From: a virus
Taxonomy: Duplodnaviria; Caudoviricetes
DNA length: 58,929 nt
Virus record (IMG/VR): IMGVR_UViG_3300020400_000001
Location: 1 to 58,929 of that record
Strand: one strand, 5' to 3'
In this document: one piece after another, positions 1 to 58,929 of the stretch
How the letters are laid out: the number at the start of each line of letters is the position of its first letter
Numbering within the stretch: position 1 is the stretch's first letter
Notes under the pieces: generated by a model
The model's database searches: none
Told to the model about the DNA's origin: nothing
Seen by the model: only the letters and a program-made list of their open reading frames with translations
Translations under genes and position numbers: made by a program

Positions 1-20
1 AAACCGCCATCAGCCATCAT
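1..20. repeat. 20-bp terminal direct repeat (assembly overlap of a circular contig), left copy
   Basis: AAACCGCCATCAGCCATCAT at 1-20 is identical to 58910-58929. Confidence 0.95.
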
Positions 21-311
21 AGAGGAAGGCATATCTCTATTATATACAGTTGGGGGGAGGATACTTGTAGTATCCTGAGACATACCTTCCAAGCCTTGCC
101 TACTAGGCATAGCAAATTCTTGAACCATTTCTTGTGCGACTGTAGTTTTAGGCATTGGCTCAGATGCTCTACTTCTCATATCAGTTCTTCTTTTTATTTC
201 TGATATAACTACAAAAGGTGGAAAGCGAGGGTCACTCCCATTAGCTAATTCTATTAATTGTTCATCAGGAATATACTCTAAATCTTTTGCTATCTCTACT
301 AAGTTGCTCAT
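1..311 (-). CDS. N-terminal 97 aa of an origin-spanning internal virion/ejection protein (continues in 57658-58929; 520 aa total)
   Basis: ATG at 311 overlaps the stop of the upstream gene (ATGA); reads MSNLVEIAKDLEYIPDEQL... without a stop and in frame into MMADGG at the terminal overlap. Confidence 0.85.
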   Translation of the reverse strand, partial: MSNLVEIAKDLEYIPDEQLIELANGSDPRFPPFVVISEIKRRTDMRSRASEPMPKTTVAQEMVQEFAMPSRQGLEGMSQDTTSILPPTVYNRDMPSSMMADGG

Positions 312-1264
312 GCTTGTCCTCCACCGCCCGGTTGTAAAGCTCTATATATGCCAAGTCCTGTAAGACCTGCACCTGTAGCTTGCTGTAATAATCCGGGTTG
401 TCTTTGAAATGTTGATACTGTTTGGTCTGGTTTTATAGGTATGCCTTGTAAAACATTGCTAAAGAAACCTAATTGGTTTCTAGCAAAATCTCTTTGTCTT
501 GTAAAATCATCATAACCTATATCAAGACCAGCTTGTCGCATAGCTCTTTCTTGTTCTCCAATTCTACCTAATGCACCAATTCTAGCTAAAGCATCTTGTT
601 GAGTTAATGAACCTATATCTGCTAAAGAACGACTACCAGCCAATCCTAATCTATCTGCAGCTTGTCTTAATTGTTCTTCTTGTAAACCAACTTGTCTTTC
701 TCTAGCTAGTTGTTGCATAGCTAAATTAAATGCTCTGTCTTGTCCTTTAGTTTGTATATCATCAAGTCTTTGTCCTAAGTTCCTTTCTCTTTCTGATTGC
801 ATAATAGCTTCACGATAACCACCAAGACCGCCAGATTGTGCAGCTTTTGATGCTATTTGATTTCCTAAAATATTAGATGTTCTAATAGCTTCTCTTTGTG
901 CCATATCAATAACTCCCTGTTGATATGGATTCATAAACTGATTTATACCATCCTCAAAAGATAATCTTTCATAAGGATTAATATTAGTACCAGTATTAAT
1001 TATGTCTTGTATATTGCCACTAGCTTGTGTAAATTCTTCAGGTGTTCCTGCTGTAGCAAATCCTCTAGTCATAGCTTGAGATGTTGCTTCATCAGGTCCA
1101 AAACCAGCTAATCTTTCTCCTCCAAAAGGAGTATATTGCTGTAAGCTTTCTGACTCTGCTCTTCCTAGTAACCTTGTAAAATAAGGTTCTGCATATGCTG
1201 GAAGCTTAGTAGAAAAAACTTCTTGTCTTGCTGGAGTTCCTCCTCCACCTTTATATCTTCTCAT
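308..1264 (-). CDS. Putative internal virion (DNA ejection/pilot) protein
   Basis: Q/G/A-rich helical 318 aa protein with FMNPYQQGV motif and Gly-rich hydrophobic C-terminus; lies in the post-tail cluster. Confidence 0.6.
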   Translation of the reverse strand: MRRYKGGGGTPARQEVFSTKLPAYAEPYFTRLLGRAESESLQQYTPFGGERLAGFGPDEATSQAMTRGFATAGTPEEFTQASGNIQDIINTGTNINPYERLSFEDGINQFMNPYQQGVIDMAQREAIRTSNILGNQIASKAAQSGGLGGYREAIMQSERERNLGQRLDDIQTKGQDRAFNLAMQQLARERQVGLQEEQLRQAADRLGLAGSRSLADIGSLTQQDALARIGALGRIGEQERAMRQAGLDIGYDDFTRQRDFARNQLGFFSNVLQGIPIKPDQTVSTFQRQPGLLQQATGAGLTGLGIYRALQPGGGGQA

Positions 1265-1730
1265 CTTTTACCTCAAAATTATATTCAAAAAAAACTGCTA
1301 ATTTTTTCCAGTCTTTATCTTTTATCCAATTCCAAAATCCTGCACGACCTATTCCTTCTATACCATCGCATCCATCTCTTTTACCAACTACTTCTAACTC
1401 TTCTATAAGAGTTTCTACCCAGTCCTCCATGTTATTTCCTGTTATATGCTCAAGACTTAACATAGCTTTGCCTGTTGGATAAATTACTTTTTGTGTCACT
1501 ACTATTCCTTTTATATCAAAAGAACCAGTATCAAATACTATCCAAAGTCTATGACTACCATTTAAACAATCATAAAAAATATCTTCAGGTCTAATGCGAC
1601 CATTAGAACGCTTGCAAGATTTTTCTAAATATTTTTTAGCACCTTCCCAAACTAAAACTAACTCGTCATTATTAACTATAGAAAAATTGTATTCTCCAGA
1701 AGCTTCGTTTTTTAATGCAACATCATTCAT
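1251..1730 (-). CDS. Conserved phage protein, possibly GNAT-like fold, between ejection genes
   Basis: 159 aa; GCDGIEGIGRAGFW motif; overlaps both neighbours. Confidence 0.45.
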   Translation of the reverse strand: MNDVALKNEASGEYNFSIVNNDELVLVWEGAKKYLEKSCKRSNGRIRPEDIFYDCLNGSHRLWIVFDTGSFDIKGIVVTQKVIYPTGKAMLSLEHITGNNMEDWVETLIEELEVVGKRDGCDGIEGIGRAGFWNWIKDKDWKKLAVFFEYNFEVKDEKI

Positions 1731-3541
1731 GCTGGCAACACCTTACTATTGTCTATAGGTTTAGCTTGTTCTGTAGTTCCATATTTTTCTTTACGAACTC
1801 TTTCCATCATGTCATATAGTTCTTTAGCACCAGCATCTGAACTACCATCACCTAACATAGAAACTACATCTGCAGGAACTATAAATTCATCTTGAGACAC
1901 AGCTATAGTTTCTTTGCCTCCAATGTTTCCTCGAAGGTCATCATCCATACCGCCATTGCCTTTGCCTGCAATTAATCCTTCTGTTTGTGCATTAGGTATT
2001 AAAGACTGTAATACTTCTTCTCTAAGTGTTATGAATGCATCTGTTCCATACTTTTCTATAAATCTTTTAACAACTGTATCATCAGATGTTTCCCCCATAA
2101 TAAAAGCTTTTGCTTCTTTTATTAGTGGGTCAATAGCAGTTTCTCCGCCTTCGTTCATTCCTTGATATTCACCAAACTTAGGAACAAAAGCACCGCCTGC
2201 ATTAGGTATATTAAATGGATTTTGCACTCCTAAACTTGTTGTAATTTGGTCAAGAATAGAAGGAGAAGAAGAAGGTTCTTCATTAGTTAAATTTTCTGCA
2301 GTCATCAAAGCAGCAGGTGCGACTGGAGCTTGCACAGCTTCTTTTTCTAGTAAAGCTGGAGGTGCTACACCTGTATATTTTTGATAAGGGTCAATAACAT
2401 TTTGCGTAGGAACTCCTGTGCTTTCAACACCAAAACCACCCCTACTAACATTATCATAAATGTCATTAGGTATATTAGGATTTATAGTTTGAAATTCAGG
2501 TGCAGCACTACCCATAACAGTAGTAGCTGGAGGATTTAAAGTTGCTGGGTCAAAGTATAAAACCTCTGGATTTAATCCGGGCATATAATCTCTATTTACA
2601 GCATAAGGTCTTTTTTGTCTTGAGATTACCTGTGGTTTTGTATCGCCACCATCATTAAATTGTGTAAGACCTCCTGTAGCTGAATACAATATAGGCTCAG
2701 GTCTCATCATAGCTTCATATTCTCTTTCTAATAAATCTTGTCTATTGCCTTCTGCTAAGTCTTTTTCATATTGGTCTTGTGCTTGCATCATTCCTAAAGA
2801 AGTACCACCTATACCAATAGGTAAGTAAGCTGCTGGTTGAGAAGCACCTGCAGCTATGTTGTCAAATACAGAAGTAAATTTACCAAAACCTTCTGAACCT
2901 GATACAGGAGTAAAGGCATCTTTAGCAGATGTTAGTAAACTGGTAGAACCATCTTTTGCAGCTTGCAATGCTGATTTTGTGACTGCTTCTCCTGCAGCTT
3001 GTGAAGCTTCAGCTATACCAGCTTTTGTAGTGGCTGATAAAGCTTCATCAATTGTTCCTTGTACTAAAGCATCTGTACCAGCAGAGCCAAGTTCTTCTAA
3101 TGCACTACCTAAAGCTTGGTCTGTTAATGTTTCTACACCAGCTTCAGCAGCAGCTTTAGCTGTTCCTTCTGCTGCAACTTTTGATGCAGCTTCTGCACCT
3201 TTAGCAGCAGCACCAGCACCTTGTAATATAGAGCCAAAACCATATGATGTAAGACCTGCTGCAATTCCTTTTTTCAAATCGCCTTCTAGTATTCCGGTTG
3301 CAAGACCTGAGCCAAGACCAGCACCTACTGGTCCACCAAATACACCACCTACAATACTTGCAGCAATAGGTATCAAGTCTTTAAAACCAAAAGCTTCAGC
3401 TAATCCAGTTTGTGGATTAATAGTCATTGCACCCATTTGTGCTAACCCAGCAACTTCAGTTGGGTTCATATGCACAAGAGTAGTGTCTCCATATCTTCCT
3501 CTAGAAGCTATGTTTTTAACTTGGCTTTGAATTTTATTCAT
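1727..3541 (-). CDS. Putative internal virion/ejection protein
   Basis: GRYGDTTLVH...INPQTGLAEAF N-terminus, Gly/Ala-rich hydrophobic stretch, C-terminal GxGGMDD...SQDEFIVPADVV; start reassigned to ATG 3541 (GAGGA RBS). Confidence 0.65.
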   Translation of the reverse strand: MNKIQSQVKNIASRGRYGDTTLVHMNPTEVAGLAQMGAMTINPQTGLAEAFGFKDLIPIAASIVGGVFGGPVGAGLGSGLATGILEGDLKKGIAAGLTSYGFGSILQGAGAAAKGAEAASKVAAEGTAKAAAEAGVETLTDQALGSALEELGSAGTDALVQGTIDEALSATTKAGIAEASQAAGEAVTKSALQAAKDGSTSLLTSAKDAFTPVSGSEGFGKFTSVFDNIAAGASQPAAYLPIGIGGTSLGMMQAQDQYEKDLAEGNRQDLLEREYEAMMRPEPILYSATGGLTQFNDGGDTKPQVISRQKRPYAVNRDYMPGLNPEVLYFDPATLNPPATTVMGSAAPEFQTINPNIPNDIYDNVSRGGFGVESTGVPTQNVIDPYQKYTGVAPPALLEKEAVQAPVAPAALMTAENLTNEEPSSSPSILDQITTSLGVQNPFNIPNAGGAFVPKFGEYQGMNEGGETAIDPLIKEAKAFIMGETSDDTVVKRFIEKYGTDAFITLREEVLQSLIPNAQTEGLIAGKGNGGMDDDLRGNIGGKETIAVSQDEFIVPADVVSMLGDGSSDAGAKELYDMMERVRKEKYGTTEQAKPIDNSKVLPA

Positions 3542-3542
3542 A

Positions 3543-3878
3543 TTAGTCCTCGGATGTTTCACAGCCAAATGCATTGAAGCTTAAATTAGCTGTAGATGCA
3601 TATGCCCTTATTTTATCAGTTTCATTAAGAGTAATACCAATGACTATTGTGTCAGTTGTATTACCACTTAATGCTTTATCATAAATTAAAAAATCTTTGT
3701 TAGATGTTGCAGCACCAGTAGCAGATACTGAAAGTCTATATGTAGCTGCTCCTGAGTCTCTATTTGCTATTACTATTGAACTAACAGTAGTCTGATTAGA
3801 TGCAGGCACAACATATAAATCTGTTTCTGTTGTTGCGTTTGGAGCTATTTGCCCTAGTATCTTTAAAGTATCAGACAT
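3543..3878 (-). CDS. Small beta-rich virion structural protein
   Basis: 111 aa, Thr/Ser-rich, TDLYVVP motif, in tail cluster. Confidence 0.55.
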   Translation of the reverse strand: MSDTLKILGQIAPNATTETDLYVVPASNQTTVSSIVIANRDSGAATYRLSVSATGAATSNKDFLIYDKALSGNTTDTIVIGITLNETDKIRAYASTANLSFNAFGCETSED

Positions 3879-4077
3879 TACCTTTTGTACCCATTAATAA
3901 AAATTGATGCCTCTTTATTGCTTTAGATAAAGCTGCAGTTTTCATATTATCTATTGCAGCTAAATCATTAAATATATCTTGCAATATTTGTTCAATAGTT
4001 CTTCTTGTTACCAACTCATTGTCTATTTCATATTCATTGTTTGGCAAAGGTAAAGGTGGTGAAGATTTAGCAGCCAT
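3871..4077 (-). CDS. Hypothetical virion-associated protein
   Basis: 68 aa ORF coupled to both neighbours. Confidence 0.5.
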   Translation of the reverse strand: MAAKSSPPLPLPNNEYEIDNELVTRRTIEQILQDIFNDLAAIDNMKTAALSKAIKRHQFLLMGTKGNV

Positions 4078-5921
4078 TATTTTCTTCCATCAGTTTTAAT
4101 ATCAAATCTAGAGTCTCCTAATCTCCAACCAAAATCACCACCATTATTTTCTATACGCAAAGATACTTGTCTTGTTCTGCCTCTAGTATTTGTAAATTGA
4201 GTTGAAGGAGTAAGAGAAATGGTAGATAAAGTTGAGCGAGTTTCTGCAGGATACCTTCTTCCTTTTAAAGTTAAATTAACAGTATCGTTAGAATTACTTG
4301 ACCCTAAAAATTCAATATCAGGTATAACTTTTTTTACAAACATAAATGATTCTCCATCAGGGTCTAAGTCAATATCTGCAGACTCTATATAAGCATTGAA
4401 AGCAGTACCATCTGCTGTATTACCAGTTTCATGATTGTAAATATAGTTGTTGTTTGTATTATCTAGCTTTCCAGTTGCTAATGGAAAATCTAATAAAGGT
4501 GCTTGATTCCAAGCAGTTCTAGTAAAGTTATCTGCAGTAGTGCCTACACTCCAAACTTTTTCTGCATAGTTATAGGTCACATATCTATCTATTTCATTAC
4601 TACTTGCTGAAGGATAAAACCAAATAACTTCATTGTGAGTTTGATTATGTCCTGCAAAAATTTTAAATCTTTGTGATTTATTTATGTTACTAAATATATG
4701 GTCTAGCACAGTACAATTTATTCTTTCAATATTACCTGTCGCTCTGTAAAAAGCACCATCATCCATAAAAAATACCTGACCACCAACTGCAACACCAGCT
4801 TTAGGTGAAATCATTCCTATTCCTCTAGCTATTTCATTAAATGAAAAGTAAAAAGGACTTCCTACAAATCTCATAGAAAATACACTAGCATCTGTAAAAA
4901 CTAATGTTTCTTGTCTGGTTTGTACTGCACCAATAATTTGACTACCTGATGATAACTTAACACCGCCTGCAGAGTTAGTGGCTGATGGAGTCCAATCAAA
5001 CATATTTTCAGAATCAGACCATCTGACAAATAATGGGTCTACTGTACTGCTTCCTATTGGATTACATCCTAACGCTATTAAATGTCTATCAACATCAGAA
5101 GTCATAATTTGAAAAGCTGATATAGGACAATTACTAGCACCAGCTACAGAGCTAGCTAATATTGCTCTAGTTGCTACACCATTAGCAACTTGCCAAACAA
5201 ACAATGGTCCACCTCTTGGAACAGCTACTAAATCCTCTCCGAAATTATCTATACTCCACAATCTTAATTGACTAAATACTGCAACAGGACTTGTGCTACC
5301 CCATGTTCCTGAACCCCATGTACCTGCACCCCAACCTGAACCTGAAACAAAAACATCTAATCCTGAGCCATATAAATATGTACCAACTGTATTTGAACCA
5401 CCACCGCTACCACTATGGTTTGAAGCTTGAGCTAAAGTAATTGTATAAGTATTAGTTGTTGTACTTTGTATTTGATATTCTTGATTAAGAACAGAAGCTG
5501 TCACATTGCCACCTACAGTTGCTGCACCTGAAAATATTACAAAGTCTCCGGGATTTGCATTATGCGATGTATCATTTACTGTTAAAGTTGTAGAACCACT
5601 TGTTGCTGTAAAAGTCACATCACCTGCAGCAGTAGTATTATCAACAGGAGTAATATCATAAAAAGAATTACCTTCTTGCACATACCATTTAAGATGTGTG
5701 CCTAAAGCATTATAGCTTGCAAGTGTAGATGTTTTATAAGTGTGTAATGCTCTGCAAGTTCCTAAAAAACTATTAGTTGAATTTTTAGACCAACCACCTA
5801 TTTTTTCAGGTTTGCCAAATCTAAATCTAATTTTATCAGAGTCTAGCCAACCTCCTTCATTAGCATATGAAGTAAGTTCTTTATTTATTCCGGGTCTAAA
5901 TTGATATTTAACTAATGCCAT
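4077..5921 (-). CDS. Tail nozzle/head-closure protein (P22 gp10 / T7 gp12-like position)
   Basis: 614 aa beta-rich; FRPGINKE, KIRFRFGKPEKIGGW, VRWSDSEN, C-terminal WRLG...DGRK typical of podovirus stabilization proteins. Confidence 0.65.
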   Translation of the reverse strand: MALVKYQFRPGINKELTSYANEGGWLDSDKIRFRFGKPEKIGGWSKNSTNSFLGTCRALHTYKTSTLASYNALGTHLKWYVQEGNSFYDITPVDNTTAAGDVTFTATSGSTTLTVNDTSHNANPGDFVIFSGAATVGGNVTASVLNQEYQIQSTTTNTYTITLAQASNHSGSGGGSNTVGTYLYGSGLDVFVSGSGWGAGTWGSGTWGSTSPVAVFSQLRLWSIDNFGEDLVAVPRGGPLFVWQVANGVATRAILASSVAGASNCPISAFQIMTSDVDRHLIALGCNPIGSSTVDPLFVRWSDSENMFDWTPSATNSAGGVKLSSGSQIIGAVQTRQETLVFTDASVFSMRFVGSPFYFSFNEIARGIGMISPKAGVAVGGQVFFMDDGAFYRATGNIERINCTVLDHIFSNINKSQRFKIFAGHNQTHNEVIWFYPSASSNEIDRYVTYNYAEKVWSVGTTADNFTRTAWNQAPLLDFPLATGKLDNTNNNYIYNHETGNTADGTAFNAYIESADIDLDPDGESFMFVKKVIPDIEFLGSSNSNDTVNLTLKGRRYPAETRSTLSTISLTPSTQFTNTRGRTRQVSLRIENNGGDFGWRLGDSRFDIKTDGRK

Positions 5922-6365
5922 TTATACTTCGTGCCAAGGTTCTCCTTGAAAAAGTAAAGCTTCAGCCTCTCTTCTTCTTACTAATCCTTGTAATACTTCT
6001 CCTCCAGCCTTATTCCATCTCTTCATTTGATATGGAACTTCTTCATACATTTCTTTATTTAAAACTTTTAACATTGTAGAACTAGCTAAATTTGTTGGTC
6101 CTAAGTTATATGTCCAACATACTAGAGCATCAAACTGACATTGCTCTAATTCAACATCTACTAAATCCTCTACATACTGTTCAAATTCTTCTAGTTCAAT
6201 AGTCAAAAAAGATTCAGCTTCTTCTTTAGATATTTCCATGCCTTCAAATACATCTTTGGTATGACCCCAACCTATAGTCCAAATCCCAACGCTATCTTGA
6301 TAAGCTGTAAGTTCTAAGCCTTCAAATTTTTTTATAAGGGCAATACCCTCTTTAGATATTTTCAT
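5922..6365 (-). CDS. Endolysin, GH24 phage lysozyme
   Basis: Catalytic E-x8-D-x5-T (FEGLELTAYQDSVGIWTIG), QFDAL, YNLG, GLVRRREAE; start reassigned to ATG 6365. Confidence 0.93.
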   Translation of the reverse strand: MKISKEGIALIKKFEGLELTAYQDSVGIWTIGWGHTKDVFEGMEISKEEAESFLTIELEEFEQYVEDLVDVELEQCQFDALVCWTYNLGPTNLASSTMLKVLNKEMYEEVPYQMKRWNKAGGEVLQGLVRRREAEALLFQGEPWHEV

Positions 6366-6369
6366 TTTC

Positions 6370-6723
6370 TTATTCCTCGTTGGTAGTGACTTTTCTATAG
6401 TAGACCACAACTTCTTTAAGCTCATTTATATACCTCTTAAGTTCTTGCATATTGTAAGCCATCAACTCATAGTCAGGAATTGACATGGCTACAAATACTA
6501 TACGACCTTCTTCTTTTTTTACTCTTTCTAAAAACTCATCAACATTAAGCTCTGATACTACAAACCAATAGGGTTCGTTCAAATCTATCTCCCTAGGCAT
6601 AACTGGTTGAGCTATGTTTCTTTTGAGAGGTTTGCTTATTACATCTACTTGTTTAGGAATCAGGCTGCAACTGTAAGCCATCATCGAGACCATCAATAAT
6701 ACGACTATCTGCTTCAATACCAT
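6370..6723 (-). CDS. Putative o-spanin (Rz1-like lipoprotein)
   Basis: Hydrophobic signal ending in AYSC lipobox-like motif; overlaps 3' end of i-spanin candidate; next to endolysin; start uncertain (6744/6723). Confidence 0.6.
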   Translation of the reverse strand: MVLKQIVVLLMVSMMAYSCSLIPKQVDVISKPLKRNIAQPVMPREIDLNEPYWFVVSELNVDEFLERVKKEEGRIVFVAMSIPDYELMAYNMQELKRYINELKEVVVYYRKVTTNEE

Positions 6724-7054
6724 CAAATACTTCTTTAGTTCCATTGTTCACCCTCTTTTCTATCAACCCCGGTTTAGCTGCTGCTAGCTTGCTAAGATTG
6801 TGTCTTTTAAAAATATCAAGATACCTATTCATCTCTAGTTGGATTTCTTGATTTCTTGATTGAAGTTCTACTAATCCTCGTGTTTGCATTTCAAAATCTT
6901 GCTGCATACTTTCTATAGCTTCTTTTTGTTCTTGGTCTCTTAACTCATATGCTCTGTTTAAAGATTGAAGAGAAGAATTTTGCCAATACAAAAATCCACA
7001 TATAGAAACCAAAACTGTTATAACTCCTAAAAGTATTTTACTCATTGACCACAC
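6653..7054 (-). CDS. Putative i-spanin (Rz-like)
   Basis: Single N-terminal TM helix followed by coiled coil; overlaps lipoprotein gene. Confidence 0.6.
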   Translation of the reverse strand: MWSMSKILLGVITVLVSICGFLYWQNSSLQSLNRAYELRDQEQKEAIESMQQDFEMQTRGLVELQSRNQEIQLEMNRYLDIFKRHNLSKLAAAKPGLIEKRVNNGTKEVFDGIEADSRIIDGLDDGLQLQPDS

Positions 7055-7233
7055 ACCACAAAGATGCCATCAACTACTTGACAGTTATCATTCTTATCTA
7101 CAGTAATTGTTCCTGCAGTTGGTTTGCCTTGCTTCATAATAAAATTATTTGTAGCTTCATCATAAGCTACGATTGTTTCTGTACAACCTAATAAAAATGC
7201 AAATGTAATTATTGTTAATAATATTTTTTTCAT
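7042..7233 (-). CDS. Small lipoprotein
   Basis: MKKILLTIITFAFLLGC signal peptide with lipobox. Confidence 0.65.
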   Translation of the reverse strand: MKKILLTIITFAFLLGCTETIVAYDEATNNFIMKQGKPTAGTITVDKNDNCQVVDGIFVVCGQ

Positions 7234-8351
7234 TGACTTTGTCTTATCACTATTACTGATGACCCTCCACCATTTACTTTTACTTGATTCATTACTCCAT
7301 CTTGTTCTAGTACAACTAAATAACTTTCTCCACTATCTATTTGTATAGATGTTGATTGTGCAACTTCTCTTGTAAGTTTTATTTCCTGACCCGAAACTAC
7401 TGTTGTTATCTGTGTTTTTTGGTCTTGTCCTATACTTGTGCCTTCTATATTTACAGCAGATATTGTTTGAGTAAGTTCTTCTTCATTATCTAAAACATCA
7501 AGCTCTGTAATTATATCAAGCAAATCTTCTAAAAAATTTACATTCAAAGCATCATAATCTAATTCTGTAAATTCTAATTCGTCTTTATCTAAAGAGTCAT
7601 CGGCTAAATAATCAATATCTAATTCACCAAAATCTAACAAGTTATCATCTTGCTTGCTTTCTGATTGCTCTTCTTCTTGTTCTTTATCTTCTTCTGGTGG
7701 TGCAATCAACAACATATTATTTATAAAATCTAAAGACAAATCTAATATAACTGGTTTACTTGGCATAGCTTCATAAACTCTAGTCGTTGTTGCTTGATAT
7801 GGTTTATTTAATATGACTGTTCCAATAGCAGTTGTAACTGATATTTCTCCAGAAGGATTACCATTTTCATCTGGTAATAATATAAATAAACTTTTACCAG
7901 TATCAGGTTCTACTGTAATTGTAAAATCTGTGCCTCGTATACCAACTACAGCAGAGTTGGTTTTTAATTTAATATTTTTTTTTGATATTGCATTAGTTAG
8001 ACTTGAAGTAAATCTAGCTGTGCCTTTTACAAAATTCAAAGCTAACTTTGAGTTATCTGGATTTGGGTCAAAAACAAACTCGTCTATAACAACCATAGAG
8101 TGTTCTGTAATTCTTATAGTTGTATCATCAACAAATCTTATGCCCATACGACCAGCTTCGGTTTGTGCTTTATCGTAAGACTGAATTCCAAAATCAGTAA
8201 CTACATCATAGTTCTTATCTCTTTCTATCCGAGCATATCCTGATACTTGTTCTACAGTTCCTATATCAACAACTTGTGCTAGTGCCTTGGTCGTTTTGAT
8301 TGACACAGAAAGTACCATTAGAACCAGAAGAAGTAATCTTAAGCCAGTCAT
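7230..8351 (-). CDS. FecR-domain secreted/periplasmic protein
   Basis: Signal-like N-terminus; FVDDTTIRITEHS, LNFVKGTARF, TNSAVVGIRGTDF are FecR-family motifs; acidic linker; start probably ATG 8351. Confidence 0.75.
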   Translation of the reverse strand: MTGLRLLLLVLMVLSVSIKTTKALAQVVDIGTVEQVSGYARIERDKNYDVVTDFGIQSYDKAQTEAGRMGIRFVDDTTIRITEHSMVVIDEFVFDPNPDNSKLALNFVKGTARFTSSLTNAISKKNIKLKTNSAVVGIRGTDFTITVEPDTGKSLFILLPDENGNPSGEISVTTAIGTVILNKPYQATTTRVYEAMPSKPVILDLSLDFINNMLLIAPPEEDKEQEEEQSESKQDDNLLDFGELDIDYLADDSLDKDELEFTELDYDALNVNFLEDLLDIITELDVLDNEEELTQTISAVNIEGTSIGQDQKTQITTVVSGQEIKLTREVAQSTSIQIDSGESYLVVLEQDGVMNQVKVNGGGSSVIVIRQSQ

Positions 8352-8973
8352 TATCAAGTGTACTTTGTTGTGTAACATTTATAGTTCTAGAGCCTCCAGT
8401 ATGAGTCAGATGAAAATATGCACCTTGGTAGCCATCTCCATCAAAAGTAACTGTATTATCAGAGCCACTAATGTTCATATAGTTTGTAGCTAAGTCTTGG
8501 TCAATAGAAGATGTTATGCTGTTATTTGAACCATTAATAGTCCAATCTAAATCTAGTGTAGATGCCATTGCATTAGTAGCTTGGTTCAAAATAAAAGCAT
8601 TTGAAGAGCCAGATACCTGTACATTTACATTTGAACTATCTGCACCATAAGTGTTATCTGGGTCTGTTTGCATAGCAAATGTATTGGAATCTCCTGTAAA
8701 TTCAAAGAAACCTGTATAGCTATCTGCATATATATCGCCTCTAAATAAATTAGAGTTACCTAGTTGGTTGATGTCCAAAGTCATTGTTGCACCATCTAAA
8801 TCTAAAGCGGTCATCGAACCAGCAGTTGCAGTTGAACCGCCAATTAAGTTTCCAGAACCTAATTGCTCTATATCTAAATTAGCTGTAGCTCCAGTTTGGT
8901 CAATAGATATTTCATTATCTGCAACAAAAATATTTATTGATAACAAAAATATAACTGGTAATAGTTTTATCAT
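8266..8973 (-). CDS. Curlin-like (CsgA/CsgB-like) repeat protein
   Basis: Signal peptide, then about 22-26 aa beta-solenoid repeats (IDQTG, IEQLGSGN, INQLGNSN, FTGDSN, VSGSSN, INGSNN, ISGSDN); directly downstream of csgG. Confidence 0.65.
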   Translation of the reverse strand: MIKLLPVIFLLSINIFVADNEISIDQTGATANLDIEQLGSGNLIGGSTATAGSMTALDLDGATMTLDINQLGNSNLFRGDIYADSYTGFFEFTGDSNTFAMQTDPDNTYGADSSNVNVQVSGSSNAFILNQATNAMASTLDLDWTINGSNNSITSSIDQDLATNYMNISGSDNTVTFDGDGYQGAYFHLTHTGGSRTINVTQQSTLDNDWLKITSSGSNGTFCVNQNDQGTSTSC

Positions 8974-9773
8974 TCTTTATAACTCCAAAAATTTTTTTGA
9001 ATTCCTTTTTCTATAGTAGCTAATATTGCTTCTTCTATAGCAGACTGCAATGCTATTGTAACGCTTTCATTTTCAACATCACCATTTTCTATTTCTATTA
9101 GCTCTGTTCTATTTTCTATAAATCTAAATCCATCTTGATTTGTGCCAACACTAAGAATACTTTTTGTTATAGAAACTTCTATCAATACTCTGCCTGTTAA
9201 TACAGATACAGTTCTTAATGATAAAGTTACAGTATCTTGTTTATACTCTTTAGAAGCACCTATGCCTAATAACCTTGCACCTCTACCACCGCTTCTAGTA
9301 TTAGTTTCATAACCTATAATTGCACCTTCCATTATCAGACCTGCAAACATTAATGGCTTTAGCTTTTGTGGGTCATCAAAAGATTCTCTTGTGCTTCTTA
9401 TAAGCTGTCTTTCTTTTGTAAGATTATCTAAACCTACTCTTTCTACAACTTCAAAAAACTCTCCACCTGAAACTTCTTTTAATGTCTTTATAAGCAAAAC
9501 ATAAGGTGCTTGTGTAACTGCTGTACTGAATGTTGCAAAACTATTATTACTTCTTCTTTGTCCAGTTTGGTCTGTAAACGAAGTTGGATATACAGCAACT
9601 ATAGGTTTCTTTTTGGCAGCAGGCGTTGCAGTAATTTTTTTATTAATAACACCAACCCTTTCAGGATACTTTGATATTTCTTGATTAGGCAAAGCATCAT
9701 CATTAAAAACTGTACAGCTAGAAAGTAAAACTATTGAGAGGAAAAGTAATAACTGTTTGTTTATTATCTTCAT
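8970..9773 (-). CDS. csgG: Curli secretion channel CsgG family lipoprotein
   Basis: Lipobox LSSC; VAVY..FTDQTGQR, FSTAVTQ, FEVVERVGLDNLTKERQLIRSTR, EGAIIGYE, YKQDTVTLSLRTVSVLTG are CsgG hallmarks. Confidence 0.92.
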   Translation of the reverse strand: MKIINKQLLLFLSIVLLSSCTVFNDDALPNQEISKYPERVGVINKKITATPAAKKKPIVAVYPTSFTDQTGQRRSNNSFATFSTAVTQAPYVLLIKTLKEVSGGEFFEVVERVGLDNLTKERQLIRSTRESFDDPQKLKPLMFAGLIMEGAIIGYETNTRSGGRGARLLGIGASKEYKQDTVTLSLRTVSVLTGRVLIEVSITKSILSVGTNQDGFRFIENRTELIEIENGDVENESVTIALQSAIEEAILATIEKGIQKNFWSYKE

Positions 9774-10260
9774 TAGTAACTGTTAGTGTAATATTTGTAG
9801 TGTCTACCTTATAATCAATAGTGTTTCCCTCTAACTCTATTGTTCCATTATCTTGTGGAGTCTCTCCAAATAATTTTTCTACAAGTTGTTGTGAAAGCTT
9901 TGCATAAACTCTAGTTTCAAAATTTCTTATAAATCTAGCTGTAGTGGTATTTTGTTCATCTCTTTCTGCTTGTTCTACTAAAGCTTCTATTTCTTCTTGT
10001 ATAGTTTTGTATCTAGTATGTTCTTGATTTTCTATTGTTAAATAATGTTGTGATGTATTGACACCAGAAAAACTAGGAGACTTAAATTTAAAAGTCATTT
10101 CACTAGCTAGTGCAAGATTTACACAAAAAGCTATAACAATAAACAAGCCAACATACATACAAATAATTAAAGCTAAATCTTTTTGCTCTGCTCTTTTTCT
10201 GGCAGCTACTTCTGCATTTGTAGGTCTGCCTCTTTTTCTTTTAATCTTTTCTTTGGTCAT
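9718..10260 (-). CDS. csgF: CsgF-like curli assembly protein with basic N-terminal extension
   Basis: After a hydrophobic helix: ASEMTFKFKSPSFSG...YLTIENQE...FIRNFETRVYAKLSQQL, resembling CsgF; immediately upstream of csgG. Confidence 0.75.
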   Translation of the reverse strand: MTKEKIKRKRGRPTNAEVAARKRAEQKDLALIICMYVGLFIVIAFCVNLALASEMTFKFKSPSFSGVNTSQHYLTIENQEHTRYKTIQEEIEALVEQAERDEQNTTTARFIRNFETRVYAKLSQQLVEKLFGETPQDNGTIELEGNTIDYKVDTTNITLTVTNEDNKQTVITFPLNSFTF

Positions 10261-10591
10261 CTCTATCTGCCTTTGCTATTTTATCTTTTTGTACTAATTG
10301 CGGTACACCTAACATAGTCTTTAATAAAGTGTCTTGCCTAATTATTTCATTATCTACACTTCTTACTCTGTCTATAAGTGATACAAGTATACCTTGTTGT
10401 GCATCTAACTTTTGTTGCAATCTGCCTTCCATAGCTTTTAGCTGTTCATTTACTTTATCATCAACTACATCTATTTTAGATTCCATGCCATCTATAATTC
10501 TATTTATAAGCTTCCAAACAAAAATACCAAGTCCTAATGCTGCAGCAACAGGAAATCCTAACTCGGTTATTAGTCTTACAATATCATCCAT
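10241..10591 (-). CDS. Holin-like membrane protein
   Basis: N-terminal TM (LGFPVAAALGLGIFVW), coiled coil, charged C-terminus; in lysis region. Confidence 0.5.
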   Translation of the reverse strand: MDDIVRLITELGFPVAAALGLGIFVWKLINRIIDGMESKIDVVDDKVNEQLKAMEGRLQQKLDAQQGILVSLIDRVRSVDNEIIRQDTLLKTMLGVPQLVQKDKIAKADRDDQRKD

Positions 10592-11009
10592 CTACTGGCT
10601 CAAAGAGACCCATTTCAATTAGCTTGGTTCTATTAGCTTGATGTACAGCTTCTATTGCTGTTTTGTTTTGTCCAAAGTATTTTGCTGCTAAGTGTGCATC
10701 TACCATTGCTTCGTTTACATCTTCTCCATCACAAACAACTGTTCCTAATACTCTGCCAAACTTACCTTTTGAATCTCTAAGTTTAGTTCTTATTACAACT
10801 GTATCTGCACCTTCAACAGCCATTTTTAAAAAAGCTGCAGACATTTTGCCTCTAGCTTTTTCGTCTTTATCTCTAGTTCTTGACTCAGGTGTATCAATTC
10901 CAAAGAGTCTTACTCTTGTTTTATAAAGGACAGAAAAACCTAAATCTAGTGTCACATCTATAGTATCACCATCAACAACTCTATCTACTGTGCATTTATA
11001 TTCATACAT
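10584..11009 (-). CDS. Thermonuclease (SNase-like)
   Basis: VDRVVDGDTID, RVRLFGIDTPESR, KGKFGRVLG, DVNEAMVDAHLA. Confidence 0.9.
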   Translation of the reverse strand: MYEYKCTVDRVVDGDTIDVTLDLGFSVLYKTRVRLFGIDTPESRTRDKDEKARGKMSAAFLKMAVEGADTVVIRTKLRDSKGKFGRVLGTVVCDGEDVNEAMVDAHLAAKYFGQNKTAIEAVHQANRTKLIEMGLFEPVDG

Positions 11010-11151
11010 TGTATTTCCTTTTCTCTTTTAAATATTTTAGATAAGCTTTCATATTTCTTTCTACTCTTCTATCTGCCCATATTTTTAAACTAATAAGACC
11101 TAATAAAAATAAAAGATTGATACCTATGCCTATTAGGAGGTCATTATCCAT
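11002..11151 (-). CDS. Small membrane protein (49 aa, not in ORF track)
   Basis: MDNDLLIGIGINLLFLLGLISLKIWADRR...; coupled to neighbours. Confidence 0.55.
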   Translation of the reverse strand: MDNDLLIGIGINLLFLLGLISLKIWADRRVERNMKAYLKYLKEKRKYNV

Positions 11152-11330
11152 TAGTGCATAGAAACTTCTTTGCTATCATCTTCTATTGCAAGAAGTGAGT
11201 CTAACTCGCCAATAACTGTGACTCCTTTTCTTTTGGCAGTTTTTTCTGCTATTTCTCTACTCTCTGCAATAATATCTGGACCATCATGAGTTTCGCCTTT
11301 GTAAGTAAACTCTGTTAAAAATATTCTCAT
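11151..11330 (-). CDS. Hypothetical protein (59 aa, not in ORF track)
   Basis: MRIFLTEFTYKGETHDGPDIIAES...; ATGA overlap with upstream gene. Confidence 0.6.
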   Translation of the reverse strand: MRIFLTEFTYKGETHDGPDIIAESREIAEKTAKRKGVTVIGELDSLLAIEDDSKEVSMH

Positions 11331-11503
11331 ATTACCCTCGCTAAAACCTCTATAGATGCCATTGTTGCATATAAGCCAACAATCAAAAGCTCTATGCGAA
11401 CAAACCTTTTGTTGCCCTCGTCAAGTCTTTTCTCTATGTTTTCGTATCTAATTGAACATTCTCTTTCGTGTGAATGTATTTTATTAAGTGCCTCGTTGCT
11501 CAT
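11327..11503 (-). CDS. Small coiled-coil plus C-terminal TM protein (XhlA/holin-like, 58 aa, not in ORF track)
   Basis: MSNEALNKIHSHERECSIRYENIEKRLDEG...LLIVGLYATM. Confidence 0.55.
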   Translation of the reverse strand: MSNEALNKIHSHERECSIRYENIEKRLDEGNKRFVRIELLIVGLYATMASIEVLARVI

Positions 11504-11505
11504 AT

Positions 11506-12054
11506 TTATTTGTAAGGTAGTCTATCTATTACTAAATGTATTCTATCTATTTCGCTTTCGTTTCTAACGCCATGATTTTTTGTATTTTCTAATTCATAAA
11601 CATTACCCTTTTCAAGATAATAATCTGTATCTAAACATTTCATAAAAACCTTTGGATTGGTAATGATTGGTATATGGTATCTTCTTGTTTTAGAAAAAAT
11701 ATTTTCTCTACCACTTGGCGTATCTTGGTGTTCTCGAACACTACAGCCTGATAAAAGTTTTATAAACACAGCATTAATTAATTTTGCAGGTCCATGAATG
11801 CTATCAAGCTTTCTATTTATATCATCTAGTTCATTAGCAAATAAAATATATTCTTCGTGATATTCTATTTGATTAAATTCATTTGTTTCGTTTGGCTCAA
11901 ACTTTACTTTATTAGCTGCCCACTTGAGAGGTATACAACGAGTATCTTCATGGCAACCACCTCTTCTTTTAGTCCAAACTTCCCATCTAGCTTGAGTTAT
12001 AGGATTTAGTTTTTCAACAAAGACATCTGCATTAATAGAAAAAAGCTTTTCCAT
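11506..12054 (-). CDS. Aspartyl/asparaginyl beta-hydroxylase family 2OG-Fe(II) oxygenase
   Basis: HxD (HQD), RYHIPIITN, distal H in HGVRN, DRIHLVID. Confidence 0.85.
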   Translation of the reverse strand: MEKLFSINADVFVEKLNPITQARWEVWTKRRGGCHEDTRCIPLKWAANKVKFEPNETNEFNQIEYHEEYILFANELDDINRKLDSIHGPAKLINAVFIKLLSGCSVREHQDTPSGRENIFSKTRRYHIPIITNPKVFMKCLDTDYYLEKGNVYELENTKNHGVRNESEIDRIHLVIDRLPYK

Positions 12055-12665
12055 TAATCAACAGTTATACCCCAAGGATATTGACTTGTTAGAGCAAAAC
12101 GAAGTTCCTGTTCGCTAAATTCATTTTCAATACTACCTGTAGCGGCTTCGCCACCTGATGCTGTTTTAACAACTCTGCAATAACCATTAGTACCAGATAT
12201 ATCTCCTGTAGTAGCATTATGAGAAAAACTTGCTCCGCCACCATATCCTGGAGCTACCGCCACTATGGCAAAACTAAAATCGTAATCTCCTTCTCCTTCA
12301 TCTTCCCAATCAGAAGCGGCATAATATCTTATTACTGAGCTTGTATTTGCTCCTATATTTACTACTCCTGCATCTATATATGGTCTGCCTTGATAATATC
12401 CCCTAGATGCACCATTTTGTCCTTGAACTACATTATCTCGTACAATACAATTTTGTGTACTAGCAGGTAATCCGTCCATATAAGCTCCTCGACATTGACT
12501 AAAACTTTTAGCTCCTGATGAACTTTTTTTAAATCCTGTAAGGTTTCTTATTCTTCGATTATTAAAATTTATTGTTGTACCGCTACTTCCGCCAGACTCA
12601 ACATGAATTTGATTTAAACTTATAGAGCCAGATGAAGGTAATGTTGTATTTTGAGCAAAAGGCAT
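12054..12665 (-). CDS. Tail fibre tip/adhesin-like protein 2
   Basis: N-terminal LPSSGSISLNQIHVESGG module shared with 15691-16323; follows an S74 fibre gene. Confidence 0.6.
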   Translation of the reverse strand: MPFAQNTTLPSSGSISLNQIHVESGGSSGTTINFNNRRIRNLTGFKKSSSGAKSFSQCRGAYMDGLPASTQNCIVRDNVVQGQNGASRGYYQGRPYIDAGVVNIGANTSSVIRYYAASDWEDEGEGDYDFSFAIVAVAPGYGGGASFSHNATTGDISGTNGYCRVVKTASGGEAATGSIENEFSEQELRFALTSQYPWGITVD

Positions 12666-13810
12666 TATTTATTTTCCTTTAATGTTTTAACTTCTTCTGA
12701 TAATTCTTTGATTGCCTCAACCAAAAGACCAACAGTATTGCCATATCTTATAGCTAAATGTTCTTCTTTGGTTTCTATATCTTTATGTGTATAAACAGCT
12801 TCTGGCAAAACTTCTTGTAAATCTTGAGCAACTAATCCTGTTAATCTATTACCATCTGATTTCAAATCATAAGTAATCCCTTTCAGTTGATTTACTTTTT
12901 CTAAGGCGTTATCTATTACATCAACATTTTCTTTTAAAGCTATATCAGAAGGAGAGCCATAAGCTGTAATATCTCCTGAAAATACTCCATTACCACTATT
13001 ATCAACTGAGAATCTACTTACGTTTGAATTATTATCAACACGAAAATTTCCATCGTATTTTATTATAGTGTTACTGTTAGTTGCAAAATAAAATCTTTCT
13101 CTACCTTCTGCAGAAGTAATCCAAGAATTATTACCAAAATTTACTGCTGAATCTAATTGACTTTGTATAGATGAAGTTACACCATCTAAATACTGAAACT
13201 CTGCATTTGAAACATTACCATTAGCTATCTTAGAGGCATCTATTGCAGCATTACTAGCAATACTTGAATCTGCTATAGTTATTGTGTTGTTAGCACCATT
13301 TATAGTTTTATTAGTAAAGGTTGCTGTTTCATCTGCTGTGATACCAAACTGTCCGCCATTTATTTTAGCGTTTGCACCTAAATCAATAGAGCCTAAAACA
13401 TCTATAACTGCTGCTCCTGAACCTGAACCTGTAAGAACAACCATTTTAGACAAACCATTACCTATAGTGACAGTAGCTCCACTACCTTGTTTGATTATTA
13501 TTGATTGACTACCACTTGTAGAATTTTTAATTACCATAGTTTTTGACATGGTAGTTGGATTTATTTCTAAAGTTCTTGTTGCAGATAATGTTGCAGAAGA
13601 TGTTACATCAATAAACATTCTTCTATATAAATTTGAAGCTTGGTCTACAGTTACAGTTTTATTTGCATCAGAGTCAAAAGTTGCTCCTGTGCCATAAGAG
13701 AAAGCTTCTCCTATTAATTCTAAATTTAAGTTTGTAGTATCACCCCATGTACCGCTACCTTCACCTGTAGCTAGTTCGGTTAATACTAAATCGTTATCAT
13801 AACTTGGCAT
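12665..13810 (-). CDS. Tail fibre with C-terminal S74 intramolecular chaperone
   Basis: GEGSGTWGDTTNLN N-terminus; SDIALKENV...GLVAQDLQEVLPEAV...YGNTVGLLVEAIKEL. Confidence 0.85.
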   Translation of the reverse strand: MPSYDNDLVLTELATGEGSGTWGDTTNLNLELIGEAFSYGTGATFDSDANKTVTVDQASNLYRRMFIDVTSSATLSATRTLEINPTTMSKTMVIKNSTSGSQSIIIKQGSGATVTIGNGLSKMVVLTGSGSGAAVIDVLGSIDLGANAKINGGQFGITADETATFTNKTINGANNTITIADSSIASNAAIDASKIANGNVSNAEFQYLDGVTSSIQSQLDSAVNFGNNSWITSAEGRERFYFATNSNTIIKYDGNFRVDNNSNVSRFSVDNSGNGVFSGDITAYGSPSDIALKENVDVIDNALEKVNQLKGITYDLKSDGNRLTGLVAQDLQEVLPEAVYTHKDIETKEEHLAIRYGNTVGLLVEAIKELSEEVKTLKENK

Positions 13811-13825
13811 AATTTACCTCTTTAT

Positions 13826-14542
13826 TTATGCGACCTCATTCCAATCTGGATTTTGAGTATCATTAACTGTACTCCAGTTAGGAGTTTGTGAGTCATTGAC
13901 AGGTGTAAAGTTTGAAGTCTGACTATCATCAACATCACTCCAAACTCTTACACTACTTATAGAACCTATTAGTGCTATACCATTAGGAGTTATAGTTGCA
14001 TTTCCTGATATAGTTTCATCTCCTAACGAAGATGTTGCTAATACACCTGTAGGTATAATTTTATTTTCTGTAATTAAAGATTCGTTACCTAAAGCTGTAG
14101 TAGCAGATACGCTTCCTATTTGTGCTGCAGTTACATTACAATCTGCAATTATTATTTCGTCTCCTAAAGCTGCAGTTTTACCTGAACTTGAAACACCTTG
14201 AACTGCACCACCAAATACAACAGCATTTCCTAACGCCATGTTACCAACTACATTCGTAACATTTACAACTGCACCTGCAATATTTTCTAGGTTGCCAACT
14301 GCACCTGTTGCTGATACTCCTGTTATAGGTGGTGTCGTAGTAGCTGCAAATGTTGTAGTTCCTAATCCAGATGTTGCTTCTACTCCAGAAATAAATTCAT
14401 GTAGTGTTGCACTTGCACTTATTACGACTGTTCCTACAGACATTACTGCTGCATTAGTTGCAACATTTACTATCATATCTGGACCAACTGTTGTTCCTAA
14501 AGATGCAAAGGGTGCTTGTGCAAATGTTGATAATCCAAACAT
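13826..14542 (-). CDS. Virion structural protein (repetitive beta-rich)
   Basis: MFGLSTFAQAPFA start; V/T/G repeats; C-terminal DSQTPNW repeats. Confidence 0.6.
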   Translation of the reverse strand: MFGLSTFAQAPFASLGTTVGPDMIVNVATNAAVMSVGTVVISASATLHEFISGVEATSGLGTTTFAATTTPPITGVSATGAVGNLENIAGAVVNVTNVVGNMALGNAVVFGGAVQGVSSSGKTAALGDEIIIADCNVTAAQIGSVSATTALGNESLITENKIIPTGVLATSSLGDETISGNATITPNGIALIGSISSVRVWSDVDDSQTSNFTPVNDSQTPNWSTVNDTQNPDWNEVA

Positions 14543-14638
14543 AATTAATTACAAAATTTTTTTTTAAATTCTTTTCTTAGTTTTTTTTCTTCTTCGATTT
14601 TTTTGTAAAACTTTTTATCTGCTTTACTTGTATCTAGT

Positions 14639-15691
14639 TTAAAGCCATTCATTTCCATCAGTAGGATATCTAACATATCCTTTTACTTGTTTTACTTCTA
14701 AAGTATTTTTGTCATAAACAATTCCATAAATCCATATAAAATCATTTTCTCTTTCTTCCGGTATAGGAAATGGATGACCATGTTCTGCACAAAACTCCTT
14801 CATAATATCTAGAGTAGTTACAAAAAAAACATCATACTCATCTGCTTCTGTACCATCTTCATTAAATATTTTTGCAAAGAAATGACTTTTATTTGCATAG
14901 TATGGTACAGGGGGTCTAGGTATAAATGTGTCTGGGTGTTTTTGATAGTTGCTTGTAAATTCATCATCTTGAATAACAACCTTTAATTGTTTTTTCCCAG
15001 ATACAACATTATATTTTATTGCATGCCAACCATTATATGTATAGCCAACTTTAGGTACATTGTACTCTGCTAGAGTTTCATCTGGCATTTCTATAAAAAC
15101 ATTGTACCAACTATAAGTTTTTTCATTTGTATAAGGAGGTCTTAATGGTGCATCTTCATGTGCAGTATAAGTGCCAATAATATTAAATCTATTTTGTTTC
15201 CAATCTCTATCTTTTCCAAAAACTTTTTCAACTTCATCTATCATTGGTTGTGCTTGCCATAAACCAATATTGTAGTCTGTTCTAACTAATTGTTTATTCA
15301 CATAAACTTCATCATAAGTATTTGGATTTTTCGGCACAGCCATATTATTTCTAATATTGTAATCATCAAGTTCTGGGTCAGGAGGAACAAGAGTTGAATC
15401 ATTAAGAAAGTTTTTATATGTTTCAACTTCCCAATTTTTTTGATAGTAAATGACATCATCACTATCTATAGAACATTTATTATCTTCTTTAGTAAGAGCT
15501 GCAGCACTATCTGTTTTATTCCATTCAAATCTAATATCTTCTTTAGATACAGGGTCTGTAACCCACATAGATAATCTTTGAAAAGGTTTGTCATCTTCAT
15601 CAACATCATTGTTAATTGCTACATCTGTTGAATAATCTTTTCTAGCTTGTCCTTGAACTTTTACAAATTGTTCTAGTTCTATCTTGCTCAC
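14639..15691 (-). CDS. Hypothetical protein (350 aa) in tail-fibre region
   Basis: Long ORF coupled to adhesin 1; no motif recognised. Confidence 0.7.
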   Translation of the reverse strand: MSKIELEQFVKVQGQARKDYSTDVAINNDVDEDDKPFQRLSMWVTDPVSKEDIRFEWNKTDSAAALTKEDNKCSIDSDDVIYYQKNWEVETYKNFLNDSTLVPPDPELDDYNIRNNMAVPKNPNTYDEVYVNKQLVRTDYNIGLWQAQPMIDEVEKVFGKDRDWKQNRFNIIGTYTAHEDAPLRPPYTNEKTYSWYNVFIEMPDETLAEYNVPKVGYTYNGWHAIKYNVVSGKKQLKVVIQDDEFTSNYQKHPDTFIPRPPVPYYANKSHFFAKIFNEDGTEADEYDVFFVTTLDIMKEFCAEHGHPFPIPEERENDFIWIYGIVYDKNTLEVKQVKGYVRYPTDGNEWL

Positions 15692-16323
15692 TACTGTCCA
15701 ATAAAAGTAATAATTGTGTTTGAGCCGGGAGCAGATATAGGAGATATTGCTCCTGTTGTATTGTTAGGTACAGTTTGCGTTCCTAAACTCCAATTCCATT
15801 GTTCAAAAGTGCTGTCGGAATAAGTCGCATCACTTCTGTTGTAAGTGGAGCTATTAACTTTAACTTTTTTAAAAGCAGCATCTGTATTTGCACACCCATC
15901 TGCACATTGTAAAATCATTATAGTTGCTGCAGGTTGAGCTGAAGATGAACTTCCATTAGCAGCAAAAGCATATATAGTTTTGTTGTTTAAATAGTCTGCA
16001 TCTTGATAATCATTCAAAGAGCCATAAGTATCAGTACCTGAAGGTCTTGTACCATTTGAGCCATTATATCCTCTATATCTTTCTGTATTAGCAGCTACAT
16101 AATCACTTCCTGCTGTATTTACAGTTGTTTGTCCTGTGGACATAGTTATAATCCATTTAGCTTTTTTGCCATACCAAGCATTCAATCCTCTTGAAGTATT
16201 AGCAGAAAAATCTCCTATATCTCTTATATCAGAATCATTCATTGAACAAGTTGTTCCAGAAGTTCCTCCTGCTTCAACATGAATTGCATTTAAATCTATT
16301 GCTCCTGATGATGGTAATGCCAT
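15691..16323 (-). CDS. Tail fibre tip/adhesin-like protein 1
   Basis: MALPSSGAIDLNAIHVEAGG N-terminus; follows an S74 fibre gene. Confidence 0.6.
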   Translation of the reverse strand: MALPSSGAIDLNAIHVEAGGTSGTTCSMNDSDIRDIGDFSANTSRGLNAWYGKKAKWIITMSTGQTTVNTAGSDYVAANTERYRGYNGSNGTRPSGTDTYGSLNDYQDADYLNNKTIYAFAANGSSSSAQPAATIMILQCADGCANTDAAFKKVKVNSSTYNRSDATYSDSTFEQWNWSLGTQTVPNNTTGAISPISAPGSNTIITFIGQ

Positions 16324-17756
16324 TACTTATCCTCTAATTCTTTTACTCTAGCTGATAAATCTTTTACAGCTTCAATTAAGACTGCTGTTAATCTGCTGTA
16401 ATCTACAGACTTAGTACCCATTTCATCATCAGCAGTTAATACAATTTCTGGTAATATCTTTTCTACTTCTTGAGCAATAACACCTATGCTTTCTTTTTCA
16501 TCTCTGATGTAAGTGACACCTCTAAGTTGTTCTATTTTATCTAAACCATTTTCTATAGTTTCAATATTATTTTTTAGTCTTGCATCTGAAAAAGCTGTGA
16601 CGTTGTTATTAAAGGTTGCAGCACCTGCCTCTGAAGCATCTATAGTCAATGCTGTTATTTCAGTTCCCCCATCATTAACTCTAAATATCATGTCTTTATC
16701 TGACGTAGAAGCACGAAGTGTAAAGTTTGCTGAACCTAAATCTATTTGACCTCTTTCAGTACCACCATCAAGAAATTTTATATTTTCGCCATCTGCATCA
16801 AGAATAATATCTCCAGATACATCTAAAGTTAAATCTCCTGTTCTTGTAATTAAACCTCCACCAATATCAACAGAGCCATTAAACAAAGCTCTACCTGCAT
16901 CTGACATATCAAGTCTTAGTGCAGTTATAGTTGAGCCGCCATCATTACCATTAAATTTTATGTCTTTATCTTGAATAACAGCATCTATGTCAAAATCACT
17001 ACTGTTGTTCGCAAAATTACCCCATTGAGTTCCTGCATCTTTTAAAGCTATATTTCCACCATCTGCATCTAAAGATAAATTATCTGCGACATCAATAGTC
17101 ATAGAACCAGAAGCATTAGATATATCATTACCAGCAGCAAGTTGTAATCCACCACCCCCTAAAAGTCTCATTCTTTCTGTATTATTTGTTGCAAAAAGAA
17201 TTGGGTGATTAGTTGTTCTTTTAAGCTCTGCATAAAGAGAACTATCAGAATAAATTATAAAGTTTCTATTTCCCGGACCAGAACCCATGTCAATTCTAGA
17301 AGCTTGGTTTCCATCCATTTGTATACTAGCTACATTTGTTCCTTCTGTTACAGCAAGAACTGTTCCTGTAATGCCTAATCCCATAGGATTAGTACCTCTA
17401 TCTCCTATAGCTACATCTGAACTTCCAGAGCTTTCGTCAAAGAAAACAGTTTTACTTGCAGGTAAAGTACAAAAAACATCTTTAGTTCCAGCAGAAAAAT
17501 TAACTGCAGAGTCAGAGTTAGAGCTACTTATTATAGTAGTTCTACTTAAAGTGTCTGGAGAAGCATCAGTAACTGTGCCAATTCCTACTTCAAATTCATC
17601 TGCAGTTTGATGAACGATAGCGTAGTAAGTAGTATTAGAATTACCAATACCTGCTACAAAAGATTCAAAACCTGTTTCAGCACCTGCTAAATTTACTGTG
17701 CTAGTGCCTGTTGTGGTTGTTGTTTCCTTAACTCTATCGCTAAGAATAAATGCCAT
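16323..17756 (-). CDS. Tail fibre with C-terminal S74 intramolecular chaperone
   Basis: DRVKETTTTTGT N-terminus, TNNTERMR and LDADG repeats, SDARLKNNIE...GVIAQEVEKILPEIV...VDYSRLTAVLIEAVK. Confidence 0.87.
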   Translation of the reverse strand: MAFILSDRVKETTTTTGTSTVNLAGAETGFESFVAGIGNSNTTYYAIVHQTADEFEVGIGTVTDASPDTLSRTTIISSSNSDSAVNFSAGTKDVFCTLPASKTVFFDESSGSSDVAIGDRGTNPMGLGITGTVLAVTEGTNVASIQMDGNQASRIDMGSGPGNRNFIIYSDSSLYAELKRTTNHPILFATNNTERMRLLGGGGLQLAAGNDISNASGSMTIDVADNLSLDADGGNIALKDAGTQWGNFANNSSDFDIDAVIQDKDIKFNGNDGGSTITALRLDMSDAGRALFNGSVDIGGGLITRTGDLTLDVSGDIILDADGENIKFLDGGTERGQIDLGSANFTLRASTSDKDMIFRVNDGGTEITALTIDASEAGAATFNNNVTAFSDARLKNNIETIENGLDKIEQLRGVTYIRDEKESIGVIAQEVEKILPEIVLTADDEMGTKSVDYSRLTAVLIEAVKDLSARVKELEDK

Positions 17757-18187
17757 TAAGCTATTCTAATTATAGCGTTTGAAGCATCTGCTGTTGGAAA
17801 TTGAATTGTAAAGTCTCCATTAGTAGAAGTCTTATCTCCACCAAAAGCCAATACTGCAACTGCAGCATCATTAGATGCTGAGTCATTAAATATTAATGCA
17901 CCATTAGCAGTAATAGTTGAACTACTAAAAGTTAAATCTGCAAAGTCAGTAAATGCAGTAGTACCAGATGTGGTTGGGTCTACTCTAGTTAAAGCTCCAC
18001 CTTTAGCAGTATATCCTGTTCCTGAAACTTCATTACTTGTTGTGTATGCAGTAGTTGCTGCACCCAAAGAAGCACTACTTGTATATAGTGCTAAGTTAAA
18101 TGTACTACCGCCTGAGTTTTTAAAATTATGCACACCTTCTAAAAGTTCTTTTTTAAATGATGTACACATCGCTTGAGATATTGCCAT
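17756..18187 (-). CDS. Virion structural (tail) protein
   Basis: MAISQAMCTSFKKELL...FNLALYT...DFTIQFP, a common phage structural family. Confidence 0.7.
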   Translation of the reverse strand: MAISQAMCTSFKKELLEGVHNFKNSGGSTFNLALYTSSASLGAATTAYTTSNEVSGTGYTAKGGALTRVDPTTSGTTAFTDFADLTFSSSTITANGALIFNDSASNDAAVAVLAFGGDKTSTNGDFTIQFPTADASNAIIRIA

Positions 18188-18477
18188 TACAGCCTCCTTA
18201 TAATATCAGCCATATCTTTATGACCTTGTTTTTCTAAAAGACCTGCTACTGTGCTTCTATCAGAAGCTATAGCTTGTCTCATATATATTAAAATTACTTG
18301 AGCAATACTATTTCTAAAAGCATCAGCTTGTGCTTTGACCATTGGGTCTGCACTATCACTAATAGAAATTAATCTTTCAAGTATTCTTTCAGTCCAATAT
18401 TCAGGACTTAATCCTGTGTTTTCTGTTGCCACAACATTTACGCTTCCTACTTCTGGTTTTGTATCTACACTAATCAT
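18187..18477 (-). CDS. Hypothetical protein in tail cluster
   Basis: 96 aa, coupled to neighbours. Confidence 0.6.
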   Translation of the reverse strand: MISVDTKPEVGSVNVVATENTGLSPEYWTERILERLISISDSADPMVKAQADAFRNSIAQVILIYMRQAIASDRSTVAGLLEKQGHKDMADIIRRL

Positions 18478-19118
18478 TAACTTCTCTCTCTAGTAAATGT
18501 ACCATTGCTATATGTATCAATAGTATTATCTGCTTCACCAAGATTTTGCAACCTTGATATTGCTTGAAAATATCTTTTTTCATATTCAGCTTGTAATTCT
18601 GGATTACCCTTCATATAAATGTAAGCTTCAATAAGACAACCATATAGCAAAGCATTTGAAGCATTTTCTGATAGCCATGTTGTACCACTACCTGCTCCTG
18701 CGGTTATTGAAGCAGGTCTATAAAAGTAGTGTAGTTCAACTGAATAATTCTGGTCAGGAACAGGAGCAACAATAAAGGAATTATCATCGTATAGTGCATA
18801 ATGTTTTGGAACTCCTTGAGTTGTTGTATTTGGAAAAGCTTCTCTAATAAAATTTACATCTCTAAAATAAAGAAAGTCCATATTGTTATTAGCAATAACA
18901 GCAAGAGAAAAATTATCTAAAAAGTCAGATGGCGTTGTTAAAAACTGATTTCCAGAAGTTAAAGCACCTGTTACATTCTTTCTAAAGTTAGGAAGTCTTA
19001 CAGATTTTAATATTCTTTCTTCTGCTTGTTTAATAATCTGTGGCAAATCTCCTACAAAAGTAGTTTCAGAATTTTCCAAATAGTTTTTGATAAGAGTTTG
19101 TAATTCAGTATATGTCAT
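18477..19118 (-). CDS. Head-tail adaptor/tail tubular-like protein
   Basis: MTYTELQTLIKNY, AEERI, PKHYA, APVPD..Y.VELHY, LLYGCLIEA motifs; start reassigned to 19118. Confidence 0.65.
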   Translation of the reverse strand: MTYTELQTLIKNYLENSETTFVGDLPQIIKQAEERILKSVRLPNFRKNVTGALTSGNQFLTTPSDFLDNFSLAVIANNNMDFLYFRDVNFIREAFPNTTTQGVPKHYALYDDNSFIVAPVPDQNYSVELHYFYRPASITAGAGSGTTWLSENASNALLYGCLIEAYIYMKGNPELQAEYEKRYFQAISRLQNLGEADNTIDTYSNGTFTRERS

Positions 19119-19122
19119 ATTT

Positions 19123-19938
19123 TTATGGGGTATTTGCTTGACCACCCATACCTGAGTGATTAGTGCAATAGTAATAAAGTGTTGGTGTTCCTACAGCAAC
19201 AGTTATTCTAGTATAAGCTCCTGCATTTCCGGGAGTTCCTACAGTTGTCACTCCTGTAGTATATTCTGTTCCTCCCGCATGAGTACCATTAGAAGTTGTA
19301 GAAAATCTTAATGGGTGATTATTATTAGAAGCATCAGATTGGTCAAATGTATATGTTTGTCCTTCTGATAAATTTAGTGTTGGATAAACAACTCCATCTA
19401 TATAAAATCTATTACCGCCTCCAAAAGATGCTACTGTAACTGTATAAGTAGTTCCCGCATTTACATCTAATGTTCCTAATTGTCCTAATGCTTGATTGCC
19501 TGAAACTAAATTAATACTTGAATTATGAAGAACTGTATAAGAACCTAGGAGACTAGTTAAACTATTACCAGTCAATGATACGTTAATATTAACAGAACTA
19601 GCTCCACCACCGCCACCGCTTGCTTCAGCACCAGTTATAACTACTTTACCTAATTTTGCTTGAAGTGCAGAGCCTGTGCTATTAACAGGATTAAAACCAT
19701 AATAAGAAGCAAAATCTTTTCTATTTGTATCTGGTCTAGGATTAAACAAACCTATTGAATCTGAAGTATCAACTTCGCCTAAACGAAACTGAGGATGGTC
19801 AGGGTCTAAACAATATGTGCAAACTCTATTACCAGTTCTCTTTTGGTCTTGTACTTCATATTTTAGTTCAGAAAGCTTATAAGTAAATCCACATCTATCA
19901 CAGATACCTAAAGCTTTTTTGCCTACTGCATATGCCAT
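19123..19938 (-). CDS. Zn-ribbon protein fused to a cupredoxin-like C-terminal virion domain
   Basis: CDRC...CTYC at N-terminus; C-terminal YTFDQSDASNNNHPLRF...YYYCTNHSGMG. Confidence 0.55.
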   Translation of the reverse strand: MAYAVGKKALGICDRCGFTYKLSELKYEVQDQKRTGNRVCTYCLDPDHPQFRLGEVDTSDSIGLFNPRPDTNRKDFASYYGFNPVNSTGSALQAKLGKVVITGAEASGGGGGASSVNINVSLTGNSLTSLLGSYTVLHNSSINLVSGNQALGQLGTLDVNAGTTYTVTVASFGGGNRFYIDGVVYPTLNLSEGQTYTFDQSDASNNNHPLRFSTTSNGTHAGGTEYTTGVTTVGTPGNAGAYTRITVAVGTPTLYYYCTNHSGMGGQANTP

Positions 19939-19940
19939 AA

Positions 19941-20630
19941 TTAGTAGCTATTCATATTAGGAACAAATTTTACTGAAGCTCTTTCTCTATCAGCTTCAGA
20001 AACTTCTTTCCATAATTCATCATATCTTGCTTTAATCATAGGAACTCTAGCTTGAGATTGTTCATTCTTACAAGCAATGTTAAATGCCAAAGCATAAGTT
20101 AAACATGGTAAATATCTTGCTGGCACATCTGTAGTTAAGCTAGCATTAGTTCCTGCATCTTCAATTTTTTTTATAAAGTCATATATCAAAGTATATGTTT
20201 GTGCAGAATCAGGTGTTGCCCATACTCCAATCTTTAAAGTCAAACCTTTGTCTACATAATATTGAGTAGGTTTAGATTGCAAAAGTTTTTTAGCTTGATG
20301 ATTATATTCAGTTCTACTTATTCTTGTGAGTCTTTGGTCAAACTGTTCATCTTGGTCTCCTGCATCTGTTCTTAGAACAACATCAACTATTTCTAAAGCT
20401 GCAGCATCTGCATCATATAAATTAGCACCTGCAGTAAGAGTAATACTACCTTGCTCTACCTTCCAAAGATTTAATCCCTTATTTTGCCATTCAAGAAAAA
20501 TTAAATCTAAAGCTCTCTTAGCTGTATTGTAATCACCACCTGACCTTAAATCTAAACCGCAGAGGTCATATGCTTCCTCCATGATTTCAGTTATATCTAA
20601 GTTGAATGTATTAGTTCCGCTAGTCGCCAT
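19941..20630 (-). CDS. Head-tail adaptor (P22 gp4 / T7 gp11-like position)
   Basis: MATSGT..FNLD, EWQNKGLNLW, RISRTEY, KPTQYY, RYLPCL..LA. Confidence 0.65.
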   Translation of the reverse strand: MATSGTNTFNLDITEIMEEAYDLCGLDLRSGGDYNTAKRALDLIFLEWQNKGLNLWKVEQGSITLTAGANLYDADAAALEIVDVVLRTDAGDQDEQFDQRLTRISRTEYNHQAKKLLQSKPTQYYVDKGLTLKIGVWATPDSAQTYTLIYDFIKKIEDAGTNASLTTDVPARYLPCLTYALAFNIACKNEQSQARVPMIKARYDELWKEVSEADRERASVKFVPNMNSY

Positions 20631-20742
20631 ATCTAATTCTTATTACTGTTATGTCTCCTCGTTTTTCTTGGGTTACTATTCTTTGTTTTTTTTTACCAGA
20701 TTTTTCAATCTGCTGTTGCATATTAGTTCTAGATATTGTCAT
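20620..20742 (-). CDS. Small basic protein (40 aa, not in ORF track)
   Basis: MTISRTNMQQQIEKSGKKKQR...; ATGA overlap with upstream gene. Confidence 0.5.
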   Translation of the reverse strand: MTISRTNMQQQIEKSGKKKQRIVTQEKRGDITVIRIRYGD

Positions 20743-20978
20743 CTGTACCTCGCTGTTTTCTTTGCAATGTTCTTTGGTTGTTTGACAAACTGTTTGCCTT
20801 TTTTAGTTCCTTTTCTTTTGGCTCTAGTTGTAGCTGCATATTCTGCAGAAGATAAAGCTTTTATAGCTTTTTCAGGTAAATATCGTTCACCAGTTTTAGC
20901 TGATGGCTTTCCTGATTTAGTTCTCCATTTTTGTTTAGTCCAATTTTTTAGAGACCTTTGAGATTTTTTTAAAGGCAT
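20739..20978 (-). CDS. Small Lys/Arg-rich protein
   Basis: SLKNWTKQKWRTKSGK...GERYLP; highly basic. Confidence 0.7.
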   Translation of the reverse strand: MPLKKSQRSLKNWTKQKWRTKSGKPSAKTGERYLPEKAIKALSSAEYAATTRAKRKGTKKGKQFVKQPKNIAKKTARYR

Positions 20979-21277
20979 TAACTTCCAACTTTTTTCTGTG
21001 CTGCTTTATGTGCCTGAGAAAAAGTTTTGCCTTTTTTCATCATAGCAGTCATAGACTTCATATGTTTACTAGTATGATGTTCAGAATGTTTTCTCATTGT
21101 ATCTTGCTGTCTTTTAGTCAGGGCAGAAACATCAGCACCCTTTATCATAACTTTTTTTGAAGATGTTTTTTTTGTTGGACCTCCATCTTTCATAAATCCC
21201 ATTTTATTTCTTACATCATCAGGAAGTTTACTCAATCCTGTATTACCTTTAGGAACTTGTCTAAGTTGCTTTTTCAT
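20978..21277 (-). CDS. Small Lys-rich protein
   Basis: 99 aa, basic, contains FMKDGG. Confidence 0.65.
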   Translation of the reverse strand: MKKQLRQVPKGNTGLSKLPDDVRNKMGFMKDGGPTKKTSSKKVMIKGADVSALTKRQQDTMRKHSEHHTSKHMKSMTAMMKKGKTFSQAHKAAQKKVGS

Positions 21278-21465
21278 TTATACCCGCCTCCTTTTTCTTT
21301 ATAACGTTTAGCTAGCATTTGAGCTTTTCTCGCTGACCATTGACCCGGCTTACCGCCCTTGCTGCCAGCTTTAATTTGATTAAATAGTCTTTTTCGCATA
21401 GTAGGTTTTGTGTAATTACCTGCTTCATTGACTCTTGATTTAGATTTCTTTTGTCTACTCACCAC
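21274..21465 (-). CDS. Small Lys/Arg-rich protein
   Basis: NYTKPTMRKR...GQWSARKAQ...YKEKGGGYK. Confidence 0.7.
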   Translation of the reverse strand: MVSRQKKSKSRVNEAGNYTKPTMRKRLFNQIKAGSKGGKPGQWSARKAQMLAKRYKEKGGGYK

Positions 21466-21752
21466 TTGACCTTGTCTGCCCAGTAAGCTGCTGACATCTT
21501 ACCTTTTTTAATATTCTTTGCATGACGAGCTTTGAAGGATTTTCGTTTTGCTTTCATTCTTGCAGACTCTCCAGCTTTTGGTTTACCTGCAGTCTTAGCA
21601 CCTTTCTGTCCAAACCTAATGGTTTTTACTTTGCTGCCTTCTTTAGCAACAACGATATGAGACTTCTTAGGATGATTAGGAGTACGCTTAGGTTTGTTAT
21701 AACCTGATACTCCTGCTCTTTTTAAACGAGAGTCCTTCTTAGCTCCTGACAT
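21459..21752 (-). CDS. Small Lys/Arg-rich protein
   Basis: YNKPKRTPNHPKKSH...IRFGQ...RKSFKARH...SAAYWADKVKW. Confidence 0.72.
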   Translation of the reverse strand: MSGAKKDSRLKRAGVSGYNKPKRTPNHPKKSHIVVAKEGSKVKTIRFGQKGAKTAGKPKAGESARMKAKRKSFKARHAKNIKKGKMSAAYWADKVKW

Positions 21753-21907
21753 TATTTGCCTGTTTTACCACCACGAAACATTGCAGACATAGGTGCTTTC
21801 TTTTTCATAACTCCGCCACCCATATAAGTAGCTGCAGTTTGTTTTTTCATCTTTCCACCACCGCCATACATTTGTGGCTGTTTCTTTTTCATCATTCCAC
21901 CGGGCAT
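21752..21907 (-). CDS. Met/Lys/Gly-rich micro-protein (51 aa)
   Basis: GAGG RBS before ATG 21907; MPGGMMKKK...MYGGGG...YMGGG...MFRGGK. Confidence 0.65.
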   Translation of the reverse strand: MPGGMMKKKQPQMYGGGGKMKKQTAATYMGGGVMKKKAPMSAMFRGGKTGK

Positions 21908-21914
21908 GATTACC

Positions 21915-22214
21915 TCACTTTTTTGTAGCAGCTTTCTTTTTAGCTGCGGGTTTTTTCTTAGTTGCTTTTTTCTTTGGTGTTTTGCCACCAACATAAGCTT
22001 CGTTTACATCAGGTGTTGAAGGGTCATCAGCCACATAGTGACCTTTAGCTGTTCTAGCTCTGACACCATTTAGTTCATCTGCTTTTCTTTGAGCATCTTC
22101 TAAATCAGGGTCAGGTCCAAATACAACTTCATAGATACCTTCTTCATTTGCTTGTAAAACAAAGTATTGTTGTGGAAAACCACTTGTAGAAATAATTGCT
22201 TTCTTAGTTGCCAT
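21915..22214 (-). CDS. Small protein with histone-H1-like basic tail
   Basis: ADDPSTPDVNEAY followed by KKKATKKKPAAKKKAATKK. Confidence 0.7.
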   Translation of the reverse strand: MATKKAIISTSGFPQQYFVLQANEEGIYEVVFGPDPDLEDAQRKADELNGVRARTAKGHYVADDPSTPDVNEAYVGGKTPKKKATKKKPAAKKKAATKK

Positions 22215-22223
22215 AATAACTCC

Positions 22224-22628
22224 TTAAGAATATATTTTTGTCATTTCAAGAGTAATAGAATAGGTATCCCCATTACTAGCACCCTTGGTTGTAAAAAGAA
22301 CGTCACCATTCTTTCCACTACCTGCATTATTCGGTATTCCGCCAAAGTCTTTAAAATCCATATGTCCATTACTACTTTCAGCTAGCTCTGCTACTAAAAC
22401 ATTAGTAGAAGCATTAAAAAATATTTGAACAGACATACCAACGATGGCATGACTTACTCTGAGTATTCTTACCTCAGAACAAGAACGACCTGCATTGTCT
22501 GTACCTAAAGTAGAAACATCTACTTTAGCAACTGCAGATTCACCTGTGCCATCGCTGACATTGGTAAACTTCATAACACAGTTTCTTACGCCATCTACTA
22601 TAGTCTGGCTGGTTACTGCATCTGCCAT
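22224..22628 (-). CDS. Virion structural protein
   Basis: 134 aa beta-rich protein in post-capsid cluster, RBS present. Confidence 0.6.
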   Translation of the reverse strand: MADAVTSQTIVDGVRNCVMKFTNVSDGTGESAVAKVDVSTLGTDNAGRSCSEVRILRVSHAIVGMSVQIFFNASTNVLVAELAESSNGHMDFKDFGGIPNNAGSGKNGDVLFTTKGASNGDTYSITLEMTKIYS

Positions 22629-22637
22629 AATTTACCT

Positions 22638-23093
22638 TTAACTTAAGTTGTTGTTTTGGATATATAAGACTGTTGCTGTAGCTGCACCTGTTGTGCCATC
22701 TCCATTTGCTCCAGAAAAGTCTGCTAAGACTTGGATGTCAGAAGAACCTACATCGGTAGCTTCAGTATCTAAAGTGCCTCTAGTAGTTGCTAAAGCTTTT
22801 ACATTTTGTCCATCAATAAAAGCATTTGCATCTGCAGATGTACCAATAGAAACAGTTGCTGCACCACCATCATTATTGACAGTAGTTACATTTAATATGA
22901 CATCTATGATTTGTGAATTAGCTGGAACAGTAGCTACTACTTGGTCAGCAGCAGAAGCACCAATAATATCTAAGACTGCAGATTGTGCCATGACGACAGA
23001 ACCTACATTAGATACATCAGTACCAACAGTAGTTCCAGTTGTGTCTTTGATTGAACCAGCTTTAACTGGTCCTGAGAATGTTGTTGTTCCCAT
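22638..23093 (-). CDS. Virion structural protein (capsid-associated)
   Basis: MGTTTFSGPVKAG start, PANSQIID; strong AAGGAGG RBS. Confidence 0.65.
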   Translation of the reverse strand: MGTTTFSGPVKAGSIKDTTGTTVGTDVSNVGSVVMAQSAVLDIIGASAADQVVATVPANSQIIDVILNVTTVNNDGGAATVSIGTSADANAFIDGQNVKALATTRGTLDTEATDVGSSDIQVLADFSGANGDGTTGAATATVLYIQNNNLS

Positions 23094-23112
23094 TATTCCC
23101 TCCTTAAAGGAA

Positions 23113-23178
23113 AAACTCTATCATCTTGGGTTGTCTGCTAGGTCAGTTGATAGAGAAGTTAATTAAATCCTAGATATA
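23113..23178 (-). ncRNA. Structured element downstream of the capsid gene; candidate Mu-gpT-DE-type RNA motif
   Basis: Minus-strand stem CTCTATCA/TGATAGAG encloses CTG-ACCTAG-CAG, whose loop CCTAG can pair with an upstream CTAGG (pseudoknot); position downstream of a gpT-like gene fits that motif; family assignment unverified. Confidence 0.5.
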
Positions 23179-23179
23179 G

Positions 23180-23205
23180 AAAAAGGGGAGACCGAAGTCT
23201 CCCCT
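23180..23205 (-). terminator. Intrinsic terminator after major capsid gene
   Basis: AGGGGAGAC-TTCG-GTCTCCCCT followed by TTTT on the minus strand. Confidence 0.85.
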
Positions 23206-23213
23206 AAATTCTA

Positions 23214-24125
23214 TTAGCTCGCTCCCGGACTTGCGTAGATGCCTAGAGGGTCTGATACACCAAAGGAGTATCTTTCTCTAGCTTTATATCTAACATTTCC
23301 AGTCTCGAAGTCACCATCCATGCTGGTTGTCATTGGACTTCTAACGAAGTGCTTCATTCCATCAGGAATATCTGTAGTAATGAAGAAAGCGTTAGTGTCA
23401 GTCAGGTAATGATTTACAACAAAACCTTCAGGAATTACTCCATTAGTTTTGATTGCATTGATGTCATTATCTGCAGTTCCAACTCTGTAGTCACTTTGAA
23501 GTAGTCTAGTTGCTACGAATTGAAGCTCAGAAGGTATGATTAACTTTCTTGCTCTAGCAGCAATCTTAAGACCTCTTTCATCTGTGTACTTACCAATTTG
23601 AATAATAGCATCTTCTAAAGAAGCTTCGTTCAAATCTGCACCAGTTGTTGGTCTGTTTGAGTTTGTACCACCATTAACAAGTGGGTGTGCTGTATTAAAT
23701 AAACTTACACCATCACCACTTTGGAAAGAACTAAAACCATTGTTAAGTGGTAATGCAGCTTTCACTTGTTTTGTGTACGCCATAGCACGAGCCAAAGCTT
23801 TGGTATATCTGGCAGAAAGTTGCACATAGAGGTTATCCTCCATTGCTTCTTCTGTTACAGCAAATCCCATTGCTATAGTTTCGTGTGTATATCTAGCGAC
23901 AAAAGACTCTTGTGCAGTATCATAAGTGATAGCCGAACCTTCGTCTTTTACTGGAGCAGCACCAAATCCTGACAGCTTTAACTCTTCTTCAAAACTTCTT
24001 TCAGAGTTTTCAGTTGTATAGATTTCCTCATGCTCATTGTCATGAGTTGCGTACTCTTCGCCAAAGAGGGCATTTAATCCCGGTAGGAGTTGCTTTAACT
24101 CATTTGCTCTTGAAATAGCAGCCAT
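23214..24125 (-). CDS. Major capsid protein (Mu gpT-like family)
   Basis: MAAISRANELKQLLPGLNALFG, SERSFEEE, ARYTKALARAM, DFETGNVRYKARERYSFG; follows scaffold; terminator downstream. Confidence 0.88.
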   Translation of the reverse strand: MAAISRANELKQLLPGLNALFGEEYATHDNEHEEIYTTENSERSFEEELKLSGFGAAPVKDEGSAITYDTAQESFVARYTHETIAMGFAVTEEAMEDNLYVQLSARYTKALARAMAYTKQVKAALPLNNGFSSFQSGDGVSLFNTAHPLVNGGTNSNRPTTGADLNEASLEDAIIQIGKYTDERGLKIAARARKLIIPSELQFVATRLLQSDYRVGTADNDINAIKTNGVIPEGFVVNHYLTDTNAFFITTDIPDGMKHFVRSPMTTSMDGDFETGNVRYKARERYSFGVSDPLGIYASPGAS

Positions 24126-24137
24126 AATTTATTCTCC

Positions 24138-24725
24138 TTAACCGATACCAGTTGCGTTTAACAACTGATGTCCTACATTAAACATTACGAGTACATCAGT
24201 TTTTGCATCACCAATCGCACTATCAGGACCTTCGACAAAGTCGATAATCTTTAAAGGTAGTGTATTGGTAGTGTTTGCTGTACTCCCATCGATTGCATTT
24301 TTGCTTGTGCCGATAGCTGTTGAGCCTGCGGTTTGAACAACTGCGACATTCTTGCCCAAGTCATCTTGAGTAAGAGCTTCGTCAGATTGCATCTGCATTA
24401 CTAAGAATGGGTCAGAAGCAACATATGCCATAATATCATCCGCAGCAGTTGATGCTGGGTAATATTGATTAAAAGTCGTTTGACCAGTTGAAGGGTCAGT
24501 ATAGGAACAACCTAAGAATACTCCAATAGGAGTCATGGCAGTTGTGCCAGTATCCTTTTGGATTGTAGTGTTTGGGTTGTTATCTGCCCACTTAACAAAG
24601 TCACCATAAAAAATATCTGTGCCAAAAGCATTAGCAATTTTATAGTGAGTAATCTTTGCATTATAAGCAGCCGATACTAAAGAGCCTACTGGTCTTGCAC
24701 CCATAGGTGAAGCTGTTGAAGCCAT
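24138..24725 (-). CDS. Capsid decoration/cement-like protein
   Basis: 195 aa beta-rich protein (IFYGDFV, GVFLGCSYTDP) directly before the capsid gene. Confidence 0.55.
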   Translation of the reverse strand: MASTASPMGARPVGSLVSAAYNAKITHYKIANAFGTDIFYGDFVKWADNNPNTTIQKDTGTTAMTPIGVFLGCSYTDPSTGQTTFNQYYPASTAADDIMAYVASDPFLVMQMQSDEALTQDDLGKNVAVVQTAGSTAIGTSKNAIDGSTANTTNTLPLKIIDFVEGPDSAIGDAKTDVLVMFNVGHQLLNATGIG

Positions 24726-24775
24726 AGTATTTTACTCCTCTGCAATATTGCAGAAAAAAATTATTAAATTAGACT

Positions 24776-25279
24776 CTAAGAGTCTTTACCAAAAGTCGTT
24801 TTTGATTTGCGTTCATATACTTCTTTAGTAGCCATCCTACTATCTTGGTCTTTAAAAAAGGTATTATCAACTGCTTCTATTTGTTGCTGTGCAATATTTT
24901 CAAAGTGCTTGTTCCTTTCGTCTACAACTTCCTTTGGTATTTTGCATAGCAATAAACCAGCGATTTCAATATTACCTTTAGTTGCCCATTCAGATTGATG
25001 GTCCATCATATGTACCTGAAGCTCAGGGTGGTCCTCCAAACGACAAGGTTGCCATCCTTCACGAAACCTTCTTGATACATTAGGATTATCACTATTCCCT
25101 AAAAGAGAAGTTCTAATCCATCTGAAAACCCAGCCATCTTGTGGCTCAGGGTCAGGTAGGTTACTTTCATTTTCCCAGTTCATTTTTCTCTGGGTAGCCT
25201 CTCGACTATCTAATCCCCTAGGGGAACGCTCTTGATTTGGAGATTCAATAATCTCTTCAGTTTTATTTTCGTCAGACAT
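24776..25279 (-). CDS. Conserved head-module protein
   Basis: GWVFRWIR, REGWQP, GLLLCKIP motifs; between scaffold and capsid. Confidence 0.65.
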   Translation of the reverse strand: MSDENKTEEIIESPNQERSPRGLDSREATQRKMNWENESNLPDPEPQDGWVFRWIRTSLLGNSDNPNVSRRFREGWQPCRLEDHPELQVHMMDHQSEWATKGNIEIAGLLLCKIPKEVVDERNKHFENIAQQQIEAVDNTFFKDQDSRMATKEVYERKSKTTFGKDS

Positions 25280-26307
25280 TATGTTGCCTCCTTTAATAAT
25301 TGATTTGCATATTGCTCAGGACTAATTCCAAGTTGGCGAGCTAGCCTAACTTGTGTCTGAGTCAATCGTACTTGCGAGGGTTTTTTATTACTGCTTTCTC
25401 TCGATGCAGTTGCGACAACTGTTGAAGGTTGTCTTTTTGTTGGCTCTTCTGGTGCTTCCACACTTTCAGTAGCAACTCCAAAAAAATTTGGAAACTGGTT
25501 TCTCATAGCTATATCTACTTCTTCGTAGTATTTATCAGCTTGAGCAATGGGGTCTATTCCTTTGGCTTTTATGTTTTGGTCTACATACATTGCATAGCTA
25601 GTCATCTCTTTATGAACTGGCTCGCTTCCCATAAACCAAGGGTTCTTAGCTGCCCACTTTTGTAATTCAGGGTCTACCTGTTGTGGCTGAGAAGTTTCTT
25701 CAGCTTCAGGTATCACTAATTCTTTTTCAATCTCTTGTTGAACATTGGTTGCCATGTTAGTGGCTGTCTGTTCTGCTAGCACAGCTTTGGATAAAAGCTC
25801 TTGAGCCTCTGCCATTTTATCTGCATCGCCAGCTTCATAAGCAGTCTTGTACATTGCTTGTGCATTTTGTTTTGCCCACAAAGCATTGTTAGCTGCTTGT
25901 TTGTTTAAGACTTCTCCACCTTGGTCTACAAAAGCTTGTAGCTTTTGGTTTTCATTCATCAAGGTTTGTAATCTTGCTACAGCTTCTTGTGACTCTCTTT
26001 GCGCAGCTTCTTTAGCTCTACGCTCTTCATGAAAGTCATACTTAAGCTTATTAATTCTATCGCCTGCTCTTTTAGAATAATCAGTTATCTCTGCATCAAG
26101 TGCATCATCTGAAACTTCTGTTTCTGCAGTTTCGTCTTTAGGCGGTCTCCTATCTTCTTCAGGTGTATCGTCTACAACCTCTACTTCTAAACCTTCTACC
26201 ATAGAGGCATCTACTTCAGTAGTTTTGCCAAAGAATTTATCTTCTTCTGAGGTTATTGGTGTATCAGGTATATTAGGTTCTTCATGTATTATTTCTGTTT
26301 CGCTCAT
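25279..26307 (-). CDS. Putative scaffolding protein
   Basis: Acidic N-terminus, long coiled coil, WAAKNPWF, C-terminal LARQLGISPEQYA. Confidence 0.65.
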   Translation of the reverse strand: MSETEIIHEEPNIPDTPITSEEDKFFGKTTEVDASMVEGLEVEVVDDTPEEDRRPPKDETAETEVSDDALDAEITDYSKRAGDRINKLKYDFHEERRAKEAAQRESQEAVARLQTLMNENQKLQAFVDQGGEVLNKQAANNALWAKQNAQAMYKTAYEAGDADKMAEAQELLSKAVLAEQTATNMATNVQQEIEKELVIPEAEETSQPQQVDPELQKWAAKNPWFMGSEPVHKEMTSYAMYVDQNIKAKGIDPIAQADKYYEEVDIAMRNQFPNFFGVATESVEAPEEPTKRQPSTVVATASRESSNKKPSQVRLTQTQVRLARQLGISPEQYANQLLKEAT

Positions 26308-26684
26308 GCTCTTACTACTCCTGTTGGGTCATCAACGACTGCTTCCACAGTATCGTCATTTATTAAACGAAACTCTTGTCCATACATTACTATCCTAGTT
26401 CCAGAGTAAGCTCTAAAGATTACCCAGTCACCTTTCTTACACCAAGGCTCTGAAAATCTTTTTGTATCCTTATACGCATCTGGTCCTAGTTTCATAACAT
26501 AACCACAAATATTAGATACTTCTTCATCTCTTATTGTGGTAGATGCTTTGATAATACCACCATCAGTTTTTTCATCTGCTTGTGGCATAGCAACTAAAAT
26601 CTTCCATCCTTTAGGTTCAGGTAATTGTTTCCTTTTATCTTCTTCTACAGGTGGTGTGATTTCTTTCTTAATTGCTTCTGTCAT
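26304..26684 (-). CDS. groES: Co-chaperonin GroES family protein
   Basis: PKGWKILV, KTDGGII, VMKLGPDAY, KGDWVIF..YSG, FRLINDDTVEAVV. Confidence 0.88.
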   Translation of the reverse strand: MTEAIKKEITPPVEEDKRKQLPEPKGWKILVAMPQADEKTDGGIIKASTTIRDEEVSNICGYVMKLGPDAYKDTKRFSEPWCKKGDWVIFRAYSGTRIVMYGQEFRLINDDTVEAVVDDPTGVVRA

Positions 26685-26714
26685 ATTGCTTGCACGACTT
26701 TAGGAGTCGAGTTC

Positions 26715-26918
26715 CTATTCACGAGTATGTCTGTCTATCCAGTCAGCCAACTCTCTTTCTGCAAGGGCAATGCCCTCGATTATTCCAGAGAACCTTTTGT
26801 ATTCAGCAAAGTCTTTTAAGTTTCCTGCACTCAAATGGTCTCTGTGTTCGCTTTTAATCTCGCCAAGTCTATCTTTCAGAAACTCTGAAAGTGATTGCTC
26901 TTTGAAATCAATCGCCAT
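26715..26918 (-). CDS. Small head-module protein
   Basis: 67 aa from ATG 26918; EYKRFSGIIEGI motif; follows portal. Confidence 0.6.
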   Translation of the reverse strand: MAIDFKEQSLSEFLKDRLGEIKSEHRDHLSAGNLKDFAEYKRFSGIIEGIALAERELADWIDRHTRE

Positions 26919-29391
26919 TATCCTTAGCACTTTGAACCAACTCTTTGGCTATGTCAAGTCCTAATTTGTAATCCTCTCGCTTTTTGCTATCTGTACGCTC
27001 TTCAAGTTCTAGCAAATCTCTAGCAATATCCTGACCTATCTTAACGCCAGCAATTTGCTCTTGTGATGAAATCCTTTCTCTTTCTATTTCATCTCTATTT
27101 TCTGCTTTCTCTGCATCAAGTTGTAGCTTCGCAGAATCAACAGCAATCTTTCTTTGTACATCAGCTTCTTTAACTGCAATCTCTCTATCTTTCATTTGCA
27201 GTAATGGGTCTTGTTGTTGTTCTTGTATTCTAGCTTGTTGTTGTCTAGCTTGAGATGTAATTGCAACTCTTTGTGCAGCTTCAGCTACTAAGTCAGATAT
27301 TCTCTTTTCAACTTCAGGAGGTATAGGTTCTCCTTCAGGTGGAAGTGGTATACCCATTTCTTCTTCTACTTGTTTTCTAAACATCATAGTTAAATGCTCA
27401 TTCACATATGCACTTGCATTAGCAAGGATGGCATTTTGATTTGGACTTTCTTCAAGCTGTTCAAGTATGTCTGCATTTTGTTGTGCAGCCACAATAGTTT
27501 CAATATGAGCTTCATGGTCTTGAAAGCTAAATGCTTTCACAGGTTTTCCATTAATTAAATTCTGTACTGCAGTCACAGGGTCTACTGGTTTAATATCATC
27601 TGTGTCAGGAATAATATCTTCTACATTCCTTATGCCAAGCGTTTCCAGCATTTGTCTATGAAGCTCAGGCATATTATAAATCTGTGGTGCAGATGTAGCT
27701 AACTGCATTGCAGCTTGATACTGCATAATTCTTTGTGCCATTGTTGAAGCATTAGGGTCAGATACTGGTAATACATCAACTCGGTTATCAAAATCTTCTA
27801 CCTTAATAAATTCATCATCATCCATTTCATATGGATATGCAGGCTGGGTAAAGTCTCTAACAATGCCTACAAGGATTTCAAATTCTTTTCTCATGGAAGC
27901 GTGAAGTCTTGCTTGTACTGCTGACATAACTTTCATGTTTCTTTCTAGTAAAGCAAGGGTAGTTCCTACTGGTGCTTGGTTATTCATGTCAGATACTTTC
28001 ATATCATTCATGCTAGCAAAACGCCTACCTTCTTCCACAATGTTTTGTAATAGTTGATACAAAGTTCCTGATGGTTCTTTGTATGGTAAGAAGGTTATAT
28101 TATCTCTAATAGCACCACCGGGAACATCAACATCCCTGAACTCTCCGGGCATGATAGGAGTATCATCGCCTTTTATTCTAAGACCTCTAGCCTTAAGACC
28201 GCCCGGTAAGTTAGATAATGTTCCAGCATCTACAAGTTGTCTTAAGATTGAGGTTGCTGATTTAGCTAAACCACCAACCATATGTATCAAACCAAAACCA
28301 TAGAAACCAAGACCCGGCAGGTATTGATAGTGAACAAAGTGCATACGCCTAAGTTTCTTAGGGTCATCCTGAAAATAATTTCTTCTGATACTTAATACTT
28401 GACCGCTAGGAAAATCAATAGATACAACATAAGGCAAAGCAATCCCAGTTTGTTTGCCATCAACCATATCTTCATAACCTTCTAAATCAAGGTCTACCTG
28501 CATTTCTAAAATAGTATGCCTATCATCGTAGTTATAAGTTCTACTTTCGCCAGTCATCTCGTCATACTTCTTGCGTATATCTGACTGATTATCTGCTGGC
28601 TCAGGTATATCTATGTCTCGATAGAATCCAGCTACTTGCATCTTACGAACTTCGTTAGATGATTTGTGCATTACATGAGTTGCACGCTGACAAGTTTCTA
28701 AATCACTTGCACCATAATTAACTACAACATCTTCTGCTGGTACAAAGATAGAAGCAGGTCTTTCTAAGTTAGGGTCATAATAAACTTTTCTAAATGCAGA
28801 ACCTGCTAAAGGTAAAGAGAATAACATCTTCTCTGTTTCGGTTCGGTACTCTGACATCTCATGTGTCAAAAGATAATTAAGATAATCTTGAACTCGACCA
28901 GCTTGCTTTGTTTTATCTTCTGTAAGCTTACCAACAATCTTTGTTCTTACTGGTCCTTGTGCTGGAAACATCTCCGCAATAGATTGCGATTGAAACCTAA
29001 TAACTGCTTCACTTAGCATTGGATGAAATACACCACAAGCTCCTGCCCAAGGTGTAGTTCTTTCTTCAATCTTCAAACCTAGTTGGTCTAAACCTTTGAC
29101 ATAGCTTTCTTCCCATTCGGAACGAGAGTCTTTGTCTGCTTGATACTGACTAATTAAATCACCACCTAATTCATTCAGGGTTGATTCATCCATAAAGTCA
29201 GCAAGGTTTGAATCAAAGTCCTCAGCCATTATGTTTTGTTTATCAGGCTCAAAATCTATAATCATCCCTCCATCATCGGTAGCTATTGCTACCGAATCAG
29301 GATTATCTATGGAGATTGATAATTCTTCTTGCTCAGGCATTTCGTCTGTACCAGCTATGGGAGTTGCTGGGTTATCTCTTTCTATTGCCAC
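26908..29391 (-). CDS. Portal protein (P22-like)
   Basis: 827 aa after terL; SRSEWEE, HPMLSEAVIRFQ, GSAFRKVYYD, long C-terminal Q-rich coil; GTG start. Confidence 0.88.
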   Translation of the reverse strand: MAIERDNPATPIAGTDEMPEQEELSISIDNPDSVAIATDDGGMIIDFEPDKQNIMAEDFDSNLADFMDESTLNELGGDLISQYQADKDSRSEWEESYVKGLDQLGLKIEERTTPWAGACGVFHPMLSEAVIRFQSQSIAEMFPAQGPVRTKIVGKLTEDKTKQAGRVQDYLNYLLTHEMSEYRTETEKMLFSLPLAGSAFRKVYYDPNLERPASIFVPAEDVVVNYGASDLETCQRATHVMHKSSNEVRKMQVAGFYRDIDIPEPADNQSDIRKKYDEMTGESRTYNYDDRHTILEMQVDLDLEGYEDMVDGKQTGIALPYVVSIDFPSGQVLSIRRNYFQDDPKKLRRMHFVHYQYLPGLGFYGFGLIHMVGGLAKSATSILRQLVDAGTLSNLPGGLKARGLRIKGDDTPIMPGEFRDVDVPGGAIRDNITFLPYKEPSGTLYQLLQNIVEEGRRFASMNDMKVSDMNNQAPVGTTLALLERNMKVMSAVQARLHASMRKEFEILVGIVRDFTQPAYPYEMDDDEFIKVEDFDNRVDVLPVSDPNASTMAQRIMQYQAAMQLATSAPQIYNMPELHRQMLETLGIRNVEDIIPDTDDIKPVDPVTAVQNLINGKPVKAFSFQDHEAHIETIVAAQQNADILEQLEESPNQNAILANASAYVNEHLTMMFRKQVEEEMGIPLPPEGEPIPPEVEKRISDLVAEAAQRVAITSQARQQQARIQEQQQDPLLQMKDREIAVKEADVQRKIAVDSAKLQLDAEKAENRDEIERERISSQEQIAGVKIGQDIARDLLELEERTDSKKREDYKLGLDIAKELVQSAKDNGD

Positions 29392-29399
29392 TTAGTACC

Positions 29400-30896
29400 T
29401 CAGTAATAGTCTGCGACTTTATTATGTTCTAATGGTTCTTCTTCCTCGTCACTATCCAAAGGAATAAAACCACCTTGTCTAAATCTTAACAGAGCTTGCG
29501 TGCTGCTATCAACTAAATCATCATGTTCCATATTAGGAAATCCTGCAAACTCTTCGACAACTTCTTCTGCCCAACGAGTCTCAGGACACCATACTACTCC
29601 TGATGAAAATAAATCTGATACAGCATTTACTCTCGAAATCTTATCGTTACCTCTGCTTGGCGTGTACTCTTGTACTGGTATTCCTATAGCACGCAGTTCA
29701 AATATCAAAGGCATCCCTGCTGCTTTTGCCTCAACAATGAAAGCATCGGGTTTGAATTCTTTATACTTATCCATAGCTCTAACTTTTAGCTCTGGAAACT
29801 CTAGCCTATCTTTATAGGCATCTAGCAATATTACATTGGGTGCTAGCATCCCTTCATCGTTTTCTTTATAGAACACTCCCCATGTAGTACAAGCAGAATA
29901 GTCAGCACGCTGGTTTTTCATAAAGGCAGTATCCCAAGATTGTATTATAAACTCACAGTCTGGTGGATTTCTGCCTTCCCATGTTTTCCACCATTCCCTC
30001 TTAACCAAGGCACTCTCTTCTGCTGTAGGGTCTTGTTGATACTGTGCTTGCCATTTGCTATTAGGCAGTTCTGCTCTCAAAGCTTCTAATTCTGTAAGCG
30101 ACCAAAACTCTTCCCACAATGGATTACCTGAAGGCATGATGGCTGGGAGTTCTATTACTTCCCATTGGTCTGCACCACCTCGCTTTATGCTAGCATCTAT
30201 AACCTGACCAGTAAGGTCTCGCTGATGCCATCTTGTCATTACCACAACGATAGCACCATTCGGTTGCAAACGCTGTCTCGGTCCTGATGTATACCACTCG
30301 TAAGTTCTATTGAATACATTGACATCGCCACTCGCACCCTCTTGTTCTGAATGAGGGTCATCGATTATCAATAAGTCTGCACCTTTACCAGTAACCGCAC
30401 CGCCTACACCTATTGCAAAGTATTCGCCACCTTTGTTGGTATTCCAACGACCAGCAGCTTTGCTATCTGCTTGCAAACTGACATCAGGAAATATCTTCTT
30501 GTAGTCTTTGCTGTTCACAAGGTTTCTAACCTTCCTACCAAAGCCAACCGCTAATTCTGCAGTATGGGCAGTCTGGATTATCTTCTTATCAGGTGAACGC
30601 CCTAAGAACCACGCAGGAAGCAAATAAGAGGCGAACTCACTCTTGGTATGTCTAGGAGGCATATTAATAATTAAACGCTTTATCTCGCCTCTAGCGACCT
30701 TCTCGAAAGCCTCAGCCATTATCTCGTGATGTTTACCATGAATAAACGCTGACCACATCTCTTGTACAAAGTTTAGGTAGTTATCGTGGGATAACTCTCT
30801 CTGCTTCGCATCCTCGTATTCTTCAAGCAAATCCAATAGCTCTGCTTTCTGAGAATTACTAAGACTCCTTATCTGATTTAAAACATTTTGATTCAT
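29400..30896 (-). CDS. terL: Terminase large subunit
   Basis: INMPPRHTKSE (Walker A variant), LLIIDDPH, MTRWH, nuclease QSWDTA...HDDLVDS. Confidence 0.95.
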   Translation of the reverse strand: MNQNVLNQIRSLSNSQKAELLDLLEEYEDAKQRELSHDNYLNFVQEMWSAFIHGKHHEIMAEAFEKVARGEIKRLIINMPPRHTKSEFASYLLPAWFLGRSPDKKIIQTAHTAELAVGFGRKVRNLVNSKDYKKIFPDVSLQADSKAAGRWNTNKGGEYFAIGVGGAVTGKGADLLIIDDPHSEQEGASGDVNVFNRTYEWYTSGPRQRLQPNGAIVVVMTRWHQRDLTGQVIDASIKRGGADQWEVIELPAIMPSGNPLWEEFWSLTELEALRAELPNSKWQAQYQQDPTAEESALVKREWWKTWEGRNPPDCEFIIQSWDTAFMKNQRADYSACTTWGVFYKENDEGMLAPNVILLDAYKDRLEFPELKVRAMDKYKEFKPDAFIVEAKAAGMPLIFELRAIGIPVQEYTPSRGNDKISRVNAVSDLFSSGVVWCPETRWAEEVVEEFAGFPNMEHDDLVDSSTQALLRFRQGGFIPLDSDEEEEPLEHNKVADYY

Positions 30897-30985
30897 AGTA
30901 GGTACATACTAGATTAGTAGATACTAATTAAAAATTCTTTAGTGGGTATATAACTGAGTGGGTATATACTAAGTAGTAGGTATAT
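30897..30985. repeat. Four iteron-like AGTRGGTAYAT repeats
   Basis: Copies start at 30897, 30941, 30957, 30975. Confidence 0.6.
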
Positions 30986-31053
30986 CTACTGCTAGACTTT
31001 ACCATATTATAGGGTCTTAACATCAAAAGCAACATATAAATCAAAAAATATAC

Positions 31054-31225
31054 TATGGGGGGTGTAGGATTCCTACCCTGTTTCTACATTCGATTATATA
31101 TATGGATTAAAAAACGCTATCATTTTGCAATACAATAGGGGGGGGTACATGAAAACACAACATCAAATGTGTAAATCACTATGTATGTATGTTATGCAAG
31201 TACCTTGCTAGCGTATGGGGGGTGT
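31054..31225 (+). repeat. Phased G-tracts; TATGGGGGGTGT twice
   Basis: TATGGGGGGTGT at 31054 and 31214; G8 at 31138-31145. Confidence 0.7.
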
Positions 31226-31266
31226 GGGTCTTTTGATTTCCTGACTTTCTAAAATCAAAGGGCGGG

Positions 31267-31342
31267 TGGTTAATTTTTAACCATCTGTTTTGGCTGGCTG
31301 ATTTGAGTGGTTAATCTTTAACCATTGGTTAATCTTTAACCA
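31267..31342. promoter_or_regulatory. Three 17-bp palindromes TGGTTAA-N3-TTAACCA
   Basis: 31267-31283, 31308-31324, 31326-31342. Confidence 0.75.
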
Positions 31343-31821
31343 GTTGGGTCTGTCGTTGTCTCCTCTAATAGAGCGATAATCTTCTCCTCTATATCCGATG
31401 CTATCTCTTCGCTATCTCTACTCTCTTTCACTTCGACTGTGTCTGTGAACAATCCGATTGTCTTTCCTAAAAGTTCTAAACTTCTGACTCTGCTTGCATC
31501 GCTGTCCGCTTCCTTACTCTCTGCCATTAGCCTTTCAAGAACATACTCTCTCGTTCGGACAGAGGATGCTACTGAGGACTGCTCTACCTTCTGAATTGCT
31601 CTTTGTATGCTTAGTGCAATCTTAGGGTTCGCCAGAAGCTTGCTCGACTCTGTCTCTGTCCATTTAGGCGGAGTGCCATCCTTTTTCATTTTTACATCAT
31701 AGACCTCACAGTAAGCATCTTTATATGTGTGCTTTCCTTTTATGATTAGGTCTACAAATTTTCTCTGCTTCGGTGTTAGGTCTGTTTGGTTCGGTACGAT
31801 TTTTAAATTGGGTTTTTTCAT
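31336..31821 (-). CDS. terS: Terminase small subunit
   Basis: LTPKQRKFV...AY..Y...SKLLANPKI, REYVLERL, RSLELLGKTIGLFTD; upstream of terL. Confidence 0.88.
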   Translation of the reverse strand: MKKPNLKIVPNQTDLTPKQRKFVDLIIKGKHTYKDAYCEVYDVKMKKDGTPPKWTETESSKLLANPKIALSIQRAIQKVEQSSVASSVRTREYVLERLMAESKEADSDASRVRSLELLGKTIGLFTDTVEVKESRDSEEIASDIEEKIIALLEETTTDPTG

Positions 31822-31823
31822 GG

Positions 31824-31840
31824 TGGTTAAATTTTAACCA
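31824..31840. promoter_or_regulatory. Fourth TGGTTAA-N3-TTAACCA palindrome, at the terS translation start
   Basis: TGGTTAAATTTTAACCA, 2 bp from the terS ATG. Confidence 0.7.
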
Positions 31841-31903
31841 GTTGGAGAAAATATTCCTAGTCAGAGTTCCTCTGAAACTACTATCTTTTTGCTTACTAAA
31901 TGC

Positions 31904-31931
31904 TTGCTTGCACATATGAGAGGTATATAAT
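31904..31931 (+). promoter_or_regulatory. Putative sigma70 promoter of the early operon
   Basis: TTGCTT-16 bp-TATAAT, divergent from terS. Confidence 0.55.
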
Positions 31932-31937
31932 TAGACA

Positions 31938-32372
31938 TATGAAGAACAGATTTAAACAGACACGAAACAAGCGACACGATTTGTCGCTCTCTCGTGGACA
32001 AAATATGGAGGGTAGAAACAATAGACCAGTAAAGATTTTTATTTGACCGCTTGCGGAAAACACCTAGGGAAGGTGGCAAGCGTGGAGTCAATCCTTGGCT
32101 CTCTAACTCAGGAAGGAAAACTCGCAGACAGGCTGACGAGGCGTGAAAGTAAGGACACCTCTGACCGACAGCGAAACAAGACTATCACTTGTTAGCACGA
32201 AACAAGATGTCGCAAAATGTAAATGATGGTCACTAACGAGTGACGATTGGATAGACATAAAGTGACCTATCCGACTCTGAGATGAGAATAAAAAAACATT
32301 TATGTAAAACAAATTCCTTAAAGAAAATTTTTTGTGAGGGATGGCGCTTTGCTATCCCTCGCAATATCTGTC
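31938..32372 (+). ncRNA. Candidate ~435-nt structured leader/ncRNA ending at the hammerhead 1 cleavage site
   Basis: No credible plus-strand CDS; at least seven stems visible by eye. Confidence 0.5.
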
Positions 32373-32417
32373 GCAAGGTGTGTGCCTTGCCTGAAGAAGC
32401 GAAAGCAGAAACAGATA
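32365..32417 (+). ncRNA. Type III hammerhead ribozyme HH1
   Basis: TATCTG-TC^-GCAAGG tgtgtg CCTTGC-CTGAAGA-a GC gaaa GC a-GAAA-CAGATA; GUC cleavage after 32372; very short stem II. Confidence 0.85.
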
Positions 32418-32448
32418 CTTTTAACTTTTAATTTTGCAGAGGTGCATT

Positions 32449-32565
32449 ATGAAAAATTTCTATATCAGAAATATCAAGGTGAACAGAGATAGCAGAAAGC
32501 AATCTGTTCGTAAATTTAAAAACAGTTCTCGATACTGGGAAGCACAATCCAAGGAGGTGGTCTAA
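32449..32565 (+). CDS. Small basic protein (38 aa, not in ORF track), first gene after HH1
   Basis: GAGGTG RBS; MKNFYIRNIKVNRDSRKQSVRKFKNSSRYWEAQSKEVV; TAATG coupling to next gene. Confidence 0.7.
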   Translation: MKNFYIRNIKVNRDSRKQSVRKFKNSSRYWEAQSKEVV

Positions 32566-32843
32566 TGGCGGAACTACAAAAAAACATGCTGACTATAGAG
32601 GAACGAGACGAGTTGCAGAATAAACTCATAAGAGATATTCAGACAATACTCATGCAAGCACATATGCTAGAGAAATGGTCGGAGATACTAAAAAGACTCG
32701 ACACTCTAAGCTACGATGCTGTCTATGATTTGATGGATACTTTTCTAAAAACTTCTCGATACTCTGAGAGCGCTAAGTTAAAGACAGTAGATTTTCTTAC
32801 TGTCCTTGCGGAACGAATGAGTGAAGATGGGAGGTGGTCATAA
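32565..32843 (+). CDS. Hypothetical early protein
   Basis: GGAGGT RBS; 92 aa. Confidence 0.75.
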   Translation: MAELQKNMLTIEERDELQNKLIRDIQTILMQAHMLEKWSEILKRLDTLSYDAVYDLMDTFLKTSRYSESAKLKTVDFLTVLAERMSEDGRWS

Positions 32844-33100
32844 TGAAAGATTTTTATGTGACTAAAGAGACAGTCGAAGTTCTCGAGTATAGAGGTTTTC
32901 GTATCCGAAAAATAATTACTCGTTCTGAGAAGTTTGGAACAGAAGTTTTTTACCATGCAGAGTATAAGAGGGATAGCGAATGGCATAACGAATATTTGTT
33001 ACCGACTTATTCTTGTGTGCGTGACTGGATTGACGAGCAACACGAAAGCGAGGACTTTCAAGAATGGGAGAAGGAAGTTTGGAATAATCCGAATTTCTAA
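32843..33100 (+). CDS. Hypothetical early protein
   Basis: GGAGGT RBS and TAATG coupling give start 32843. Confidence 0.7.
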   Translation: MKDFYVTKETVEVLEYRGFRIRKIITRSEKFGTEVFYHAEYKRDSEWHNEYLLPTYSCVRDWIDEQHESEDFQEWEKEVWNNPNF

Positions 33101-33144
33101 TCCATTTGAGGAGAGGGTTGAGCAATCAATCCTCTCTCTCAAAA

Positions 33145-33202
33145 AACTGTCATCGAGGTGTGTGCCTCGGTCTGATGATGGAACAAAAGTTCCGAAACAG
33201 TT
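33145..33202 (+). ncRNA. Type III hammerhead ribozyme HH2
   Basis: AACTG-TC^-ATCGAGG tgtgtg CCTCGGT-CTGATGA-t-GGAAC aaaa GTTCC-GAAA-CAGTT; cleavage after 33151. Confidence 0.93.
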
Positions 33203-33234
33203 CTTTTAACTTTCACAATTTGCGGAGGTGCAAT

Positions 33235-34311
33235 ATGAGTGAAGAAAATAAAATGATGGAAGCCTCTCCATCTAAAGCTTTGAGGCTATTAAACAATGTC
33301 GTGAGTGCTGGAAAAGTTCCGATGCTCTTAGGCGGTGTTGGTGTTGGTAAATCTGCGATAGTAAATGAGTTCGCTCAGGTGCTAGCTGGAGATAGAAAAA
33401 TCGTTGAGACAATTAGACCTAAGAAAGACGAGTTCGGTTCGCTTGATTTTAGAGCGAGTCTGTATGAGACGATTGAGTTGGGTGGTCTACCTTTCATTGT
33501 AAATGGAGAACAGAAGAGAGCGTTTCTCGGAAATCTTCCAGTCAGTGGAGAGGGTCTACTTTTTATTGACGAGTTCGCTCAAGCGACTGCGGATATGCAG
33601 AAGCTTCTCGGACAGTTGGTTCATGAGAGAAGGCTGGGAGAATATGTCATGCCTGAAGGCTGGCATATTGTCATGGCTGGAAACAGAGCGAGTGATAGGT
33701 CAGGTGCTAACAAGATGCTTGCTCATATGACCAATAGGCTGGCTCTGATTAATTTCAAGCATGATGTTAATGACTGGCTCGTTTGGGGTTCTCAGGCTGG
33801 TGTTCATTCCTCTATCTTAGGGTTCATAAATTTTATGCCTAAGTTGTTATGGAAGTTCGATGCCAAGGATAGTAATCCTCAACCTTCTCCAAGAGCATGG
33901 TCGAGACTGTCTGACATCATGAAGGCAATGCCTGAGAGTGACAAAGACTTGATGCCTTTCCACGCTCAGAGCAATGTCGGTATCGAGGCTGGATTAGAAT
34001 TTATGAATTTCATAAATCTATCTCAGGATATTCCGAACCTTGCAGACATTGTCGATGGCAAGAAGGTCGATGTTCCTGAGACCATGGGTCTGCAATATGC
34101 GACAGCAGTTGCGTTGGTCTCTGCCATCCAAGATGCAGACGAGAAGTTGAAGCCTTCATACTTCGATAACTCTCTGAAATGGATTGATACTTTTCCATCG
34201 AAAGAGTTCGCTGTCTTTTTCATGAGAGCGGTGGTCGGTGTCTGCCCTGAGTTGAAAAACACCAGCACCTATTCAGTTTTCATTTCTGAAAATGACAAGG
34301 TGTTAATCTAA
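33235..34311 (+). CDS. AAA+ ATPase (MoxR/dynein-related)
   Basis: Walker A GGVGVGKS, Walker B LLFIDE, MAGNR, NR finger, PSPRAW; start reassigned to ATG 33235 (GGAGGTG RBS). Confidence 0.9.
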   Translation: MSEENKMMEASPSKALRLLNNVVSAGKVPMLLGGVGVGKSAIVNEFAQVLAGDRKIVETIRPKKDEFGSLDFRASLYETIELGGLPFIVNGEQKRAFLGNLPVSGEGLLFIDEFAQATADMQKLLGQLVHERRLGEYVMPEGWHIVMAGNRASDRSGANKMLAHMTNRLALINFKHDVNDWLVWGSQAGVHSSILGFINFMPKLLWKFDAKDSNPQPSPRAWSRLSDIMKAMPESDKDLMPFHAQSNVGIEAGLEFMNFINLSQDIPNLADIVDGKKVDVPETMGLQYATAVALVSAIQDADEKLKPSYFDNSLKWIDTFPSKEFAVFFMRAVVGVCPELKNTSTYSVFISENDKVLI

Positions 34312-34328
34312 ATCAGACTGGTGGGGGG

Positions 34329-34349
34329 AAATATTACTAGTCAATATTT
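34329..34349. promoter_or_regulatory. Representative copy of dispersed palindrome AAATATTAC-N2-GTAATATTT
   Basis: AAATATTACTAGTCAATATTT; 12 or more related copies in the genome (see findings). Confidence 0.6.
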
Positions 34350-34367
34350 CTCCCTACTCAGTTTCAG

Positions 34368-34422
34368 AAACTGTAATCGAGTGGGTACTCGGTCTGATGA
34401 TTGCAAAAGCATGAAACAGTTT
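34368..34422 (+). ncRNA. Type III hammerhead ribozyme HH3
   Basis: AAACTG-TA^-ATCGAG tgggta CTCGGT-CTGATGA-t TGC aaaa GCA t-GAAA-CAGTTT; GUA cleavage after 34375. Confidence 0.88.
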
Positions 34423-34460
34423 TTTTAACTTTCTTTAAATTAATTTTGCGGAGGTGCAAT

Positions 34461-35426
34461 ATGAAAAAGAAAATCAAAATAGATACTATCTTTCAAGATA
34501 CTTTTACGAAGGTCAGGTTTTATTCGTCTGCCATTAGTGGTATCAAAAAAGATAGCTTTGCGAGTGAGGAGTTAGCCAGCAATAAAAATGCTGTCGCTTC
34601 TCTCGTTGGTGTTAATAAAAAAATCTTCGGTAGAGATATTAATAAAGAGTTCCGAAAAATTCAGAATGAATTTAGAAAGAAGTATCTTTATAAATATACT
34701 CACGCTTGGCAAGATGGCGAGGGCATGGCATCTGAATGGAGGATAGTCTCCAATGAGAAGCTTGATACTTTGCTTAATGGTTACGAAGAGTATGAGGCTA
34801 AGTTCTCAGAGTTGGTCAATGAGATTAAGACTGATTATCTTAGACTCATCCAAGAGGGCATGGCTAAACTTGGTAAGCTTGCGAATGAGCAAGACTACAA
34901 AGAATGGCATCAAATTGAAAAGAAATTTGCTTTCAATATAACGACTGACTTTTTCAGTTCTTATGACACAAGCAATGACGAAAGAATTCATGCGGATGCT
35001 AAGAGGAGAAAAGCGATAGAGAACAATGTCGCTTCTCGTTATGAGTCTAACTTCAAAGTGCTAGCAGAGAAGATGAAAAAGGACTTGGAGGGTTCAATAA
35101 CTAACATCATCAATGCTCTAAAGAAAGATGGCTCAGGTAAATCCTTTTTCAAGGACAGCGTGTTTCAAGGTCTTAAAGACCAAATTGAAACTAACAGAGA
35201 CCTGAATAAAAAACTCTTTCAAAGCGAAGAGATTGACAAGGCTATTCAAGTTTGTGTCGAGTCTCTCGCTTCAGTAAATGACATCGACTCTCTGAGAGAC
35301 AAAGGCGATATTGGAAAAACCAAAAGAGCAAAAGTCACTCAGGACATGGAGAAGGCTAAGTCAATTCTTAATCAGAATACGCTTGGCAAAATCTTTTCAG
35401 GTGCTGGATTAGAGGAGGGCAAGTAA
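34461..35426 (+). CDS. Helical protein, DUF3150-like, partner of the AAA/VWA pair
   Basis: GVNKKIF, YTHAW...WRIV, MAKLGKLANEQDY pattern; position between AAA and DUF2201 genes; start reassigned to 34461. Confidence 0.55.
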   Translation: MKKKIKIDTIFQDTFTKVRFYSSAISGIKKDSFASEELASNKNAVASLVGVNKKIFGRDINKEFRKIQNEFRKKYLYKYTHAWQDGEGMASEWRIVSNEKLDTLLNGYEEYEAKFSELVNEIKTDYLRLIQEGMAKLGKLANEQDYKEWHQIEKKFAFNITTDFFSSYDTSNDERIHADAKRRKAIENNVASRYESNFKVLAEKMKKDLEGSITNIINALKKDGSGKSFFKDSVFQGLKDQIETNRDLNKKLFQSEEIDKAIQVCVESLASVNDIDSLRDKGDIGKTKRAKVTQDMEKAKSILNQNTLGKIFSGAGLEEGK

Positions 35427-36973
35427 TGAGTAGCTACGATAAATCTCAGAGGTCTCTTCATGGTGGTCTTTCTGCTAATGAAGTAATGCTCAAGGCGAAA
35501 AACAAATTGATGAATTCTGAGTCAGGTCTTGCATCAATTCTTTTGAGTCTGCCCTTGGAAGAGGATAGTTCTTTTGACACCATGGCAACCAATGGCGAGG
35601 TCATAAAATACAATCCTGATTTTGTCCTCGGTCTACCGATGGAAGAAATCAAAGGTGTCCTCATTCACGAGGCTCTTCATGTTGTATGGGGTCATCATCT
35701 TAGAAGAGGCGATAGGCATCCGAAGCTTTGGAATATTGCTACTGATTATGCAATCAATGGCTATGAAGTTTATAAGCTTGGGAAACAGTTGCCTCAAGGT
35801 GCATTGCTCTCGCATAGATACCTAAACAAAGATGGCTCTATCATGGATGCGGATACCATTCATGACATCTTGTTCGATGACGATGAGGCTCTTCAAGAAG
35901 CTATCGATGATATGCAACAGCAGATGGGCGATGACTCTGACGAGAACGAAAGTCAGGGTCAGGGTCAGGATGACAATCAAGATGAGTCTGAAGAGGATAC
36001 TCAAGGCTCAGGCTCAGGCGATGGCGATGAGGAAACCGATGAGGAAACCGAAGGTCAGGGTTCAGGCGGAAATGCAGATGGAGATGCGGAGACTGGTGAT
36101 GATGAAAATATTACTGGTCAGGGTTTCTCCGATGAGCGTTCTCCTGAGACCAATGAGTCAGGGAAGATTGACTTGAATGATTTGCCTCAGATGGCTGGCG
36201 GTGTCTTTGACATGACTAACGAAGATGGCTCTCAGTTTTCTGAAGATGAGTTGCAAGAGCAGATAACTAAACTTGATGCTCAAGTAATGATGGCAGAGAA
36301 AGTTCAAGGCATGATTAATTCAGGCGAAGGCTCAGGGATTGATTATCTCGGAGGTCGTAAGTCTGAGTTGGTTGAGCAAGTTGTTCCTTGGGAGGATATG
36401 TTTAGAGATATGTTCACTCAGGTTCAATCGAACAATAACACTTGGTCTATGCCTAATCGCAGACACATGGCTCGTGGTATCTATATGCCTAGTAAGGACA
36501 AAGAACCATCAATCAAAAATGTCGTGATGCTGGTTGATGTTTCAGGTTCTACTGAGGGTGATAGAGACTCATTCATTACTGAGGCTCTCGCTATCCTCGA
36601 AGAGTTTCAGGTCAAGAAACTCATGGTCAATAGGTATGCTGGTGTCGCTCTCAGAAATGAGCAAGGCGAATACTTCGATGTCTACGATACTGACCAAGGA
36701 GATGAGATGCCTGATAAAGATGAAATCAATTTTGCTGGGTCAGGGTGGACTAACTTCGATGCGCCATTCAATGCTGTCGAAGAGTTCCTCGACCTTGATG
36801 AGATTGATTTGATTGTTCACTTCTCGGATGGAGAGGGAAGCTTCGAGCAAGAACATGATGCCTTGCTTGATACTCCTATCTGTCATGTCTTTAGCTATGG
36901 TCAGGATGGCAGTAGCTATGGCGGTAATGAGATTGAAGAGTCAGGTTTCGGAGAAGTTATCTACATGAGTTAA
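35426..36973 (+). CDS. DUF2201-type metallopeptidase-like plus VWA domain protein
   Basis: TMATNG..IKYNPDFV, HEALH (HExxH), WNIATDYAIN, acidic linker, MIDAS DVSGS, GWTNF, FSDG. Confidence 0.85.
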   Translation: MSSYDKSQRSLHGGLSANEVMLKAKNKLMNSESGLASILLSLPLEEDSSFDTMATNGEVIKYNPDFVLGLPMEEIKGVLIHEALHVVWGHHLRRGDRHPKLWNIATDYAINGYEVYKLGKQLPQGALLSHRYLNKDGSIMDADTIHDILFDDDEALQEAIDDMQQQMGDDSDENESQGQGQDDNQDESEEDTQGSGSGDGDEETDEETEGQGSGGNADGDAETGDDENITGQGFSDERSPETNESGKIDLNDLPQMAGGVFDMTNEDGSQFSEDELQEQITKLDAQVMMAEKVQGMINSGEGSGIDYLGGRKSELVEQVVPWEDMFRDMFTQVQSNNNTWSMPNRRHMARGIYMPSKDKEPSIKNVVMLVDVSGSTEGDRDSFITEALAILEEFQVKKLMVNRYAGVALRNEQGEYFDVYDTDQGDEMPDKDEINFAGSGWTNFDAPFNAVEEFLDLDEIDLIVHFSDGEGSFEQEHDALLDTPICHVFSYGQDGSSYGGNEIEESGFGEVIYMS

Positions 36974-37074
36974 TCTCAATGAGCGTTCTGAGAGGAGGTT
37001 TTTAGGGTGGTACTAAACCTTAGCCTCCTCTCTTTTCGCCAGCGAGAGAGCCTCTATGGAGGTCGAATTCAGGA

Positions 37075-37158
37075 AACTGATAGAGAAAATGTGTGTTTTC
37101 TCCTGATGACTCAATATGAGAGCGTGTAAGCGTTGGTTCAAAAGAACCGAAATCAGTT
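37075..37158 (+). ncRNA. Type III hammerhead ribozyme HH4 with a 25-nt insertion in the core
   Basis: AACTGA-TA^-GAGAAAA tgtgtg TTTTCTC-CTGATGA-[37110-37134]-GGTTC aaaa GAACC-GAAA-TCAGTT; AUA cleavage after 37082. Confidence 0.8.
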
Positions 37159-37186
37159 CCTTTTAACTTTCAAATGCGAGGTGCAT

Positions 37187-37366
37187 ATGAAAAAAATATA
37201 TGAAAAGTTTTTGAGTCTTTTCAAAACTCAAGTGGTGGAAGATAAATCTTATTATCTTTCGTATGAGAATGGTGGTGTTCTTGTTTTGCACAATCCTGTG
37301 GAACAGGGAGGAGAAAATATTACGAGTAATATTTCCTCAAGCGTCACAAAAACTGGAGGTGCGTAA
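37187..37366 (+). CDS. Small early protein (59 aa)
   Basis: GAGGTG RBS gives start 37187; TAATG coupling. Confidence 0.7.
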   Translation: MKKIYEKFLSLFKTQVVEDKSYYLSYENGGVLVLHNPVEQGGENITSNISSSVTKTGGA

Positions 37367-37665
37367 TGGCAGAAGTAAAAGAAACAATGTTGTACATGGA
37401 TGAGCGAGTTGCTTTGAAGAATGAGGTAAGTGATTTGCTTGATACTATTTCTGTGATAGCTGATGACTTACTTTCTTATCAAGAAAGTATCGACAGACTA
37501 GATGGAATTAGTCTAGATAAAGTGAAAGACCTGAAAAGGTCACTTGTGACTTTCTCTAACATCTGCGAGGGTGGAGTTGTCGAAGCGTGTCAAGTTGCTC
37601 AGGCATCACTTGGTTTCTTAATAAGAGAAATTGAGGAAGATAGAGAGCAAGGAGGTTCGCTATGA
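37366..37665 (+). CDS. Hypothetical acidic early protein
   Basis: GGAGGT RBS; 99 aa. Confidence 0.75.
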   Translation: MAEVKETMLYMDERVALKNEVSDLLDTISVIADDLLSYQESIDRLDGISLDKVKDLKRSLVTFSNICEGGVVEACQVAQASLGFLIREIEEDREQGGSL

Positions 37666-37922
37666 GTGATACAGTTCTTAAATTGTCAAAGCAAAGACAC
37701 AAAATCTTAGAAAAGTCTGCAAGGAAGGTGGACATTCTGCTCACAATTCCGATGGAAGAAGCTATAGCAATGGCAACACTTCTTGAGGTCTTGATTGAGT
37801 CTGCTAGTGGGTCAGAGCCTTTGGAGTTTTGGAAGAGTGATGAGCAAGTTGTAGAGATTTGCAATTCAGTTTTGAAATTTCTCGACAAAGCAGAAGTAAA
37901 AGTCTCGGAGGTTTCCCAATGA
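37662..37922 (+). CDS. Hypothetical early protein
   Basis: GGAGGT RBS; ATGA overlap. Confidence 0.75.
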   Translation: MSDTVLKLSKQRHKILEKSARKVDILLTIPMEEAIAMATLLEVLIESASGSEPLEFWKSDEQVVEICNSVLKFLDKAEVKVSEVSQ

Positions 37923-38932
37923 GTATCATTTCAAAGGCTAATCCTACATGGTTGAATAGGGATGTTATTAGAGAACATTTCAGTACCATGCCTCATGGAG
38001 GTGTTCACAAAGCGGAAGGCTTCGGAGATGTTGAGAATAGATACAACACTATAGAGTCTACTGCTCTTTACATGACTTCCATGCTTGACTATGTAGATGT
38101 CAATGGAGAATGGATTGATAGGTTCATTGATGAAGATGTTTTGCTCGAAGAGTTAAAGGCTCATGTGCATGACCTTCATGGCAATCCTGATGAGTTGGAA
38201 ATGGATGATACGCTCGAAGATAATCTCATGTTTAATTGTCATAAGCGTGACTATGGAGAGCGTGGTCGTTTCATGCTTCATCATCCTTGCTTAATCTCTA
38301 TCGTGTATCCATCTACAAGGTGGCATATCCATGAAACTAATCTCAGATACTGGCTCAAGGTTTCTGCTCTGAGAAAAGCTTATCTTGAAAAAGATGTTGA
38401 TGCTTATCTCATAAATATAGAGAGACCTTATCGAGTGCCTGAGTTTGTTCGTTGGTGCTTACATGACCAGCAGAAAAACAATGCTAATCCGAGTGAATAT
38501 ACTGAGCATTGCAATCTTTCAAAAGAAAAATATTGGGAGGTTGTTCGCTGGTTGTGGACTGATACAGAGAATGTCTATGAACATTTTGTTCCTTGGATGG
38601 CTCTGATATTAGACCACGATGCGAAAGACATAAGACTCATGATGGATAAAGAAGATAGGGAAACCTTTGACCATTTACCTGACGAGTTCTATGTCTATCG
38701 AGGTGGAGAACACGAGCATATGTCTTGGACTTTAAGCAAACAAAAAGCTGAATGGTTTAGAGATAGATACGAAGGCTTGCGAGACTGCAAGCTTTTTGAA
38801 AAGAGTATCAAGAAAGATGAGGTGCTTGCTTATATCAATGCAAGAGACGAGGCAGAGATTATTCTCAGACCTCCAACCGAAACCTTTGTTGATTTCTGTA
38901 TCGAAGAGCAATTCAGAATAACGAAAGCATAA
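37919..38932 (+). CDS. Putative R-S-E clade ADP-ribosyltransferase
   Basis: C-terminal VYRG...MSWTLS...A.WF...DEAEIIL; start reassigned to 37919 (GGAGG RBS). Confidence 0.6.
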   Translation: MSIISKANPTWLNRDVIREHFSTMPHGGVHKAEGFGDVENRYNTIESTALYMTSMLDYVDVNGEWIDRFIDEDVLLEELKAHVHDLHGNPDELEMDDTLEDNLMFNCHKRDYGERGRFMLHHPCLISIVYPSTRWHIHETNLRYWLKVSALRKAYLEKDVDAYLINIERPYRVPEFVRWCLHDQQKNNANPSEYTEHCNLSKEKYWEVVRWLWTDTENVYEHFVPWMALILDHDAKDIRLMMDKEDRETFDHLPDEFYVYRGGEHEHMSWTLSKQKAEWFRDRYEGLRDCKLFEKSIKKDEVLAYINARDEAEIILRPPTETFVDFCIEEQFRITKA

Positions 38933-38954
38933 AAAAAACAAGGAAGTAAAAATT

Positions 38955-39004
38955 AGCGGAGGCTATGTGGTATTAATTTACTGCATAGTCTCCGCTTTTT
39001 TTTT
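38955..39004 (+). terminator. Intrinsic terminator ending the early operon
   Basis: AGCGGAGGCTATGTGGTA / TACTGCATAGTCTCCGCT stem followed by a T tract. Confidence 0.88.
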
Positions 39005-39095
39005 GGTCAAAAATCCTCTCCCGAAAACTATTACTGGTAAATATTTTTTCACCATCTCGTGTACGCTTGGTGGAGATTATGGTCAGAAAATTGAA

Positions 39096-39127
39096 TGTGG
39101 ATAATTCTGTGGATAAGCTGTGAATAG
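39096..39127 (-). promoter_or_regulatory. Tandem DnaA boxes
   Basis: TGTGGATAA (reverse complement of TTATCCACA) at 39096-39104 and 39108-39116; one-mismatch TGTGAATAG at 39119-39127. Confidence 0.75.
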
Positions 39128-39128
39128 T

Positions 39129-39157
39129 TTGACGAGGTGCAAGCCGATTGCTATACT
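39129..39157 (+). promoter_or_regulatory. Strong sigma70 promoter for the sRNA
   Basis: TTGACG-17 bp-TATACT with extended -10 TG. Confidence 0.82.
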
Positions 39158-39162
39158 GGTTG

Positions 39163-39261
39163 AACAGCGACAGAGATTGTCGTTATTAAGAAGTGTTTTA
39201 ACGACACCTCCTAAGAAAGTTAAAAGTTGAGAGAGGTAATAGACTGCCTCTCTCTTTTTTT
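39163..39261 (+). ncRNA. Putative trans-acting antisense sRNA (~98 nt) against the hammerhead-linked leaders
   Basis: Own promoter and terminator, no ORF; CACCTCC (39205-39211) and AAGAAAGTTAAAAGT (39213-39227) are complementary to the RBS and TTTTAACTTT box of all four leaders. Confidence 0.78.
39229..39261 (+). terminator. Intrinsic terminator of the sRNA
   Basis: GAGAGAGGTA-atagac-TGCCTCTCTC-TTTTTTT. Confidence 0.88.
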
Positions 39262-39365
39262 GTACAATGGGTTATTGGTTTATTTTTTTCATACCAATTC
39301 TCCCAATGAGGAGGTACTAGTACAATAAAATAATTCTTCTCTAGTGCCTCCTCTCTAAATTAAAA

Positions 39366-39394
39366 TTGAATTACTGATAGCATTTCTCTACAAT
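39366..39394 (+). promoter_or_regulatory. Putative sigma70 promoter giving a leaderless mRNA
   Basis: TTGAAT-17 bp-TACAAT; ATG 39401 falls at the expected +1 and has no SD. Confidence 0.55.
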
Positions 39395-39400
39395 AGCATT

Positions 39401-39712
39401 ATGTATGCAGTTGTAAGACACACTTACGAATTAGATTTGCCTGAACCTTTTGTTAAATCTTCTCAAAAAAGTATAGGGAGATGGGTGCATAAGGTGTGGG
39501 TACATGACTCCGAGTTAGATGCGATTGCTCATGCGATTAAATTACTTGACGAACCTCTGTTGAAACATGATGAGTGGGCGATGGATATTGCTATAGAACA
39601 GTTAAAAAATAATAGGTTCTATCAGTTGGGTAAAGAAAGCGTAGCGATAGCAGAAGTAGAACCTTCGCCTGACATAGTGTACTTACATGATGACGATAAC
39701 AAAATTAATTGA
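39401..39712 (+). CDS. Hypothetical protein
   Basis: 103 aa ORF. Confidence 0.7.
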   Translation: MYAVVRHTYELDLPEPFVKSSQKSIGRWVHKVWVHDSELDAIAHAIKLLDEPLLKHDEWAMDIAIEQLKNNRFYQLGKESVAIAEVEPSPDIVYLHDDDNKIN

Positions 39713-39721
39713 GGAGGCTAT

Positions 39722-40084
39722 ATGGCTGAGAAAAATTTATATATTAGGTGTGATGAAGAAACCTATGTGAAGGCAAGAGAGTTGGCACAAAAAAATCTTC
39801 GCTCTTTAAACAGACAAGTAATTCATTTAATCAATGAAGCTTATGATAGCGTTGTGAAATCAGAACCGCAGATTGCAGAACCACAACCTATCCAAGCAGA
39901 ACCACAACCTATCCAAGATGAAGAAGATGACAAGTATATTGATGGTGTTTTAAAAACAGATATATACAAATATAGAGACGATGTTCCTCGTGAAATCTTA
40001 GAAGAGTGGGAAAGTCAGGGTAAGCTTACTCAGTCAGGTTTAAAAAAGCTTTCTGAAATAAGGAAATTGGACTCGTCTGACTAA
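39722..40084 (+). CDS. Arc-like ribbon-helix-helix DNA-binding protein
   Basis: KNLYIRCDEETYVKARELAQKNLRSLNRQVIHLI matches the Arc/Mnt pattern; GAGGAGG RBS; internal AEPQPIQ repeat. Confidence 0.75.
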   Translation: MAEKNLYIRCDEETYVKARELAQKNLRSLNRQVIHLINEAYDSVVKSEPQIAEPQPIQAEPQPIQDEEDDKYIDGVLKTDIYKYRDDVPREILEEWESQGKLTQSGLKKLSEIRKLDSSD

Positions 40085-40550
40085 GATACCAAAAGTTTAG
40101 CATTGCATCTGAGCAATCAATCACACTATCAAGTTGCGACTGAGTAATCCTATCAGGGTTCTCAGTCATGACTTTCCAAAACTCTTTCTCCTTCTTACTT
40201 CCACAATCCTCAACCAATCTGTTTTGAACTTGGCTTAGTACAAGTGGTTTTGTATTGACGCTGGGAGAACTATTACTGGTAAATATTTTGTCAAGGTCGC
40301 CAGCCGAACTCTGTGGAAAAACTCCTGACCTAGAAATCAAACCTAAATATTTATCACAAACATTGTGTTGTTTCTCGTTGATTAGTTGTTCGGTATAAAG
40401 CTTGTCGATAATATGCTGGTCAAAGACTATGGCTCTACCAACCTTGGTATTGTCAATGCTTCTAACTTCTACCTTGTGTCTCAGATGTAGATAGGAATTT
40501 CCTACATCATTTACGATTAGAACTTCCTCAGAAATCCCAGTCGAAGTCAT
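40026..40550 (-). CDS. Hypothetical protein downstream of primase-helicase
   Basis: ORF overlapping the helicase 3' end; start probably 40550. Confidence 0.6.
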   Translation of the reverse strand: MTSTGISEEVLIVNDVGNSYLHLRHKVEVRSIDNTKVGRAIVFDQHIIDKLYTEQLINEKQHNVCDKYLGLISRSGVFPQSSAGDLDKIFTSNSSPSVNTKPLVLSQVQNRLVEDCGSKKEKEFWKVMTENPDRITQSQLDSVIDCSDAMLNFWYLSQTSPISLFQKAFLNLTE

Positions 40551-42348
40551 CTTCTTGTTCTTCAATCTCTCCATACCTACCATTTACTGGATTATAATTA
40601 AGCTTAACACAGCCGAGTTTAGCGTTCCAATACCACCTTGCCTTGGTGCAATGTATTTCGACAGCCTCGTTGCCTCTATGGACTGCTAGGCAGACATCAG
40701 GCTTGGTACTCCATGCCATCGACTTAGCTATATCAAGCGGTGTTGGGTGTCCTACTTTTTCTTTGTTGAATGGTTTGCTCGGATGTGCCACGAACCAAAC
40801 CAAACAATCTGTTTGCTTGGCAAAGAGTTGCACCTTGCTCAACATATCGCTGACCATATCTGTTTCTAAAGCATAAGACTTATCGGTATGTATAAAGTTG
40901 AATGGGTCTATTACTAACATCCTACATCCCATCCTTTGGATACTTGCTTGTGCTTTATCAAGGATAGCTTCTATTGTCGGTAATCCTCCATCCAAATAAT
41001 CTTGGAACAATATGTGTTCCTCTATCCATGCGGAAGCATCATTCCTTTCTGCCTCTGTCATTCTTTCATTGTGTCCTTTGAAAAATGGCTTGCCAGTTAG
41101 TATCTGAGCGAGTTGCACGCTGTGAAATGAGGGCGGTTTTTCAAAGCTAGCATAACAAGTTTTCCAACCATACAGCTTGCCAGCATTGACTATCACTTGG
41201 TCGAGGAAAGCAGACTTCCCATGACCAGCCCATCCAGTCACGACATAAAGCTGACCAGTCTGAAGTGTGAACAAATCATCCAAGGACTTTATTCCAGTTG
41301 ATATACCTGAAGGCTTGCCATCTTTGTACAAACTCTCGAACTCATCTGAGTAATGCTTCATATTGTTCAATCCATGTAAAGGAATGGGTTCTGCATTGAG
41401 GACTTGCTTCCTCAGAGTTGCCTCGTCTGTATTGATAAGTAATTCATTGGCATCTTTGTATCCTTTGTAATCAACACGATAGCACTTTGCTTTCCCAATC
41501 CTTCTGCTCAATTCGTGAACCAAACAATCTCCAGCAGTATCAGTATCTGAGGCTAGTATTATCTTGTCATACTTGTCTAACAAATCTTTATCATTCCAAA
41601 CATACTTGAACCTACCATCTTCACTTGGGTCTACCTTCCCATCAGTAATCTTGTTAGGACTTCCATTTGGCACAGAGAAAACAGAGACATCCATATCTGC
41701 ATCCAAGAAAGCTTGCTTGATTGACAAGGCATCCATCTCTCCTTCTGTTATAACCAATCCCTCAATCCTTTTACTTTCGTCTCCTTCCTTTCCCCACAAT
41801 TTGCTAGCAGAATTTGTCCACCAAAAGTCTTTCTTGCCATTGGCTGTACGCCATTTACAAGCAGAAACTTTTCCGTTTTCCCAGTATGGAAAACCTATTA
41901 CCAGTAAATGTTTTGTCTCCTCCCAGACACAATCCATTTTTTTGGCGGTATCTAAATCAATCTTTCTATTGCCCAACCATTGTTCAATCTTCTGCTCGCA
42001 CTCCGATAGCTTCTCTTCTTTTATTGTGCCTATAGATATGCTTCCTCCTTTGGAACTCATGATACTTAAACTACCACTTGTTGTTAGTGTGGCTGATGTT
42101 GTTGAGTCGCTTACTATTTCCATACTTCTTTCTCCTTTTCTAGATATGCCTCCCTTGATATTACAATGATGGCAGTAATAGGTAATCATATCTATGCTAA
42201 TGTTCACACTCAAAGGTGTGTCCTTTTTGTTTTTCTTTCTTTGGCTGGAACAGTTAGGGCAAATGATTTTGTATTGACCTACCTTCAGACCTGATGTCCT
42301 TGGGTTGCTATCAATATGCTGGCGAATTTCTTTCTTTTCCATTCTCAC
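40528..42348 (-). CDS. Bifunctional primase-helicase (T7 gp4/Twinkle-like)
   Basis: Zn finger CPNC...CHHC, TOPRIM ITEGEMDAL and DTD, Walker A GWAGHGKS, VIDP, VAHP. Confidence 0.92.
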   Translation of the reverse strand: MRMEKKEIRQHIDSNPRTSGLKVGQYKIICPNCSSQRKKNKKDTPLSVNISIDMITYYCHHCNIKGGISRKGERSMEIVSDSTTSATLTTSGSLSIMSSKGGSISIGTIKEEKLSECEQKIEQWLGNRKIDLDTAKKMDCVWEETKHLLVIGFPYWENGKVSACKWRTANGKKDFWWTNSASKLWGKEGDESKRIEGLVITEGEMDALSIKQAFLDADMDVSVFSVPNGSPNKITDGKVDPSEDGRFKYVWNDKDLLDKYDKIILASDTDTAGDCLVHELSRRIGKAKCYRVDYKGYKDANELLINTDEATLRKQVLNAEPIPLHGLNNMKHYSDEFESLYKDGKPSGISTGIKSLDDLFTLQTGQLYVVTGWAGHGKSAFLDQVIVNAGKLYGWKTCYASFEKPPSFHSVQLAQILTGKPFFKGHNERMTEAERNDASAWIEEHILFQDYLDGGLPTIEAILDKAQASIQRMGCRMLVIDPFNFIHTDKSYALETDMVSDMLSKVQLFAKQTDCLVWFVAHPSKPFNKEKVGHPTPLDIAKSMAWSTKPDVCLAVHRGNEAVEIHCTKARWYWNAKLGCVKLNYNPVNGRYGEIEEQEDDFDWDF

Positions 42349-42353
42349 TCTCC

Positions 42354-42413
42354 TATATACTTACTATGTATATACTTACTAAAATACTTACTAAGTACCT
42401 ACTACCACTTACT
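42354..42413. repeat. Five iteron-like (TATA)TACYTACT repeats upstream of primase-helicase
   Basis: 42354, 42369, 42384, 42396, 42407; reverse complement resembles the 30897-30985 repeats. Confidence 0.65.
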
Positions 42414-42689
42414 ATCTACCATGCGATTGATTTCATTCGCAAGAATTTTTCTAGACACAAGCGGATAATCATAAAGGTTCTTAACAGCCTCCAAGATATT
42501 CTCAGAATTAATCTCATACCTCATGCAGAGTTTCTTGAAAGACTCTGACTGGAAATACTCAATAGCTTCTGTGGAAATATCTAGGTTTTTGGAAGCGATG
42601 TCTCGTATTGCTTGTTGCAAAATTTTTTTATCGAGATGCTTACCAAAATCCATGAGAGGCAGTATAAATTTTTTTTTACTTTTTTTCAA
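42402..42689 (-). CDS. Hypothetical protein
   Basis: 95 aa ORF upstream of primase; start uncertain. Confidence 0.55.
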   Translation of the reverse strand: MKKSKKKFILPLMDFGKHLDKKILQQAIRDIASKNLDISTEAIEYFQSESFKKLCMRYEINSENILEAVKNLYDYPLVSRKILANEINRMVDSKW

Positions 42690-42754
42690 ACTTTACCGCC
42701 ACACTTCTCATTTTTCGTGTATAGTATAGGAATATTATATACACATTAACTACT

Positions 42755-43006
42755 ATGAAATACGAAATTGAAAAAGATGTGCCGATGCCTGAGCGTAATT
42801 TGAGAGGGAAACCTATCAAGTACGACTTGCCTCTTATCCAAATGGATAAGGGAGACCATATCTTTATCAAGATTAGTAAGTCTAAGATTGATAAGGAAAT
42901 CAAGATAATAAGAAACGCTGTTCATAGGTTTAAATCTGTGCGACTCGATATGTCGTTCTCTGTTATTAAGATGAAAGGTGGTGTTGGTATATGGCGAACT
43001 AACTAA
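42755..43006 (+). CDS. Small basic putative DNA-binding protein
   Basis: YEIEKDVPMP...KYDLPL..MDKGDHIF...GVGIWR, a common phage family. Confidence 0.65.
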   Translation: MKYEIEKDVPMPERNLRGKPIKYDLPLIQMDKGDHIFIKISKSKIDKEIKIIRNAVHRFKSVRLDMSFSVIKMKGGVGIWRTN

Positions 43007-43025
43007 CTTTATAAGGGAGGCTAAA

Positions 43026-43844
43026 TTGGAAACAAATCAAATCAAAAATGGTCAGATGTTTCAGAAAGTAAATGAGACAGACCGCAATGGTGGTGGTGGA
43101 CTATACGAAGTATTGGACATTACTGTAAATAAAATCAGAGACTATGAAGTAGGAGTAGCTATCATTGGTAAGGTAGGCACTACTGACACTATGGCTGTCC
43201 AGCTATCTGACCTGACTAATCACAGACAGTTTAGATTTAAAGGCGAGGCATCTTTAGAAGTCATCAAAGTACATAGACTTAAGTATGCAGATGGCACGAT
43301 AGACATTCTCTCAGAGAAACTCTTGAGTACATCGAAGGTTGATAATGTAAAAGAAGTTATCAATGCTGAGGCTGAGAAGAAATCTAGACCAGTCACAGTT
43401 TATAATATTACAAACAACCAGCGAGACACAGCCATGTCGAAAGCCTTCGCAGATGCAGAGGTCAAGAAATCCAAGGCTGTTGAGAAGCAAGAGCAACCTG
43501 AAGAAAAGGATGCAGAAGTTGTTTTGACTTTCGATTGCAAATCGATAGCGTTCTGTACTTATCATGACCTTCATGTCATAGGTCAATTCTTGAAGGGTCA
43601 TCCTGACAGAATGACTAACTGCCATACTAGGTTTAAAAATGCTTCTAGCAAGATTGCACACCAGCAAACTCTTGATAGGTTTAGGGATGGCAACATAAGT
43701 CTCAGGGATTTAAGAAGATACTCGCACAGCACTACAAGAAACTTAGGCTCTACTCTAAGCTTGGCTGGAGTTGTGACTAGGATAGCTAAAGCAGTTGTAC
43801 AGCTTGGCACTCCTATAGAGAAGAAAGACTTCGGAGTTGAATGA
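43026..43844 (+). CDS. Hypothetical protein
   Basis: GGGAGG RBS before TTG 43026. Confidence 0.65.
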   Translation: METNQIKNGQMFQKVNETDRNGGGGLYEVLDITVNKIRDYEVGVAIIGKVGTTDTMAVQLSDLTNHRQFRFKGEASLEVIKVHRLKYADGTIDILSEKLLSTSKVDNVKEVINAEAEKKSRPVTVYNITNNQRDTAMSKAFADAEVKKSKAVEKQEQPEEKDAEVVLTFDCKSIAFCTYHDLHVIGQFLKGHPDRMTNCHTRFKNASSKIAHQQTLDRFRDGNISLRDLRRYSHSTTRNLGSTLSLAGVVTRIAKAVVQLGTPIEKKDFGVE

Positions 43845-44155
43845 TGGGAGGATATGGCGAAAGATATGATGACTTGGGCGAAAGACAAGTCTCTCGTTGC
43901 ATCAAGGTCATTCAAAGAATTAGGAAGAAGAACAGACCTTTATTTGCTGAGGACTTCTATACTCTTGACGACAAGGTCAAGGATATAGTTAAGGAAACCG
44001 ATAGGCTAAGGAGAAGGATAGAAAGACTTGAAACCAAACGAGCAGAGTTGAGGGCGGACTTCAACCTCAGATGGTTCGGTGTAAAGTATTCTCCTTCTAC
44101 TTGGACATATTGGGCGGAAGCGATTAGAAGGTTCTTTTCTTTGCCACAAGATTAA
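43841..44155 (+). CDS. Hypothetical coiled-coil protein
   Basis: ATGA overlap; 104 aa. Confidence 0.65.
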   Translation: MMGGYGERYDDLGERQVSRCIKVIQRIRKKNRPLFAEDFYTLDDKVKDIVKETDRLRRRIERLETKRAELRADFNLRWFGVKYSPSTWTYWAEAIRRFFSLPQD

Positions 44156-45045
44156 TGAAGTACACTAATAAGAATAACTTGCCTGAAGAGATTGTTCGTG
44201 CTGTCCAGCAAGATACATACTCTAAGGGCAAAGCTTCTATTAGTGTGACTGGATTACTCTCTGCACCTCGACCTAATATCTTGGCGAGAGAACATCACAG
44301 CGAATTAGTTGTTGATGTATCAGACGAGATATGGAAGATATTAGGAACAGCTTCGCACTACATAATGGAACAAGCAAACATCGGTCACGAAGGAACGATA
44401 ACCGAAGAGCGTTTGTACTGGAATGTGCGAGGCTGGACTATCTCAGGACAGTTTGACTCGATGTCATTGAAAGACTCTACTCTTAGAGATTTGAAGGTCA
44501 CTTCCTCATGGACTGTGATGCACGCTCTGAAGGAAGGGAAGATTGAATGGGAACAACAGTTGAATTGTTATGCTTGGTTGTACAAGAAAAATCACAACAA
44601 GGATGTTGAGAAGTTGGAGATTATAACTATCAATAGAGATTGGTCTGAAAGACAGAAGCAGAGAAGCGGTGGGGATTATCCTGATGCTCAGGTATCAGTA
44701 ATACCTATCAAGCTTTGGACTGAAGAAGAGCAAGAAGAATTCATTGTGTCTAGAGTCAAGGCACATCAAGAGGCAGATGCTGACTATCTTATTAGTAAGG
44801 AGTTGCCCTTGTGTACTGACGAGGAACGATGGAAACAAGCTGACTCTTACAGAGTATTAAAGAAAAACAGAGTACGAGCAATTCGTATTCTGAATACCGA
44901 GGAGGAAGTGAACGATTTTATTAACGAACAAAACGATAAAGATTTGTATGTGGACTTTGTCAAAGGCGAGAGTCGTAAGTGTAAAGACTACTGCAATGTC
45001 TCACAGTTTTGTAATCAATACGCTATGGAGGTAGCCGATGGATGA
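44155..45045 (+). CDS. PD-(D/E)XK exonuclease (Cas4/RecB-like)
   Basis: LGTASH, EERL, SGQFD, DLKVT, QLNCY, C-terminal Cys cluster. Confidence 0.82.
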   Translation: MKYTNKNNLPEEIVRAVQQDTYSKGKASISVTGLLSAPRPNILAREHHSELVVDVSDEIWKILGTASHYIMEQANIGHEGTITEERLYWNVRGWTISGQFDSMSLKDSTLRDLKVTSSWTVMHALKEGKIEWEQQLNCYAWLYKKNHNKDVEKLEIITINRDWSERQKQRSGGDYPDAQVSVIPIKLWTEEEQEEFIVSRVKAHQEADADYLISKELPLCTDEERWKQADSYRVLKKNRVRAIRILNTEEEVNDFINEQNDKDLYVDFVKGESRKCKDYCNVSQFCNQYAMEVADG

Positions 45046-45424
45046 AAATATAACTGGTAATATTTACCTAATCACCACGACTTGTCGTGATGGTTTTCAC
45101 GAATACTATGACAAAGCAATGGTGTCTAGTAAATACAAATGGGGAGAACATCCCAAGGCTGAGGATGATGTGACTGAGCAATGTTATCTTTCTTGGAACT
45201 ACTCAAGTTGTCAGGATGCTGACAATCAGAACTGGTACACAGATGGAAACAGACTAATCAGAATTGACGAGGTTAGAAAACTTAAGAAGTCTGAAGCTAA
45301 GGTTATGCAGAAGCATGGAGTTGCTTATTGCTATGACCTTGATGACATCATACGAGGACAGTTGCCTGACCTAGAGGCATACTGGAATGAGCAAATGGAA
45401 ATGGAGGCAAATGCAAATGTCTGA
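45038..45424 (+). CDS. Hypothetical protein
   Basis: GGAGG RBS; 128 aa. Confidence 0.7.
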   Translation: MDENITGNIYLITTTCRDGFHEYYDKAMVSSKYKWGEHPKAEDDVTEQCYLSWNYSSCQDADNQNWYTDGNRLIRIDEVRKLKKSEAKVMQKHGVAYCYDLDDIIRGQLPDLEAYWNEQMEMEANANV

Positions 45425-46097
45425 CTATAAAGAAATATGGGAGACATTGTCTCAAGTAGATGTCTCAGAATATGTGGAAGAGAAGATGAACTTGTCTTAT
45501 CTTTCATGGAGTAGGGCATGGTACTTACTTTGTCAGAATTATCCTGATGCTAAGTATTTGTATCATGAGCCGAAGAAATTTGAGGATGGCACTTTAGAAG
45601 TTGCTGTCACTATAACCATTGGCGAGTGTAGTCGTTCTGCTACCTTGCCAGTTATGGACTACAAGAACAATAGCATAATCAATCCTGATAGTAGGCAAAT
45701 CAACGACAATAAACAGAGATGTTTTACGAAGGCGATTGCCATGTTCGGATTGGGTATATCATTGTATATGGGTTTCTCGGATGACTTGCCTGACGAAAGC
45801 AAGGACAAGAAGTCTGAGGAAGTAAAAAAGAAAACAGCTAAGAAGGTTGTCAAGATGAAAGAAGAACAGCCTCAGAAAGAAGAAGAGCCAGCTTATGATG
45901 AAGCTTGGGCGGAAGCTTTCGTTGAGGGAATGTCTTTGATTATCACAGCTTTTGATAACACCGAAGAACTCAGGTCGAACTACAAGTCTAATGCAAAGCA
46001 TATCGCTGTATTGGGCGAGAAGTTTCCTGACCACAAGGAAAAGTTAGATACGCTGTTCACAGATAAAGCCGAAGAACTTAACAAGAAGGAGGGTTAA
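45417..46097 (+). CDS. Sak/Rad52-like single-strand annealing protein (DUF1071)
   Basis: LSYLSWSRAW, LPVMDYKN, QRCFTKAIAMFGLGISLY. Confidence 0.85.
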   Translation: MSDYKEIWETLSQVDVSEYVEEKMNLSYLSWSRAWYLLCQNYPDAKYLYHEPKKFEDGTLEVAVTITIGECSRSATLPVMDYKNNSIINPDSRQINDNKQRCFTKAIAMFGLGISLYMGFSDDLPDESKDKKSEEVKKKTAKKVVKMKEEQPQKEEEPAYDEAWAEAFVEGMSLIITAFDNTEELRSNYKSNAKHIAVLGEKFPDHKEKLDTLFTDKAEELNKKEG

Positions 46098-46098
46098 T

Positions 46099-46419
46099 AT
46101 GGCAGACGAAAGACCGCAAAGCGATGGTGCAATCTATCAGAACAATTTCAAAAAGACTGATAAACAGCCTGATTGGACTGGGAAGATTGAGATACACAGA
46201 GACACTCTGAAAGAGTTGGTAGAGAAAGTTAAGACTGGAGAACCAGCAGAACTCAGAGTAGCTTTATGGGATAGGACTAGTAAGAATGGCAACGACTACA
46301 AGTATGCTCGTCTTGATATTCCTATGAAACAAAATACTGAGACTAAAGCTGAAGAGCCGAAGCCTGAAGAGGAGAAGCGAACTCATCCAGTCTTGGAAGA
46401 TATTGATGTGCCATTCTAG
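46099..46419 (+). CDS. ssb: Single-stranded DNA-binding protein
   Basis: Follows sak; KQPDWTG, VALW; acidic C-terminal EDIDVPF tail. Confidence 0.72.
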   Translation: MADERPQSDGAIYQNNFKKTDKQPDWTGKIEIHRDTLKELVEKVKTGEPAELRVALWDRTSKNGNDYKYARLDIPMKQNTETKAEEPKPEEEKRTHPVLEDIDVPF

Positions 46420-46424
46420 TTGTT

Positions 46425-46640
46425 ATGGAATTTGAGTATGACAGCAAGATAGGTTTTGAAGAGAACTTCAAGCTTTGGTACAACGAGAACTCTAGGGAAA
46501 GGAGGGCATATAACCAAGAGCCTCATCCTTTTCCTATTGGCAAAAGGATTTTCACAGAACTCTATGGTAATAGAATTCTTGAAAAGAAAAACTTAACTAA
46601 TTTTTTTGGAGGTGCAGATGGCACAGAAACAGAGAAGTAA
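46425..46640 (+). CDS. Hypothetical protein
   Basis: 71 aa ORF. Confidence 0.6.
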   Translation: MEFEYDSKIGFEENFKLWYNENSRERRAYNQEPHPFPIGKRIFTELYGNRILEKKNLTNFFGGADGTETEK

Positions 46641-46899
46641 TCTACCATCATACGATGGCTATCATAAGATATTCGATAGGATATATGGGATAGTAGAAAG
46701 GAGATTTGAATTTGAGGTTCATGAAGTTTTAGAAACTGTATTCAATGAACTGGAAAAGAAAGAAGAACCTAGCTACTCAGCAATCAAGGATATGATGGAT
46801 GCACTTAAGCAAAGGACTATCAGAGAACTTCAAGACTTTGAATGTGAGATAGGAGAATTGCTTGAAGGCAGAGCATCAATGGGGGTCGATGATGGATAA
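46618..46899 (+). CDS. Hypothetical protein
   Basis: GGAGGTG RBS gives start 46618. Confidence 0.7.
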   Translation: MAQKQRSNLPSYDGYHKIFDRIYGIVERRFEFEVHEVLETVFNELEKKEEPSYSAIKDMMDALKQRTIRELQDFECEIGELLEGRASMGVDDG

Positions 46900-47032
46900 G
46901 ACATTTATAGTGAAGGGAAGTTTTGAGTTTGAAGTAGAAGCTGAAACTTATGAAGATGCGATTGAAGAAACTAACGACAAACTAAATCTATCTAACATTG
47001 AATTTGAAGTTGAGGAGGTAGGGAATGAGTAA
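46892..47032 (+). CDS. Small acidic protein (46 aa, not in ORF track), VEAE-x2-EDA family
   Basis: MDKTFIVKGSFEFEVEAETYEDAIEE... Confidence 0.65.
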   Translation: MDKTFIVKGSFEFEVEAETYEDAIEETNDKLNLSNIEFEVEEVGNE

Positions 47033-47297
47033 AGGACTTTACACATTTGAGCAATCTATCAATAGGATTGAAGAGATAACAGTTGAAGCTGAAAGTCTTG
47101 AAGATGCTAGAAGGCAAGTAGACCTAGCTGATGATGAACAATGGGAAGTTGTCTATAGCGAAGGAGTTGATTTGGTTTGTGTCTGTACACCAGCCATGAG
47201 AGACGAGATAGAAGATGCAGAAATTGTCGAAGAGAACGCTGACAAATATCAAGCTATCAAATCTGACAACGCAGATTTTTTCACGCAGAAACTTTGA
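47025..47297 (+). CDS. Small acidic protein, VEAE-x2-EDA (DpnD/PcfM-like) family
   Basis: ITVEAESLEDAR; GAGGAGG RBS. Confidence 0.7.
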   Translation: MSKGLYTFEQSINRIEEITVEAESLEDARRQVDLADDEQWEVVYSEGVDLVCVCTPAMRDEIEDAEIVEENADKYQAIKSDNADFFTQKL

Positions 47298-47321
47298 CCA
47301 GTAATATTTTATGGAGAAGCT

Positions 47322-47459
47322 ATGGACAAGACTGATTTCACAAACCTAAAAAGGTATTTGACTTTGCTTGATAACTGCATCGGAAGTTGCAACAAAGCAA
47401 CAGAGTATGCAAAGCAGAAAGTTTGGCAAGAAGTAGAAAGACTTGAGGGGGAAGCATGA
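47322..47459 (+). CDS. Hypothetical protein (45 aa, not in ORF track)
   Basis: GGAG RBS; MDKTDFTNLKRYL...; ATGA overlap with next gene. Confidence 0.6.
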   Translation: MDKTDFTNLKRYLTLLDNCIGSCNKATEYAKQKVWQEVERLEGEA

Positions 47460-47797
47460 GCGAAGAAGTAATAGAGAATTGGCAACACATGATTAGAAAG
47501 TTAGCACCTCTAATCGAAGATGCGATGGTTCAAGTACATACGAAAGAAGCGGAGGTCAAGCAGTTGCAAGCTGTGTTGAAGCTGAAAGCTTTGGATAGTG
47601 GTATCAAAACCAATAGCGGTCAGGAGACTTATGCCGAAGCATCGGAAGAGTTGAAGGATGCTAGGATAAAAGTTGGGGTAGCTAAAGGAACACTCGAAGC
47701 TATACGAGTAAAGCTGAAGAGTCTTGAGGTTGGCTATGAAGTTTGGCGAACAAGAGAAGTTTCTCAGAGGAGAGAACAAGCTAGGTATGGTGCTTAG
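47456..47797 (+). CDS. Coiled-coil protein in recombination cluster
   Basis: 113 aa, helical, YEVWRT motif. Confidence 0.65.
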   Translation: MSEEVIENWQHMIRKLAPLIEDAMVQVHTKEAEVKQLQAVLKLKALDSGIKTNSGQETYAEASEELKDARIKVGVAKGTLEAIRVKLKSLEVGYEVWRTREVSQRREQARYGA

Positions 47798-47955
47798 ATT
47801 TAGTTGGTACTTTGCTAACATCATACCTAGTCAAGTCGTTCTTTGGCATTTGCGCCATGTTATAACGACTCTAAATAATATAACTAAAACGATGCCAGTC
47901 AAATTTTCGGTGTGGGAGTTTTCTGACTATAACTAAAACTCCCCTACTTAATTAC

Positions 47956-48267
47956 ATGAAAGGAAAGACACCGACTAAAGAAGAACAGAAACATATGGAT
48001 AGAGTAAGAGCGTTGGGTTGTATTGTGTGCCTCAATAATGGGTATCCAAATACACCAGCAGAAATACATCACATCATAGATGGCGAAAGAAGTCATATGA
48101 AAGTCTTGCCTTTGTGTGCAATCCATCATAGAAATGGCAGTCACAATCCACCGATAAGCAGACATCCAAACAAGAAAAGATTTGAAGAAGCATATGGAAC
48201 AGAAGAAGAATTGTTAGTACAGGTTGGCGAGTTGTTGGAAGAAAATATTACTAGGAATAGTTTATGA
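47956..48267 (+). CDS. Ref-like (RecA-dependent) HNH nuclease
   Basis: GCIVC...PAEIHH...LPLCAIHHR...FEEAYGTEEELL. Confidence 0.8.
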   Translation: MKGKTPTKEEQKHMDRVRALGCIVCLNNGYPNTPAEIHHIIDGERSHMKVLPLCAIHHRNGSHNPPISRHPNKKRFEEAYGTEEELLVQVGELLEENITRNSL

Positions 48268-48608
48268 AACCACAATCTGCAAAAGCAAAAGGAAGGAATT
48301 TACAGAAATGGTTTGTAGAAAAACTGGTGGAGTTTTTGAAACTAGACGAAGAGGATTTAGAGTCAAGACCTATGGGTAGTCAAGGCGAAGATATAATCAT
48401 GGGTAAGCAATCAAGAGATGTCTTTCCCTATAGTATTGAATGTAAGAACCAAGAAGCCTTGAATGTATGGAAAGCTTACGAACAAGCTACTGAAAACTGC
48501 AAGGGGTATGAACCTTTGGTAGTAATCAAAAGAAACAGAACAAAGCCACTCGTTGTCGTGGATGCAGAACACTTTATTAAATTATTTATGGAGGTAAATG
48601 ATGAGTGA
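48264..48608 (+). CDS. Putative Holliday junction resolvase (PD-(D/E)XK)
   Basis: SAKAKGRNLQ, GEDI, SIECKNQE, PLVVIKRNR. Confidence 0.75.
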   Translation: MKPQSAKAKGRNLQKWFVEKLVEFLKLDEEDLESRPMGSQGEDIIMGKQSRDVFPYSIECKNQEALNVWKAYEQATENCKGYEPLVVIKRNRTKPLVVVDAEHFIKLFMEVNDE

Positions 48609-48927
48609 AAAACAAATGAAAATGGGCGATGAGTCTATTCCACAATACAACTTCTCTGTTGATGTTGTAGAACAGACTGTCGATTTAAGAAACTTTACTA
48701 TCGAAAGCACCAATCCTTTGGGCGATGATGAGATGGATGAGGTCATTGAAGCTTTGTCTCAGGTAGATATAAATACTGAGGGAAGTTCCATCCACTATAG
48801 AAACGATAAAGGCAACGACATATTCGTTATCTTTCGTGGCACAGAGTATGGCGATGATGCTCAGATAAGTATAGAAAACTTCATTAACTTTGAAGATACT
48901 AACGAATTGGGTAGGTCAGTTAAATAA
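48601..48927 (+). CDS. Hypothetical acidic protein
   Basis: GGAGGT RBS; about 108 aa. Confidence 0.65.
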   Translation: MSEKQMKMGDESIPQYNFSVDVVEQTVDLRNFTIESTNPLGDDEMDEVIEALSQVDINTEGSSIHYRNDKGNDIFVIFRGTEYGDDAQISIENFINFEDTNELGRSVK

Positions 48928-49127
48928 TGGCTAACAAAGTAAAGGTCATCATGCTAGAAAAGACTTACCAATGCTACCATGTAGATGCTGAGTCTCTAGA
49001 AGAAGCTGTCGATAAACTCATGGATGGGTTAGACAATGAAGGCAAGCCAATCGAGGATGGTATCGAAAGGACTTGGCGAGATATTGAAGAGACAGAATTC
49101 ATGGATGAAAACTATCTAGAGATATGA
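48927..49127 (+). CDS. Small acidic protein, VDAE-x2-EEA family
   Basis: YHVDAESLEEAV; TAATG coupling. Confidence 0.65.
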   Translation: MANKVKVIMLEKTYQCYHVDAESLEEAVDKLMDGLDNEGKPIEDGIERTWRDIEETEFMDENYLEI

Positions 49128-49471
49128 GTCTACTAGCGGAACAACTTAAGGAAGAACTTGAAGAACGAAAGAGACATTGGTGGGATTGGCATAAGAAAAA
49201 TCCTCAAGTGTGGGAAGCGTTTGAAGAGTACACGCTAAGAGCGATACAGTCAGGAAGGAAACATTATTCCCAATGGGCGATTATCAATCGGATACGCTGG
49301 GATAGAGAGATAGAAACTCAAGGAGGAGACTTCAAGATTAGTAATGATTACATATCTTTCTATGCTAGGTTGTTCCATGCTAGGCATCCACAACACAAAG
49401 GGTTCTTTAGAACCAAACCATTCAAAGAAGAAAAGTTAATAGAAAAACTAAATGAAACTTTAGACTTCTAA
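49124..49471 (+). CDS. Conserved hypothetical phage protein
   Basis: HKKNPQVW..F, IINRIRW, FKISNDYISFYARLF. Confidence 0.7.
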   Translation: MSLLAEQLKEELEERKRHWWDWHKKNPQVWEAFEEYTLRAIQSGRKHYSQWAIINRIRWDREIETQGGDFKISNDYISFYARLFHARHPQHKGFFRTKPFKEEKLIEKLNETLDF

Positions 49472-49541
49472 ACAAAAGTCCTAGCTGGGTATTCTTTAAG
49501 GATTGTTCAAACCTAGCTAGGCACTAATCCAAAACAACTCC

Positions 49542-49685
49542 CACCTGCGACCCAGATTTTTTAGCTCCGAAGAAAATATTACCAGTTATAGTTTGTGCTT
49601 TAAGGCTTTCAGTTCTGCTGATTTCTGGCTGTCACCTGCAACCCAGATTTTTCGAGCTTTGAGAAAATATTACTGGTCAATGTTT
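49542..49685 (+). repeat. Two imperfect 53-bp direct repeats at the convergence of the two genome arms
   Basis: CACCTGCRACCCAGATTTTT...AGAAAATATTACYRGT...GTTT at 49542-49594 and 49633-49685. Confidence 0.8.
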
Positions 49686-49709
49686 CACACTCTGGTGTTT
49701 CACAGATAG

Positions 49710-52700
49710 TTATTGATTTATGAAAGTTTCTATTTTGGTACGAAGATAAGGTACTTTGGATAGTCTTGCATTTCTAGCAAGGTCAAGTTGCATAAGCAAT
49801 TCTTTTTTTACTTCGTCTGAGATAGTCTCGTCTCTTTTGATTGCATCTCTTCTATCTCTGTATCTTTTCATATACCTATCGATACGCAACACTTGAGGTC
49901 TGGTTTCTATCAAGCCTTCATTGTTGGCTCGAAATGTTTGGACTTCTTTAAACATACCTCTTTCTTTCAGTTCATTGATAGTTGCAATGGCTCTATTGCT
50001 TTCCTCTCTTAGTTCATAGAATTGTTGCTGAACACCAGCACCTACTTCAGAGGCAAATATACGCTTCAGGAGAGGCAATCTATCTATAGTAGGGGTCACT
50101 ATGTCTTTACCAGTCACGCCTCTTGTGACCGCATCTATGAGGCTCAGAATGTAAGTACCTATAGTTCCGCCATATCCACTCAAAGCATATTCAAGTTTCA
50201 TAGGAGAAATGTTCAAGCCTTGTCCTATTAATCTAATGAATTCGTTTGTTTGAGGTGTGGCTTGTAGCCTAGGTTCTAAGCTTCTTTCTATATAATCAGG
50301 TACAACACGATTACCAGTAAAGCCACTTCTATTATTTATGTATGCTTCATAGAAAGGTTTGATAGCTTGGAAACCAAAGATGTCTACCATAAATGTTTGA
50401 GTCAATGCCCTTGAAGATGTTCTGCTTAAATCTTCTAAGCTTGATTGACCCATTAGAACATCTGCTATTCTCTCAGGTAAAGTCTTGAACAAAACTCCTA
50501 CTTCAAAAGGTACTGGTATTTTTAAAGGTGGGAGTCCTTCAGATGAAAAGATAAACCAGTTGTCATCTCTTTCTTCTCTTCTTCTTGCTCTGTACTCATC
50601 CTTGTCACTAACCATTGCATAATAAAGTAGTGTAGCCATTGCAAGCAATCCACCTCTTAATGCAAATCCTTTGATAATATTATTACGAATTTGGTTATCT
50701 GAGGTGACAGCAGCTCCCGGGCTGCCTGCAGAATATTTACCAGTCATACTTCTGTACAGTACATCTAGTCCTTGTATTCTTGCATTTAAGAATGGAATAG
50801 CTGTTGTAATAATAGACATAATTGGATGCCCACCTCTTCTTGAGAAGTTAATTATTTCTGATGCTTGGAAAGCCGCTTCGGTGTGACTGCCAGTAGCTTC
50901 TAAAACTTTTTTATAAACACCTAATCTTGTTGCACCATCTGACTCATAAGTTTTTCTGCCTAAATAATCCCATACTTTTATCATGGCATCTTTAGGATTA
51001 AGACTACCATTCTCTCCAAAGCCAGCCTCTTTTACTTTCTTGTCAAAAAATCTAACTGCATCTACAGAGTCTGCTGAATAATCGTATCCTCCAAGGACAC
51101 CAAATCTTTCTAGCTCTCTTAAATCCGTAGCACCAAATAGTTGAAAATTTCTAAAGGTATCTATGACAGGTGTTATGCGAGAACCACTTGTTACAGAAGC
51201 TGACATTGTATCTCTCAACATATTAATAAGTATAAATCCGGGGTCTCTTGTGACTGTTTCTCTAAGTAGAGTTGCAGGCATACCTAGGAAAGTAGATATA
51301 ACTCCCAAGTCATCTTGTATGCCGAGTGTTCTTAAGCCTTCAAAGTAATATGGGTCAGCTACTTGAAAGAATTTTTTTCTACCATCTACAAATACTGGAA
51401 TAATATCTATGCCTTGTGCTTTATCAGATGGCACTTCTCTTGCGCCTAATTCTAAATCTCCATCAGCATTATCTACTCTTGATAGGAGATGGTTTCTCAT
51501 AAGCTTTTGTGCAGCATCGTTTCTCATTCCAGCAGTAAGAATTGCTAGTTGATTTCTTAGAATAGCTTCAATAGGTCTGACATTAACAGCTTCTTGCTTA
51601 CCTCTCATGGGTATGGCTAGAGGATTACCACCAAGTATTCCGCCACCTATATTAGGTGCATTAACTTTGCTTTCAGCTTCATTAACCATGGCTCTATAAA
51701 AAGGATAGTAAGAAGCATCATCCTTCCATATCTGTGCAGTAGACCTAGTCTCAATAATATTTTCAGGTTGTAGTCCTTTAACACTATTAAACTGTTCAGC
51801 AAGTAATAATAACTTAGCATCCGAAGCATCTTTTGCTGACTCAATACCATTGTCTAATAAAGCTTTTCTTATTTCAGGTATTGGTGCTAAGTCAGAAATC
51901 ATTCCAGTATCTATACCAAACTGTATAGTCTTTGCATTTATCTCTGTAAAAATATCCCAAGCTTCTTTAACTTCTTTGTATTCATTTCCTATAGCTAGAG
52001 CTTGTTCAATCTTAGCTACAGTTGCATCTAAGTCTATCTCTCCATCTTCTTTATTAACTTGTAAAGGTATTGGTTGTCCTTTAACTAACTTGCCATTTTC
52101 ATCATACTGATTTTTATCTAAGATAGTTTTACTTCTAATACCTACTCCATAAGTACCAAAAAGTTTTTCAGCATCTATGCTTTCTTTCTGTGCTAAGTCA
52201 TATAATCTTCCAAAAGCATTTATAAAATTTAATCTTCCATCTATTTCAACAGAAGCTAATCCATTCTTCATGGTCATAAAACCATCTTTAATTACAGATG
52301 CAAAAATACCTTTAGCTTTATCTGTCCACAACATAGCTTGGTATGCACCAGTCTCTGCAAATCTTTCTATGTTTTCTAAATCTGGATTAGCTGCAACATT
52401 CTTTTTAATACCTTGTAGTTCTTTGTTGTACTTATCAATGATTGCTGCTCTCAAAGATGTAAGCCATCTACTTGGATTTCCAAAAACAGTTCCTTCTGAT
52501 ACTCTTTCCCAAAAAGATAAAGGTGCATCTTCTATTTGTCCTAAAGCATCATCAACTATTTTTTCATGTTCTTTAGGTACAGGTTGTTTATCTATTCTAA
52601 AAGTAGGTAAGTCTTTATAGCTTTCATCATTTTCTTGTTCTATTTCATATGCAACTTTTTGCGCTAAGTCACTTGCCTTATTATTAAATCTAGGCACAGC

Positions 52701-55700
52701 TTCTGAATAAGTCTGTTCATTTTCTTTTTCTATAAAATCTTTAGCTTCTTTTATTTTTGCTTGCTCTTGTGCCAATGTTTCTTCTTTGGCTGAGTCTAAC
52801 TCTGCAGTTGGTTTGGAATAAACAACATCTGAAAAACCTAATCTACCGCTAGTAAGTTCTATATCTCCATATTTATCTGCAATAAAACCAGTTCCTAAGT
52901 TTTGCCAAAAGTCTAATGCAGAAGGTGTTATGTTTATTATGTTAAGTTTTTCTTTGCCATCTACTATATTAGGATTAGTAGACATAATAGTTTCAAGAAT
53001 AGCTTTAGCTATCCCATTGCCTTGTTGATTTTGGTCTATAAAAATATTTTCTAAATGAGTAATGTTTCCATCTTCATCTCTACCTATTGAAACTCCACCA
53101 ACTAAATCTGCTGGTGGTGAAGGTCTAAGATAAGCAGGGTCATCAGGAGATATATTGAGAGAGTCGTTTATTTCTTTAGCTACTAATACTAATGGAGTGT
53201 TGTAATTAAATGTAAGTTTTTCTCCTAGCTTTTCATTAAAGAAACCAAATTGTTTAAAACCAAGTAGTGCGTTATGCACAGGATTAGAAAAAAGAATATC
53301 TCTTATTTCATTACTAGGTTTGGCATAAACTTCATATAGTTCATATGTTCTATCAAAGATAAGGTCTGCTGCAAAAGAAGGATTAGTTTCAGTTGATTGA
53401 CCAGTCTTACTTAAAACAATATCTGTACTAACTCCATTTAAATCAACAGTAGCTTCTATCTTTTCATTGAGTCCACCTTTATCTTTAAAGTCTACAGATT
53501 TTTGTGGACTAATTTTTCTATTAAATGTCGGAAGGTCTACTATTTTTTCAGGGAAAAATCCCCATCTACCCCAGCCTCCATTACCATCCCAACGAAGTTC
53601 TCTTGCTCTTATAGTATATTCATGAAGTTTTGATGGAGTCTTGCTAGACATTATTATGCCCATTAAGTCTCTATCAATAAATTCATCTGCTTGGTTTCTA
53701 AGTCTTTCAGCAGTTAAATCAATAGCACCTGTTCTTTCAATATCTTGTTGTCTTAATCTTTCTCTTTCTGCTTCTCTAATTTGCTGTCGTGTTATTTGTG
53801 AATCTTTTACAAGTTGTACAGCTTCTGTTCTAAGAGGAGTTACTAAGTCTCCTTCTCGCAAATCTCTTTGTGGTGCAGCTTGATACACAGTTATACGAGC
53901 ATTAGGATTACCTTGTGCCTCTTGCAATGCTTGAAAAAATTGTTGCTCTTCTGCTAAAAGTTGTAAGCTATCTTTAATATATATAGCTTCATCAGTCTGT
54001 GGGTTTACCAAAGACTCCATTCCATTTTCTTCTACATATTTATTTATTTGACCAAATCTATTTCTATAAACAGAATAAATTTGAAACTCATTTGGGTCAT
54101 AAAGATTTCCGCTTACACCAAATGTTCCATACTGACCAAGTAATCCTTTGTAAAATTCTTTATCAGAAGTATTTTCATTTAAATTATCTGCAGGCGGACC
54201 ATACTGTGGAGGAACTAAATCAGCTACATGACCTGTAGAATTATCTCTATCTAATTTGAAAGCTTTAGGTTCATCAATAACATCTTTCAATGCTACTTTA
54301 ATAGGTTGTTCTCTTTCACCATCAGTATCTCCAGTAGCTTGAGGAGTATTCAAACTAGCACCAGCACCTACCAGTTGGTTAATCAGTATCATAGAGTCAT
54401 TAGCTGACCTAATTTTGTTTCTATCTCTTCTACCTATAACACCAGCTTCTATATCTTCTAGAATTTTATAAGGATTTCTAAAGTCAGAAATATAAATGCC
54501 ATTGAACATCTCTCTTATAAAATCAAAAAATCTTTGTACTCTAGTTCTTTGTGTACGATTTAAACTGCTTGGGTCTTTTGTATAAACTCTAAAAAACTCT
54601 GCAACAAATTCTTCATCAACCGCATAAGGTGGTAGCTTAAGTTCATCAACATAGTTTTTCTTTATTTTCTTTTGAACATCTTGAGGCAAAGCTGCTTTGG
54701 CTTCTTTAACTAATTGTTGATACTCTCCTTCTGTAAATAAACCTAAATTCCTCATAGCATGAATGACTTCATGGTTTAAATCTTGTACCATCTTTTCTTC
54801 TAAAGCAGGCATTCCACCAAAAGGCATCCCACCGGGATTAATACTAGCCATGTAAAAGAGCATTGTCTTATGTGCTTTATTGTATTCAGCATCTGGTTTT
54901 TCAGTACCTTCTTTAAAACCAATAACATTACCATTATCATCTCTAACAGCATTTTGCATACCCTTGTAATAATCGGTAATCTTTATCCTGACATCTTTAC
55001 TTAGACCTAGCTTCCTTAATCTTCGGTCTAAAGCTTTTGCTAAAGTATCATAGCTTTCTAAAGTAATTGGTGGTGGTAAAGTTAATACAGGTTTTGGTGG
55101 ACCAAATACTAACTTATCAACTTCTTCAGGAGTAAGTTGTGTTTGCTCTAATCTTTCTATGTATTCACCTTGAGTTTCATTATCAGGCGTAGCATTTTTA
55201 GATTGCTCTAGTTTATAGTTTGGATTGCCAAGAACTCGATTGCCTTTTTTTATAGCACGCTTACTAAATAATAAATCTTTTTTAAACTTATCTCTTTGTG
55301 TTTTAGTATTAACTAAATTTTGAGAATCAAAGTAAGTCTGTATTTCTCTATCAGTAATAGCACTATTTTGATATTGATTAGCAAAAGCATTTAATTGTTG
55401 CTCTGTATATTGTCGAGGCATTAAATCAGGTATAGAAGTTGGAGAGTCAAACCTAGGCAAAGCACCTAGTCTAGTCATCAACATTTCTTTTTGACCTAAG
55501 TTCATCTTAGAAAACTTAGCTTCGCCTGTAATAGTTTTTCTAATAAACTCAAACTCTGGACCAGTAATATTTCCTTTAATATTCTTAGCAGCTAATATTT
55601 GTTTGAACGCTGCTGGCGATACATCAATAGTATTATCTTCTCTTCTGCCTACTTCATTCAACAAACCATACTGTGCATCTAATTCAAAAAGAATATTTGC

Positions 55701-57656
55701 TCTATCTCTCATTAATTGATTAAAGTCAGCAGGTTTTAAAATTCTTTTTACTTCGTCTATTGTGTAATAACTTTTCTTACCAAAACCTTTTTTATCTGCT
55801 CTATTTTGGAAATCATTTAACAAACTAGAATTTTCTTCAGACAATAATGCTTCTTGCAAAGGAGATACTATCTCTCCATTTTCATATCTTTTTATGAGTT
55901 CATTTGCTTTTTCTGCACCAAACTCTCTTGTAAGTTCTTTCTTAAGTTGTGTTTTAGATTTCTTTTTATCTTGATATTCTGCAGGTATCTCATCTAATTT
56001 ATAAACAGGTTTTAATAAATTAATTTCTGATTCTAATCTTTCCCTAGCTTCTAAGTTTCCATCGCCTCTAGTCAAAGCATCTATTAACTCTAAAGTATTA
56101 ACAGATTTTTCTAACTCTTGTATTCTTTCAAAATCTTTTATCTGCCTTCTTCTTTCACCACTTACTACAGAATCAAGAAGCGCAACTCTCCTTGCATCTA
56201 ATATATTTCTTTTAGGGTCATATAAAATTTGTAGCAATCTTTTCATACTGCCACTTTCTGAAAATCCATTTATGCCAGCTATTTGAACTGCAATATTATT
56301 TATGTAATTAGTTCTTAAAGTTTCCTGTACTTCTAAAGCTTTATTAGAAGCTTCTTCTAAAGAACCAAGCACATCAACTTCTTCAGGTGGTGGTGGTCTA
56401 TTTTCTATCTGCACCTTTGGTATTAAAACTCTTGAAGTTTCATAAACAATTCCACTATCAACACCTACAACTGAAGAAGAACCATCCTCATTTTGTACAA
56501 CTTGTACTTCTTCTAATACAGGTAGTTCTTGTTTAGGCTCTGGAGTTGTATCATCTAATACTTCTTCGGCAACAGGTGGTTTATCTTGTACTATAGGTGT
56601 AGCTTCAAAATTAATATCTTTTGCTTGTTGTCTTTCTTGTTCTCTAGCATCACCCATTATTTTTCTAGAGTCTAATTCTTGTTCAACATCTATAGACTGA
56701 CCTATTTTATTTTTACCCATAAAACCACGAAGAACTAAATCAGCAGTAGCACCTACAGCACCACCAGTCATTGCACTATCTAAAAATGACTCTCCTATTT
56801 TTAAATTTTCGTTGTACATATTTGCAGCTATTGCATCTTGCATAATTTCAGCTACACCTTCTTGCAATCCTTCTACTCCACCAGTTGCAGCAGCAGACTT
56901 TAATCTATCAATGACATTTAATTTTTGTCCATCAGATTTAGTTAAGCTTTTTAATAATCTAGTAGGTGCAAATATTTCAGTAGCACCTACTGCACCACCA
57001 AATATTTCTGAAAATATTTCTTGTGTTGGATTTACACTTTCACCTTCTAGTTCTGCTCTTTCAATTCTACTGCCTTGCTCAGATATACCAGTTGGTACTG
57101 CAAATCCTAATGTTGCATTTCTTCTTGCTCTATTTAATCTAGTAGAAACTTCTTCTAATTCTTTAAGAGTTTTTGTTAGCTGTGTACCACCTTGAGTTTT
57201 TGCAAGCCTTTGTAATTGTGAAGCTTTGCCTGCAAGACCTGTAAGTTTTCCAACAGCAGTACCCGGAATCAAAAAAGAACCAAAAGAACCTAAACCTTGT
57301 CCAAACTGTGTACTAAACTTATCTTCATATCCTTTTGCTGGTTTTAATAATTCTAGTTCTCCAATAAAGTCTTGAGCATTTCTTAACGAATCTCCTATTG
57401 CAGAGTCATTGCCAATATCAAATATATTTACTACACCCTCAAGACCTGATAAAAGACCTTGTCCTAATCCTCTAGGTATACCTTTAGCTACCTCTAAGAC
57501 ATTTCCGCCTAGAGTAGTTTCGGTAGGTTCTTGGTATTGGGTAAAGTTATCGGGGTACTCTTGAGCAAGAGTATTTTGAAGCCTTATATAATAATCTCTA
57601 TCTGCATCTGCTGGAACATCTACATATCTTCCATCAGGTAAATTATATCTTGGCAT
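49710..57656 (-). CDS. Giant polyvalent internal virion protein (zincin-like HExxH, ART-like, GNAT-like, C-terminal LPD38-like)
   Basis: 2648 aa; NHEVIHAM...DEEFVAE; IFIDQNQQGNGIAKAIL; INFSRRG, IPFLNARIQG, RDDNWFI, IPVPFEVG. Confidence 0.8.
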   Translation of the reverse strand: MPRYNLPDGRYVDVPADADRDYYIRLQNTLAQEYPDNFTQYQEPTETTLGGNVLEVAKGIPRGLGQGLLSGLEGVVNIFDIGNDSAIGDSLRNAQDFIGELELLKPAKGYEDKFSTQFGQGLGSFGSFLIPGTAVGKLTGLAGKASQLQRLAKTQGGTQLTKTLKELEEVSTRLNRARRNATLGFAVPTGISEQGSRIERAELEGESVNPTQEIFSEIFGGAVGATEIFAPTRLLKSLTKSDGQKLNVIDRLKSAAATGGVEGLQEGVAEIMQDAIAANMYNENLKIGESFLDSAMTGGAVGATADLVLRGFMGKNKIGQSIDVEQELDSRKIMGDAREQERQQAKDINFEATPIVQDKPPVAEEVLDDTTPEPKQELPVLEEVQVVQNEDGSSSVVGVDSGIVYETSRVLIPKVQIENRPPPPEEVDVLGSLEEASNKALEVQETLRTNYINNIAVQIAGINGFSESGSMKRLLQILYDPKRNILDARRVALLDSVVSGERRRQIKDFERIQELEKSVNTLELIDALTRGDGNLEARERLESEINLLKPVYKLDEIPAEYQDKKKSKTQLKKELTREFGAEKANELIKRYENGEIVSPLQEALLSEENSSLLNDFQNRADKKGFGKKSYYTIDEVKRILKPADFNQLMRDRANILFELDAQYGLLNEVGRREDNTIDVSPAAFKQILAAKNIKGNITGPEFEFIRKTITGEAKFSKMNLGQKEMLMTRLGALPRFDSPTSIPDLMPRQYTEQQLNAFANQYQNSAITDREIQTYFDSQNLVNTKTQRDKFKKDLLFSKRAIKKGNRVLGNPNYKLEQSKNATPDNETQGEYIERLEQTQLTPEEVDKLVFGPPKPVLTLPPPITLESYDTLAKALDRRLRKLGLSKDVRIKITDYYKGMQNAVRDDNGNVIGFKEGTEKPDAEYNKAHKTMLFYMASINPGGMPFGGMPALEEKMVQDLNHEVIHAMRNLGLFTEGEYQQLVKEAKAALPQDVQKKIKKNYVDELKLPPYAVDEEFVAEFFRVYTKDPSSLNRTQRTRVQRFFDFIREMFNGIYISDFRNPYKILEDIEAGVIGRRDRNKIRSANDSMILINQLVGAGASLNTPQATGDTDGEREQPIKVALKDVIDEPKAFKLDRDNSTGHVADLVPPQYGPPADNLNENTSDKEFYKGLLGQYGTFGVSGNLYDPNEFQIYSVYRNRFGQINKYVEENGMESLVNPQTDEAIYIKDSLQLLAEEQQFFQALQEAQGNPNARITVYQAAPQRDLREGDLVTPLRTEAVQLVKDSQITRQQIREAERERLRQQDIERTGAIDLTAERLRNQADEFIDRDLMGIIMSSKTPSKLHEYTIRARELRWDGNGGWGRWGFFPEKIVDLPTFNRKISPQKSVDFKDKGGLNEKIEATVDLNGVSTDIVLSKTGQSTETNPSFAADLIFDRTYELYEVYAKPSNEIRDILFSNPVHNALLGFKQFGFFNEKLGEKLTFNYNTPLVLVAKEINDSLNISPDDPAYLRPSPPADLVGGVSIGRDEDGNITHLENIFIDQNQQGNGIAKAILETIMSTNPNIVDGKEKLNIINITPSALDFWQNLGTGFIADKYGDIELTSGRLGFSDVVYSKPTAELDSAKEETLAQEQAKIKEAKDFIEKENEQTYSEAVPRFNNKASDLAQKVAYEIEQENDESYKDLPTFRIDKQPVPKEHEKIVDDALGQIEDAPLSFWERVSEGTVFGNPSRWLTSLRAAIIDKYNKELQGIKKNVAANPDLENIERFAETGAYQAMLWTDKAKGIFASVIKDGFMTMKNGLASVEIDGRLNFINAFGRLYDLAQKESIDAEKLFGTYGVGIRSKTILDKNQYDENGKLVKGQPIPLQVNKEDGEIDLDATVAKIEQALAIGNEYKEVKEAWDIFTEINAKTIQFGIDTGMISDLAPIPEIRKALLDNGIESAKDASDAKLLLLAEQFNSVKGLQPENIIETRSTAQIWKDDASYYPFYRAMVNEAESKVNAPNIGGGILGGNPLAIPMRGKQEAVNVRPIEAILRNQLAILTAGMRNDAAQKLMRNHLLSRVDNADGDLELGAREVPSDKAQGIDIIPVFVDGRKKFFQVADPYYFEGLRTLGIQDDLGVISTFLGMPATLLRETVTRDPGFILINMLRDTMSASVTSGSRITPVIDTFRNFQLFGATDLRELERFGVLGGYDYSADSVDAVRFFDKKVKEAGFGENGSLNPKDAMIKVWDYLGRKTYESDGATRLGVYKKVLEATGSHTEAAFQASEIINFSRRGGHPIMSIITTAIPFLNARIQGLDVLYRSMTGKYSAGSPGAAVTSDNQIRNNIIKGFALRGGLLAMATLLYYAMVSDKDEYRARRREERDDNWFIFSSEGLPPLKIPVPFEVGVLFKTLPERIADVLMGQSSLEDLSRTSSRALTQTFMVDIFGFQAIKPFYEAYINNRSGFTGNRVVPDYIERSLEPRLQATPQTNEFIRLIGQGLNISPMKLEYALSGYGGTIGTYILSLIDAVTRGVTGKDIVTPTIDRLPLLKRIFASEVGAGVQQQFYELREESNRAIATINELKERGMFKEVQTFRANNEGLIETRPQVLRIDRYMKRYRDRRDAIKRDETISDEVKKELLMQLDLARNARLSKVPYLRTKIETFINQ

Positions 57657-57657
57657 A

Positions 57658-58929
57658 TTATGATTTAGTTCCTGCTGTTAAAGCATTGTTCAAAGCATCG
57701 GTATCATTTGAACTTGGACTTTTGCCTACTAAAGCTGAAAAAATTGTATCACTTACATTATTTATTTCTCTCATCAATCTAGTTCTTTCAGACTCAGTAG
57801 ATGCTTCGGTAAATAAATCTTTAAGCTCTCCTAAGTATTTAACTAAATCTGAGTTCTTAGAGTTTCTAGCTGCTGTAATAGATACATCTAATTTTTTCAA
57901 AGCTATATCATAATTAGCTTTGTCTTTAATATTAGCTCTTAAGTCTGCTCTATAATCTTTATCTTCTTGTTTTTGTCTGCCTTTAATAGCCATTAATTGC
58001 TGAGGCAATCCTGATAAATTTTTAAATAGTTCTTGAGGTGTTGCAGAGCTTCCTATAGCAGAACCTAAAGTCATAAGAACATTTGCATTAAGTTCTTGTT
58101 GTCTTTGTGCTGCAGTTGGCGGTTTAGGTGGTTCAGGCAACTCTAATTGAGGATTAGCTGATGCAAGTCCAGATGGTTTATCAGCAGGAGGTGTTTCTCC
58201 AAAAACAATAGGAGGTTCATCTCCTTTATTATTATTATCTTTTGGTGGCACAAAATCTTCAGGAACTTTTGGTCCGGGAGAAACGCCTTCTAATATTTCT
58301 CCTGCAAAACTTCTTCTATCAGACATTCTTCCAAAAGGAGAATCAACTTTTGGTTGAGCTAAAAAGTCATCTGACCTTCTCAAAACACCAGCTATTTGTA
58401 TGTCTCTTGGTCGAGAAAATCTAGCTAAACCGCTACTCAAAATTTTTGATATTTTTTGTTGCTCTTCTTCACTAGTTATACCACGCTCTTCTAATAATCT
58501 ATAAAGACCTTGTTCAGAAAAAGGAACATTACCCTCTATAGAAGGTGTATACATAAAAGTATTACTAAGCGCAGTTTGATTGCCAGTTTGATAACTAGTC
58601 AAGCCACCTTCTTGTTTTTTATTCTTAGGTTTATCTGTGGGTCTCCTTACATCTGGTGTAAAATTATCTCTTCTGCCAAGTAAATAATTAGATATTTGTT
58701 GTGGGTCAGGTACGTATCTAAAAAATTTATTAAGAAGAAAGTTATCAGGGTTATTTATAAGTCTACCTATTTGTTGGCTTTTTCTAAAACGCTCTAAATC
58801 AGACATTGATTCACTAAGACTTTTTGGATTAGTTGGACCTAATTCAGCACCAGCTAATTTATTTATTGCATTACGAAATTTTATTTCGTCTCCGCTAGCA
58901 TAACCAACCAAACCGCCATCAGCCATCAT
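57658..58929 (-). CDS. C-terminal 423 aa of the origin-spanning internal virion protein (starts at 311)
   Basis: Open to the window edge and in frame with 1-311 through the 20-bp overlap. Confidence 0.85.
   Translation of the reverse strand: MMADGGLVGYASGDEIKFRNAINKLAGAELGPTNPKSLSESMSDLERFRKSQQIGRLINNPDNFLLNKFFRYVPDPQQISNYLLGRRDNFTPDVRRPTDKPKNKKQEGGLTSYQTGNQTALSNTFMYTPSIEGNVPFSEQGLYRLLEERGITSEEEQQKISKILSSGLARFSRPRDIQIAGVLRRSDDFLAQPKVDSPFGRMSDRRSFAGEILEGVSPGPKVPEDFVPPKDNNNKGDEPPIVFGETPPADKPSGLASANPQLELPEPPKPPTAAQRQQELNANVLMTLGSAIGSSATPQELFKNLSGLPQQLMAIKGRQKQEDKDYRADLRANIKDKANYDIALKKLDVSITAARNSKNSDLVKYLGELKDLFTEASTESERTRLMREINNVSDTIFSALVGKSPSSNDTDALNNALTAGTKS
58910..58929. repeat. 20-bp terminal direct repeat, right copy
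   Basis: Identical to 1-20. Confidence 0.95.

Follow-up and report, generated by a model that had tools for sequence, protein, structure and literature searches.

Four predicted self-cleaving type III hammerheads, one probably a new structural variant, ahead of the gene blocks of a marine phage operon

The early mRNA of phage T7 is one long transcript with RNase III sites between its cistrons, and after cleavage by this enzyme the upstream product has a 3′-terminal hairpin. Synthetic insulators of the RiboJ type place a type III hammerhead within the 5′ leader, where it cuts away the RNA context upstream and sets a defined 5′ end ahead of the ribosome-binding site. De la Pena and Flores (2001, J Biol Chem) reportedly described a functional viroid hammerhead with an extra core nucleotide between A9 and G10.1. 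Hammerheads in front of gene blocks in phage operons are an arrangement that is already known. In the account given in PMC3088659, prophages of Clostridium scindens, Azorhizobium caulinodans and Agrobacterium tumefaciens carry several hammerheads within a few kb on the coding strand. According to the same account, these arrays cleaved in vitro, also within polycistronic transcripts of about 2 kb, and one cleaved in E. coli; the role proposed there in 2011 is mRNA processing, into operon- or gene-length mRNAs.

We analysed a window of 58,929 nt, the whole of the IMG/VR virus record IMGVR_UViG_3300020400_000001 (Caudoviricetes). A descriptor that demanded at least 4 bp in stem I and at least 4 bp in stem III was run over both strands of the whole window and retrieved exactly four type III hammerhead-shaped elements, all on the + strand:

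32365–32417, + strand, hammerhead copy 1 (descriptor, fold z −2.60, model R1)
33144–33203, + strand, hammerhead copy 2 (descriptor, RF00008 21.7 bits, model R1)
34368–34422, + strand, hammerhead copy 3 (descriptor, model R1)
37075–37158, + strand, hammerhead copy 4, variant (descriptor, fold z −3.81)

In 200 first-order Markov shuffles the descriptor matched 0.17 times on average (maximum 2; at least one match in 30 of 200), and no match was found in the reversed-sequence control. CUGANGA, GAAA, the A15.1–U16.1 pair and a non-G H17 are present in all four copies, with GUC, GUC, GUA and AUA as the cleavage triplets of copies 1 to 4. Loop 1 is UGUGUG in three copies and UGGGUA in one, while loop 2 is AAAA in three and GAAA in one. 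In these cores, triplets and loops the preliminary description proved correct, and its outer coordinates are exact, 32365 being the first base of copy 1 and 37158 the last base of copy 4. Loop 1 opens with U, and the last base of loop 2 is an A over an R:A opposition, which is the loop–loop motif of natural type III hammerheads in the description given in PMC2632901. Minimum-free-energy folds recovered the three-way junction in copies 1 and 3, and in copy 4 the same junction with two extra hairpins; the segment folded for copy 2 began too short to include stem III. The fold of copy 4 was equalled by none of 200 shuffles, whereas that of copy 3 was no better than shuffles (z −1.00, 34 of 200 as good).

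The elements share with the type III hammerheads of RF00008 (viroid, satellite and prokaryotic) the position of the 5′ and 3′ ends in stem III, the CUGANGA/GAAA core, A15.1–U16.1, the non-G H17, the hairpin stems I and II, a loop 1 that starts with U and a loop 2 that ends with A. They differ from them in an extra nucleotide after A9 or a 10.1/11.1 mismatch, in the 25-nt two-hairpin insert of copy 4 at the core/stem II junction, and in scores far below the gathering score. Rfam returned no match over the whole window at the gathering score, and no hammerhead family at E≤10 either over 32300–37250 or over the whole record. Searched alone, copy 2 had Hammerhead_3 (RF00008) as its top Rfam family and gave the best score of the four, 21.7 bits against a gathering score of 48.5, in an alignment that spans the full model length and reads the extra U as an insertion; copies 1, 3 and 4, each searched alone, gave no Rfam hammerhead match at E≤10. 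The check by Hammerhead_3 that had been proposed for these elements calls none of the four copies. A fully canonical relative (L056:1377–1431) also reaches only 30.7 bits on RF00008, below the same 48.5. Our own model R1, seeded without any window sequence, scored copy 2 at 70.5 bits (E 4.8e-16), copy 3 at 55 bits and copy 1 at 48.9 bits (E 2.1e-10), and found nothing else in the window better than E 0.6. Copy 4 scored only 12.7 bits because of its insert.

The deviations of copies 1–3 lie where the core meets stem II. Copy 1 has stem III UAUCUGU/ACAGAUA, with C32372 as H17 and the predicted cut after 32372, and stem I GCAAGG/CCUUGC closed by UGUGUG. Its core CUGAAGA (32391–32397) is followed by an extra A, its stem II is GC-GAAA-GC, only 2 bp behind a flanking A·A at 10.1/11.1, and its GAAA lies at 32408–32411. 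Copy 2, with H17 at C33151 and the predicted cut after it, has the core CUGAUGA at 33172–33178, an extra bulged U at 33179, stem II GGAAC-AAAA-GUUCC at 33180–33193 and GAAA at 33194–33197. Copy 3 is the one with UGGGUA; its H17 is A34375 (predicted cut after 34375), its core CUGAUGA lies at 34394–34400 and its GAAA at 34413–34416, and its stem II consists of U·U (10.1/11.1) plus 3 bp (UGC-AAAA-GCA). Each of the three has one extra nucleotide after A9, and the 10.1–11.1 pair is displaced or mismatched in all four copies. The viroid hammerhead with an extra nucleotide resembles them in that a single nucleotide is added at the core/stem II junction; here the addition is the rule for a whole phage subfamily and reaches 25 nt in copy 4. 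The extra nucleotide after A9 (copies 1–3), the 10.1/11.1 oppositions of copies 1 and 3 and the copy 4 insert are absent from the preliminary description. PMC3088659 describes 10.1–11.1 as the most conserved pair after 15.1–16.1, and records active natural hammerheads with a two-bp stem II or a U10.1–U11.1 mismatch. Copy 1 in relatives L001, L007 and L008 has an 8-nt core, CUGAAUGA, and this doubling of N7 is seen again in at least four elements that differ in their stems. In that account, a tested natural variant with an insertion after A6 had low activity.

We compared the array with ten related IMG/VR contigs whose ATPase protein is 82–96% identical. An exact-core hammerhead was found at the orthologous positions of copies 2–4 in 30 out of 30 cases. 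Copies 2 and 4 of every relative, and copy 3 of eight out of the ten, are 90–100% identical to the window elements, with the adjacent ATPase DNA at 82.5–85.8% in eight relatives and 95.5% in the other two (L001 and L008). In the covariation test, based on nine non-window sequences, 94.4% of cells were paired, compared with 72.4% in shuffles (none of 500 reached 94.4%) and at most 43.8% with slid partners. Changes on both sides affected 12 of the 18 stem pairs. For stems I and III the pairing in the picked set is partly circular, because the descriptor required both. Stem II, which played no part in the picking, had 100% pairing and four of its five pairs changed on both sides. The 25 distinct instances comprise 16 with C and 9 with A at H17, and 20 with U and 5 with A at N7; further relatives add U17 and C7. 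In distant relatives, where the flanking DUF2201 protein is 33–35% identical, the positional homologues are fully canonical, as in L056:1377–1431 (CUGACGA-GCAG-GAAA-CUGC-GAAA). The conserved cores, the pairs changed on both sides and the R1 matches to copies 2, 3 and 1 give good comparative support to the identification as type III hammerheads, which are predicted to be self-cleaving; the missed Rfam threshold and the architecture of copy 4 speak against it.

Copy 4 has its H17 at A37082, with the predicted cut after 37082, the core CUGAUGA at 37103–37109, stem II GGUUC-AAAA-GAACC at 37135–37148 and GAAA at 37149–37152. Between A9 and stem II lies a 25-nt insert, 37110–37134, which is predicted to fold into two hairpins:

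37110–37120, + strand, insert hairpin A of copy 4 (fold)
37121–37134, + strand, insert hairpin B of copy 4 (fold)

Copy 4 departs from a plain three-way junction: we propose that its core helix and the three hairpins would form a perfect four-way junction, with hairpin C kept stacked as stem II. As presented in a 2023 paper (PMC10085705), known hammerhead alignments have a limit of 1–2 nt at this place and the published alignments hold no insert of the 25-nt type. Exceeding that limit, copy 4 is therefore without active precedent. The architecture repeats in three lineages (alpha, beta and gamma), with unrelated sequences and an intact core, at the copy 4 position in alpha and gamma and at the copy 3 position in beta; compensatory changes turn G-C into A-U among the beta sequences and U-A into C-G among the gamma sequences. 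Copy 4 itself is 94–97.6% identical across the ten relatives, and we infer that it would be active despite the insert. The array as a whole extends a known kind by four members, among which copy 4 is probably a new structural variant. It resembles the prophage clusters, as these are described in PMC3088659, in its spread over a few kb of the coding strand of phage genes and in the proposed role in mRNA processing. It differs from them in that a single subfamily of type III paralogues supplies all copies, that it lies in a free marine phage genome and is kept in synteny across a clade, and that each copy comes with a hairpin upstream and a translation leader of a common kind.

A cassette is repeated at each ribozyme, consisting of a strong hairpin, the ribozyme, UUAACUUU, a Shine-Dalgarno sequence and AUG:

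32332–32364, + strand, hairpin adjoining copy 1 upstream, 14-bp stem, −24.1 kcal/mol (75 nt before cut)
32418–32451, + strand, block 1 leader with UUAACUUU at 32421–32428, Shine-Dalgarno AGAGGUG, ATG at 32449
33105–33143, + strand, hairpin (fold) between the 85-aa ORF and copy 2, with an A-run rather than a U-run behind it
33204–33237, + strand, block 2 leader with UUAACUUU at 33206–33213, Shine-Dalgarno GGAGGUG, ATG at 33235 of the AAA ATPase gene
34315–34364, + strand, hairpin between the ATPase gene and copy 3, −26.3 kcal/mol
34423–34463, + strand, block 3 leader with UUAACUUU at 34425–34432, Shine-Dalgarno GGAGGUG, ATG at 34461
36990–37033, + strand, large hairpin after the DUF2201/VWA-type gene, then UUUU (region 36974–37082 folds at −46 kcal/mol, z −3.91)
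37159–37189, + strand, block 4 leader with UUAACUUU at 37163–37170, Shine-Dalgarno GAGGUG, ATG at 37187
38955–38996, + strand, intrinsic-terminator-like hairpin, 18 pairs, then the T-run TTTTTTTT

The conserved strong hairpins of copies 1–3 lie 0–11 nt upstream of stem III and 8–11 nt before the predicted cut, lack U-tracts and show compensatory changes among relatives. The one before copy 1 is near-identical in relatives, with no U-tract after it; that before copy 2 has a compensatory G-C to U-A change in L001; and that before copy 3 differs in stem sequence in L002, L006 and L007, with pairing kept. Upstream of copy 4, a 5-bp hairpin (37050–37063) lies 19 nt before the predicted cut and the large one 49 nt before it; the latter may serve as a partial terminator or as a 3′ stabiliser. 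The first gene of block 2 is the ATPase (phrog_1297 ATPase). No sigma-70-like sites were predicted in the three inner intergenic regions, and the terminator at 38955–38996 is likely to end the ribozyme-carrying operon. The preliminary description had the ribozymes punctuating an early operon. A leader does follow each copy; copy 1, however, is not intergenic but part of the 5′ leader that precedes the first gene, and early timing is suggested by gene content and orientation only.

We consider it fairly probable that four self-cleaving type III hammerheads split one polycistronic phage mRNA into blocks, and their most likely role is self-processing of that mRNA into separately stabilised and translated blocks. 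This reading builds on motifs that are conserved and covary, and on the layout of the cassettes; cleavage, one shared transcript and a stabilising effect of the new ends are what we infer from them. The mRNA would start at about 32.3 kb and extend to the terminator near 38.96 kb, and each ribozyme would cut after H17 (32372, 33151, 34375 and 37082) once the 3′ strand of stem III had been transcribed. The upstream RNA would then end in a 2′,3′-cyclic phosphate, 8–11 nt past a stable hairpin at copies 1–3 and, at copy 4, 19 nt past the 37050–37063 hairpin and 49 nt past the 36990–37033 hairpin; the hairpin at 32332–32364 would thus become the 3′ end of its upstream fragment. The downstream RNA would start, with a 5′-OH, right at the stem I hairpin of 7–8 bp, and its own translation leader would come next. 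With no host nuclease involved, the operon would be divided into four gene blocks and a 5′ leader that is discarded, and the decay and translation of the blocks would be uncoupled from one another. A role like that of RNase III in the T7 early mRNA, as earlier suggested, fits this anatomy, in which a hairpin precedes and a translation leader follows each copy, and agrees with the proposal made in PMC3088659 for the clustered prophage hammerheads. Both systems have inter-cistron sites on a long transcript and an upstream product with a 3′-terminal hairpin, but here the predicted cut is autocatalytic, would give 5′-OH and cyclic-phosphate ends without a host enzyme, and is separate from the hairpin. 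Copy 1 would act in the 5′ leader as RiboJ does, although the phage elements are natural, stand four in series and have other loops.

Non-catalytic structured intergenic repeats (attenuators, RNase or protein sites, stabilisers) that merely resemble hammerheads would account for scores that all stay below the Rfam threshold and for a core/stem II junction off consensus in all four copies. We regard them as very improbable, given that the hammerhead rule is followed exactly, with stems that compensate, N7 and H17 varying only among the permitted bases and the rest of the core kept in 30 of 30 cases, and that distant relatives hold fully canonical positional homologues. It is possible, if doubtful, that only some copies cleave, with copy 4, copy 1 or both being inactive relics or structural or protein-binding elements. 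These two are furthest from the consensus (copy 1 through its 2-bp stem II, its A·A and the 8-nt core of its relatives) and match no Rfam hammerhead model, an insert like that of copy 4 is absent from the alignments covered by PMC10085705, and some natural hammerhead-like sequences are reported as inactive on testing in PMC3088659. Against this stand the near-constancy of copy 4 in ten relatives, the two-hairpin layout with an intact core in three lineages and compensatory changes within beta and gamma, the retention of all 11 core bases, not to be expected of relics, and the recurrence of the doubled N7 on different stems.

It is extremely unlikely that paired cleavages yield gene-length RNAs which the ribozyme or a host RtcB-type ligase joins into circular or spliced RNAs. 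PMC3088659 raises the possibility for clustered hammerheads, and the predicted end chemistry is suitable; its authors, however, report having sought circular or spliced products and found none, and family searches of part of the window's proteins named no RNA ligase or kinase. No back-joined forms were seen in metatranscriptome contigs, whose coverage is far too thin for this to count. Rather unlikely, in our view, is that the ribozymes are active and serve mainly as boundaries of exchangeable gene cassettes, with the 55–85-nt repeats acting as recombination joints or travelling with small accessory genes and mRNA processing being secondary. In relative L006 a single hybrid element takes its upstream hairpin and the 5′ strand of stem III from copy 1, and stems I and II and the 3′ strand of stem III from copy 2, and the three small genes between these copies are absent; the spacing of copies 1 and 2 among relatives falls into classes of 779, about 675, about 495 and 0 nt; the insert-type ribozyme changes position between lineages; and a review (PMC6155905) describes small non-conserved ORFs as often flanked by prokaryotic hammerheads. 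Mere joints, however, would need no intact catalytic core, compensatory stems or conserved loop signatures, and the neighbours of copies 2–4 (the ATPase, a 321-aa ORF and the DUF2201 protein) are conserved rather than variable cargo.

The 58,929-bp window, an entire IMG/VR virus record, was rated 100% complete by CheckV. Its structural genes occupy the minus strand and are followed by a block of non-structural genes on the plus strand:

1 to about 32.3 kb, minus strand, structural genes, including those for terminase and capsid protein
23214-24125, minus strand, capsid protein gene, within the structural block
29400-30896, minus strand, terminase gene, within the structural block
From 32449, plus strand, non-structural gene block

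According to the terminase (53-59% protein identity), the nearest isolates are Phage DSL-LC04, phage 023Pt_psg01 and the pelagiphages HTVC027P and HTVC023P. A blastn search of the phage collection with window 32300-37250 returned no match. A 2648-aa ORF (49710-57656, minus strand) was matched at 103 bits by the LPD38 'large polyvalent protein' domain, with a further, borderline match to GNAT acetyltransferases.

Both strands of the window were scanned with a type III hammerhead descriptor consisting of a stem III strand ending in U, a non-G H17, a stem I hairpin and CUGANGA, followed after up to about 70 nt by GAAA and the other stem III strand. Exactly four matches were retrieved in the whole window:

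32365-32417, plus strand, copy 1
33144-33203, plus strand, copy 2
34368-34422, plus strand, copy 3
37075-37158, plus strand, copy 4

The same descriptor gave a mean of 0.17 matches (maximum 2) in 200 Markov shuffles of the window and none in its reversed sequence. Inspection of the sequence bore out the coordinates in the preliminary description and each feature that it listed for the four copies.

The C3-U4-G5-A6-N7-G8-A9 block reads CUGAUGA in every copy except copy 1, which has CUGAAGA. All four copies have GAAA, comprising G12-A13-A14 and a last A that lies opposite the U preceding H17, forming the A15.1-U16.1 pair; this pair is A-U in all 25 distinct instances, as the descriptor requires. 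The cleavage triplets of copies 1-4 are GUC, GUC, GUA and AUA, respectively, all NUH with a non-G H17. H17 is C, A or U among relatives, non-G being imposed by the descriptor, and N7 is U, A or C among instances; the free core positions vary as they do in hammerheads. Loop 1 has a 5' U and loop 2 a 3' A over an R:A opposition, which corresponds in sequence to the loop 1-loop 2 contact motif described in PMC2632901. Minimum-free-energy folds, covariation and a covariance model seeded without window sequence (R1) together support a three-way junction for copies 1-3, which copy 4 would form only if its hairpin C, described below, serves as stem II.

The textbook start of stem II, a G10.1-C11.1 pair straight after A9, is absent from all four copies. 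In copy 2 a bulged U stands between A9 and the G-C pair, copy 1 has an A.A beside a stem II of 2 bp, and copy 3 a U.U beside a stem II of 3 bp. In copy 4 a normal-looking stem II with a G-C start is separated from A9 by 25 extra nucleotides (37110-37134), which fold into two small hairpins. A viroid hammerhead with one extra core nucleotide is reportedly on record, in a J Biol Chem paper of 2001. Passages in Perreault et al. 2011 (PMC3088659) state that stem II often has only two pairs in natural hammerheads, and that the U10.1-U11.1 mismatch occurs in them and is the best tolerated one; one- or two-nucleotide insertions are described as known natural exceptions at the join between core and stem II (PMC10085705). 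Copies 1-3 are within the described variation, because a short stem II, a U.U mismatch and an extra core nucleotide are already on record. Another departure, a doubled N7 giving an 8-nt core (CUGAAUGA or CUGAACGA), recurs in four or more elements whose stems differ, suggesting that an insertion at N7 may be tolerated in this phage hammerhead subfamily. The doubled-N7 cores are located in the following elements of related contigs:

L001:5298-5520
L007:1828-2052
L046:2565-2618
L035:1030-1087
L016:5610-5665

A search with Rfam Hammerhead_3, the check proposed in the preliminary description, formally failed: the window had no match at the gathering score, and no hammerhead family was retrieved at E<=10, either over 5 kb around the array or over the whole record. 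When searched alone, copy 2 gave a full-model match to Hammerhead_3 (RF00008) of 21.7 bits, against a gathering score of 48.5, with its extra U read as an insertion in the alignment; it passed the Rfam filters only with very short input. Copies 1, 3 and 4, searched singly, had no relevant Rfam match at E<=10. For this phage clade, falling short of the threshold is only weakly negative evidence, given that a relative with canonical core and stem II (L056:1377-1431) scored only 30.7 bits on RF00008, under the gathering score, and that none of 11 related loci matched RF00008 at that score.

Ten IMG/VR contigs encoding the neighbouring ATPase at 82-96% protein identity were taken as the close-relative set. 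The exact hammerhead core was present in 30 out of 30 positions orthologous to copies 2, 3 and 4. At the position of copy 1, five relatives have the exact core and three (L001, L007 and L008) the 8-nt core CUGAAUGA; in one (L006) copy 1 is merged with copy 2, and in another (L003) it is lost to the contig end. Identity to the window was 90-100% for copies 2 and 4 in all ten relatives and for copy 3 in eight of them, while the DNA of the adjacent ATPase gene was 82.5-85.8% identical in eight relatives. The ribozyme elements are thus better conserved than the adjoining coding DNA in most comparisons. Where the elements do differ, they differ by compensatory changes; stem I of copy 2, for example, occurs across relatives as AUCGAGG/CCUCGGU, ACGAGG/CCUCGU or AGCAAG/CUUGCU.

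More distant contigs with the same subfamily were added through a DNA pattern scan of IMG/VR. In nine non-window sequences, 94.4% of cells were paired versus 72.4% in shuffles, the observed value being reached by 0 of 500 shuffles, and a slid-partner control gave at most 43.8% pairing. Changes on both sides were observed in 12 of the 18 pairs. Pairing in stems I and III is partly demanded by the descriptor, whereas that of stem II is not, and in stem II four out of five pairs were altered on both sides with 100% pairing. R1, built from those nine sequences, recovered copy 2 (70.5 bits), copy 3 (55 bits) and copy 1 (48.9 bits) and, over the whole window, nothing else below an E of 0.6; copy 4 was missed (12.7 bits) because of its insert. 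Among 34 extra IMG/VR loci, 21 had no match to R1 and were taken as chance pattern matches. An R1 search with a loose first look found no match in DSL-LC04, 023Pt_psg01, HTVC027P or HTVC023P, and the DUF2201 protein had none in these four isolates among the matches listed. We regard the array as real, with at least three of its four copies very probably hammerheads.

The fold of copy 4 is a five-way junction, in which stems I and III are joined by three hairpins lying side by side:

37110-37120, plus strand, hairpin A, first part of the insert
37121-37134, plus strand, hairpin B, second part of the insert
37135-37148, plus strand, hairpin C, in the position of stem II

The elements follow one another as core, hairpin A, hairpin B, hairpin C with an AAAA loop, and GAAA, with zero linker nucleotides. 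This layout recurs, with unrelated sequences, in three lineages:

Alpha, the window and its close relatives
Beta, L035:2259-2347 and L054:1411-1499
Gamma, L046, L048, L056, L057 and L059

Compensatory pair changes were found among the insert-type elements, from G-C to A-U within beta and from U-A to C-G within gamma. The gamma element is the positional orthologue of copy 4, located after a gene for a DUF2201-type protein that shares only 33-35% identity with its counterpart in the window, and a beta insert-type element is found at the position of copy 3. RNAalifold on eight insert-type sequences recovered no more than stem I, stem III, hairpin C and some of hairpin B, because MAFFT shifted the gamma rows; the insert structure was therefore taken from single-sequence folds.

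With no linker nucleotides between them, the three hairpins would make up, together with the A9/G12 end of the core, a perfect four-way junction; with one choice of stacking, hairpin C would remain an ordinary stem II, coaxial with the core. In having such a junction, the domain II proposed here would resemble the natural hairpin ribozyme. Copy 4 is outside the hammerhead variation described in text passages of the literature, although the supplementary alignments of PMC3088659 and PMC10085705 might already include the subfamily or an insert variant. From its sequence, it and its beta and gamma cousins probably represent a new structural variant, in which a two-hairpin insert extends the structural range known for the hammerhead core. 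More tentatively, these elements could be active hammerheads of undescribed architecture with a four-way junction as domain II, in which junction folding or a bound factor could set the cleavage rate at the operon boundary, making the ribozyme naturally tunable. If active, the insert-type ribozyme would be of interest to ribozyme structural biologists and aptazyme designers.

Each copy is preceded by hairpins and followed by a translation leader. The upstream hairpins are:

32332-32364, plus strand, strong hairpin without U-tract, upstream of copy 1
33105-33143, plus strand, strong hairpin without U-tract, upstream of copy 2
34315-34364, plus strand, strong hairpin without U-tract, upstream of copy 3
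36990-37033, plus strand, large hairpin of copy 4, followed by UUUU and ending 49 nt before the predicted cut
37050-37063, plus strand, smaller hairpin of copy 4, ending 19 nt before the predicted cut

Those before copies 1-3 end 0-11 nt from stem III and 8-11 nt from the predicted cut, and are conserved among relatives with compensatory changes. The four downstream leaders have in common UUAACUUU, a GGAGGUG-type Shine-Dalgarno and AUG, with UUAACUUU at a fixed place after stem III:

32421-32428, plus strand, after copy 1
33206-33213, plus strand, after copy 2
34425-34432, plus strand, after copy 3
37163-37170, plus strand, after copy 4

This 8-mer is identical, in sequence only, to bases 1-8 of the 'epsilon' translation enhancer of T7 gene 10, given as UUAACUUUAA in a passage of PMC9590205. 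It occurs 16 times in the window versus 7.45 expected.

The inner intergenic regions of the array contain no predicted sigma-70-like site, and a strong terminator-like site (38955-38996) closes the block; from both we infer one shared transcript. In the simplest reading, a single long transcript would cut itself after 32372, 33151, 34375 and 37082. The upstream products would then carry a cyclic phosphate end shortly past a hairpin, and each downstream product would have a 5'-OH terminus at the stem I hairpin and, further on, a translation leader of its own. The preliminary description had the ribozymes punctuating the operon; their position on the coding strand and the upstream hairpins are seen at each copy. 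Copy 1, lying in the 5' leader rather than between cistrons, would trim that leader instead of separating genes. Operon mRNA processing is the most likely role of the array, which we hold with somewhat better than even confidence. Short pieces of the phage (assembled contigs of 160-358 nt) were found in marine metatranscriptomes, in three runs from two studies, and were at least 99% identical to the window in two of the three runs; none of the listed pieces bridges a predicted cut site or coincides with one at its end, and contigs of this kind cannot show ends. A second strong terminator-like hairpin (39229-39254) brackets, together with 38955-38996, the best sigma-70-like site of the region (39129-39157; TTGACG, 17-nt spacer, TATACT, upstream TG), so that 38955-39254 looks like an operon boundary with a putative short transcription unit between terminators.

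Such processing of a phage transcript would recall the RNase III sites of the T7 early mRNA, an analogy already drawn in the preliminary description. The array as such is not new, and adds members to a kind known since 2011: passages in Perreault et al. 2011 (PMC3088659) report that three clustered prophage hammerheads cleaved transcripts of ~2 kb in vitro, and already propose mRNA processing for them. The role of phage and bacterial hammerheads is still called open in passages of reviews (PMC6155905; 2019 review PMC6765202). With its syntenic, conserved array in a cassette design, this clade is a good test case for a processing role. Because of that conservation, and because each ribozyme is tied to an upstream hairpin and a common leader, the processing-and-stabilisation model makes exact predictions, namely four cut sites and defined end structures.

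Recombination between ribozyme copies is suggested by a hybrid hammerhead and by the spacing of copies among relatives. The hybrid, L006:5912-5969 (same contig as L017:4856-4913), is the counterpart of window 32365-33203; its upstream hairpin and 5' stem III strand are those of copy 1, its stems I and II and 3' stem III strand those of copy 2, and the three small genes between the two copies are missing. The spacing between copies 1 and 2 falls into classes of 779, about 675 and about 495 nt. At L006:5687 and L007:1710, some 250-930 nt before copy 2 of these loci, lies an extra CUGAUGA...CGAAAC stretch, unmatched by the type III descriptor and with no counterpart at the same place in the window.

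A loose pattern run over genome contigs retrieved at least 120 loci and gave no host clue for the phage. Three of these loci have convincing hammerhead arrays, a single isolated match (L085) not being counted. All three are type III arrays in candidate-phyla-radiation contigs, namely a Patescibacteria MAG (L153), Candidatus Vogelbacteria (L111) and Candidatus Saccharibacteria (L176), and they have the same loop signature, with UGUGYR in loop 1 and RAAA in loop 2. The Patescibacteria locus (L153:3364-6384) has six hammerheads in a stretch of about 3 kb, and in some of them positions 10.1/11.1 are U.U or C.A.

Follow-up and report, generated by a model that had tools for sequence, protein, structure and literature searches.

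Four hammerhead-bearing leaders in one operon of a marine phage and a nearby small transcription unit complementary to all of them

What might four hammerhead ribozyme motifs do within a single phage operon, and what is the role of a small unit just beyond it that is complementary to the leader behind each of them? The window analyzed here is a complete marine phage contig of 58.9 kb (58,929 bases), in which positions 31904 to 38996 are best explained as a single operon of ten genes with a host-type promoter (Table 1). The stop and start codons of these genes overlap (TAATG or ATGA), and the ten genes thus fall into four translationally coupled blocks, each with a stable hairpin, a type III hammerhead, and a standard leader in front of it. 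An earlier note on this DNA had proposed that the ribozymes divide one transcript into four mRNAs that a single antisense RNA then switches off. The coordinates that it gave for boxes, SDs, hammerhead 5' ends, promoter, and terminator all match the sequence; the observation is real, and its interpretation is partly supported.

Table 1. Features of the operon and of the small unit in the window
Feature	Positions	Strand	Basis	Details
Putative sigma-70-type operon promoter	31904..31931	+	read from sequence	TTGCTT, 16 nt, TATAAT
Long 5' leader	31938..32333	+	alignment	conserved, apparently non-coding
Stable hairpin directly 5' of HH1	32334..32362	+	sequence reading; kept in relatives	without T run
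HH1, type III	32367..32415	+	descriptor match	predicted cleavage after C32372
Leader 1	32417..32451	+	sequence	box ACTTTTAACTTT 32417-32428; SD GAGGTG 32439-32444; ATG 32449
Block 1	32449-33100			3 overlapping genes
HH2, type III	33146..33201	+	descriptor match	predicted cleavage after C33151
Leader 2	33203..33237	+	sequence	box CTTTTAACTTTC 33203-33214; SD GGAGGTG 33224-33230; ATG 33235
Block 2	33235-34311			MoxR-like AAA ATPase gene
HH3, type III	34370..34420	+	descriptor match	predicted cleavage after A34375
Leader 3	34423..34463	+	sequence	box TTTTAACTTTCTT 34423-34435; SD GGAGGTG 34450-34456; ATG 34461
Block 3	34461-36973			2 overlapping genes, the second with a DUF2201 metallopeptidase-like domain
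HH4, type III	37077..37156	+	descriptor match; fold	predicted cleavage after A37082
Leader 4	37160..37189	+	sequence	box CTTTTAACTTTC 37160-37171; SD GAGGTG 37178-37183; ATG 37187
Block 4	37187-38932			4 overlapping genes
Operon intrinsic terminator	38955..39005	+	consensus scan	18-bp stem and T9; hairpin part 38955-38996
Two tandem perfect DnaA boxes	39096..39116	-	sequence	TTATCCACA; directly 5' of small-RNA promoter
Small-RNA promoter	39129..39157	+	consensus scan	TTGACG, 17 nt, TATACT, with TG extension
Predicted small RNA	39164..39261	+	start site inferred; fold	about 98 nt
Small-RNA 5' hairpin	39166-39184	+	predicted fold
Anti-SD	39205-39211	+	sequence	CACCTCC
Anti-box	39213-39227	+	sequence	AAGAAAGTTAAAAGT
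Small-RNA terminator	39229-39261	+	consensus scan	hairpin 39229-39254 and run of 7 T; 10-bp stem

The hexamers of the putative operon promoter are kept in six relatives (TTGCTC with TAGAAT or TATAAT) around a diverged spacer, and the site is missing from our consensus-scan list because its -35 element has only 3 of 6 matches. The long 5' leader has a mean column identity of 80% among seven sequences; its indels fall only in predicted loops, one helix is doubly compensated in three of the seven sequences (columns 490/521 and 491/520), and the leader has no Rfam match. HH1 would sever this leader from the transcript, and the upstream product would have the hairpin directly 5' of HH1 as its 3' end. 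The hairpins 5' of HH1 to HH3 show no T run on inspection of the sequence and are absent from the terminator-like sites of the scan; we read them as putative 3' stabilizers.

Hammerheads were sought with a descriptor that specified the core (CUGA-N(1-2)-GA, GAAA, and H17) and minimum helix lengths: 5 bp for stem III, with A15.1-U16.1 among its pairs, and 4 bp for the stem I hairpin. It found exactly four type III hammerheads in the window, those of the earlier note, all on the plus strand, with the same predicted new 5' ends after cleavage (32373, 33152, 34376, and 37083). The minimum free energy folds of HH1 and HH2 are three-way junctions (z = -2.6 for HH2). HH1 has the core CUGAAGA ... GAAA with A.A at the base of stem II, HH3 has U.U at that position, HH2 has an additional U between A9 and stem II, and HH4 has two additional hairpins (about 25 nt) inserted there, an insertion type also present in distant loci. 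Relatives carry paired changes in every case: in stem I of HH1, a compensatory G-C to A-U change in loci L002, L004, and L005; in stem I of HH2, ACGAGG/CCTCGT to AGCAAG/CTTGCT; in stem I of HH4, GAGAAAA/TTTTCTC to GGGAGAA/TTTTCCC; and in HH3, a replaced stem II in L007 and L010 and compensatory stem I changes in L007. Rfam 15 returned no hammerhead at the gathering score, nor at an E value of ≤10 for positions 32000 to 39500.

The window and 82 related loci (827,853 bases) contain 196 descriptor matches, every one of them on the gene strand; the opposite strand has none. One mononucleotide shuffle gave no match, and ten dinucleotide shuffles gave two in total. An SD and a start codon lie directly 3' of 195 of these hammerheads, at a median distance of 31 nt, and the set comprises 126 distinct sequences, in which stem I is closed in 46 different ways. 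Among 61 distinct short-form hammerheads, which include relatives of HH3, 92.1% of stem cells pair versus 62.4% in shuffles (none of 500 shuffles reached 92.1%) and 34 to 42% when the partners are slid. Both-sided changes affect the stem II pairs, which the descriptor does not demand, in 9, 31, and 13 sequences. These comparisons strongly support the view that the four hammerheads in the window are real motifs. The 10.1-11.1 pair next to the core is nonstandard in HH1, HH3, and 43 of 49 aligned short forms, and by sequence the hammerheads are a family-typical variant with a noncanonical stem II base. Cleavage rates are uncertain, because Perreault et al., in the available part of their paper (PMC3088659), rejected candidates on a nonstandard pair at this position.

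Behind each hammerhead come an exact TTTTAACTTT box and then an SD in a small hairpin loop; the predicted leader fold leaves UUUUAACUUU(C) unpaired and places the SD in the loop of a UGC/GCA hairpin. Exact TTTTAACTTT occurs five times on the two strands of the window, namely, in the four plus-strand leaders and once on the minus strand at 39216-39225. Copies with one mismatch are not enriched in the window (27 found versus 20.1 ± 4.6 expected), and the box signal is therefore carried by exact copies only. The box is invariant across all leader copies of ten close loci, and the spacers to the SD vary (10, 9, 14, and 6 nt in leaders 1 to 4). It is not a peculiarity of the window phage, an idea ruled out by a (U)UAACU(U/A) motif that follows hammerheads family-wide.

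The minus-strand copy lies within the small unit, for which the earlier note had claimed a promoter and terminator of its own; the consensus scan recovered both, and both are kept in relatives. The predicted RNA folds at -29.9 kcal/mol (z = -4.1; 0 of 200 shuffles equal this), with a second predicted hairpin covering part of the anti-SD. The seed and anti-SD are invariant in eight of eight close sequences, although L006 has a replaced 5' half and L001 and L008 have 18 nt inserted in theirs. Promoter hexamers are kept in L006 (TTGACG/TATAAT) and, as TTGCAA-type/TATATT, in distant clades, with diverging flanks in both cases. Family-wide, the order is DnaA boxes, promoter, hairpin, ACCUCC, variable seed, and terminator. 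Of the 39 loci that extend 5,665 nt or more beyond the ATPase gene on its downstream side, 30 have a unit at the same syntenic place; L049 has a variant unit. In 33 sources with one unit each, the terminator hairpin is always -11 kcal/mol or better and is followed by 7 to 9 U. Two to four DnaA boxes (at most one mismatch) stand at the matching place in 29 of these 33 units, one box stands there in two, none in one, and one locus gave no usable count; the tandem pair of the window is the only perfect one in its genome. Aligned upstream regions share DnaA boxes and a TTGCAAnnTGCAATC/TATATT promoter. Together, the kept hexamers and terminator and the diverging interior support a conserved plus-strand transcription unit, as judged from sequence. 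Its only universally conserved RNA sequence is the anti-SD ACCUCC(A/U) and not the anti-box; clade F has just ACCUCCAAGGUA before the terminator, and the anti-box is hence not universal. Contigs from four marine metatranscriptome runs, which as contigs cannot reveal RNA ends, match the operon in scattered pieces at ≥99% identity, and none covers any of 39150-39483.

The unit is complementary to all four leaders in the order that the earlier note described, with 12, 12, 13, and 12 contiguous nt at the box and 6, 7, 7, and 6 nt at the SD. In a sliding-window duplex scan, the leaders scored -24.3 to -21.8 kcal/mol; the HH2 leader (-24.3 kcal/mol) was the best besides the antisense strand of the small RNA itself and tied with one window in the ATPase gene. 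Duplex energies fail to separate the leaders cleanly from background, since nonleader windows at 33301, 46576, 37541, 58001, and 14296 score over the same range. The four leaders had been expected to rank at the top, and this largely holds: among 86 SD-preceded starts, those of HH4, HH3, and HH1 ranked first, second, and fourth, but a nonhammerhead start at 46618 ranked third and the HH2 start had been replaced by the start filter.

The same two-part collinear design recurs in other clades with different boxes: UACUAACUA with UAGUUAGUA, AACUCA with UGAGUU, and UAUUAACU with AGUUAAUA. Mean duplex energy was -17.4 kcal/mol with own-clade leaders versus -13.9 ± 0.76 kcal/mol with permuted clades, and 2 of 20,000 permutations were as good (6 of 20,000 without the window's clade). 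Own leaders came first in six of ten clades and second in two; in clade G2 the own leader was fourth, and in clade C the single one sampled was last. Exact complementarity 5' of the SD alone gave a weaker signal (40 of 20,000 permutations; 302 of 20,000 without the window's clade). Concerted evolution among the leader copies, an inverted one included, could likewise produce clade-specific complementarity with no trans function.

We consider an operon with four hammerhead leaders and a trans-acting RNA that pairs with all of them to be the whole explanation with a probability of roughly 0.55. Self-cleavage would split the transcript into an upstream piece ending in a hairpin with a 2',3'-cyclic phosphate and a downstream mRNA headed by the folded ribozyme body and bearing a 5'-OH, an arrangement that may be the natural counterpart of the synthetic RiboJ insulator. 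The small unit would be transcribed into the trans-acting RNA, and pairing would probably nucleate between its single-stranded anti-box and the exposed box; CACCUCC would then cover the SD of the first cistron in each block and prevent 30S binding. Because of translational coupling, the four blocks could be silenced together, and the mRNAs may become exposed to decay. If this is true, one small RNA may turn off all four gene blocks at once. The unit may also be linked to DnaA or to timing. As to the claim that no known phage system combines ribozymes and such an RNA, clusters of ribozymes flanking phage genes are already described in the available part of PMC3088659, and we found no leader-matching trans RNA coupled to clustered phage hammerheads in the published literature.

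It is unlikely, but deserves serious weight, that the unit encodes a real RNA acting elsewhere, either as a general anti-SD RNA on host or other phage mRNAs or as a DnaA-controlled, origin-associated transcript in transcriptional activation or replication regulation, as in the lambda pO/OOP region, with the leader match merely reflecting descent from an inverted leader. The universal conservation of ACCUCC(A/U) alone, the GGAGG-type SDs at many other starts, the adjoining DnaA boxes in most units, the primase/helicase gene 1.3 kb away, and the importance of lambda pO in replication control noted in part of a review (PMC12197685) all favor this. However, an exact 12- to 13-nt match that all four leaders share and the rest of the 58.9 kb lacks would hardly persist without selection, other clades have renewed the collinear two-part complementarity in sequences of their own, and the seed is invariant in spite of the replaced 5' half.

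The box probably has a function of its own, and its conservation may have causes independent of the small RNA. Within it lies UUAACUUU, which makes up 8 of the 10 letters of the epsilon enhancer motif of T7 gene 10, UUAACUUUAA, as given in the available part of PMC9590205, and the box-like motif follows hammerheads regardless of small-RNA form. We regard it as improbable, however, that the box is solely a cis element (an epsilon-like translational enhancer, an S1 or other protein site, or a 5'-end stabilizer) and the unit a decaying inverted leader copy with promoter-like and terminator-like sequences by chance and no trans regulation. The reverse complement of the unit does resemble a leader (hairpin, box, spacer, and GGAGG), with an ATG 7 to 11 nt 3' of the GGAGG in several clades, but minus-strand ORFs are absent from the window's clade and unconserved elsewhere (0 to 47 or more codons; 18 versus at least 47 codons in the close pair L034/L051). 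The plus-strand hexamers, spacing, and U7-9 terminator are kept among clades that otherwise share little, and a relic would not persist at the same syntenic position in 30 of 39 loci.

Even less probable is a role of the unit in cis, as 5' leader or attenuator of the downstream genes at 39401-40084, with a terminator that is read through conditionally and no free-standing RNA. The next plus-strand genes do begin 140 nt past the terminator, and the 5' part of the unit varies in length from clade to clade. Against this, the ORF at 39401 comes with its own promoter-like sequence (TTGAAT, 17 nt, TACAAT at 39366-39394), positioned to give a leaderless mRNA, and no SD precedes this ORF; the terminator is strong (10-bp stem and U7), and the complementarity to leaders 2 to 7 kb away would be left unexplained.

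Finally, we give very little credence to the hammerheads being inactive relics or mere structured spacers, with mRNA 5' ends set by promoters or host RNases: the noncanonical 10.1-11.1 pair in most copies, the missing Rfam match, and the 19 copies among 196 whose N7 has two nucleotides (CUGAAUGA) would fit, but the unrequired stem II pairs covary (core letters being kept by construction), the diverse sequences and stem I closures are without exception on the gene strand, and relics would not retain the catalytic core across clades whose ATPase is just 40 to 53% identical.

The four type III hammerhead motifs of the plus-strand operon, here referred to as HH1 to HH4, are not recognized by Rfam 15, which matched no family at gathering score on the whole window; a search of 32000-39500 at E ≤ 10 returned only chance-level microRNA and snoRNA matches and no hammerhead. 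We used a hammerhead pattern search (the descriptor) built on CUGA-N(1-2)-GA, GAAA, H17, a stem III with 5 bp or more, one of them A15.1-U16.1, and a stem I hairpin with 4 bp or more. It matches the window exactly four times, always on the plus strand. The comparison set, drawn from a viral metagenome collection, comprises 10 close loci (ATPase 82 to 96% identical) and about 70 distant ones (40 to 53%), and the 827,853 bases of window and loci contain 196 matches, all on the gene strand and 0 on the opposite strand, with at least one match in 74 of 83 sources. Shuffled sequence yielded 0 matches in one mononucleotide control and a total of 2 across ten dinucleotide controls. The 196 matches represent 126 distinct sequences with 46 different stem I closures, and an SD sequence and a start codon directly follow 195 of them, the median distance from ribozyme end to start being 31 nt (range, 13 to 41).

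The core C3 U4 G5 A6 N7 G8 A9 / G12 A13 A14 is present in all four window copies as CUGAAGA or CUGAUGA and then GAAA; across the 196 family matches N7 varies and is two nucleotides long in 26 (CUGAAUGA in 19 and CUGACUGA in 7). H17 is C, C, A, and A in HH1 to HH4 and A, C, or U in 106, 83, and 7 copies of the family, all 61 aligned copies keep U16.1-A15.1, and both ends lie in stem III, which defines the type. In an alignment of these 61 distinct short forms, 92.1% of the cells pair versus 62.4% after shuffling (0 of 500 shuffles reached the observed value) and 34 to 42% with slid partners, and 13 of 16 pairs have changed on both sides. The descriptor required the outer 4 bp of stem I as well as stem III and imposed nothing on stem II or on the inner pairs of stem I; the three inner stem II pairs, which lie outside it, show both-sided change in 9, 31, and 13 sequences. 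Among close relatives, compensatory changes are found in stem I of HH1, HH2, HH3, and HH4. Because of the strand bias, the placement before start codons, the covariation, and the compensatory changes, the hammerhead fold is strongly supported, and we infer that the window copies would cleave themselves. The 10.1-11.1 pair, which adjoins the core, is non-standard in 43 of 49 aligned family copies, mostly U.U, and in the window it is A.A in HH1, U.U in HH3, and G-C in HH2 and HH4; extra nucleotides follow A9 in HH2 (one U) and HH4 (about 25). Since a standard pair is not the rule at 10.1-11.1, we refer to these RNAs as a hammerhead variant and not as textbook members, and the non-standard pair may be the reason why Rfam misses such copies. 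Perreault et al. rejected 10.1-11.1 mispairs unless activity was demonstrable (PMC3088659).

In an alignment of the related loci (A4; L001 to L082), the stem I loop (A/G)UGUGU(A/G) is near-invariant, and the clades carry either GAAA or AAAA as the loop of stem II, which suggests a conserved loop-loop tertiary contact. One close relative, L006, has lost the entire first gene block and carries at 6860-7006 a chimeric ribozyme in which the HH1 hairpin and 5' strand are joined to the HH2 body and leader, with one stem III mismatch; this fusion suggests that the repeated ribozyme cassettes act as recombination points.

Judging from its sequence, the operon seems to start at a promoter whose hexamers are kept and whose spacer has diverged in relatives, and HH1 would remove about 435 nt of conserved leader. 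The roughly 400-nt segment between this promoter and HH1 has a mean column identity of 80% in seven sequences, is seemingly non-coding and predicted to be highly structured, with indels in loops, and belongs to no Rfam family. One of its helices is compensated on both sides in three of the seven sequences, and it contains the hammerhead-like words CUGAyGAGG ... CGAAAC along with a duplicated CGAAACAAGA segment, lost by deletion in L002 and L009. Type III hammerheads cut near their own 5' side and leave a 5'-OH on the downstream product, so that each downstream mRNA would keep the ribozyme body at its 5' end and begin with a 5'-OH, and the upstream cleavage product would end 3' in a hairpin. 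The hairpins that precede HH1 to HH3 have no T run after them and are not among the terminator-like sites of a consensus scan. In predicted folds of the processed leaders, the first part of the box is unpaired and the SD is located in a UGC/GCA hairpin loop in all four cases. The ten genes of the operon form four blocks with overlapping stop and start codons (TAATG or ATGA), and covering the first RBS could therefore silence a whole block.

Positions of the features discussed in the text (positions of the window; hammerheads, promoters, and terminators are predictions)
Feature	Position	Strand	Remark
Small and large terminase, portal	left of 31821	-	PHROG matches
Palindromes GGTTAA-N3-TTAACC	31268-31282, 31309-31323, 31327-31341, 31825-31839		
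Operon promoter	31904-31931	+	
Segment between operon promoter and HH1	31938-32333		
Cleavage sites of HH1, HH2, HH3, HH4	after 32372, 33151, 34375, 37082	+	
Exact TTTTAACTTT in leaders	32419, 33204, 34423, 37161	+	
Exact TTTTAACTTT, fifth copy	39216-39225	-	
Gene blocks	32449-33100, 33235-34311, 34461-36973, 37187-38932	+	
MoxR-like AAA ATPase	33235-34311	+	hammerhead operon product
DUF2201 metallopeptidase-like domain protein	35426-36973	+	hammerhead operon product
Operon terminator	38955-38996	+	consensus scan
Tandem DnaA boxes	39096-39116		
Small-RNA promoter	39129-39157	+	consensus scan
Anti-SD CACCTCC	39205-39211	+	followed by TA
Anti-box AAGAAAGTTAAAAGT	39213-39227	+	
Small-RNA terminator	39229-39254	+	followed by T run; consensus scan
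Promoter-like site TTGAAT / 17 nt / TACAAT	39366-39394 (with the following 103-aa ORF, 39366-39712)		
ORF	39722-40084		
Primase/helicase	40528-42348	-	
Exonuclease, Sak-like annealing protein, RusA	right of primase/helicase	+	
Leader region of start 46618	46576-46620		93 aa
Copies of 18-mer TATTACTGGTAAATATTT	39029-39046, 40271-40288, 34332-34349, 41896, 47289(-), 49668, 50731(-)		

The box sequence TTTTAACTTT occurs in exact form five times in the genome, four times in the leaders and a fifth time on the minus strand. No leader of the 10 close loci departs from the box, although their spacers differ, and the distant loci have 121 distinct leaders that mostly start with AACU, UAACU, UUAACU, or similar words; the window box is thus the local form of a general leader element. 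A by-eye reading of the box as an extension of stem III was discarded as a general explanation, since only HH2 could gain four A-U pairs. For the T7 epsilon element, 16S rRNA has reportedly been proposed as the partner. Epsilon, the translational enhancer of T7 gene 10, is UUAACUUUAA (PMC9590205). The window box UUUUAACUUUC includes UUAACUUU, which is part of epsilon, and, as epsilon does, precedes the strong SD of a phage leader by a short distance. The box may thus serve some function in cis, with or without a pairing RNA.

The small unit beyond the operon is predicted to encode an RNA of about 98 nt. In eight close sequences, its promoter hexamers, anti-SD, anti-box, and terminator are all invariant, and its 5' half has an 18-nt insertion in L001 and L008 and is wholly replaced in L006, where the spacing from anti-SD to anti-box is also altered by 2 nt. 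When the sequences were scanned for CCTCC(A/T) with a stable hairpin and then a T run behind it, 33 sources gave exactly one unit each, with 2 to 4 DnaA boxes upstream in almost all of them. The aligned upstream regions share the 18-mer repeat, tandem TGTGGATAA boxes, and the promoter form TTGCAAnnTGCAATC plus TATATT; within the unit, 20 to 130 variable nt follow the promoter and end in a small hairpin and ACCUCC(A/U), and the terminator stems differ in sequence by clade and are always followed by 7 to 9 U on the plus strand. Of the 39 loci reaching 5,665 nt or more past the ATPase gene, 30 contain the unit; L049, one of the nine without it, has a variant with a different 3' end, and no DnaA-box cluster was found within the fetched range of L022, L070, L072, L074, L078, and L079. 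L072, L074, L078, and L079 do carry hammerheads, but their fetched 7 kb show no unit. The fold of the window RNA has a z score of -4.1. Reading the minus strand as a leader with a small ORF was rejected: no conserved ORF follows GGAGG on that strand, a start codon is absent in the window's clade, and the ORFs found elsewhere are unconserved. On these comparative grounds, we conclude that the small unit is a real plus-strand gene for a predicted small RNA that matches nothing in Rfam 15. Unlike a cis-encoded antisense RNA of the lambda OOP type, which is encoded opposite its target at one locus, it lies 2.0 to 6.8 kb from the four leaders on the same strand, and nothing is encoded opposite to it.

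Six marine metatranscriptome runs were listed, and four were compared with 30800-40800, yielding 14 contigs in X1 (12 at ≥99% identity), 5 in X5, 2 in X6, and 0 in X2. No contig lies over 39150-39483, and contigs show neither RNA ends nor the absence of an RNA; similarly, none of the 15 matches listed bridges a cleavage site, contigs not showing RNA ends either way. The genome has just two perfect DnaA boxes, which lie in tandem 13 nt upstream of the small-RNA -35 element and 1.3 kb from the primase/helicase gene, and this area may be a replication origin region. The DnaA boxes beside the promoter and a palindrome within it suggest that expression of the small RNA is regulated.

All positions reported in the earlier note agreed with the sequence on checking, as did the pairing that it described between the small RNA and the four leaders: the box pairs over 12, 12, 13, and 12 contiguous pairs and the SD over 6, 7, 7, and 6, with spacers of 10, 9, 14, and 6 nt looped out. 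Two of its expectations, that the four leaders would head a ranking of all start regions and that box and seed would covary in relatives, were borne out in part. Among 86 SD-preceded starts, HH4, HH3, and HH1 rank 1, 2, and 4 for pairing, in a list without HH2 because the filter substituted an upstream in-frame start, but third place is taken by start 46618, which has no hammerhead and is preceded by the box-like AACUUAACUAAU and GGAGGUG. From its sequence, this start is a possible fifth target of the small RNA. The comparison of clades, which carries more weight than the rankings in the window, shows renewed, clade-specific pairing: in other clades, the variable stretch from ACCUCC to the terminator can pair, with collinear order preserved, with words from the leaders of that clade, for instance, UAGUUAGUA with UACUAACUA, AGUUAAUA with UAUUAACU, AUACAAUU with AAUUGUAU, and UGAGUU with AACUCA, the last together with a U6-GGAG run. 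However, clade F has almost no anti-box, its RNA pairing only with CCUUGGAGG, and clade C ranks its own leader last.

Across ten clades, own-clade leaders have a mean duplex energy of -17.4 kcal/mol, versus -13.9 +/- 0.76 kcal/mol when permuted, a comparison that involves few clades and hand-chosen representatives with one locus per distinct seed. The own-clade mean was reached in 2 of 20,000 permutations and, with the window's clade left out and rows and columns centred, in 6 of 20,000. The own-clade leader ranks first in six clades, second in two, fourth in one, and last in one, clade C, for which a single leader was sampled. The exact-complement test, restricted to the part upstream of the SD, gave a weaker signal and modest support (40 of 20,000 permutations; 302 of 20,000 when the window's clade was left out). 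Whole-leader duplex energies gave the clearer result.

The likeliest mechanism, to which we assign a probability of roughly 55%, is that leaders of a standard form are released by the ribozymes and shut off by the small RNA through pairing with box and SD. The ribozymes would release four mRNAs bearing these leaders, the A/U-rich anti-box, single-stranded beside the terminator, would nucleate on the exposed box, and CACCUCC, partly held in the second hairpin of the small RNA, would then cover the SD. Translation of the first cistron would stop and, by coupling, that of the whole block. Neither early timing nor a dormancy switch, both suggested in the earlier note, gained support from the analysis.

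In a duplex scan of all 45-nt windows, the four leaders rank 2, 4, 5, and 10, rank 1 being the RNA's own antisense strand, and several unrelated windows score like the leaders. A small RNA whose main targets lie elsewhere, or whose role is linked to the origin in view of the neighboring DnaA boxes, is unlikely given the complementarity renewed in other clades, but it is the most probable of the alternative readings. Concerted evolution of the leader copies, including an inverted one, could give the same clade-specific pattern, and the epsilon-like part of the box would suit an element acting in cis only, with the small unit as the relic of an inverted leader; for a unit with its own conserved promoter and terminator, we regard this as improbable. 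That the unit, which ends in a terminator, is an attenuator for 39401-40084 seems still less probable beside its complementarity to distant leaders. Inactive ribozymes, for which the mispairs at 10.1-11.1 could be cited, are very improbable given a fold so strongly supported.

A wider form of the preferred mechanism of ribozyme release and small-RNA shut-off would be a family-wide, protein-free posttranscriptional regulon, in which ribozyme-insulated standard leaders on each coupled block and one co-evolving anti-leader RNA, whose promoter comes with flanking DnaA boxes and a palindromic operator-like sequence, couple the translation of every mRNA released by a ribozyme to the replication state of host or phage. 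In this form, the small RNA might also modulate ribozyme folding, as its pairing site abuts stem III. We put this forward tentatively, as a reading that is on balance doubtful.

A hairpin after the ribozyme reportedly helps to present the RBS in the RiboJ design. RiboJ is a synthetic insulator with a hammerhead-type ribozyme 5' of the RBS that gives a defined mRNA 5' end whatever lies upstream (PMC6206723). The phage cassettes resemble this engineered part but are natural, occur four per operon, and come with a matching antisense RNA. Perreault et al. described several hammerheads in one phage transcription unit, flanking single genes or short blocks, and proposed that long transcripts are processed into gene-length mRNAs; in a halovirus, a hammerhead lies 13 nt 5' of a start codon, and the mapped 5' end is within three nucleotides of the cleavage site (PMC3088659). 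The window phage, too, has multiple hammerheads flanking genes or blocks in one unit. Unlike the clusters in the available text of that paper, those found here are all type III, have a fixed leader with box and SD in a hairpin loop, and mostly have U.U or A.A at the base of stem II, and they are joined by a putative trans RNA whose sequence complements the leaders after cleavage, the available text of PMC3088659 mentioning no such partner.

Small phage RNAs that pair around the RBS of phage mRNAs and block translation include c4 of P1/P7, whose complementary segments are thought to occupy loops, and sar of P22 (PMC12197685). Sar is listed as trans-acting and lambda OOP, whose promoter pO is important in the regulation of DNA replication, as cis-acting, and OOP, sar, and c4 have one target each (PMC12197685). 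In contrast to these RNAs as described in the available text of that source, one RNA here matches four ribozyme-generated leaders, 2 to 7 kb off on the same strand, with its complementarity in two parts around a looped-out spacer. The words hammerhead and ribozyme do not occur in this 2025 review of phage small RNAs (PMC12197685). Phage hammerhead clusters with the idea of polycistronic processing (PMC3088659) and RBS-covering phage antisense RNAs (PMC12197685) are already known, and the trans RNA matched to ribozyme-generated leaders is apparently new: our literature search found no paper joining hammerhead leaders with a complementary phage small RNA, and the supplements of PMC3088659, which lay outside it, may list related metagenomic hammerheads.

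According to Perreault et al., the role of hundreds of bacterial hammerheads, many of them grouped with prophages, "remains unclear" in 2011 (PMC3088659). The phage family described here is an unusually clean system for addressing this role, with nearly every ribozyme of the loci examined at a fixed distance before a start codon, standardized leaders, and one small RNA gene whose complementarity to them is renewed from clade to clade. Provided that the pairing is functional, it would constitute a natural counterpart of the ribozyme insulators at RBSs that synthetic biologists invented independently, as well as a natural one-RNA, many-leader switch in a virus, and would add an RNA family and a U.U 10.1-11.1 hammerhead variant, both undetected by Rfam 15 in the window. 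Should the family-wide regulon be true, phage hammerheads would gain a defined regulatory role. As by-products, our data suggest a small-RNA family that Rfam 15 lacks and a variant hammerhead whose 10.1-11.1 pair is non-canonical.

The genome analyzed is the window, a single contig of 58,929 bases, and the hammerhead operon is located between its terminase and portal side and its primase/helicase side. A DNA search of a phage collection with 7 kb of the region gave zero matches, and a protein search of that collection with the ATPase gave 777 records, all below 60% identity and those listed at 25 to 30%; no cultured phage of that collection is close. Marine metatranscriptome contigs match parts of the region at ≥99% identity, and on the basis of these matches and of the relatives in viral metagenomes, we treat the source as an uncultured marine tailed phage. 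The sole ATPase match in a prokaryote genome collection is L083, a single 3.6-kb contig in an uncultured Flavobacteriales MAG, which is probably a phage contig itself and too weak a basis for naming a host. No tRNA genes were found in the genome, and in a family search the 2,648-aa giant protein matched families whose function is unknown and, weakly, an acetyltransferase, but no others.

Downstream of the small unit, a promoter-like site ends 7 nt 5' of ATG 39402, which has no SD, and the 103-aa ORF may therefore use a leaderless mRNA. The ORF at 39722-40084, for which a family search gave no match, starts with a motif that we take to resemble ribbon-helix-helix. The small terminase gene is flanked by four perfect palindromes GGTTAA-N3-TTAACC (0.16 expected; 0 of 100 shuffles), one of them in the divergent region ahead of the hammerhead operon; these could be operators or terminase recognition sites. 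Seven copies of the 18-mer TATTACTGGTAAATATTT are present at ≤3 mismatches (0.18 expected), and none of 100 shuffles had as many. One of them constitutes the hairpin preceding HH3, and another lies directly upstream of the small-RNA DnaA boxes, with the same placement in distant clades; in relatives, a related copy is found upstream of the operon promoter. The 18-mer may be a binding site of a phage regulator.
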